Source of the DNA: a virus
Lineage: Duplodnaviria > Caudoviricetes
Reading direction: 5' to 3' (one strand)
Length of the DNA: 28,457 nt
Virus record (IMG/VR): IMGVR_UViG_3300037524_001174
Coordinates: 1 to 28,457 of that record
Shown: one piece after another, positions 1 through 28,457 of the stretch
How the letters are laid out: every line of letters starts with the position of its first letter
Numbering within the stretch: the first letter of the stretch is position 1
Notes under the pieces: generated by a model
What the model saw: the letters and a program-made list of their open reading frames with translations, nothing else
What the model was told of the DNA's origin: nothing
Databases searched by the model: none
Made by a program: the position numbers and the translations under genes

Positions 1-1364
1 CGGAGGACGATGCGCACCAGCCCGGTGCGCTTGTCCAGCCACGTCAGCGTCTGCTCGTCGTCCCCGACCGTGGTGCGCGTCGTCTTGACCGTGTGGTCGT
101 AGGCCCAGTCCGAAGCGACTCCGTAATCGTTGAACACCTGATAGCGCACAGAGTACTCGCCAGCAGGGAGGGAGGGGCCGTCATAGACCCGCTCGATGCT
201 GTCGTTGTCCTGCTCGTGCTCTGAAGGTGGGCTGACGACGAGTCTCCAGAGGGGGAGGAAGAAGGGGTCGTCCCAGTTGAGGCTGTCGCTGCTGAGGCGT
301 GGGCGCAACTCGATGATGTAGGAGTCCACTCTTGAACCCGACCCGGTCGTCCACGCGGCCCTGAGGGGCACGTTCCCCAGCGTCTGGCGCGTCCCGTACT
401 CCACCGGGGTCACGGTCGGGAAGGTCCCCAGTTGCTGGAACTCCACCCAGTCCGACCATTCGCTCGACAGGCCGGTATCGTCCTCGGCCTTCGCTCGCCA
501 CTCGTAGACCGCCTTCCCCTTCAGGACGGCGGAACCCGGGTGAGGGACCGTCCATGTCCACACGCCTCCTGCTTCCGGCCACGTGGCCGAGAAGGGCTCA
601 CGGTGGTCCCAGATGACATCCTCGCTGTTCTTCTTCCTGACCCAGATGCGGATGGCCTTGGGAGGGTCGAGGTCTTGGTCGTAGTACGTGCCCGAGAAGT
701 CCGTGCCCGGGAGCACCTCGCCCCTCGGCTCGATGAGCCCGGGGACGTCTGGCTCGTGGGGGGCGCTGTACGTGATGACGATGTAGGCCTTGTTGATGCC
801 ACTCCCGCTCTCGATGGAGTGGATTTCGCCAGCCTCCTCCTGCGTGGACTCGTCCTCGGCACGGATGAGGATGCCGTGGCGCCCCTTCCCGCCGCCCGAC
901 TTCGTGACGGTCCCGTCGAGGTAGCGCTTGTCGGTGGGGAGCCACATGCCGAAGAGGCTCGTGATGTCCGCACGGCCCTCGCCACCGTTGACGGGGGAGA
1001 GCGTGATGCGCCACCGCCTCTCGGTGTTGACCTTGGCCTTGACCCAGTCGGCCTCGGCGTAGGAGGAATGGGTGCCCTCCTCGAACTCCTCCGTGAGGCG
1101 ATAGACGAAGCAGTCGGTGTCGCGCTCTACGTCGATGAGGTCTTCACTGGTGGTGACCACCAGTTCGGCCTTCTCGATGACGGAGATGTCCCCGATGGCG
1201 TCACTGATGCCACCGAAGTCGATGAGGGCCCGATAGACCTTCCCCTGCGACTTGCCCAGCAGGAGCCGCTCTCGGAGCCCGGCCCCCTCCTTCTGGCCTT
1301 CGCCCCACGGGACGCCCGTCCTGAGGCTGAGGTCCTTGCTCGCCTCGATGTCTATCTGGGGCAT
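1..1364 (-). CDS. Tail/receptor-binding-type protein with an N-terminal DNRLRE (CBM96-like) domain followed by Fn3/Ig-like domains; 3' end runs off the window
   Basis: Not in the ORF track because it is open at the edge. Read manually from ATG 1364: MPQIDIEASKDLSL...YRALIDF...IEKAELVV...VYRLTEEFEEG...ADITSLFGMW...HGILIRAEDE...HSIESG...AYIVITY (DNRLRE pattern), then YEWRAKAEDDTGLSSEWSDW and YSVRYQVFNDYGVASDWA (Fn3-like). Starts immediately after the stop of the upstream gene. Confidence 0.75.
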   Translation of the reverse strand, partial: MPQIDIEASKDLSLRTGVPWGEGQKEGAGLRERLLLGKSQGKVYRALIDFGGISDAIGDISVIEKAELVVTTSEDLIDVERDTDCFVYRLTEEFEEGTHSSYAEADWVKAKVNTERRWRITLSPVNGGEGRADITSLFGMWLPTDKRYLDGTVTKSGGGKGRHGILIRAEDESTQEEAGEIHSIESGSGINKAYIVITYSAPHEPDVPGLIEPRGEVLPGTDFSGTYYDQDLDPPKAIRIWVRKKNSEDVIWDHREPFSATWPEAGGVWTWTVPHPGSAVLKGKAVYEWRAKAEDDTGLSSEWSDWVEFQQLGTFPTVTPVEYGTRQTLGNVPLRAAWTTGSGSRVDSYIIELRPRLSSDSLNWDDPFFLPLWRLVVSPPSEHEQDNDSIERVYDGPSLPAGEYSVRYQVFNDYGVASDWAYDHTVKTTRTTVGDDEQTLTWLDKRTGLVRIVL

Positions 1365-1365
1365 C

Positions 1366-2292
1366 TCAGACCCACGCTTCGTAGAACGACATCTCGCTCA
1401 GGTCGTCCAGAGGGGTGGTCGCGCTCCACGAGTAGATGGCGGCCGACTCCCCCTCCGGGGTGGGAGGGACAGTCGGCCATGTGTACCCCGACTCCCTCTC
1501 CGTGTCGATGAGGTCCATCCGCAGCGTGGGGCCTTCCCCCTCGTCGTAGTAGACGACCCGGTTGACCGAGTCCACGATGACGTACCTGTCGGTCGTCCCC
1601 GCCGGGATGGTCACCGCCATGTTGGCGCCCAGACCGACGAAGGCGAAGATGCACCCCCCGGTGAGCGAGCCAGAGCGGCGGAGGACGAGGCTCATGGGCG
1701 TGGGATAGGTCCCACGGTTCCTGACATAGCCGCTCCCGCTCAGGCCGTCGAAGTACTCGACCTTGCGCGTCGGGTTGTAGATGAGGGGGTCCTTCGCCTC
1801 GAATGACATCGAGACGGGGATGACGAACCCACGGGCCGACTCGGCCATGATGGCCTCGTGGGTGATGACCCAGTCAGGCATCGCCGCAGGGCGGGCGCGG
1901 ATGGACTGCTGGATGTACCCGGACGGCCAGTCGGAGATGTAGGTGGTGGGGACCTCGAACGTCAGTGGGAGATATCCCTTCTCCGTCGGGGCAGCGGCGT
2001 AGGCCGAGGTCGGGGTGAGGGCATAGCGCAGGAGGGCCAGCCTATCGAACAAGTCCGCCTTGCGCTCGCCATAGACCTCACCGACCATGTCCACTCGGCG
2101 CATCCCCATGAAGACGTCGCTGGCGCTCATCCCATCCTTGAGCGCGTTCTTCTCGACGTACGCGTGGATGGTCACCGGGGCGAAGGTCACACGCGTGAGG
2201 CGCATCCCCGCTATCGGGTTGTTCCCGCCCGCCCCGAAGGACGCCGAGTTGAGCACGATGCCTCGGTACGTCACGGGGCGAGCGATGTCCAT
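1366..2292 (-). CDS. Tail protein, distal-tail (Dit)-like
   Basis: 308 aa in the structural operon. Has FEAKDPLIY and VRNRGTYPTPMSLVL...YVIVDSVNRVVY motifs resembling phage distal tail proteins. Confidence 0.55.
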   Translation of the reverse strand: MDIARPVTYRGIVLNSASFGAGGNNPIAGMRLTRVTFAPVTIHAYVEKNALKDGMSASDVFMGMRRVDMVGEVYGERKADLFDRLALLRYALTPTSAYAAAPTEKGYLPLTFEVPTTYISDWPSGYIQQSIRARPAAMPDWVITHEAIMAESARGFVIPVSMSFEAKDPLIYNPTRKVEYFDGLSGSGYVRNRGTYPTPMSLVLRRSGSLTGGCIFAFVGLGANMAVTIPAGTTDRYVIVDSVNRVVYYDEGEGPTLRMDLIDTERESGYTWPTVPPTPEGESAAIYSWSATTPLDDLSEMSFYEAWV

Positions 2293-2295
2293 GGC

Positions 2296-2934
2296 CTACG
2301 ACCTCTGGATGATGCGGATGCGCTTGCGCAGGCGCTCCCAGTGCCCCTGATAGAAGTCCGTCAACTGGGTCAACTGGTTCATCGACACGTCGGAGTTGGC
2401 GGGGTTCGTGCGCCACTGCTGGAAGAGCGTCCTGTCGCTCTGGAGGCGCTGGTACCCGGTGACGGCGGCCACCGCCCGAACTGCGTACTCGCACTCGGCG
2501 TCCCCGTCGAGGATGTCGCCATCAGCGTCCATCGTGTCACGTGGCCAATAGCCCCACACACGGACGGTGTGGGCATCGGTGTCGAGGGAGCCGACGAACT
2601 CAGGGAGATAGAGCGACCCCCCGTGGTACTCCCAGCCGCCCTGCCCATGCTCGGAGGCCATGTTCGCCGGGATGCCCAAGACGACCTCCCCGTCCTTGAG
2701 CAGTTCGACCCTGAAGAGGGCGTATGCCCCCACGGCCGTGTAGAGCCTCTGGTCGTCCTCGCTGAGGTCCAGCGAGACGACGTCCTCCTTGGGATAGACC
2801 CTACCGACTTCGAGGATGCCCACGTTGATGAGGTCGTTGACCTCGGTGTTCGTGAAGGCCTCACCATCCGGGTCGCGGAGGTCGCGCAGGATGGACGCCC
2901 TGAGTGCTGTGCGGGTCGGGGGCGTGTACGGCAT
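2296..2934 (-). CDS. Putative head-tail adaptor protein
   Basis: 212 aa directly downstream of the major capsid gene. N-terminal LRASILRDLRD...FTNTEVNDLINVGILEV helix pattern is typical of adaptors. Confidence 0.6.
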   Translation of the reverse strand: MPYTPPTRTALRASILRDLRDPDGEAFTNTEVNDLINVGILEVGRVYPKEDVVSLDLSEDDQRLYTAVGAYALFRVELLKDGEVVLGIPANMASEHGQGGWEYHGGSLYLPEFVGSLDTDAHTVRVWGYWPRDTMDADGDILDGDAECEYAVRAVAAVTGYQRLQSDRTLFQQWRTNPANSDVSMNQLTQLTDFYQGHWERLRKRIRIIQRS

Positions 2935-2947
2935 GGCTCGTGTGCTT

Positions 2948-2981
2948 CATGGGGGGAGCGTGTCAGCCCGCTCCCCCCATG
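2948..2981 (-). terminator. Strong stem-loop downstream of the major capsid gene (terminator/attenuator-like, no U-tract)
   Basis: CATGGGGGGAGCG (2948-2960) pairs with CGCTCCCCCCATG (2969-2981): 13-bp perfect stem, 8-nt loop, intergenic. Confidence 0.6.
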
Positions 2982-2992
2982 CAGCCCTCCTC

Positions 2993-3970
2993 CTACGCGG
3001 AGAGGTCGAGGGTACCGGCGTGCGTCTCGACCTTGCCGAAGCGAGGTCCGCCAGCCGTTGCCACCTCGATGGTCTTGGCGCCCCACATGCCCTTGTAGCC
3101 GACGATGGCCGACTGGGCGGCGGGGTCCGCATGGTCGCCACCGGGGCGGACCATGAACGTCTCGATGCTCTGGAGGTCACCGAAGGCGAAGTACTCCGGC
3201 CCGAACACCACGGTGTTGTAGGTGTCGGTCGCCCCCGCGTTGACCGTGCCCACGGTGGACTCGATGAAGCGGATGCCGTACATCCGCCCAATCTCGCCAC
3301 TGAACAGGTTCTCGGGGCTGCCGTACTTCGACGCCTCCAGCCAGCCGCCGATGGCGGTGTCGGACTGGAGGTCGTAGGCGACGGCCGGGTGGATGATGCT
3401 CACGTAGTTCCCATCGGGGAACGTGGGCACATTGGCCGTCTTCAGTTGGGCTGCCCACTTGCGGATGTCGCTGGCAGCGAGCCCGCTCCCAGCCACCGCG
3501 AGGGTGATGCCCGTGCCCGCCATGACGGCGGTTGCGATGGACTTGTCCACGGTCCTCAGGGCGTCCCACGCGACCCGCTCGGCCGCCACGGCCATGAGTT
3601 CGTGGGGGTTGAGGGCGAGGACCACGTCCGTCAGTTCGACCAGCCGCACGCGCTGGGCCACGTCGTACTCGGCGTAGCCGATGGTCAGCGCCTCGGTCGC
3701 GGGAGGGGTGCCTTCGACGGCGACCACCGGGTCGGTCGAGGACAGGTCGCCGTACGCGATGAAGCGGATGGCGTTCGTGCCCGGGACGAGCCGACCGGGG
3801 AGGTAGGCGCCGGGGAAGAGCCACCGACAGGCCGCCCTCAGGTTCTCAAGGACCGTCCGCTCCACGAGAGCGGTGACGGTCTGCCCGAAGTTGGTCGTGA
3901 CGGAGGGGGACCCCGCCATGGCACTGGAGGTTGATGCTCCAGTACCTGCAGAGATGGGAGTGTCTGGCAT
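2993..3970 (-). CDS. Major capsid protein, N4-gp56 family (HK97 fold)
   Basis: 325 aa with motifs EGTPP, VELTD, IIHPAVAYDLQSD, WLEASKYG..ENLFSGEIGRMYGIRFIES and VGYKGMWG. Confidence 0.88.
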   Translation of the reverse strand: MPDTPISAGTGASTSSAMAGSPSVTTNFGQTVTALVERTVLENLRAACRWLFPGAYLPGRLVPGTNAIRFIAYGDLSSTDPVVAVEGTPPATEALTIGYAEYDVAQRVRLVELTDVVLALNPHELMAVAAERVAWDALRTVDKSIATAVMAGTGITLAVAGSGLAASDIRKWAAQLKTANVPTFPDGNYVSIIHPAVAYDLQSDTAIGGWLEASKYGSPENLFSGEIGRMYGIRFIESTVGTVNAGATDTYNTVVFGPEYFAFGDLQSIETFMVRPGGDHADPAAQSAIVGYKGMWGAKTIEVATAGGPRFGKVETHAGTLDLSA

Positions 3971-3973
3971 GTG

Positions 3974-4549
3974 TTAGTACCCCTTGTTCACCAACAGGTC
4001 CCGGGCGAACGCTTCGGCATCCCTCGCAAGGTCTGCCTTGAGTTCGGCGGAAGTCTTCTCATGGATGGGCTTCGGCACCTGCATCTCACGTGGAGCCGTG
4101 GGCGAGACGACGACCGGGGCGGGGCGTGCGACCTGAGGGGTCAACCGCGCTTCGAGCCCAGCCAGTTTCGCCTCATCCATCGAGGCAAGCGTCGTGTCGT
4201 CAAGAGCCTCTGCCGCGAGCGGAAAGCGCGCACGCCGCATCTCTGCGGCGTATGTCCTCTCTCGCTCGACCAGTTGCTTGCGGAGGAGTTCGTTCTCCTG
4301 CCGCACGGCGTCGTCCTCGGCTGGCACCCGCTGTCCGGGGGCCTTGCGCTCAGCCTCAAGGGCGTCGATGCGCTGCCTCAGAGCCTTCGTCTCGGCTGCG
4401 TACTGTCGGCCCAGCGCCGACTGCTTGGCAGCCCACTCGGCCTCGACCTGTTCCGGCGTGCGCACCATCCCTGCCGTGGCCTGCGCCTCATCGGCGGAAG
4501 CCCCGACCTCCGGTGCGGACTGCGGTTCAGTCTCGTTCGCCACCTGCAT
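3974..4549 (-). CDS. Putative capsid scaffolding protein
   Basis: 191 aa, acidic and coiled-coil-like, immediately upstream of the major capsid gene. AGGAG RBS before the ATG. Confidence 0.65.
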   Translation of the reverse strand: MQVANETEPQSAPEVGASADEAQATAGMVRTPEQVEAEWAAKQSALGRQYAAETKALRQRIDALEAERKAPGQRVPAEDDAVRQENELLRKQLVERERTYAAEMRRARFPLAAEALDDTTLASMDEAKLAGLEARLTPQVARPAPVVVSPTAPREMQVPKPIHEKTSAELKADLARDAEAFARDLLVNKGY

Positions 4550-4554
4550 ATCTC

Positions 4555-7500
4555 CTACTGTACCCCAGTCGGTGGTGTCATTCCTGACGGTGGGGCGATT
4601 GGAGCCTGCTGGCCACTCATCGCCTCGGTCAACTCATCTGCCAGCCGGAGGACGTCGCGTGGCGCCCTACCGGGGCCGAAGGCGTACGCGAACGTGTCGG
4701 TGAGGGCAGACCCGATAGACCCCAAGGTCACCTCATCCCCCTGCAGCGCCGCAGCCCCCAGCCTGCGCGTCCACGCGGGCATGTTCACGGGGAGGTTCCA
4801 CGGCGTCCCGGGGAGCATGAGTTCGAGGAGGTGGAGCGTCTCTGGCATCTGGGCCACGAAGTCCGCGATGCCATCGTCGGTGTTCAACTCCAACTGGATG
4901 GCCTCCCAGACGTGGTTGGCCATCGCCAGCCCGGCGAACGGGGCGTCCACACCGAAGGGCTTCTCGATGAGGAAGCGCATCAACTCGGGCAGCACCTTGC
5001 CCCACATGTAGGACAGTGGGTAGAGCCCAAGGTACGGGTGGTTGGCGCTCCGCTCCAGCCACGACCGGCCACGAGCGTAGTAGTGCGTCTTGAAGGCGGC
5101 CTCCTCGGACGCCGACCACGCGATGCGCGCAGCCTCCGCCAGCATGAACTGCTGGGGGTCCCAGACCGACATGTTCCGGCCGTGGACCTCGGGGGTCACG
5201 GAGTCGAAGAGGCTCTGGAGCCGTGGGTCGAACTGGCCCGTCGTGCGGCCTACCCGCCTGCCCCAGTCAGCGTACGCGTTGAGGATGTGCGGGAGACGCA
5301 GGGAGGGGTCTTCCACGAAGCCCTTGGCCACGTAGTTCTCGTACTGGGCAGCCACCCACTCCTCGGCATCCCGGGAGAGCGTCTTCGTCGTCGGACGTGG
5401 CTTCCTTCGGGCCGCCGCGTAGATGTCGTGGATGGCCTCGATGGCCGACGGCTGCAGGTTCCTCGCGAAGGTGTGGAACGACTCATGGACGAGGGTCGTC
5501 AGGTCCGCCTTCTGGCGGTTCAGGTAGAAGGTGGCTCGGGAGTCGGCGTCGAAGGCGGTAGCACCAGCCCAGCCCCTTCCTCTCCGCTGGAGGAGGACCC
5601 GCTGGGCAGCGGCGACCTCGGCATCTGCGGCCCCTGAGGGGAAGGCTGCCTTGAGGGACTCGATGCCTCGCTCTCGGGCCCAGACGTCCGGGGCTGCGCG
5701 CTTGAAGGCGTCGTCCCCAGCCGCGATGACGGTACCCAGATGCCTATCTGCCAACGCTGCTGCGACATCGCCTCTCCCTCTCGCTGTGAGTTCATCGAGG
5801 ATACTCTTCCCCAGTTCCTCACGGAGCGCTACCTCCCGTGAGACGCCCTCGGCTACCCTCGCGTCCACCCTGTCCATGTCGTCCGAGAACGAGGCGAACG
5901 TCCCGTTGGAGTCGTAGAGGTTCCGCTCGAACCTCACCGGGACCGGAGTCTCCCCGCCGAGTTCCTGTATCCACGTCCCGTCCTGAAGGCGTGAGAGCAA
6001 CTCAGCGGGGACCGGGGCCATGGCCTCGAAGTCTGCCAACTCGGACTTGTCGGGGACATGGATGTGGTTCTCGGCGCTCCATTCATCTCTCGGTGTGAAG
6101 AGCGACCTGACGCCGACGTTGCCCTGCTCATCGAAAGCGGCCATGTAGCCGTTCCACTGGATGCCGTGCTGATGCAGGTAGCGCGCCAGCACGTCGGCGC
6201 TCTGAGCGCCGCCGCCGTCCATCTTGAAGTCGAACGCCCAGTACCTGCCACGCCCGCTGCGCGTCTGGGGCTGGCCGTTGACCTTCGGCTTCGGGACGCT
6301 CACGGAGAACACGCAGTCCTGCTGCAGAAGGTACGTGAGGCACAGCCTCGCATCGTCCACCTGCTCCGCGCTCCCGAACAACTCCCATGCCGTGTTGGGC
6401 GTGTGGGAGAAACCGTCCGGGGACTTCCACCCGCCACGCCCGGGGGCCACCGCCGTGATGGTGACGCCGGTCAACTCGGACACGATGGGCAGCGTGGCCT
6501 TCGCCATGTCCCCGGTGATGATGTCCTGCGTGTCGAAGTCCAGCCCGTGGAACGGGAACGCCTCGCTGAACGGCCGGTTGCTCGTGGAGGGGACGGCCTC
6601 GAACGCGACCTGTGCCCCGGTCTGCGGGAACATGGCCATCGGGCCGCTCTCCATCGCCCGGTACTGGCGGCGCATCGCCTCCCACGCCACGGCTTGGATG
6701 TCCGCCACCGTCCATGGGTTCCCGTTGGCGTACGACCTCCCCAGCCAGCCCTCGCCTTGGTTGATGGCGTCGGTCAACTCGTTGTACCGCAGGATGGAGG
6801 CCGCGTACTCAGGCGTCTCAGGCTGCTTGTCATACACGTCGTTCAGTTCGACGCCGTGCTCCTGCTCGAACGCACGCTTGCGCTCGTAGTACCTTTCCTT
6901 CGGCTCGTCCTTCTTCTTCTTCGCGATGGAGCCATCCGGCTGGACTTCCTCCACCGTGATTTGCTTCCCCTCGAATGCCCTCAACTCGATTTGGGCCCTC
7001 ACGAGTTCCTGCTCATACGCCTGACGGTAGGGAAGAGCGGACTGCGCCTCGGCCCTCTTCTGGGCGATGAAGCGGATAGTCTCGGAGTCGATGTAGCCAC
7101 GGTCGCGCTTCATCCACACGTCGATGGCGGCAGGCTGCATGGGGACGACCGTCCCGTCGAGACGGGTGAACGTGGGGGCATTCGGGTGATGCTTGAACCA
7201 CGACCGCTGCTCGTTGCCTAGCACGGAGTCCATGAAGTCGTACAACTTCGCGGCCACGCCCTCGGATGACAGGGTCGTCTCCAGATGCTGGATGAGCCCA
7301 CGCATCTGCTTCTCCTGCATCTTGTAGAACGTCACCTTGGGCCGCTTCCCCTGACGGCCGGGGCGGATAGTCTCATCGATGACTTGTACGAGGTTCCCAA
7401 GCCCACCACGAGGTGACGTCTGCACCTGAGTGGCCGCCCACGCCATGAACGCACGAGCGGACACCTCGACCCGCACGGCAGCCATGTCCGTGAGGTCTAT

Positions 7501-10500
7501 CTCGGGCAGGGACGAGCGGTGTGCGTTCATCAACTTGGCCCAGCGCCTGAGGGACTCGTCGTCCATGGCGTGGAACACGGAAGCGAAGCGCGGGCCCATC
7601 ATCCTGTACCACCCGGCGGCGCCCTCGATTTCGGGGGCGGTCAGGACGCTCAGGAGGTAGCGCTTGTACTCCTCCGCGCCGCGCACCGGGTCCATGCCAT
7701 GGTCGGGGGCGAACTTGACGCCCTCCACCTCACCGACGAAGACCGGCTTGGTCTTCAGTTTCCCGGCCAGCGCCTTGTTCCCGGCGTTGACATGGGCGGT
7801 CATGTCCTTGTGCGGCTTCGACGGCAGGAGGTCGTTCGCCCTCGCCAGAGTCGCCTGCCACCTCGCGTCCTCCGGCCCGAAGAGTTCGATGCCGTACTCC
7901 TCGGCCCACCTGTCGAAGACCTGAAGGTAGGACCCGATGGGCAGTTGCCCGTTGTTGTCCAGCCACTGCGTGGAGCCGGTGAACGTGCGGGCGACGTACT
8001 CGTCCAGCGGGATGCCCTGCGTGACGGCCCCGGCCTCCATCATCGCCCTGAGCGTCTCCCGCGCCTGACCCCTCACGGCAGGGTCGTAGTCCACCACCGC
8101 GTCATCGAGGAACTGGTCGATGTCCGGGGCATTCGCCACCTGCCACGCCCGCTCGGCGTACTCGGGCGTGAGGCCCTCGCTGACCATCCCGTTCCTGAAT
8201 GTCCACTCATCGAGGCCCCCGGCCGCGATGTCCGCACGCATCGACACCCACGAGTCGTACCCCGCCCAGCGGGCGACGTGGGACCTTCGGACCCCGTCAA
8301 TCCTGCCGATGGTGTCGGGCTTCCCGCCATCCCAGAGGTGCAGGTGCGTCTCTGCCCTGTCCGGGTCCCGCCAGCCCTTGTGCTTCAGCCACCTGACGAC
8401 GACCTCCTCCCGGGAGAGCGGGACGTTCTCCCCAGCCGCCCGGGCCAAGTCGTTGAAGTGCGCCGAGACGCGGGCGTAGAAGGTCGGGCTCACCCGGTCC
8501 CACATATCCACCACGGCCTCGGCGTACTGCTTCCTGTGGGCGAGCACGTAGTTCAATGACTTCACGTCGCGGAGGCTCGACGTCCCGGCCGACAACTTGG
8601 CCGTCAGGCCCCCGAGGAAGGTCTGGGGCCCGGCATAGCGGTGCATGAGATGGGCACCGATGGTGCGGAACTCCCGGTTCTCCAGCCCCTCTGCAAGGTG
8701 GAGCGAACTGTTCATGGCCTCGATGACCATGAGGTGCTCCACGTCCTGCTCCTTCAACTTCCTCCCCAACTTGTACCCACGGAGGATGTTGTAGAAGTAC
8801 GGCTCGATGAACTCCTGCGCGAGGAAGATGGGGTTGAGGTTGAAGCGTATCCACGGGTAGACACGCTCCGCCAGCATCGACACGTAGTTCTGCCACGCCG
8901 TCGTCTGCGTCTTCAGGGCGCCCGTCATCTTCGACGTCAGGCCGACCTGCATCACGTCGCCCTCCATCGCACGAGCGACGAGGAGCATGTAGCCACGGTC
9001 CCCGATGCGGGTCTTCAGGTCGCGGGGGATGTCGGCCTTGTTGAGAAGGTCGCCCAACTCTGCGCGGGTGAACGCACGCATCGTCATCTCGCGGTCGCTG
9101 GCAGCCTTGCGGATGACGTTCCAGAGGGTGGCTGCCGACCCGTGGTCGAGCCCGAAATCCCTCACGCCCGACCTGATGAACTCACGCCGGTTGCGCTGCA
9201 GGATGTTCTCCGCACGGATAGGGGAGAACATCTTCTGGCGGATGACGTCCATGCGGGTCGGCGTGGCCACGTTCCCCGGCGTCACGTCGATGTCCATCCA
9301 CGGTGCGTACCCGACGAGGTTGCCGTGCTCGTCCGTCACGGCCCTCCACACCTTGTCGGGCGAGGGGGCGAGGCCGACCCTGTAACCCCGCCCCCCCAGA
9401 CGGCCCGCTGAGTCGTCAAGGTACTGGGCCACCGTCGGAGCGATGGCCCGCAACTTGTCGTCCGAGATGACGCTCACGAGGCTCTGGTTCTTGATGGCGT
9501 CTTCGAGGAAGACCTTCACCCGGTTGAGGAAGTCCACGTCGGTGGCGTCGTACACCGGGGAGTAGAAGTTCCTCGCCAACTCCTCGTAGTGGGCGACCGC
9601 GTCCTGCACCGCCGCCGTGCTCCCGCTCCCGATGTCCTTCAGGATGCGCTCGGCATCTTGGATGGTCAGCGTGCGGGGGCCGACGATGGTGACGCGCTGG
9701 ACGTTGGAGCGGTCGGCCTGCCGCTCGATGAGCCGCTTCTTCGCCTTGGCCCTCGTGCGGTCGATGCGGGCACGCCCCAGCACCGCCTGCGCGGCTGAGA
9801 TGCTCCCGTCAGCCACCCGGGCATCGACGTTCCTCGCCTCCACGAAGTCACGCGTCACCCTCCCCCAGTGGAGGTTGTGGATGTAGGAGATGGTGTCCTC
9901 GCTGGCGTCCCCCACCATGCGCCGGGCGGTCGCGACATCGATTTCGAGGACGTACGCCAACTGCTCGGCGGCCTGCTCCCTGAAGAGCCCCATCTGCCGG
10001 TCGTACTCGACGCGCCTCGCATCACCCTCCAGCCCGTGGAGGTCGGGCACCGGCTGGTAGCGCACACGCTCCGTGTGCCGCTGGACCTCCTGCGCGAGCA
10101 GGGAGTCGTCCAGCACGCCGTCCCTGTAGCCCTGCTCTATCTGCCTCGCCACTTCGCTGGGGGAGATGGCATCGGGCATGAAGGACGCGCTCTCGCCCTT
10201 CCCCCAGACGCGTGCCATCTTGGACAGGTTGTCCATCAGCAGCGACCGCTGCGAGTACGCCACGGCCCTTCCCAGCGCGTCGTGGTAGCGGGAGACGACA
10301 TCCGGCCCGAGGGCCGAGATGGCCTCCGACAGGCGATGCACGACGAGGATGTCATGCCCGTTGATGAAGCCCAGCACGGCCTTGTTCGCGAAGCGCTGCC
10401 CGAAGACCTTGCCGATGTTGTCCCTGCCGAAGATGCCCAGTGGCGAGTTCAGCATCTCGCTCACCTTGGCAGCGCCGTTGATGACCGGCGTGAGGCCAAT

Positions 10501-11769
10501 CTTGGCTCGGTCGGAGCGCGACATCGTGGACGTCACGTCCCTCACGAGGGACTGCACCTCAGGGGCGGGGTTCTGCATGAATGCGCTCACCATGCGCGAC
10601 TGGGCCGTCCCCTTCGGGGCGCCTCGCCTCACGATGGAACCGGCCTCCTCGGCCAGTTCAGCCGCGCTCCATGCCGCCTTCACGACGTTGTCCGTGCTGC
10701 CGATGGCCGCACGCGACAGGAGTTCGACGCGCCTCGCGATGGCCCCTGCCTTGGCTGCGTTGGCCGCCAGCCCGGTGCCGAACCCGGCCACGATGATGGG
10801 GTCGGTGAACACCTCGAACACCATGTTCACGAAGGGGTCGTTCGTGAACCCGGCCCCCATCCTGACTATCTCATCAAGGAACCTGTCTCGGGCGGCTTCG
10901 CCTTGTCCGTACTCTCCAGCCGCGTATCTCTCACGGATGGCTTCAATCTCAGGGTGGAGACTGCCCTTCGGAGCAGCCATGACATCCTCGATGCGATTGA
11001 ACCCACCAGCGTACGTCCTTTCCACGAGCATCTGGGGGATGGAGAGCGTCATCAGCGCCCGCTCCAGCAGCGTCGAGTCGGGGACGATGAGGGGGGCGAG
11101 GGCCTGAGGGACTTCCATCGCTGCGGCAAGGTCGCCCTGATGGGACCTCACGTACTGCGACATGTACCACTCAAGGTTGAGGGGGTCCGTGCGGATGCTT
11201 TCGAGGATGCGCGCCTTCTCCTGCGTCATCGGCAACTTCTCGAAGGCCTCTTCGGTGCTCGGGACCCACGGGAGAGGGACATGACCAGCGGCCTCGACGG
11301 GGATGTCGAGGATGGTGCCCACGCCGGAGGCGACGTTGACGATGGGGTCACGGATGAAGCCCGGGAGTACCCCCGTCACGAGCGACGTCAGGCCCCCCAG
11401 CACCTGCGACACGAACTTCTGGTCCGTCCCGAGGAAGGTCTGAGGCGACTGCTCAGGTGGGTTGACGACATCGGTGATGTTCGACACACGCGGGGGCGCG
11501 ATGGCCACGGAGAACTTCCCGAACCGCTCGATGTCGGAGTCTGGCACCGGGGTGCGGATGTCCTCGGGCGAGATGGCCGGGTAGCCGTGCATGCTGCGCA
11601 GGTAGTCCGTCGTCGGGACCCACCCGCCGTTGTGGCTGAGCGCCCTGCTCGCCGGGCCCCCGTCAGCACTCCAGCCTGCCGTGGAGTCCCAACTGGGCGC
11701 GTACGGCGCCCCGATGGGGGGCGACGGCATGGACGGCGCTGTGATGCTTCCCCACCTGTCCATGGTCAC
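4555..11769 (-). CDS. Giant (2404 aa) probable internal virion/ejection protein of large polyvalent type, with HhH-glycosylase-like and HExxH zincin modules
   Basis: Long ORF in the head operon, start overlapping the upstream stop. Motifs GWY...TSP...KLYDF...IDVW...Y...QAVAW (about 6670-7615) and TTLVHESFH...EEWVA (HESFH at 5473-5487). Confidence 0.7.
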   Translation of the reverse strand: MTMDRWGSITAPSMPSPPIGAPYAPSWDSTAGWSADGGPASRALSHNGGWVPTTDYLRSMHGYPAISPEDIRTPVPDSDIERFGKFSVAIAPPRVSNITDVVNPPEQSPQTFLGTDQKFVSQVLGGLTSLVTGVLPGFIRDPIVNVASGVGTILDIPVEAAGHVPLPWVPSTEEAFEKLPMTQEKARILESIRTDPLNLEWYMSQYVRSHQGDLAAAMEVPQALAPLIVPDSTLLERALMTLSIPQMLVERTYAGGFNRIEDVMAAPKGSLHPEIEAIRERYAAGEYGQGEAARDRFLDEIVRMGAGFTNDPFVNMVFEVFTDPIIVAGFGTGLAANAAKAGAIARRVELLSRAAIGSTDNVVKAAWSAAELAEEAGSIVRRGAPKGTAQSRMVSAFMQNPAPEVQSLVRDVTSTMSRSDRAKIGLTPVINGAAKVSEMLNSPLGIFGRDNIGKVFGQRFANKAVLGFINGHDILVVHRLSEAISALGPDVVSRYHDALGRAVAYSQRSLLMDNLSKMARVWGKGESASFMPDAISPSEVARQIEQGYRDGVLDDSLLAQEVQRHTERVRYQPVPDLHGLEGDARRVEYDRQMGLFREQAAEQLAYVLEIDVATARRMVGDASEDTISYIHNLHWGRVTRDFVEARNVDARVADGSISAAQAVLGRARIDRTRAKAKKRLIERQADRSNVQRVTIVGPRTLTIQDAERILKDIGSGSTAAVQDAVAHYEELARNFYSPVYDATDVDFLNRVKVFLEDAIKNQSLVSVISDDKLRAIAPTVAQYLDDSAGRLGGRGYRVGLAPSPDKVWRAVTDEHGNLVGYAPWMDIDVTPGNVATPTRMDVIRQKMFSPIRAENILQRNRREFIRSGVRDFGLDHGSAATLWNVIRKAASDREMTMRAFTRAELGDLLNKADIPRDLKTRIGDRGYMLLVARAMEGDVMQVGLTSKMTGALKTQTTAWQNYVSMLAERVYPWIRFNLNPIFLAQEFIEPYFYNILRGYKLGRKLKEQDVEHLMVIEAMNSSLHLAEGLENREFRTIGAHLMHRYAGPQTFLGGLTAKLSAGTSSLRDVKSLNYVLAHRKQYAEAVVDMWDRVSPTFYARVSAHFNDLARAAGENVPLSREEVVVRWLKHKGWRDPDRAETHLHLWDGGKPDTIGRIDGVRRSHVARWAGYDSWVSMRADIAAGGLDEWTFRNGMVSEGLTPEYAERAWQVANAPDIDQFLDDAVVDYDPAVRGQARETLRAMMEAGAVTQGIPLDEYVARTFTGSTQWLDNNGQLPIGSYLQVFDRWAEEYGIELFGPEDARWQATLARANDLLPSKPHKDMTAHVNAGNKALAGKLKTKPVFVGEVEGVKFAPDHGMDPVRGAEEYKRYLLSVLTAPEIEGAAGWYRMMGPRFASVFHAMDDESLRRWAKLMNAHRSSLPEIDLTDMAAVRVEVSARAFMAWAATQVQTSPRGGLGNLVQVIDETIRPGRQGKRPKVTFYKMQEKQMRGLIQHLETTLSSEGVAAKLYDFMDSVLGNEQRSWFKHHPNAPTFTRLDGTVVPMQPAAIDVWMKRDRGYIDSETIRFIAQKRAEAQSALPYRQAYEQELVRAQIELRAFEGKQITVEEVQPDGSIAKKKKDEPKERYYERKRAFEQEHGVELNDVYDKQPETPEYAASILRYNELTDAINQGEGWLGRSYANGNPWTVADIQAVAWEAMRRQYRAMESGPMAMFPQTGAQVAFEAVPSTSNRPFSEAFPFHGLDFDTQDIITGDMAKATLPIVSELTGVTITAVAPGRGGWKSPDGFSHTPNTAWELFGSAEQVDDARLCLTYLLQQDCVFSVSVPKPKVNGQPQTRSGRGRYWAFDFKMDGGGAQSADVLARYLHQHGIQWNGYMAAFDEQGNVGVRSLFTPRDEWSAENHIHVPDKSELADFEAMAPVPAELLSRLQDGTWIQELGGETPVPVRFERNLYDSNGTFASFSDDMDRVDARVAEGVSREVALREELGKSILDELTARGRGDVAAALADRHLGTVIAAGDDAFKRAAPDVWARERGIESLKAAFPSGAADAEVAAAQRVLLQRRGRGWAGATAFDADSRATFYLNRQKADLTTLVHESFHTFARNLQPSAIEAIHDIYAAARRKPRPTTKTLSRDAEEWVAAQYENYVAKGFVEDPSLRLPHILNAYADWGRRVGRTTGQFDPRLQSLFDSVTPEVHGRNMSVWDPQQFMLAEAARIAWSASEEAAFKTHYYARGRSWLERSANHPYLGLYPLSYMWGKVLPELMRFLIEKPFGVDAPFAGLAMANHVWEAIQLELNTDDGIADFVAQMPETLHLLELMLPGTPWNLPVNMPAWTRRLGAAALQGDEVTLGSIGSALTDTFAYAFGPGRAPRDVLRLADELTEAMSGQQAPIAPPSGMTPPTGVQ

Positions 11770-14639
11770 CGTATCCGGGTGCCGCTACCGCGTGGGTTCC
11801 ACCGCTCGTCCGCCTCCTCTTCCGTGGGGTTGAGTTGCTCCTGCGTCGGGACCGACGAGGACGGAGGGTGGAAGTTCGCCCCGCTGGAGTCGCTCGGAGG
11901 TGTCCACGAGCCACCACGGCTCCTGCCGCTCCCGGTAGTCGGGGGAGGAGGCGGAGAGCCACCGAATGTGACGGTAGGCGGCGGAGGCTGGAACGTCGGC
12001 ATCTGGACGACAGGCGCGACGGGCGTGGGCGGGGGAGGAGGTGCACCCGGGGCCAGCCCGCCCTCGTCGGACAATGGAGCCACGCCCGGGAGGTGGGGGA
12101 CCTTCACCGTCGGCTGCTGTGCTCCCCTGTCGAGGTCTGGGACCGGAGGAGGACCGGGGAGGTCGATGACGTCACCGATGGCCCTCCCGATGCCGCCGAG
12201 GATGTCCATGACGCCACCGGCCGCGTTCCCGATGGTGGTGGCCGCATTCTGGGCACCGGACACGACCCCGCGCCCGGCCATCGAGATGCGGTCAGTCTCG
12301 TCTGCCGTCTCACCCATGGCTGCGGCCATGCGGTCCCACGAGGCCCAATCGATACGAGACGCCCAGTCCGACCCGGCCCCGGCCCCAGCGCCGATGCGCG
12401 GGTTGCTGGAGCCCTCTGCGGCAGCGGCGGCCTCTCCGGGCGACAGGCGCATGCTGTCGGACAGCCCCATCAGCGACCGATACGCCTCACCGTAGGTCTG
12501 CCCGACCATGTTGGGCTCCTGCGCGATGACGTTGAGGAGTTCGGCCTCTCGGCCACGGAACGCCTCGGCCAGCGTGGGGTTGTTCATCAGGTTGGCGATG
12601 ATGCTCGATGGCGAGGAGAGGTACGGGGTGTTGAAAGCCAGCCCCTGCTGGACTGCGTACGCCTCAGACCCCATGCTCCCGGGGAGCATGTTCTCCACAG
12701 GCCCGGCCTGCGAGGGGACATTCGGGACCCCGGCCTGACCCCAGCGCTGCTCGATGCCCTCATCGATTGCCCGCACGGCGTCGGAGATGGCCTGCTCGTC
12801 CATGGCGTTGCCCATGGACACGTAGCCGTCCCCGACCTGAACGATGCCAGCGGTCCGAAGCATCGACGCCCTATCGGCGGCAGCAGCCGCCTGCTCGGCC
12901 TCGAACTCGTCCTGCTCGGCCTGCTCCTCGGGCGTCCTGTAGAGGTCCACCCCGGGCGGCTCGAACGCCGTCCTGATGCGGTTGAGGGACGTGTCCGACT
13001 GGTTGACCATGACGTACCCGTCGCGGTCGCTCTTGAGGAGCATCCCCGTGCTGCGCATCGCGGCATCGCCGGTCCACGAAGGCACCACGGTCCCGTCGGC
13101 ACGTGAGAGATATCGGACGAACATCCTCTGGCCGTCGTACTCGGCCACGTACAACTCGGCGTCGGTCGAGTCAGGCGTGAGGTACACCGGCTTCAGCGGG
13201 ACCGCCACCGGGACGATGGTCCCATCGGGGGACACCTGCGTCACGAGGGCCATCCGGCCAGCCGCCATCGGCTCCTCGATGAAGGAGTGGACGGTGAAGC
13301 GCTGCTCGTAGGAGATGGCCCCGGTGGGTGACTCCGGCTGCTGGATGACGTACATCCCGCCACTGCGGATGCCCTGAGCCCAGACGTTCATCTGGGCCTC
13401 GACCATCGCGACTTCCTGCATCGTCTGCGAGCCGCCCCACACCGGGTTCCCGCCCACGAGGCGTATCGTCTCGGTGTTCCCGCTGAGGGCCGCGATGCTG
13501 TTGCGCACCTCGCCTGCTGCGGCGTAGTCCTTGGCCTGCATGAACTTGGCGTAGGCGCGCTGGAGGTCACCGATGAAGGCCTGCTTGTCGGCGCCCGTCC
13601 ACTGCAGCGGGTCGGTGGCCCCGGAGATGGCCTCCTGATACGCGTCGTACCCGTCCATGATGTCGTCGGCGGCCGAGAGCCTCGTGTCGAGGGCGCGGGC
13701 AGCGCGCACGTCACGCATGTCCTCCCTGAAGGAGGCGACATGGGACGAGAGGTCCCCGGGGTAGGCCTTGGCAGCGGCCACCTGCATCCTGATGCCCTGC
13801 TGCGCACGCCTCGACAGCCGTTCGAGGAGGTCGAGGGACAGCCCGCCGTGGTACAGGCCATCCGGCAGCGCACGCTGCAACTGGCGCTTCAGGTAGGGCC
13901 ACGACGGGTCGCTCTGGACCCCGTCTGCCAGCGCCTCCCAGAGCCCAGAGGCGGCGCCTGTCTCCATGTCGAGGATATTCCCGCCCTCGGGCAGGAGCCC
14001 ACGGGCCTGCGCGAACGCGTTGAGTGCCGACATGACGGTCTTCATCGGCTGGACGTACTCGCGTTCGATGGCGTTGACGCGTGCGACGTACTGCTTGTAC
14101 TCGGCGGCAGGGTCGGTGGTCTTCGTGGCGCTCCTCGACCGCTGCTGGGCGAGGGCCGCAGCACGGGAGTACTGCGCCGCAGAGGCCATGAGGTCGCGGT
14201 AGGCCGCACTCCTGCGGGGGAGCCTGCGTGCCCACTGCGTGTAGAACCCACGCATGGCGGCATTGGCTGCGCTCTGCGCGCTGGCGTAGGCGGCAGCCCC
14301 TCCCCTCGTGCTCGTGTCGATGCGAGCGGCAGAGGCGAGGGCGCGCTGGTACTTCAGGTTCGCCTTCTGCTCAGCGATGGTGAAGCGGTACTGCCAGAGG
14401 CGGTTGTTCCATTCGTCCCACAGCGGGTCGTCCTTGTCGAGTTCGTCACGCCTCGACTTGATGTGGGAGAGGAGCATCGCGTCGGTGACCTTGCGGCCCT
14501 CGTACTCGCCGCCGTTCTCCCACGCGTCGAACATGTTCTGGTCCTGCTGCGCCCGGTACTGGCGCATCATGGCCACGATGGACGCAGTGAGGTCAGGCGC
14601 TTCCCTGAGCGTCCTCCCGAACCTGCCGATGCGCGCCAT
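11766..14639 (-). CDS. Probable internal virion protein (957 aa) with a Pro-rich C-terminus
   Basis: Long Ala-rich helical ORF, translationally coupled to portal (shared base 14639) and to the 2404-aa gene. Function inferred from position only. Confidence 0.55.
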   Translation of the reverse strand: MARIGRFGRTLREAPDLTASIVAMMRQYRAQQDQNMFDAWENGGEYEGRKVTDAMLLSHIKSRRDELDKDDPLWDEWNNRLWQYRFTIAEQKANLKYQRALASAARIDTSTRGGAAAYASAQSAANAAMRGFYTQWARRLPRRSAAYRDLMASAAQYSRAAALAQQRSRSATKTTDPAAEYKQYVARVNAIEREYVQPMKTVMSALNAFAQARGLLPEGGNILDMETGAASGLWEALADGVQSDPSWPYLKRQLQRALPDGLYHGGLSLDLLERLSRRAQQGIRMQVAAAKAYPGDLSSHVASFREDMRDVRAARALDTRLSAADDIMDGYDAYQEAISGATDPLQWTGADKQAFIGDLQRAYAKFMQAKDYAAAGEVRNSIAALSGNTETIRLVGGNPVWGGSQTMQEVAMVEAQMNVWAQGIRSGGMYVIQQPESPTGAISYEQRFTVHSFIEEPMAAGRMALVTQVSPDGTIVPVAVPLKPVYLTPDSTDAELYVAEYDGQRMFVRYLSRADGTVVPSWTGDAAMRSTGMLLKSDRDGYVMVNQSDTSLNRIRTAFEPPGVDLYRTPEEQAEQDEFEAEQAAAAADRASMLRTAGIVQVGDGYVSMGNAMDEQAISDAVRAIDEGIEQRWGQAGVPNVPSQAGPVENMLPGSMGSEAYAVQQGLAFNTPYLSSPSSIIANLMNNPTLAEAFRGREAELLNVIAQEPNMVGQTYGEAYRSLMGLSDSMRLSPGEAAAAAEGSSNPRIGAGAGAGSDWASRIDWASWDRMAAAMGETADETDRISMAGRGVVSGAQNAATTIGNAAGGVMDILGGIGRAIGDVIDLPGPPPVPDLDRGAQQPTVKVPHLPGVAPLSDEGGLAPGAPPPPPTPVAPVVQMPTFQPPPPTVTFGGSPPPPPTTGSGRSRGGSWTPPSDSSGANFHPPSSSVPTQEQLNPTEEEADERWNPRGSGTRIR

Positions 14640-16678
14640 CAGACACCCTCAGTGGGCGGGATGGGCGTTCCTCCGGGGGCGATGGGCTGCTGGAAGAGCA
14701 GGCGGTTCGTGACCTCCCCGCCCTTCACCATCTGCTGGGCGACGGCGTTGTAGCCCTCACCCTCGACGGGCGCTCCACCACCCGGCGGCGGGGCGCCGGG
14801 AGTCAATGCCTCTGGCGGGAGGACGGCGCCCTCGCCCTGCCCGTTCAGCATCGGCATGCCACCCGGCGCCGCTGCAGCCGCCTGCGCGCCCAGACCACCC
14901 GGGGCCCCGCCACTGGGCGCCGGGGGTTGGGGCTGCTGAGCCATCTGCATCTGCTGCGTGGTCATCTGCAACTGCTGGAGTTGCGAGGCCAGAGCAGCCT
15001 GCGTCTGAACGTCGGCCGGGAAGAGCGAGGCGTCGGTGCGCTCCTCCTTGACCATCACGACCTCGGACTCCGGGTCCTCCACGCCGACGGCGTCCATGCC
15101 CCGGCGCAGGCTCCAGAGTTTCGTGTTCACGTTGTTGGCGGCCATGGTGGCCGTCTCGATTTCGTCCCTCGGGGTCAGCGAGGGCGCCTTCACCACGAGC
15201 CGCTGCGCCTGCTCGAAGGCCCCGCGCACGTCGGCGTCACGGTTGCCCCACACCGTCGTCACGAGGTCCCACACCTGCTGGCGCCAGCGGTAGAAGAGCC
15301 TGCGCTTCATGGCGATGCGCGCCTCGTAGTTGGCGACGAGGGCGTTGATGGCCTTGCCAGACGAGAGCACCTGCGCCGGGGCGAGCCCGCGCAGGAGGTC
15401 GTTCAATCCGCTCACATCGACCAACTCGCGGTCGATGCGGTCGAGGTAGGCGTCGAACTGGAACTCGGGCATCCACGGCTGGATTGGCTCGATGCGGTTC
15501 CCGGCGCCCGGGGCGATGACCCGGTCGGGCTTCGGCTCCATGCCGGAGGGGACCTTGTCGGGGGCCTCCGGGCCCGTCAACTGCCAGTACTGGCCACCCA
15601 CCGTCTTGGCAATCATCTGGCCGCCAGCACTCATCCGCTCGTCCTTCTCACGGATGAGTTGCTCGATGTCGTAGAACTCGCTGCGACCGTCGGGCACGCC
15701 CGGGATGTAGGTGTTGAAGACGGGGATGTAGGGGAGGCGGCCACCGTACTCCTCGAACTCCTCGTGCTGGACGAGGTGGTTGCCCACGAGGATGACGTTC
15801 TCGGTGACCATCTTGGTGGGCTGCCCCAGCACGATGCTGTCCTTGGGCTCCCGCTTCCAGTAGTCGATGACCTCGACCATGTAGGACTCGTCCCCGGTGA
15901 GCCACTGGCGGGTCCCGGGGCGGGTGCTCGTGGCCACGCTCCCGGGGTTCACCCTGACCACGGGGAGGCCGTCGAGGTTGCGGTCGATGTCGAGCCCGTA
16001 CTTCTCCATGGCCGTGAGGGGATGGATGCGGTAGGCGTAGACGACCCAGTCCAGCGTGCGGTAGTCGGTCCCGCTCCAGCCCAGCCACAGGTTGCGCGGC
16101 TGGTCAACGATGCTGACCGACGGCCGCCCGTTCTCCTCGTCCCACCAGACCTTGGCCGCCGTGCGGCCATAGAGGGCCTTGGTGGTCGCGGCCATGTGCG
16201 CGAGCGTCTCGAAGTCCACCTCGTCCTTCCATGCGAAGTAGACGCGCTCCACGGCGCTGGCCAACTCGCGGTTCATGGGGTCGCGGGGGTTGGCCGGGAG
16301 GATGTTCTCGATGGGGACGTAGGACTGGAGCGAGGCGGGCACGTCCACGTACACGGGGTAGACGTTGACGCTCACGTGCGTCCTGCCGGGGATGGAGCGG
16401 TTGACGTCTTCGGGCCAGTGGTCGGCCCCGAAGTCGGTGACGACGTTGGGGTAGTAGAGGTTGTCGTAGCGGTCGCAGAGGTTCTGGAAGCGCGACATCT
16501 CGGCGCGCTTCGTGTCCATCCTCGCGGCCACCTCGCGGAGGTACTCCGCCGCCTCCCGGTCGCCCATCTCCTCTGCGACACGGGCGTAGTAGGCCGGTGA
16601 GGGCTTTGGCCTGTCGACCACCGAGCGTGTGAGCATCGGGTGAAAGATACCACGCCCCGTGTCGGGAAGGCAGAGCAT
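14639..16678 (-). CDS. Portal protein (podovirus-like) with a Q/P-rich C-terminal tail; true start may be ATG 16636
   Basis: Directly follows TerL. Motifs ALYGRTAAKVWWD, LPYIPVFN...GRSEFYDIEQL, VSGLNDLLRG...SGKAINAL. The annotated ATG at 16678 lies inside a 15-bp hairpin. Confidence 0.82.
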   Translation of the reverse strand: MLCLPDTGRGIFHPMLTRSVVDRPKPSPAYYARVAEEMGDREAAEYLREVAARMDTKRAEMSRFQNLCDRYDNLYYPNVVTDFGADHWPEDVNRSIPGRTHVSVNVYPVYVDVPASLQSYVPIENILPANPRDPMNRELASAVERVYFAWKDEVDFETLAHMAATTKALYGRTAAKVWWDEENGRPSVSIVDQPRNLWLGWSGTDYRTLDWVVYAYRIHPLTAMEKYGLDIDRNLDGLPVVRVNPGSVATSTRPGTRQWLTGDESYMVEVIDYWKREPKDSIVLGQPTKMVTENVILVGNHLVQHEEFEEYGGRLPYIPVFNTYIPGVPDGRSEFYDIEQLIREKDERMSAGGQMIAKTVGGQYWQLTGPEAPDKVPSGMEPKPDRVIAPGAGNRIEPIQPWMPEFQFDAYLDRIDRELVDVSGLNDLLRGLAPAQVLSSGKAINALVANYEARIAMKRRLFYRWRQQVWDLVTTVWGNRDADVRGAFEQAQRLVVKAPSLTPRDEIETATMAANNVNTKLWSLRRGMDAVGVEDPESEVVMVKEERTDASLFPADVQTQAALASQLQQLQMTTQQMQMAQQPQPPAPSGGAPGGLGAQAAAAAPGGMPMLNGQGEGAVLPPEALTPGAPPPGGGAPVEGEGYNAVAQQMVKGGEVTNRLLFQQPIAPGGTPIPPTEGV

Positions 16679-16704
16679 CTCCCCCTACTGGGGGAGATGC
16701 TCTG
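16671..16704. other. Perfect 15-bp inverted repeat between terL and portal
   Basis: CAGAGCATCTCCCCC-TACT-GGGGGAGATGCTCTG. Confidence 0.8.
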
Positions 16705-16725
16705 TGAGACGAACCTTCACAACCT

Positions 16726-18312
16726 TCACAAGTTCAGCCCGACTCGCCTCAGTCGGTGGGAGATATGGCGGTCGCGGCGCTCCTCGTCCGTCTCCTCGGT
16801 GGCCTCTACCGCGGGGGGCAGGACGGGGGCAGCGGGGGCAGGCTGCCAGAACGAGAAGGGAGCCGAGTCCTTGGCGTCGCTCATCTGGCGCATGAGTTGC
16901 TTCACGGCCACCGCCAATGCCATCACGGCGTCCTGCTCAATCTTGCGGTCATCGATGACGTAGGCGAGGAGTTGCCTGCGGAGTTCGAGCCACGGACCAT
17001 GCCTCGGGAAGCGCAGGCGGCCCTGCTCGATGAGGCCCTTCAGGTCGGTGATGAGCCGCATCTTCACCTTGCGCGTCCCGCCGAACTCCACGCTGTGGAG
17101 GGGGTGGACGCCTTCGAGCATCTGCCTGAAGACCTTCCCGCCCATGCCGGTGGTGTCGAGGGCCGTCTCGCACCACGCCCCCTTGCGCGAGTAGGCGAAG
17201 TGCGTCTGGCGCACCATCTCGGCCACGTCGGTGACCTTCTGCTTGCCCTTGCGCCGCTGCGCGAGGACACCCGTGAAGCGGCCCTTCTCGTGGGCGTCGA
17301 TGACGAAACTCCACGTGGCGTCGTACACGGCGGCCGGGTCCACCCCCTGCACGTAGCGCCTGCCCGGGAGGCATGGCTGCTGCTCTGGGAGGCTGTCGAG
17401 GAACATGGCGTCCACGGCGCGTGAGTCGAAGAAGGCCTTGCGGCCTTGGATGAAGTAGCCGTCCACGTTCTGGGGGCGGAGGTGCTCCGGGTACCCATCC
17501 ACGAGGCGGTCGAAGACGCTCTGCTCCAGCCCGAACCCGATGTTGTCGCGGGTGCTCATGCGGAAGGAGATGTTGTCTGGCTTACGGAGGGGGTTCTCGG
17601 GGTCCCCCTCCTTCCACACGTCAGCGAACTGGTTGAAGCCCTCGGAGGGGGTGCTGATGAGCCACAGCGGGCCACCCGTGGAGAGACGCCGGAAGTGCAG
17701 CACCTCGTTGACGACGAACTCCAAGTTCATCTCGAAGCCGCACTCGTCGAAGGAGATGCCATGCATCTCCTTGCCCAATGAGCCCACGGCCCTCTCGGCG
17801 GTGGTGCGGAAGTGTATCTGGGCCCCACCCAGCACCGGGTCGATGCGTATCCAGCGGTACTCCCCACGCTCCTTCGAGTCGTGCTTGAGGAAGTGGCCGA
17901 GGGTGTCGGAGAGCGGGCAGCCCCTCCTGCGCTGGGCCTCGTGCTGGCCCTCCACCAACTGGACGATGGCGAAGAAGACGAGTTCACCCACCTCCTGCTG
18001 GATGCCGAAGTGGTACCAGTCGTAGGGCAGGCGCGTGAAGCGCATCATGTCGGTGAGGTCGTCTGGCGGGGCCAGCCCAATCTTGTAGAAGGCGTGGTGG
18101 AGGACGCCTACTGCCACGAGGAGCGTCTTCCCTGCGCGGTTGCCAGCGCTCACCGTGACGGTCAGCCACCTCGGGTGGAAGAGCGACTCGTCCCTCTGCA
18201 GCATGGCATCCCAGATGCGTTCCTGCCCGGGGTGCGGGCGGAGGCCGAGGAGGTGCGCGAAGTGCGGGATGTCCCAGCGCGCTCGTTCGAGGTCTTCGGG
18301 GGTGACCTTCAC
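16726..18312 (-). CDS. terL: Terminase large subunit
   Basis: Walker A AGNRAGKT, Walker B ISFDE, coupling motif ISTP, and nuclease motifs GVDPA, ALDTTGMG and QDAVMALA. Confidence 0.92.
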   Translation of the reverse strand: MKVTPEDLERARWDIPHFAHLLGLRPHPGQERIWDAMLQRDESLFHPRWLTVTVSAGNRAGKTLLVAVGVLHHAFYKIGLAPPDDLTDMMRFTRLPYDWYHFGIQQEVGELVFFAIVQLVEGQHEAQRRRGCPLSDTLGHFLKHDSKERGEYRWIRIDPVLGGAQIHFRTTAERAVGSLGKEMHGISFDECGFEMNLEFVVNEVLHFRRLSTGGPLWLISTPSEGFNQFADVWKEGDPENPLRKPDNISFRMSTRDNIGFGLEQSVFDRLVDGYPEHLRPQNVDGYFIQGRKAFFDSRAVDAMFLDSLPEQQPCLPGRRYVQGVDPAAVYDATWSFVIDAHEKGRFTGVLAQRRKGKQKVTDVAEMVRQTHFAYSRKGAWCETALDTTGMGGKVFRQMLEGVHPLHSVEFGGTRKVKMRLITDLKGLIEQGRLRFPRHGPWLELRRQLLAYVIDDRKIEQDAVMALAVAVKQLMRQMSDAKDSAPFSFWQPAPAAPVLPPAVEATEETDEERRDRHISHRLRRVGLNL

Positions 18313-18551
18313 GTCCCCTCGTCAAGCCTCACGGTGACGGTGGGGACGTAGAACTCCACCGGCTCGTGGTGCGGCTCCCCCATGCGGATGTCCAACTTCA
18401 CGCCCATGGTGCGCTCGCGGAAGCGCACCATCTCGATGAACAACTTCTCGCACACGAGGACGTCACGGCCCTCGCTGCACTTCTTCTGCGAGGCCTTCCT
18501 CCTGATGCGCTTCTCGGCCTCGCTCGGGGAGATGACGCCGTCGTCATCCAT
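18309..18551 (-). CDS. Hypothetical protein (80 aa, MDDDGVISPSEAEKRI...)
   Basis: ATG overlaps the stop of the upstream gene (ATGGATGA). Its stop overlaps the terL GTG start (GTGA), indicating translational coupling on both sides. Confidence 0.65.
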   Translation of the reverse strand: MDDDGVISPSEAEKRIRRKASQKKCSEGRDVLVCEKLFIEMVRFRERTMGVKLDIRMGEPHHEPVEFYVPTVTVRLDEGT

Positions 18552-19173
18552 CCAGACGCTCGAAAGGTCCCTCCGCGAGGAGGGCAAGGTCGTCGTCTTC
18601 GACACGTTCGTAGTCCCCTTCGATGACAGGGCGTGCGGAGATGAGGTGCGGGGGCGGGGGGGAGATGTGCAGGATGCGTGCGAGGTTGATGGCCAGTTCG
18701 CGGTCCTTGGCACGCTCCTCTCGCCGGTCGAGGAGTGCCTGCGCCTGAAGGCCGTGCTGCACCGTGACCCTCGCCTCCCCGGCCTTCAACTTGGCGATGA
18801 CCTCCTGCTGCACGAGGGAGGCCACGTCGTCCTGTCGGTCGAGGGAGCGCTGCACGCTGCGCTTCTCGGTGGGGGAGAGGTCGCGAGGGGCCCCCACGCA
18901 CACGTCGAGGTGCTTGGCTATCGTCTCGCGCTTCATGGAGGGGACGTCAGGGTCGCTGCGCGAGAGTTCCTCGATGCGCATGAAGGAGTACCCACGCAGG
19001 TGCAGGTTAGCCACGAAGTCCCTGCGCACAGGGTCCTCGCAGATGACGCACTTGCGACGAGGGGTGCGTTCGAGGGTCTTGTAGGTGGGGGAGAAGGGAC
19101 GAGGCATGTCGTCTGGAAGTCTACCCCCCTCGAAAGGGAGGAGGCCCGTCTTAGGAGGACGGGCCTCGCTCAC
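18544..19173 (-). CDS. Putative terminase small subunit (CxxC plus HTH-like N-terminus)
   Basis: RKCVICED...GYSFMRIEEL...MKRETIAKHLDVC followed by a helical oligomerisation-like region. Lies two genes upstream of terL. Confidence 0.55.
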   Translation of the reverse strand: MSEARPPKTGLLPFEGGRLPDDMPRPFSPTYKTLERTPRRKCVICEDPVRRDFVANLHLRGYSFMRIEELSRSDPDVPSMKRETIAKHLDVCVGAPRDLSPTEKRSVQRSLDRQDDVASLVQQEVIAKLKAGEARVTVQHGLQAQALLDRREERAKDRELAINLARILHISPPPPHLISARPVIEGDYERVEDDDLALLAEGPFERLDG

Positions 19174-19196
19174 ACAGGAGAGGGGGTGCCCCTAGT

Positions 19197-19433
19197 CTAC
19201 GCCTGCTCGAACCAGATGTACACCCTCCCGTCCATGCTGCGAGAGCGCTGCTTCACCCCTCGCTCGGCCATGAGCGAGCGCTGCACGACCGTGAAGTTCG
19301 GACGCTGCGAGAAGGAGAGCATGGCCCCCTCCATCAGCCGGTCGAACCAGAGCGCCTTCGTGGCGTCCTTCACTCGCTGCACCTCCGCAGCGTCAGTGAT
19401 GACCTCGAAGTCCGTGATGGGCTGACCCTTCAT
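19197..19433 (-). CDS. Hypothetical protein (78 aa), first gene of the leftward operon
   Basis: GAAGGGAG RBS 6 nt upstream of the ATG; lies just downstream of the predicted promoter. Confidence 0.7.
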   Translation of the reverse strand: MKGQPITDFEVITDAAEVQRVKDATKALWFDRLMEGAMLSFSQRPNFTVVQRSLMAERGVKQRSRSMDGRVYIWFEQA

Positions 19434-19474
19434 GTCTGTCTCCCTTCGGTCGCTCTATGGGTGGCGGTAGAAGA

Positions 19475-19503
19475 AGTATACATCACGACTATAGGAGTGT
19501 CTA
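19475..19503 (-). promoter_or_regulatory. Sigma70-like promoter for the structural operon
   Basis: On the minus strand: TAGACA (19503-19498), N17, TATACT (19480-19475), about 40 nt upstream of ATG 19433. Confidence 0.65.
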
Positions 19504-19771
19504 CCCCTATAGTGTATGGACTCCCCTATAGGGGAGTCCTATATATGACTCCTATATATAGGAGCCCCGATAGGGGCTCCATCAGAGAGCCCCGGTAGGG
19601 GCTCTCTGTAAGGGTGGGGGGAAAGAAACTACTACTCCTATGACTGACACTCCTCCTATAGGAGCCCCTATCGGGGCTCCATGAGTGTGGGGGATATAGA
19701 CCACCTCCTATAGGAGCCCCTACGGGGCTCCATACATAGACTCCATGATAGATGTCCTCCTATAGGAGGAC
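19488..19771. repeat. Array of CTATAG-centred palindromes and GAGCCCC-N3/4-GGGGCTC hairpins
   Basis: GGACTCCCCTATAGGGGAGTCC 19518-19539; CTCCTATATATAGGAG 19549-19564; CTCCTATAGGAG at 19653 and 19705; GTCCTCCTATAGGAGGAC 19754-19771; hairpins at 19561-19580, 19583-19608, 19661-19680 and 19713-19731. Confidence 0.9.
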
Positions 19772-19998
19772 TATATATGGGTGGGGCTATGTATCAGAGA
19801 TGGGCTGCATCCCCCCAAGGGGGGGACGGCTCGGAGAGCCGGGGGGGTGGGACCCGGTACCCGTTGGAATGTGAGTGCATTGCCCGCACTCATGGGTGCA
19901 CACCGTGCACCCTCTCTCATTGCTCTCACGTGGAGGGATGGGTGGTTGTCGGACAGTCCGTCACCCATATCCCCTACCCATAGCCTGCACCTATAGGT

Positions 19999-20067
19999 CC
20001 CACCCATCTATAGCCTCCACCCATCTATATGCTCCCCACCCCTATATGCGTCCCACACCTATATGCC
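19999..20067 (+). repeat. Four imperfect ~17-nt tandem direct repeats (CCAC...CTATA(T)GC)
   Basis: cccacccatctatagcct / ccacccatctatatgctc / cccacccctatatgcgt / cccacacctatatgcc. Confidence 0.75.
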
Positions 20068-20196
20068 AGTGACATACACCCTCTCGGCGGTGAGCCCCTG
20101 CTCCCCATACCCCCGGGGAGTATCGGCCCACGGTGGGCGCATCCCCCTGCCCCGTGGGCCCATCCGGGCCCTGCCCGTGGGGCCATCCCCCTCGAC

Positions 20197-20281
20197 TACG
20201 TAGCCCCCTGAGCGTGGGCCTACGTAGGTACGTAGTCCACGTTACGTACCCCTCTACGTACTCCCCGTGCTCAACTACGTA
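20197..20281. repeat. Cluster of six TACGTA palindromes
   Basis: TACGTA starts at 20197, 20221, 20229, 20243, 20255 and 20276, plus CACGTA at 20295. Confidence 0.85.
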
Positions 20282-20311
20282 TTGCCATAGCCCCCACGTA
20301 GGCTCTAAGGT
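20282..20311 (+). promoter_or_regulatory. Sigma70-like promoter for the rightward (early-type) transcript
   Basis: TTGCCA (20282-20287), N18, TAAGGT (20306-20311). Predicted start site near 20318. Confidence 0.45.
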
Positions 20312-20313
20312 CC

Positions 20314-20754
20314 CCTCATCGCCGCCACGCACTGAGCGGCTCGCACGCAGGAGCAACCGAACACCGACCGCAACGCGACGGGAGCGCCGCTACCAGTCCC
20401 CTCGGGGGCCGGGCACGAAGGGCGAGTAAGCAGGGGGGTCGCCCCTGCGAACGGGAGCCGGGGTCGGGACGATTGCAGCACCGCCATCACGCAGACAGGA
20501 CCGGACCGCGAGGCACTCAGCCCCGTGGGCGCTACTAGCACCGTCCCGCGCTACGGCAGCGGGAGTGCCGCCCACGTTGGAGCATCTGACTGCAGCGTCA
20601 CGCTGCCGCCCCCGATGAGGGGCGGGGCGGATGCGCTCAGATGCGGTGCTGCCGCAGGTTGACGGTCCACCCGGCACCCTCTCAGCAGGTGCTGCCGATG
20701 TGCTTCATCCCGGCCACCCATCCCGTCGCACCCGAGCCCAGATGAGGCAGGGAC
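20314..20754 (+). ncRNA. Candidate ~440-nt highly structured non-coding RNA, family unknown
   Basis: No credible ORF. Nested long-range helices: 20314-20/20741-47, 20338-43/20733-38, 20375-83/20721-29, 20407-13/20709-15, 20457-62/20670-75, 20475-84/20643-52. Internal arms: 20430-48, 20524-76, 20582-644. Confidence 0.45.
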
Positions 20755-20802
20755 GACGGTCCCGGTGAGCCGGTGCACGGCGGGCATGGGCCCGCGCCCC
20801 AT

Positions 20803-20886
20803 GGGGGTCGTGAGCGACGGTCGCTCAGGTGGCTGTAAACCACCCGCCTTCGGGCAGCAGGGGTTCGACACCCTTGGCCCCCACCA
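20803..20886 (+). tRNA. tRNA-Tyr (GTA), class II with long variable arm and encoded CCA
   Basis: Acceptor GGGGGTC/GGCCCCC + A73 + CCA; D stem GAGC/GCTC; anticodon arm GGTGG-CTGTAAA-CCACC (GTA at 20835-20837); variable arm GCC-TTCG-GGC; T arm AGGGG-TTCGACA-CCCTT. Confidence 0.88.
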
Positions 20887-21090
20887 CCTCGTACCCTCCC
20901 GGCGGTCCACGCTACGGGCGTGGCCTGTATCAGCCGGGCAGGGCGGCATCCGCACCATGTCGAATGTCTCACGGTGCCTCGTCGGTGGCCCAGATGGTGG
21001 CCGACATGAGGGGTGGCAGCGACGGCCGAGAGGCACGCTAGCCACCCCGCCTCATCTCCCCCACGCCTAGCACCCAGAAAGGACCCACCG

Positions 21091-21360
21091 ATGTTCGCGT
21101 CCACCGACCTGTCCGCCCTCCGCGCCTCCACCGACCTGAAGGCCCAGCAGGACGCTCGCCTGCGCCTGTTCGACCTGTCGCTCACCCTCACCTGCCGCGC
21201 CGAGCGCGCCGCCCGTGGCGGTGACAAGGCGCAGGCCGCCGCCCTGTTCCGCGAGGCGGACTTCACCCTCTCGTGCCTGCCGCTGGGCGCCGCCGAGCGC
21301 ACGGCGGGGACGGGGTTCCTGCTCGACACCATGCGCCTCGTGAGCCCTGAGGGGCGCTGA
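21091..21360 (+). CDS. Hypothetical protein (89 aa, MFASTDLSAL...)
   Basis: GAAAGGA RBS at 21077; strong GC3 codon bias. Confidence 0.75.
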   Translation: MFASTDLSALRASTDLKAQQDARLRLFDLSLTLTCRAERAARGGDKAQAAALFREADFTLSCLPLGAAERTAGTGFLLDTMRLVSPEGR

Positions 21361-21441
21361 GGCACCCGGCCGAAGATACCCGCGCTGGCCACGCGGTGGC
21401 GCCCCAGCACGCTTAGAGGGGGCTCACTTGCACGAGGTGCA

Positions 21442-21506
21442 CCATGCCGAAAGGCCGCACGGGGTGCGGCCTCCACCGGGCGCCATCCCGGTGCTGATGA
21501 GGCTGG
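21442..21506 (+). ncRNA. Hammerhead ribozyme, type II topology; predicted cleavage 3' of C21473
   Basis: CCA-T-GCC | GAAA (21449-52) | stem III GGCCGCAC-ggg-GTGCGGCC | TC | stem I CACCGGG-cgccat-CCCGGTG | CTGATGA (21494-500) | GGC-TGG. All core nucleotides and three stems are present; intergenic. Confidence 0.9.
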
Positions 21507-21526
21507 CAACGAAAGGGCCCACGAAC

Positions 21527-21781
21527 ATGTCTCGCATCCTTGCCCTGCTCCGGGTCCGCCGCTGGGCCCCGGACGCCACGCTCATCGCAGTCTCGGAGCC
21601 TGATAAGCACGGGTTCTGCACCGTGCTGGCGCAGGGCACGCTCACCAAGAGCGTCCCCGTGCGGCGTGCATTCATCGTCCTCAGCGTCCACGTGGGGGGC
21701 TCCACGTGCCGGTTCATGTCGTGGACCAACGAACAGGATGCCCGGTCGGACTTCGACCGCCGCTGCGCGTGGGGGGTCTGA
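21527..21781 (+). CDS. Hypothetical protein (84 aa, MSRILALLRV...)
   Basis: GAAAGGG RBS at 21511; directly downstream of the hammerhead. Confidence 0.65.
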   Translation: MSRILALLRVRRWAPDATLIAVSEPDKHGFCTVLAQGTLTKSVPVRRAFIVLSVHVGGSTCRFMSWTNEQDARSDFDRRCAWGV

Positions 21782-21863
21782 GGACTCCCACACCCCGCGT
21801 GCCACACACCTGACACGCCCATCTGCCACAATCCACCCACGTAGCCCTGAAAGGACCCATCCG

Positions 21864-23279
21864 ATGGCGAAACTCGCACTCCCGAGGCTGCTCGACCGCC
21901 CGTCCGAGGTGGTCGATGAGCGCACCCGGTCATCCGTCGGGCTGGCCGGTGACATGGTCGTGGACGTCTTCTCCCCGGCCAACCTCGTCACCCCGGCGGC
22001 CACGTTCGTCGTGACACCGACCGACGTTTCGGTGGCCGTGGGGGTGCTCACCGACTCGTTCGTGGCCCCCCGCATCAACCGCCTGCTGGACGGTGTGGCG
22101 GGCGCCCCGCGCATCGAGAAGTACCACCGCACGGGTCGCATGGTGGCCCGTTTCCGGGGCCATCCGCGCCCGCTGCCGGTGTCATTCACGCTCCCGCTGG
22201 TGCCCATGGGTGCCCCCGGTTCGATGGGCGTTGCCCCCACCATCGTGCAGGCTGTCGCCCCGGCCCCCGTGCCTCCGGCCCCTGCTCCGGCCCCTGCTCC
22301 CGAGGCTCCGGCCCCGATGGTGCTCCAGCCGGAAAGCCCCCACGTCGCGCTGAAGGTCGCACCGGCCGCAGTCGATGCGCAGACGTGCGGGTGCCCGGCC
22401 GGTGGGTGCCTCTTCACGTACCCGGACCGCTCACGCGCCGGGCGCATCATCACCTCAGCCCTGACGAAGGCGGCCCTGAAGGCGGCCCTCGCCAAGCACC
22501 GCTCCGGCGAGCGCTCCACGGTGGCGCTCGTTGGCCCGAAGGGCACGGGCAAGACCGAGTTGGTGTGGGACCTTGCCGCTGCCGAGGGCATGGGCCTGTT
22601 CGTCTTCGACGGTGCTGGTGCATCGTCATTCGCAGACTGGACGGGCGCCACGGCGCTCGTCACCGAGGGCGGGCAGACGGTGACCCGCTACATCCCCTCG
22701 TCATTCATCGAGGCCATCCGCGTGGACGGCCCGCACGGTGACGAGAAGCGCCTCGTCCTCGTGGACGAGTTGAACCGTGCCGAGTTGGCCGGTGCGTTGA
22801 ATGCCCTCATGCCCATCCTCTCGGCCGGGAGCCTGTACATCCCCGAGACGGGCAGGACGGTGGTCGTGAGCCGCAACGTCATGTTCCTCTTCACGCTCAA
22901 CCGGGGCTCCGCCTACAACGCCACCATCACGCTGGACGCGGCGCTCAGCGACCGCATCGAGACGTGGGTGCGCACCGAGTACCTCCCCGAGCAGGACGAG
23001 ACGAACCTCGTCTGCGCCCGCACCGGGCTGGCCCCCGAGCAGGCCGCCCGCCTCGTGCGCGTCGGCCGCCATATCCGCGACGTGGCCGAGCGTGGCGAGA
23101 TTGACGATGGCGTCTCCACCCGCCGCATCCTCGTGGCGGGCAGCATGGTGTCGCAGGGCATGAGCCTGCGCGATGCCGCTGAGGTGTGCTGGGCCAACAT
23201 CTACCCGGACGAGGGTGGGAGCGAAGGCCAGCGCGGGCTCGTCATCACGGCCATCAACGCCGCCCTCAGCGCTTCCTGA
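21864..23279 (+). CDS. MoxR/CobS/CbbQ-like AAA+ ATPase with an N-terminal extension and Pro/Ala linker
   Basis: GAAAGGA RBS at 21849. Walker A GPKGTGKT, Walker B LVLVDELNRA, TLNRGSAYNATITLDAALSDR (Arg finger), sensor II STRR. Confidence 0.88.
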   Translation: MAKLALPRLLDRPSEVVDERTRSSVGLAGDMVVDVFSPANLVTPAATFVVTPTDVSVAVGVLTDSFVAPRINRLLDGVAGAPRIEKYHRTGRMVARFRGHPRPLPVSFTLPLVPMGAPGSMGVAPTIVQAVAPAPVPPAPAPAPAPEAPAPMVLQPESPHVALKVAPAAVDAQTCGCPAGGCLFTYPDRSRAGRIITSALTKAALKAALAKHRSGERSTVALVGPKGTGKTELVWDLAAAEGMGLFVFDGAGASSFADWTGATALVTEGGQTVTRYIPSSFIEAIRVDGPHGDEKRLVLVDELNRAELAGALNALMPILSAGSLYIPETGRTVVVSRNVMFLFTLNRGSAYNATITLDAALSDRIETWVRTEYLPEQDETNLVCARTGLAPEQAARLVRVGRHIRDVAERGEIDDGVSTRRILVAGSMVSQGMSLRDAAEVCWANIYPDEGGSEGQRGLVITAINAALSAS

Positions 23280-23323
23280 GGGCGGCACACTCCCACACGA
23301 CACCCCAGAAAGGACCGACACCC

Positions 23324-24949
23324 ATGGCCGCTCTCATCGTCCCACCCCCGGCTCCGCCGGATGACCCCATCCCATGGTTCACCGAGCGCCTGCGGCGTGC
23401 GGGCGGGTTCGCCCCCATCGGCGCAGACGGCTCCCGCGTGCGGCGCGACGGTGACTCCATCGCTGCCGTCCTGACCGTTCTCACGCAGGCCGTGGCGGCC
23501 CTCCACGATGATGACCACCCGTACCGTGTGGTCTTCAACAAGGCGTCCGCGAGCGCGGGCACCGACCTCGAAGGCAAGATGGTCGAGGTGGGCTCCAAGC
23601 CCCTGAGCGACCCGGCGCTCACCGACGGCCAGATGGCCGCCGTCATGGCCGGGCTCGTACTGCACGAGGTCGGCCATATCTGCTACAGCCGCCAGTACAC
23701 GGGCAGCGTCAACCGCGCCTTCGGCGGGGCCGAGAACGTGACGGGCGCCATCCGCACGCTCAGCAACCTCGCGGCCGACTGCCACGACGAGGCAGCGGCC
23801 ATGGCACTGTTCCCCGGGCTGGCCCCCGCCATCGCGGTGACCCTCTGGTGGGTGAGCGGCAAGGGCGAGGCTGAGCGGCGCCTCTGCAGCGAAGCGCTGC
23901 AGCGCAGCGCGGTGGACCGCGTCAACCTCGCCATCGCTGCCACGAGGTACCCGTGGCAAGTCGAATGGGACACGGTCGAGGCACTCGAATGGCTCGACTG
24001 GTGGACCGACTGGGCGCGCCGGGCACACGATGCCGGGGAGCCCAAGGAACACGCCGCCATGGTCGTGGAGGCTATCGCCAAGGTGCGGGCATTCGTCCCG
24101 CGCAAAGAGCCCTCTCAGACACCCATCCCCGACGAGCCCGAGGGCGCCCCTGAAGAGGACGCCGACGAGGGCGAGGACGAGGGCGATGGTTCGTCGGGCG
24201 AGAGTGAAGACGCCGAGGATGAGGACGCCCCCGAGGGCGACGAGCCCGGCGACGGTGACTCCGACGAGGACGAGGGCGAAGGCGAGGACGCCGAGGGCGA
24301 GCCTCAGGACGAGGGTGAGCCCGAAGGGTCCGACGAGGGCCCCGATGGCGACGAGCCCGAGGACGATGGCGACGAGTCCGACGGGTCGGACGAGCCCGCC
24401 GACGCACCGGGCGGCAAGGACGAGGACGAGGACGGGGAGGACGCCGATGGCGGCAGCGAACCCGTGCAGTCCCGTGACATGTCCGACGGTGACGAGGACG
24501 AGGGCGAGGGCGAGGGCGAAGACGGCGCGGACGGGCAGCCCGGTGGCGCCGAGGACCGCTCCGACGATGAGCCTGAAGACCCCACCGACGAGGATGAAGA
24601 CCCCACGCACACGAGCGGCGGCGGGGTCACCGAGCACACCGACAAGGGCTCCCTCGCGTCGGACATGTCCGACTGGGAGCAGTCCAACGCCCTCCGCGAG
24701 GAGAACACCTACCAGCGCGGGATGCAGGACCCCTGCGCTGCCGACGCGGCCAAGGCCATGTACACCGACCAGCGGCTGCAGATGCAGGCCGAGGCGGCCC
24801 TGAAGGGCACCCGCGAGGGGGCCCGCGCCCGGGTCTACAACCACGCGGCGTCGCGCTACTTCGAGTCCTACACGCATGGCGGCAAGCGCGGCCATGTCGT
24901 GAGGATGGTCCCACGGGTGAAGGGGAACCAGTGGGGGTTCGACCTGTAG
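23324..24949 (+). CDS. HExxH metallopeptidase-like protein with a long Asp/Glu-rich tract (CobT N-terminal / vWA-associated peptidase-like)
   Basis: GAAAGGA RBS at 23308. GLVLHEVGHICYS...LSNLAADCHDE, then an acidic low-complexity region at about 24130-24610. Confidence 0.75.
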   Translation: MAALIVPPPAPPDDPIPWFTERLRRAGGFAPIGADGSRVRRDGDSIAAVLTVLTQAVAALHDDDHPYRVVFNKASASAGTDLEGKMVEVGSKPLSDPALTDGQMAAVMAGLVLHEVGHICYSRQYTGSVNRAFGGAENVTGAIRTLSNLAADCHDEAAAMALFPGLAPAIAVTLWWVSGKGEAERRLCSEALQRSAVDRVNLAIAATRYPWQVEWDTVEALEWLDWWTDWARRAHDAGEPKEHAAMVVEAIAKVRAFVPRKEPSQTPIPDEPEGAPEEDADEGEDEGDGSSGESEDAEDEDAPEGDEPGDGDSDEDEGEGEDAEGEPQDEGEPEGSDEGPDGDEPEDDGDESDGSDEPADAPGGKDEDEDGEDADGGSEPVQSRDMSDGDEDEGEGEGEDGADGQPGGAEDRSDDEPEDPTDEDEDPTHTSGGGVTEHTDKGSLASDMSDWEQSNALREENTYQRGMQDPCAADAAKAMYTDQRLQMQAEAALKGTREGARARVYNHAASRYFESYTHGGKRGHVVRMVPRVKGNQWGFDL

Positions 24950-25000
24950 GTCGGCCCCCACGCCTCTCCCACACCCCCACGCGAACGAAAGGGCACCCCG

Positions 25001-25744
25001 ATGACAGACAGACTCCCGGTCACCACCCGCAGCAACGCCTCAGCGTCCGCCGCGCTCGCGGCGGCCATCGTCTCGTCACGGCGCGGCCCGTCGGCTCCCA
25101 AGCGCGAACAGCGCACCGGGCGCGTGGACCGTCGCCGCCTCGCCCGTGTGGCGGTGGCCGACCCCCGGGTCTTCACCCGCCGTGGGGCCCCGGCTCCCGA
25201 CAAGGTCCGGGTCACCATCCTCGTGGACGCCTCCGGGTCCATGTCGTGGGTCAACAACGTCCACGAAGCGCTGGGCCGGGTCGCGGTGCAGGTGTGCCGG
25301 GAGTTGGCGGACGCCACCGACATGCTGCCGTGGGTCCATGCGGACGTGGTCGCCTTCTCGACCATGGGCATGGATTGCGTCCTGTACCCGCTCTGGGAGA
25401 CGGGCCAGCCGACGAAGAACGTGGACCTGTACGGAGAGGTCACTCTCGGCGGGACCGAGGAAGGCTACGCGCTGGCGTACACCTACGACGCCCTGAAGGA
25501 ACGCATCAGGGACCGTGAGCAGGGGCTCATCATCATCATCAGCGACGGCGGCCCCAGTGAGCCGCTCCACGTCGCCAGTGTCGTGCGCATGTGCCGCGAG
25601 GGCGGCATCCCGGTGGTGAGCGTGGCTCTCACCGAGAGCGCCCAGCAGCCCAAGATGTACGGGCTGGAGAACGTCATCGTGTACGACGGCAACAGCCGGG
25701 CTCTGGCCCGGGGAATGGCCAAGGTCATCGGCCGGGTCCTCTAG
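25001..25744 (+). CDS. von Willebrand factor A (vWA) domain protein
   Basis: TGRVDRRRLAR (CobT-like), MIDAS motif ILVDASGSM, GGT, IIIISDGGP. Has its own RBS at 24987. Confidence 0.88.
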   Translation: MTDRLPVTTRSNASASAALAAAIVSSRRGPSAPKREQRTGRVDRRRLARVAVADPRVFTRRGAPAPDKVRVTILVDASGSMSWVNNVHEALGRVAVQVCRELADATDMLPWVHADVVAFSTMGMDCVLYPLWETGQPTKNVDLYGEVTLGGTEEGYALAYTYDALKERIRDREQGLIIIISDGGPSEPLHVASVVRMCREGGIPVVSVALTESAQQPKMYGLENVIVYDGNSRALARGMAKVIGRVL

Positions 25745-25783
25745 GGCCCGGCCCCATCCCTCTCAGTGAAAGGACGCACCGTC

Positions 25784-26074
25784 ATGGCATTCCACGTTCG
25801 CACCACCGAGCACGCCGGGCCGAAGCATCGGTACGGCGGTCACTGGGGCCCCAAGGCCGAGGCGAAGCACGAGTCCTCCCGGGTGCGTCGGCGCATCGGG
25901 GACCGGGCGGCCATCGCTGAGGGCATGGCCGAGGTCATCGAGTGCCGGTCCCTCCCCGACGTCGGGTGGGAGGATGCCGAGGGCTCGTACGAGGATTGGC
26001 TGCGCTGGGAGGGCATCTGCCCGTGCGACTGCCACCTGAGCGACGGCGGCGGCCAAGTGTGCTGGGAGTGCTGA
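25784..26074 (+). CDS. Hypothetical protein (96 aa) with a C-terminal CxCxCH...CxxC motif
   Basis: GAAAGGA RBS at 25768. Confidence 0.65.
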   Translation: MAFHVRTTEHAGPKHRYGGHWGPKAEAKHESSRVRRRIGDRAAIAEGMAEVIECRSLPDVGWEDAEGSYEDWLRWEGICPCDCHLSDGGGQVCWEC

Positions 26075-26130
26075 CTCCCACACGACCCATCCCGAAGACC
26101 CGACAGGCACTCACGAAAGGACACACACCC

Positions 26131-26349
26131 ATGAACCTCAGCGAATGCACCCACCCCACCAGCAGGGGCCCCACCGAGGGCATGCTGGAAGACGGCGACT
26201 TCCGGCGCGTCTGCCTCACCTGCAAGCGTGCCTTCGACCCGGAGCCCGACCCTGAGGCCCCGGACATCCCGTTCCCGGGCTCCGACGGCACGTGCGACTG
26301 CGCGGCCTGCGTCGAGAGCGGGCTCCCCATGCTCAGCCCGGGAAGGTGA
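26131..26349 (+). CDS. Small Cys-rich hypothetical protein (72 aa)
   Basis: GAAAGGA RBS at 26115; motifs CTH...CLTC...CDCAAC. Confidence 0.7.
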   Translation: MNLSECTHPTSRGPTEGMLEDGDFRRVCLTCKRAFDPEPDPEAPDIPFPGSDGTCDCAACVESGLPMLSPGR

Positions 26350-26435
26350 GCATGGCCAACTGCATGTGGTGCGGGGCGAACCAGTACAGCGTCCCGCACG
26401 CCTGTACCTCTCACACCTCACGAAAGGAGACACCT

Positions 26436-26774
26436 ATGGCCACCCCGTGCGAGCATCGCAACGTTCGTCTCACCGACACCGAGGAAGGCTACGAGTGCAT
26501 GGCTTGTGGCCGCATCCTTGGGCACCTCTTCGGGAGGCATGACGTCTACCCGATGGGGGTCCGCGAACTCGACCACCCCCGGACGGGTGGGACCTTCACC
26601 ATGCGGGATGGGCGCGAGTACGTCGTGGTCACCCCGTCACTCATCCTGCAGGGCGTGTGGAACAGCCATCGCAGCACGTCCCGGCACCTGTACTTCCACG
26701 TGGGCATCGGGCACTTCATCGTGCTGGAGTCGGACCTTCTCGACATCGCTGAGAAGGGAGGCGGCCCGAGGTGA
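26436..26774 (+). CDS. Hypothetical protein (112 aa) with an N-terminal CxH...CxxC Zn-ribbon
   Basis: GAAAGGAG RBS at 26422. Confidence 0.7.
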   Translation: MATPCEHRNVRLTDTEEGYECMACGRILGHLFGRHDVYPMGVRELDHPRTGGTFTMRDGREYVVVTPSLILQGVWNSHRSTSRHLYFHVGIGHFIVLESDLLDIAEKGGGPR

Positions 26775-27061
26775 CGCGCCCGTCCAACGCACCTCCCCTG
26801 AACCCGGCACTCCCGTGCCGGGAATGGGACGGGGAACTCGACCGTGACGGCTATGGCCGGTGGGGAAACGGGTCTGCTGGGAGCCAGCAGGCCCACCGCC
26901 GGGTGTGGGAGGAAGACGTAGGGGATATCCCAGAGGGCATGACCCTCGACCACCTTTGCCGCAACCGTGCGTGCATCAGGCTGGAGCACCTCGACCTCGT
27001 CACGATGTCCGAGAACAGCAAGCGACGGTGGGCGCATTCGCGCAGGAGCATCATCGCTTGA
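26771..27061 (+). CDS. HNH endonuclease (free-standing, homing-endonuclease-like)
   Basis: CREWDG...DGYG...AHRRVWE...IPEGMTLDHLCRNRACIRLEHLDLVTMSEN. GTGA overlap with the upstream stop. Confidence 0.88.
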   Translation: MTRPSNAPPLNPALPCREWDGELDRDGYGRWGNGSAGSQQAHRRVWEEDVGDIPEGMTLDHLCRNRACIRLEHLDLVTMSENSKRRWAHSRRSIIA

Positions 27062-27117
27062 CCCCATCATTGGCATGAGGTAGTCTTACCTCGTCTACTC
27101 CACGAAAGGAAGGAGCC

Positions 27118-27393
27118 ATGCGTATCCTCGTCACGTCCCCGTGCTACGTCGAGTCCGACGGGCCGGTCCTCATCGAACCGCTGAAGGGCGAGGAGCCTCA
27201 CGCCCCAGAGGCGTACGCCACCGACCCCCAGCCCCTCATGCGCGCCTACCGGACACCACGCCCCACGACCGCCCTGACGTGCCGCAAGTGCGGAGTCAGG
27301 TTCGTCGGCCGTCGCAACCAGAAGTACTGCTCCCCCACCTGCAAGCAGCAGTACTACCGTGAACTGAAGATTGGGTGGAGCCCAGATGCTTGA
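27118..27393 (+). CDS. Hypothetical protein with a CxxC...YCSxxC zinc finger
   Basis: GAAAGGAAGGAG RBS at 27104; CRKCGVRF...KYCSPTCK. Confidence 0.7.
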   Translation: MRILVTSPCYVESDGPVLIEPLKGEEPHAPEAYATDPQPLMRAYRTPRPTTALTCRKCGVRFVGRRNQKYCSPTCKQQYYRELKIGWSPDA

Positions 27394-27574
27394 GGACGCC
27401 CTGCGCTTCGCGCTGACACTCATCATCGGCATCCCCCTTCTCTCGTTCGTCGTCACCCTCACGCTCACGGCCGCCATCGCAGCGGCGTGGGTGCTGGGGT
27501 CCATGGTCATGTACGTCGTGGGCATCCCGCTGGCCATCGCCTACCGGGTGAAGACCGGAGAGTGGCCCCGGTGA
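27386..27574 (+). CDS. Small membrane protein (62 aa)
   Basis: Long hydrophobic stretch; overlaps the neighbouring genes at both ends. Confidence 0.65.
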   Translation: MLEDALRFALTLIIGIPLLSFVVTLTLTAAIAAAWVLGSMVMYVVGIPLAIAYRVKTGEWPR

Positions 27575-28140
27575 CCGACATCGGCTCCGGGGCCCCTCTG
27601 GCCCCGCAGTGGGACAACCCGGCCTACTTCGACGACGTCACCGAGGACGTCATCGAGGAACAGGCCAAGCAGCAGGGCATGGCCGAGTCCGCAGGCGCCT
27701 CTGCCGCATGGCAGAAGGTCGCACGGGACTGGTTCGCCTCACTCCCCGTGGGGATGAGCATCACCGCAGATGACCTCACGGACGCCATCGGGGTGCCCAC
27801 CAGTCAGGGGGCGGTCGGCGCAGCCTTCGCCGCAGCCGCTTCCCGTGGCCTCATCGCCCCGGTGGGCATGGCCAAGTCACGTCGGGAGGGCCGTCACAAC
27901 TCACGCACCCTTGCGTGGGAGAAGGCCGTTCCGCCTACCGTCACAGAGCCGGTCGGACGTACCGTGTGGGCCGAATGCACTGGTTGCCACAAGGCCTCCC
28001 CGCTCGACACCCTCTCCTCCAAGTACGGCAAGCCGCAACTGGTGGGCGAGGTGAAGGGGAAGCGCCTCTGGGAAGCCAAGTGCCACGTCTGCAAGCCGTC
28101 CAAGGCCTCTCGGCTGGAAGCCATCTGGAAGGAACGCTGA
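27571..28140 (+). CDS. Putative winged-helix DNA-binding protein with a C-terminal Zn-ribbon
   Basis: GTG start coupled to the upstream stop. ITADDL...GAVGAAF...RGLI...SRREGRH...W pattern is common in phage wHTH proteins; CTGC...CHVC follows. Confidence 0.55.
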   Translation: MTDIGSGAPLAPQWDNPAYFDDVTEDVIEEQAKQQGMAESAGASAAWQKVARDWFASLPVGMSITADDLTDAIGVPTSQGAVGAAFAAAASRGLIAPVGMAKSRREGRHNSRTLAWEKAVPPTVTEPVGRTVWAECTGCHKASPLDTLSSKYGKPQLVGEVKGKRLWEAKCHVCKPSKASRLEAIWKER

Positions 28141-28141
28141 C

Positions 28142-28457
28142 ATGAACGCCGCCCGTGGTGCCATCGCCTACCTCGTCATCGAGCCGGGCGGTGCCATCAA
28201 GCAGACATTCGCCCCACTGGATACCCCCACGGTGCAGGGCATCGTGGGGGGGTCCTTCGAGACGCTCCACCCGAGGGGCATCGAGGCCACCGTCTTCCTT
28301 GCGGAGGACGGGAAGCAGCGTGGGTTCAACCCCAACTGGGTCGCCACTTCCCTGCTCCGGTCACGCCTCCGCCCCGAGGACTTCGTCGTGGGGACGGTGG
28401 TCGTGGCCGGATTGCCGGATGCCGAAGGGGATATCCAGAGCATCACCGTGAAGTCCG
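28142..28457 (+). CDS. DUF3846-family protein, partial
   Basis: Manual translation: MNAARGAIAYLVIEPGG...VQGIVGGSFETL...VFLAEDGK...PNWVATSLL...DFVVGTVVVAG...DAEGD. Confidence 0.75.
   Translation, partial: MNAARGAIAYLVIEPGGAIKQTFAPLDTPTVQGIVGGSFETLHPRGIEATVFLAEDGKQRGFNPNWVATSLLRSRLRPEDFVVGTVVVAGLPDAEGDIQSITVKS

Follow-up and report, generated by a model that had tools for sequence, protein, structure and literature searches.

The question raised by this locus is whether the RNA elements found at the head of a phage early operon, i.e., a long leader, a tRNA, a hairpin, a small open reading frame (ORF) and a self-cleaving ribozyme, form one integrated RNA-processing cassette or are separate parts that happen to share a predicted transcript. 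An earlier note on this DNA favoured the cassette and proposed that tRNA maturation and ribozyme cleavage cut the transcript into defined, functional pieces. The stretch analysed, here called the window, is a virus record of 28,457 bases. Its left side carries terminase, portal and major head genes on the - strand and its right side carries the AAA ATPase, acidic-linker protein, vWA protein and small genes on the + strand. About 800 bp of strongly palindromic non-coding DNA separates these divergent late and early operons, and the region with the RNA elements adjoins it as the head of the + strand operon (Table 1). DNA runs containing the window sequence are labelled wetland metagenome; three of them may be its source, and a fourth is nearly letter-identical. 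The terminase had no match among cultured phages. Its sole genome match is a contig in a Myxococcales bin, with 45% terminase identity, and Myxococcales was not accepted as the host.

Table 1. Features at the head of the + strand operon (window coordinates)
Feature	Position	Strand	Details
Predicted sigma-70-type promoter	20282..20311	+	-35 at 20282, 18-nt spacer, -10 at 20306; relaxed pattern match
Non-coding leader, partly folded	20318..20802	+	six frames negative; z -2.16; no Rfam family, no homologue
Best-supported folded core of the leader	20498..20668	+	hairpins 20524-20576 and 20582-20644 within an enclosing helix; pair probabilities 0.95-1.0
tRNA-Tyr(GUA), encoded CCA	20803..20886	+	ARAGORN
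Non-coding tRNA trailer	20887..21090	+	strong hairpin ~21000-21057, no U tract; GAAAGGA ribosome-binding site 21077-21083
89-aa orphan ORF, predicted small helical protein	21091..21360	+	codon score +0.30 per codon, GC3 0.94
Type II hammerhead (RF02276)	21445..21515	+	Rfam 38.4 bits vs cut-off 37; predicted cut between 21473 and 21474
84-aa ORF, first gene of the predicted 3' cleavage product	21527..21781	+	codon score +0.11, GC3 0.88; ribosome-binding site 21512-21516
Early operon: MoxR/CbbQ-type AAA ATPase 21864-23279, acidic-linker protein 23324-24949, vWA protein 25001-25744	21864..25744	+	Pfam AAA_5, CbbQ_C, VWA

The predicted transcript and its leader

Promoters were surveyed on the + strand of the window with a relaxed pattern (TTG-N3/16-18/TA-N3-T), which gave just two matches, at 20282 and 27058 (0.28 expected per 9 kb). 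Transcription from the former would start near 20318. The 20282 site was not among the calls of a stricter scan, by which it is weak; the same pattern is found before the leader of one relative (G005) and before the tRNA of another (G003). As the relaxed pattern gave no second promoter-like site on the + strand between 20312 and 27058, transcription of the operon behind it seems to rely on the site at 20282. The survey is thus compatible with the predicted single transcript from about 20318 that the earlier note had assumed. In one RNA run, exact contig pieces were found at 19190-19454 and 19901-20146, at a depth of 2-4 and left of the promoter, and no piece lay over 20208-21113; in a single shallow run such contig gaps cannot show absence.

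Several further sequence patterns surround this promoter and the operon behind it. Six TACGTA palindromes, found nowhere else in the window, lie just upstream of the -35 box (20197-20281) and are a possible operator array. Nested palindromic repeats at 19480-19910, whose folding z falls as low as -7.4 on either strand, likely mark an origin or genome-end region, and a block with a G-run, GGTACC and GTGCAC near 19845-19910 has a look-alike, recognized by eye, upstream of the G005 promoter. The second promoter-like site (27058-27087, + strand) precedes a 91-aa ORF. In the gaps of the early operon a 9-nt C/A-rich motif recurs on the + strand ahead of GAAAGG-type ribosome-binding sites, with exact copies at 21785, 23290, 24966 and 26075 and copies with one mismatch at 21056, 26408 and 20050. 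Four exact copies in 21000-26600 compare with 0.07 expected, a number reached in 0 of 500 simulations; one copy occurs in the G001 stretch and none in the stretches of G003, G004 and G005. The motif may be a start-associated, processing or protein-binding signal.

With a codon model trained on eight long genes every one of the six frames of 20318-21040 scored negative, and the leader and the tRNA trailer (20318-21090) are therefore taken as non-coding. The description of the leader as a 485-nt structured RNA holds only in part. When folding was scored in 120-nt windows it was significant only in about 20520-20680 (z of -3.3 and -4.4), whereas the leader as a whole reaches just -2.16, with three of 100 shuffles as good, and its first ~200 nt show no folding beyond chance (window z -0.5 to +2.2). 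A z of -2 in such windows is also passed by 10% of 59 coding windows, and the non-coding DNA at 19480-19840, upstream of the promoter, is more palindromic than the leader (z down to -7.4). Rfam reported no large non-coding RNA family (GOLLD, ROOL or other) at E<=5 across 19400-28457. No homologue of the leader was found in the fetched viral loci or in cultured phages.

A GOLLD-like RNA in which the inverted repeat 20312-20337/20988-21013 would close around the tRNA was considered and rejected: the fold of 20318-21520 lacks such a helix, the 5' arm partly precedes the predicted start and the 3' arm forms a hairpin of its own. Within the leader, the 8-nt segment 20475-20482 has two identical complementary partners (20645-20652 and 20688-20695), so that alternative folds are possible.

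The tRNA, the small ORFs and the hammerhead

The tRNA-Tyr proposed at 20803-20886 was called by ARAGORN at exactly this position, with an encoded CCA and as the only tRNA; neither ARAGORN nor Rfam called a tmRNA. Tyrosine identity resides in the anticodon, G1-C72, A73 and the long variable arm. All cloverleaf stems pair, and the GUA loop, G1-C72, A73, long variable arm and CCA are intact. The core is atypical in having G8, G14 and a D hairpin of 6-7 bp, departing from the canonical U8/A14/A21, and the Rfam tRNA model (RF00005) did not report the tRNA at the gathering cut-off or at E<=5. Position 8 deviates also in other phage tRNA-Tyr (L081, L082). The tRNA is 77% identical over 70 nt to a tRNA-Tyr in a phage tRNA cluster (L085) and matches annotated tRNA-Tyr of Streptomyces and Mycobacterium phages. 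An identical anticodon arm occurs in 12 viral loci, 11 of which have an ARAGORN tRNA-Tyr at the match (calls assigned by order and coordinates), mostly within tRNA clusters; for alignment (n=10) the second copies of a duplicate pair and the locus without a call were left out. As this arm is common to clustered phage tRNA-Tyr, the tRNA resembles a phage-type tRNA-Tyr more than a mere signal for cutting. In the precursor context the acceptor stem of the cloverleaf has a predicted probability of just 0.09-0.18 because both flanks compete for it; it is thus a minority fold, and cleavage of the precursor by RNase P is likely, not assured.

Behind the tRNA, a 'hairpin domain' had been described for 20887-21095. 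The hairpin at ~21000-21057 is indeed strong (window z -3.2, pair probability 0.97-0.99), whereas the region as a whole has a folding z of just -1.74, with 12 of 200 shuffles as good; a terminator scan gave no call in the trailer. The 89-aa ORF that follows has coding-like codon use, as had been claimed. Its protein matched only itself among 52 candidates, has no Pfam or PHROG family and gave Atlas matches below the naming bars. Before the 3' end of a tRNA is trimmed, an endonuclease normally cuts the precursor at some point downstream. The proposed ~590-nt mRNA for the 89-aa protein would thus not have its 5' end set by tRNA 3' trimming, as the earlier note had it. Nor would the 3' product of ribozyme cleavage begin with the AAA/vWA operon, its first gene being the 84-aa ORF, which has no Pfam or PHROG family either.

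The hammerhead, proposed to cut after 21473, is the sole element that Rfam called in the window, as a full match to the model. Its core and pseudoknot can be read from the sequence, and the core places the predicted cut at the proposed site. The core consists of CUGANGA and GAAA, with stems I and III closed and a 3-bp stem II open; the cleavage triplet is CUC rather than the common GUC. A 4-bp complement between loop I and the 3' tail after stem II would form a pseudoknot, as described for type II hammerheads (Perreault et al., 2011, PMC3088659). With the pseudoknot left uncounted, an active-like fold lies within 2-3 kcal/mol of the minimum and stem I has a probability of 0.97-0.99, but an inactive alternative, predicted in short contexts, wins in two of the three that were folded, stem III then having a probability of 0.03-0.07 versus 0.99. 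The closing codons of the 89-aa ORF and the stretch immediately preceding the hammerhead are predicted to base-pair (21332-21441); with this pairing stem III forms (0.99) and without it mostly not. It might be speculated from these folding models that translation of the 89-aa ORF tunes cleavage.

A Shine-Dalgarno sequence and a start codon follow the CUGA core at 27-37 nt in all eight hammerheads compared, one in the window, three in the relative G004 and four in Streptomyces phage Diane; for one Diane hammerhead the start codon chosen differs from the annotated start. The idea that tRNA and ribozyme act as punctuation is thereby supported as far as the hammerhead is concerned. It is likely that the transcript is cut both at the hammerhead and on either side of the tRNA.

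The same region in relatives

Whether the parts belong together can be judged from their occurrence in relatives. A scan with the terminase, of which 80 of 131 matches were kept, contributed 32 records to a survey of element order, and six distant ATPase matches brought the total to 38; ten of these are at least 90% complete and many are fragments. A hammerhead was found in two records and a tRNA in six, and no record has both. ARAGORN calls made in relatives at a low threshold proved to be noise and were left out. The closest relative, G001 (66% terminase identity among the 80 of 131 matches kept), lacks exactly this region; comparison was with the more distant G004 and G005, at 44-45% terminase identity. 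Close kin of the early region were not found in viral contigs, whether by the AAA protein, P0006 or a degenerate pattern, nor in genomes. An AAA alignment query returned distant ATPases only and a primase scan three already known records only; close homologues of the AAA protein do exist, with up to 81% identity.

G004 has homologues of all three AAA, acidic-linker and vWA genes in the same order. Before small ORFs ahead of these genes it carries two complete hammerheads and, at the contig start, the 3' portion of a third; its leader is missing from the assembly. Also ahead of its AAA gene (L137 ~1520-1560), a 5-bp hairpin with a T-loop-like 7-nt loop was seen by eye and is a possible tRNA-like processing signal. 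In G005 the promoter pattern is followed by a leader of ~750 nt and then by a hammerhead, with no tRNA or ORF between; this hammerhead is cut off by the contig end and scores 26 bits, below the cut-off. The G005 leader (L142 5596-6398) is non-coding in six frames, has a z of -3.3 and no Rfam family, and is a stronger candidate for an orphan RNA than the leader of the window. Homology between the two leaders was rejected, as their best local score was reached by 19 of 300 shuffles and their number of shared 8-mers by 21 of 300. A motif common to both leaders was searched for in 20 of 64 collection parts and gave 119 loci without a third member: 83 of the 119 lie under ORFs of at least 200 aa, the matches are due to chance, and the sole nhmmer match below E 0.1 is G005 itself. 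In G003 a canonical tRNA-Leu(CAA) comes directly after the promoter of a divergent operon and before its first ribosome-binding site (L156 1459-1610). Four terminase relatives of lower GC (L151-L154) each carry a single tRNA-Ile with a UAU anticodon.

The order of parts is thus not conserved where comparable, among distant kin. Co-occurrence of the same element order in relatives had been named as the check on the cassette; tRNA and hammerhead stand together in 0 of 38 records and G005 has neither the tRNA nor the ORF. Within the limits set by distant kin and many fragmentary records, the comparison thus lends no support to an integrated five-part cassette.

Interpretation and comparison with known systems

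We consider it rather probable that the region is the 5' end of a phage early transcript assembled from swappable RNA parts, in which a known form of ribozyme punctuation is joined by an orphan leader and a tRNA supplied early. The parts likely make up a patchwork and not a fixed new system. The operon heads indeed vary among relatives, with a tRNA-Leu in G003, a leader and a hammerhead in G005 and hammerheads in G004, which was counted in favour of this modular reading. Cutting of phage messages by ribozymes has been proposed before, and the tRNA on the same predicted transcript is the added feature.

From the observed elements, their order, their non-coding status and the hammerhead-to-start spacing in relatives we infer transcription, cleavage and processing, and the purposes that these may serve, as follows. 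The hammerhead would cut the transcript after 21473, and host enzymes would excise the tRNA-Tyr, likely for use as a tRNA, freeing the 485-nt leader as a by-product. After a type II cut the downstream RNA would begin with a 5'-OH and with stem I as its terminal hairpin, the start codon lying ~50 nt further on, and the downstream operon would thus receive a uniform, protected leader. In the manner of a natural RiboJ insulator, that operon would also be uncoupled from upstream processing by RNase P and other RNases. The upstream 89-aa message would keep its hairpin and a cyclic-phosphate 3' end. The early RNA of T7, which is cut by RNase III, has a comparable uniform hairpin-capped 5' end, and the stable RNAs of T4 are a further parallel. 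The position of the tRNA behind the first promoter would give an early, high supply of tRNA-Tyr, and in the five early genes for which tyrosine codons were counted TAC occurs 23 times and TAT not at all. By analogy, the supply would most plausibly serve against tRNA-Tyr-depleting defences or host shut-off.

Other readings of the same elements have to be weighed against this patchwork. The leader could belong to a new class of large phage RNA with a function of its own, the atypical tRNA being mainly the RNase P signal that defines its 3' end and interchangeable with a ribozyme. The first transcript would then be a large folded RNA that is freed by RNase P at tRNA-Tyr in the window and by the hammerhead in G005, with interchangeable 3'-end signals and swappable, unrelated RNA genes. 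This would account for a non-coding sequence that has been maintained over 770 nt and contains a well-defined folded core, for the odd core of the tRNA and for the leader of G005, which is of similar length, has a like promoter, is folded and ends directly in a hammerhead; large phage RNAs of the GOLLD and ROOL type also occur near tRNAs (Kretsch et al., bioRxiv 10.1101/2024.12.08.627333). It fits less well with a whole-leader z of just -2.2 and 200 nt at the 5' end that show no more folding than chance, with the lack of detectable likeness to the G005 leader and of a third member in the motif scan (20 of 64 collection parts), with the absence of an Rfam family, or with a leader left uncovered in the one RNA run. 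Moreover, the tRNA keeps a full anticodon arm as in clustered phage tRNA-Tyr, which is more than a cutting signal needs. We regard the new RNA class as unlikely, and the interchange of its 3'-end signals as equally doubtful.

It is more improbable still that the region consists of two units. In this reading the hairpin at 21000-21057, as an attenuator or a terminator lacking a U tract, would end all or part of the RNA that carries leader and tRNA, and the ORF and hammerhead would be expressed through read-through or from another start. Termination at hairpins without a U tract is possible in GC-rich bacteria, and the hairpin after the tRNA is strong by both pair probability (0.97-0.99) and window z (-3.2), but it received no terminator call and the relaxed pattern gives no promoter-like site in 20312-27058 from which the second unit could start. 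We give as little credence to a leader that acts as DNA, i.e., as a genome-end, first-entering or origin-adjacent spacer, with the tRNA a decaying passenger and the hammerhead alone functional. The leader does lie next to the strongly palindromic 800 bp of non-coding DNA that separate the divergent operons, and the tRNA deviates at core positions and is missed by the Rfam model. On the other hand the leader lies downstream of a promoter-like site, as in G005, and a tRNA in which all cloverleaf stems pair and the CCA and anticodon loop are intact, and whose deviation at position 8 is shared by other phage tRNA-Tyr (L081, L082), does not look like a tRNA in decay.

The 27-37 nt spacing from core to start in the window, G004 and Diane points to a possible role for these hammerheads, by which every message behind one of them would receive a uniform 5'-OH end capped by a hairpin. 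A review from 2019 still called it undefined what purpose self-cleaving ribozymes serve in bacteria and phages. The window adds an example of a tRNA sharing a predicted transcript with a hammerhead; should the leader prove stable and functional, it would in addition be a new large phage RNA. No paper on a leader, a tRNA and a hammerhead in one phage transcript was found in the literature searched, which covered few of the subscription journals.

Parts of the arrangement resemble known systems. Like the GOLLD and ROOL RNAs as described by Kretsch et al. (bioRxiv 10.1101/2024.12.08.627333), the window has a long non-coding phage RNA beside a tRNA; unlike them, its leader has no Rfam match or conserved homologues, folds modestly and is predicted to form no helix enclosing the tRNA. 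Theta ribozymes are HDV-like, adjacent to phage tRNAs and cut at the tRNA 3' end (as far as described in Kienbeck et al., 2024, PMC10879173). The window likewise has a self-cleaving ribozyme downstream of a phage tRNA, but this is a hammerhead whose cut lies 587 nt downstream of the tRNA with an ORF between, and it therefore cannot make the tRNA end.

For the tRNA itself the nearest parallels are in phage defence. According to the accounts consulted, T5 is rescued from retron-Eco7 by a phage tRNA-Tyr under a strong promoter and Septu is countered by T6 amplifying tRNA-Tyr (PMC11555353, PMC13096335). The tRNA-Tyr(GUA) of the window is similarly placed for likely strong expression, while it differs from the clustered counter-defence tRNAs of the E. 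coli phages in being alone and atypical. The suggested anti-defence role is an analogy with E. coli phages.

The hammerhead is comparable to RiboJ, an engineered ribozyme insulator (described in PMC8942793), in that its cut would give the downstream message a uniform hairpin-capped 5' end, and is unlike it in being natural and of type II geometry. Also comparable are the clustered type II hammerheads that flank phage and prophage genes and were proposed to cut polycistronic RNA into gene- or operon-length pieces, and HHphage, which in the early transcript of HF1/HF2 lies ahead of the first ORF (Perreault et al., 2011, PMC3088659). The hammerhead of the window, with its pseudoknot, also sits between small early genes; in contrast to the cases as described there, it is single and shares its predicted transcript with a tRNA and a long leader. 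A further comparison is provided by Streptomyces phage Diane (NC_054663.1). As in the window, type II hammerheads lie between its small genes, nine distinct ones in the right-end region (41361-50483); these counts are from Rfam, as a custom descriptor found two of the Diane sites and none in G004. The Diane hammerheads are unannotated, and in one case the annotation has a gene start that overlaps the ribozyme, likely an error of placement (L143, L280). The right end also has ~980 nt without annotated genes and with repeated promoter-like sites. Diane shows no similarity to the leader of the window, and no tRNA is annotated or found by Rfam in the stretches read. On the other hand one of its hammerheads is 79% identical to that of the window, and all four that were measured, of the nine, lie 31-35 nt before a start codon. 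With nine hammerheads, Diane is a culturable system in which the proposed role in 5'-end formation can be examined.

Follow-up and report, generated by a model that had tools for sequence, protein, structure and literature searches.

A non-coding, self-complementary stretch ahead of a tRNA-like gene where the early genes of an uncultured GC-rich phage begin: a candidate RNA leader

Introduction

Where the early genes of a phage begin, a non-coding stretch can separate a promoter-like site from a tRNA-like gene; does such a stretch give rise to a large structured RNA? This question is raised by positions 20314-20754 of the record of an uncultured phage (28,457 nt, estimated 60% complete, GC ~67%), which was analyzed over its whole length; this 28,457-nt DNA is referred to as the window. 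The original prediction, made from the letters alone, had proposed a novel large structured non-coding RNA with nested long-range helices and a possible pseudoknot.

There are precedents for RNAs of this kind. Phage T4 produces small stable RNAs of ~120-140 nt, of unknown function, that are co-transcribed with its tRNA cluster, freed by tRNA processing enzymes, and were shown to accumulate. Large ornate RNAs are described as RNAs that often occur in phages or prophages and beside tRNAs and are possibly co-transcribed with them (PMC5737381; 10.1101/2024.12.08.627333), and PMC5737381 places the GOLLD and ROOL RNAs often near tRNAs and in prophages. Here, we analyze the setting of the stretch, its predicted fold, its relatives, and the sequencing runs in which it occurs, and weigh the explanations that these data allow.

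Results

Setting of the stretch and absence of a coding signal

Third-position GC and family scans divide the record into a late module, on the - strand up to 19433, and an early module, on the + strand from ATG 21091 (Table 1). The placement given in the original prediction was borne out: the stretch leads the early genes of the + strand, with a promoter-like site upstream of it and a tRNA-Tyr called by ARAGORN downstream, and these flanks, on the strand of the early genes, are directly observed. The early module comprises the 89-aa ORF, for which no match was obtained in PHROGs or Pfam, a MoxR/CbbQ-type AAA protein, a VWA protein, and an HNH endonuclease. A separate 84-aa ORF (ATG 21527; 21527-21781, + strand) is indicated by its GC3 frame. 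The listed 579-aa AAA ORF (TTG 21540; 21540-23279, + strand) overlaps it out of frame, and the AAA gene therefore probably starts after 21781. In the virion module, the 2404-aa and 957-aa proteins had no sequence match in Pfam, PHROGs, or PDB; homologues of similar size are present in two relatives of the phage (G001 and G003). A tblastn search of 50,697 deposited phage records returned nothing for the terminase, which has many relatives in the IMG/VR and JGI metagenomes, the best of them at 66-68% identity.

Table 1. Positions of the features discussed, in coordinates of the window
Feature	Position	Strand	Remarks
Major capsid protein	2993-3970	-	Late module
2404-aa protein	4555-11769	-	Virion module
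957-aa protein	11766-14639	-	Virion module
Portal	14639-16678	-	Late module
Large terminase	16726-18312	-	Late module; small genes beyond, up to 19433
Repeat-rich divergent control region	19434-20281	.	Repeat families D1-D14 and hairpins; directly upstream of the stretch
Promoter-like site	19503..19475	-	Flagged by consensus promoter scan
Promoter-like site TTGCCA-18-TAAGGT	20282-20311	+	Ends 3 nt before the stretch; predicted start near 20318-20320
Non-coding stretch	20314-20754	+	Candidate 5' leader of the early transcript; promoter-like site before, tRNA-like gene after
Helices of the minimum-energy fold	20314-20/20741-47, 20375-83/20721-29, 20457-64/20707-14, 20475-82/20688-95, 20498-503/20663-68, 20504-17/20645-60		
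Predicted core	20375-20729	+	Rod-like, closed by a 9-bp helix; junction with hairpins 20524-20576 and 20582-20644
tRNA-Tyr(GTA)-like gene	20803-20886	+	Called by ARAGORN
First early ORF, 89 aa	21091-21360	+	GC3 frame; GAAAGGA upstream
Type II hammerhead ribozyme	21445-21515	+	RF02276; spacer between the 89-aa ORF and the ORF with ATG 21527

The 1.66 kb between the two modules (19434-21090) lack coding periodicity, and no third-position GC periodicity was detected anywhere in 19440-21060. The stretch, whose GC content of 71% is above the genome level, had been described as free of ORFs. This stands insofar as 20314-20754 carries no coding signal, which is a direct observation, but not in the literal sense, as ORFs of 34-275 aa do occur in the gap, as expected at 70% GC. 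Nine gap ORFs gave no match of weight in Pfam and PHROGs (best E 0.013, below its cut-off), and no translated similarity was found for 23 frame pieces of the gap compared with ~160 loci (best E 0.012). A decayed gene was also considered and was rejected on the outcome of this six-frame tblastn.

The upstream promoter-like site conforms to the pattern TTG[AC]C[AG]-N16-19-TA[AC]GGT, which occurs once in the window and once in G003 and was derived post hoc from these same two sites. The consensus promoter scan did not flag 20282-20311.

Predicted fold of the stretch

The base pairs quoted in the original prediction are exact, namely, GCGACGGGA (20375-83) with TCCCGTCGC (20721-29), GCAGCACCGC (20475-84) with GCGGTGCTGC (20643-52), and GGACCG (20498) with CGGTCC (20663). 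The minimum-energy fold of 20314-20754 has an energy of -221.9 kcal/mol and forms a rod of nested long-range helices (Table 1), with helix pair probabilities of 0.7-1.0, mostly at least 0.9; 9 of the 143 predicted pairs are G-U. All quoted helices are thus present in the sequence where they had been placed, but one of them is not used in this fold: 20475-82 is not paired with 20643-52 and pairs with the second copy of GGTGCTGC (20688-95). There are two possible partners for GCAGCACC, because GGTGCTGCCG occurs twice (20645 and 20688), and the distal one is used in the fold. The possible pseudoknot between GGACCG and CGGTCC was not recovered, since 20498-503/20663-68 is an ordinary nested helix in the minimum-energy fold.

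In the window, GGTGCTGCCG occurs exactly twice, both times within the stretch, and inverted partial copies of it are found at 20475, 20537, and 20554. When one mismatch is allowed, its frequency over the whole window is not above chance (9 versus 6.4; 18 of 100 shuffles reach 9). The motif of the outermost helix is not special, because CCTCATC is common genome-wide (22 copies versus 5.5 expected).

Comparison with shuffles and with the genome

Compared with dinucleotide shuffles, the + strand of the whole stretch had a z of -2.62, and 3 of 100 shuffles folded equally well; the corresponding value for the - strand was -1.55, and ensemble diversity was 54.9 on the + strand versus 131.5 on the - strand. 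For the core (20375-20729), the minimum energy was -198.3 and z was -4.64, none of 100 shuffles being equally good, with boundaries that were chosen post hoc and for which a boundary-optimized control ranks the stretch 6th of 128; the centroid of the core is almost identical to its minimum-energy fold. An excess was also seen in perfect stems of at least 7 bp (20 versus 10.7 ± 3.3; 8 of 1000 shuffles get to 20) and of at least 8 bp (8 versus 3.1; 14 of 1000 shuffles have as many), and stems of at least 9 bp numbered 2 versus 0.9, a count equaled by 229 of 1000 shuffles. Measured against shuffles, the fold is moderately more than chance.

As a second and fairer yardstick, we used the genome itself, divided into 64 non-overlapping 441-nt segments in register with the stretch and folded on both strands (128 segment-strands, 20 shuffles each). 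On this scale, the + strand of the stretch had a z of -3.05 and ranked 15th of 128, and 21 of the 128 segment-strands attain -2.62. Its ensemble diversity, a measure of definition, ranked 6th of 128 (54.9 versus a median of 105.9), and its perfect-stem count ranked 4th of the 64 segments. The boundaries were also optimized for every segment by taking the best closed domain of at least 200 nt with a closing helix of at least 6 bp, which existed in 110 of the 128 segment-strands. The stretch was then 6th of 128, with a z of -5.76 (20475-20695), and was preceded by the repeat region and by four coding segments at -5.9 to -6.6.

The stretch is therefore always in the upper tail of its own genome and never an outlier. 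Folding energy no better than that of shuffles had been named as one outcome that would speak against a structured RNA. The energy does beat shuffles, both for the whole stretch and for the core, but it is not better than that of the genome's own segments: the coding sequence of this GC-rich phage gives equally good predicted structures. Folding z-scores in a phage with 67-71% GC, in which coding segments get to -4 to -6, cannot carry a claim of structured RNA.

Searches for known RNA families

The whole window was scanned with cmscan and the 4227 models of Rfam 15, and the sole match at gathering scores was Hammerhead_II at 21445. At E<=10, the matches inside the stretch were noise only: JUMPstart (- strand) reached 18.4 bits versus a cut-off of 35, and WT1-AS_1 and PhotoRC-I lay far under their cut-offs. 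The GOLLD covariance model (RF02032) gave no match at E<=10 in the whole record, and neither did the ROOL model (RF03087), a weak test, as this model was also silent in all 14 control genomes; in accordance, neither family appeared in the cmscan of the region at E<=10. Within 20314-20754, ribozyme models, hammerheads included, had no match; the group-II-D1D4-1 model gave none either, and ARAGORN found no tmRNA. The earlier statement that the stretch bears no signatures of RNase P, tmRNA, or group I/II introns thus agrees with Rfam (4227 models), ARAGORN, and the group-II-D1D4-1 search. As no family, GOLLD and ROOL included, matches 20314-20754, the stretch belongs, by these model comparisons, to no known family.

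Homologues and relatives

A blastn search with 19900-21100 against the 50,697 phage records returned no homologue. Searches with 19434-21091 by blastn and nhmmer gave no match in 80 loci around terminase relatives and only chance matches in 151 terminase-relative loci (best E 0.037 over 31 nt), and the whole records of G001 and G003 contained no homologue of the region. Similarly, no copy of the stretch was found across IMG/VR by exact 24-mer, no homologue among 5.8 billion proteins with the 95-aa antisense ORF as bait, and no true relative in related-locus scans with the AAA protein, the 89-aa ORF, and the 78-aa ORF; one locus (L160), at 38% GC, was rejected as spurious. A scan of genome contigs yielded a single 45% relative.

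The closest long relative, G001 (terminase 66% identical), breaks exactly around the region and lacks it altogether; its contig extends from the homologue of the 102-aa ORF to the small genes before the terminase. In G003 (L155, 15438-15600), the promoter-like site TTGACG-17-TACGGT is followed 13 nt on by a canonical tRNA-Leu(CAA) and then immediately by a ribosome-binding site and GTG, with no leader. G005 has a divergent gap of 368 nt only. Across this phage group, the leader is thus not conserved. Judging from the G003 sequence, the arrangement in which a tRNA comes first in the early transcript recurs once in the group. A 962-nt "gap" in G003, taken up as a possible analogue, was discarded, as it is coding (ribosome-binding site and GTG at 15589; fold z -1.29).

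Flanking tRNA-like gene and hammerhead ribozyme

In the cloverleaf that ARAGORN draws for the tRNA-like gene, the acceptor stem has 7 bp, the anticodon loop carries GTA, the T loop reads TTCGACA, and the D arm is atypical; features of the identity type are present, namely, G1-C72, discriminator A73, a long variable arm, and the CCA of an encoded ACCA end. The false-call rate of ARAGORN was 2 in 200 shuffled windows. The tRNA covariance model RF00005 returned no candidate at E<=10 in the whole window, and it scores the tRNA-Leu of G003 with 53.8 bits. Because the gene fails this model, its recognition by RNase P is an assumption, and it may be either a decoding tRNA or a mere processing handle.

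The firmest RNA feature nearby is a hammerhead that follows the tRNA-like gene at a distance of ~560 nt (0.7 kb past 20314-20754) and, as directly observed, lies in the same transcription unit. The RF02276 model gives it 38.4 bits (cut-off 37), with an E value between 1e-5 and 9e-7 according to the range of sequence searched. The core of the ribozyme consists of GAAA (21449-52), C17 at 21473, and CUGAUGA (21494-500), and its stems are stem III (21453-60/21464-71) and stem I (21474-80/21487-93), each capped by a loop, and a 3-bp stem II. A 4-bp pseudoknot joins loop I with the tail, as is described for most type II hammerheads in PMC3088659. The predicted cut is at 21473/21474.

A second Hammerhead_II was found in G005 (L082, 398-465; about 932-999 of G005), whose terminase is merely 44% identical, and keeps the synteny, its spacer being followed by a small gene and the AAA gene; none was detected in three complete lower-GC relatives or in the scanned stretches of G001 and G003. 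The hammerhead is hence canonical in sequence and conserved in a distant relative, with self-cleavage predicted. According to Perreault et al. 2011 (PMC3088659), phage hammerheads cut polycistronic RNAs into gene-length pieces. The type II element at 21445-21515 is like these in its place in an intergenic spacer, a likeness that concerns the neighbour and not 20314-20754 itself. Its synteny in G005 suggests that the early transcripts of this phage group are built to be cut.

Occurrence in public sequencing runs

All sequencing data were analyzed as Logan contigs, which give neither strand nor ends, and contigs from RNA libraries can contain DNA; two of the three RNA-library contigs were found through the query region itself. 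Metatranscriptome run X7 contained one exact 151-nt contig covering 20333-20483, which is a hint of a transcript over the stretch and not proof of one. RNA run X5 contained exact contigs of 19190-19454 and 19901-20146, the former of which lies outside the stretch by which the run was selected and ends 14 nt from the - strand promoter-like site (19503..19475). Over the 20 kb compared, X5 and X7 held no other long exact pieces, and the parts of the window left uncovered in them are no evidence of silence. Because cover of the control region in X5 and X7 is uneven, it is probably transcriptional, which we take as a weak hint; something upstream of the predicted early promoter is then probably also transcribed, on a strand that the contigs do not give. 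The X5 contigs span part of the repeat field, as well as the 78-aa gene that adjoins the control region.

DNA run X6 contained 20479-20697 at about 99% identity, with two substitutions and a 1-nt deletion at 20616 that falls in the loop of the predicted hairpin 20606-12/20619-25. Left of 20479 the contig diverges, 3 of its last 8 letters being different. Among the 8 pieces listed of 64, the seven others, from the 2404-aa gene, the portal, and the terminase, were 86-88% identical in six cases and 95% in one; the run was selected by words shared with the region, and the pieces may come from different phages. Recent exchange explains the near-identity of 20479-20697 as well as constraint does.

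Discussion

The proposal of a novel large structured non-coding RNA was upheld in part. The stretch is non-coding, has a promoter-like site upstream and a tRNA-like gene downstream, matches no Rfam family, and folds better on the + strand; however, coding segments match its fold energy and definition, and no homologue was found. We therefore regard 20314-20754 as a legitimate candidate RNA, the selection of its fold being unproven.

Our preferred reading, to which we assign a probability of roughly 0.45, is that the stretch belongs to a transcribed 5' leader (~485 nt) of the early transcript that folds into a GC-rich rod and is cut from the tRNA-like element by RNase P. The host RNA polymerase would start near 20319, and the first ~485 nt would fold into the rod co-transcriptionally. 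RNase P would then cut at 20802/20803 and release the leader, and processing of the tRNA 3' end, together with the hammerhead, would release a one-gene mRNA (20887-21473) as well as the remaining operon. In this model, we infer where transcription starts (near 20319), how the leader folds, that RNase P cuts it, and what role, if any, it has. Counting against the model are the unexceptional rank of the fold within the genome, the empty search for homologues, the lack of such a leader in G003 and G005, the limits of the RNA-library contigs, the failure of the tRNA-like gene with the tRNA model, the absence of a terminator-like site in 19300-21700, and the z of only -2.11 for the predicted RNase P product (20319-20802). 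As to a role, we tentatively favour, at slightly less than even odds, one that acts in cis on the stability, processing, or timing of the early precursor rather than one that acts in trans in an enzyme-like manner. The firm RNA biology of the locus is the conserved hammerhead and the tRNA-like gene that heads the early operon.

The same data can be read in other ways. A new class of large trans-acting structured RNA (~360-480 nt), with a selected fold and freed with an RNase P-made 3' end, appears unlikely. It would account for the upper-tail position of the stretch on all four genome-wide measures (z, definition, optimized domain, and stem count), for the low z of the core and the near-coincidence of its centroid and minimum-energy fold, for the preference for the + strand, and for the failure of all known families to match, and GOLLD and ROOL are likewise placed by PMC5737381 often near tRNAs and in prophages. 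However, coding segments of the same genome do equally well or better, and with only 9 of 143 pairs being G-U, much of the signal is plain self-complementarity. Neither does the search for homologues, empty in every collection searched and with the stretch absent from G003 and G005, agree with a class of RNAs. That X6 retains 20479-20697 with its deletion in a predicted loop, while most of its other pieces are at 86-88%, would suit a selected fold, but this identity is due in part to the way the run was chosen and may reflect recent exchange, and the contig diverges left of 20479.

Alternatively, the stretch could be a functionless spacer or recent insertion between promoter and tRNA, carried or swapped among related phages, with its structure a by-product of high GC. 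The near-identity in X6, compared with 86-88% in six of the seven other listed pieces, fits this view, and so does G003, in which the promoter-like site lies 13 nt before the tRNA with nothing between; moreover, 20 to 33 of the 128 segment-strands attain the z of the stretch, depending on the scan. Phage genomes are compact, though, and 440 nt of inert DNA heading an early operon would be unusual. The stretch shows no sign of mobility, with one copy in the record and none in IMG/VR by exact 24-mer, and its enrichment in stems over shuffles is real (8 of 1000). We consider a spacer of this type doubtful, to the same degree as the trans-acting class. An element acting at the DNA level (operators, a replication origin, or a packaging signal) would continue the repeat region on its left, its helices being by-products of inverted binding sites. 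The stretch does adjoin 0.85 kb of dense direct and inverted repeats, whose self-complementarity is far above its own; both copies of GGTGCTGCCG and the inverted partial copies lie in it; and Watson-Crick stems are symmetric between strands. Yet it is richer in GC than the genome, unlike typical origins, it has no iteron-like family of direct repeats of its own, GGTGCTGCCG with one mismatch is at chance level, and the fold statistics differ by strand, which together make a DNA element distinctly improbable.

Returning to the leader reading, the stretch may be said to resemble, in kind, phage non-coding RNAs co-transcribed with tRNAs and, in logic, RNAs with RNase P-made 3' ends. It would be of the same kind as the T4 stable RNAs, a phage RNA beside a tRNA, but differs from them in its predicted length of ~485 nt and in that a discrete species is only proposed. 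With GOLLD and ROOL it shares a large non-coding RNA, a tRNA neighbour, and a phage setting, whereas those RNAs have many multistem junctions and pseudoknots and the fold predicted here is a simple rod with one junction; in addition, no family of homologues was found for the stretch. In the MALAT1/mascRNA system, as described in PMC4824109 and PMC8457004, an RNase P cut at a tRNA-like element makes the 3' end of the long RNA upstream. The arrangement of a long non-coding RNA with a tRNA-like structure directly downstream is similar, but that system is eukaryotic and nuclear, the downstream element of the phage looks like a decodable tRNA-Tyr with CCA, and the RNase P cut of the phage RNA is a predicted one.

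If the fold proved to be selected, an environmental phage lineage of high GC and without a cultured relative would have yielded a large structured RNA, and the locus would, in addition, be a bacterial-virus case of RNase P setting the end of a long non-coding RNA. Improbable in our view is the most far-reaching version, a new phage RNA class of ~480 nt that opens the early transcript of a high-GC podovirus-like phage, consisting of a rigid GC-rich rod that is freed with a precise 3' end by RNase P at an atypical tRNA-Tyr-like handle and acts in trans on the host, with the hammerhead cutting the same precursor farther along. Were it true, early expression would involve three RNA-level cuts, and the RNA could, for instance, decoy a nuclease or a defence protein of the host.

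Two neighbouring regions deserve mention. The control region upstream is by far the most self-complementary part of the record, with a fold z of about -8 in the segment starting at 19432 and of -7.5/-4.6 in the segment starting at 19873. Its repeat field contains four GGAGCCCC-N4-GGGGCTCC hairpins (19557-19737), CTCCTATAGGAG palindromes at 52-nt spacing, an array of ~18-nt units CCCACCC..TCTATAG (19960-20066), paired CCCGTGGGCCCATCC, and TACGTA palindromes (20197-20280); promoters, operators, a packaging site, or an origin may reside in this field. Past the tRNA-like gene, a hairpin-like stretch (20991-21069) immediately precedes the ribosome-binding site of the 89-aa ORF and gave, on the + and the - strand alike, weak matches of the miRNA-precursor type. 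Its left arm shares a direct repeat (20800-20823/21005-21028, 75%) with the 5' part of the tRNA-like gene, and this stretch may be a decayed tRNA copy.
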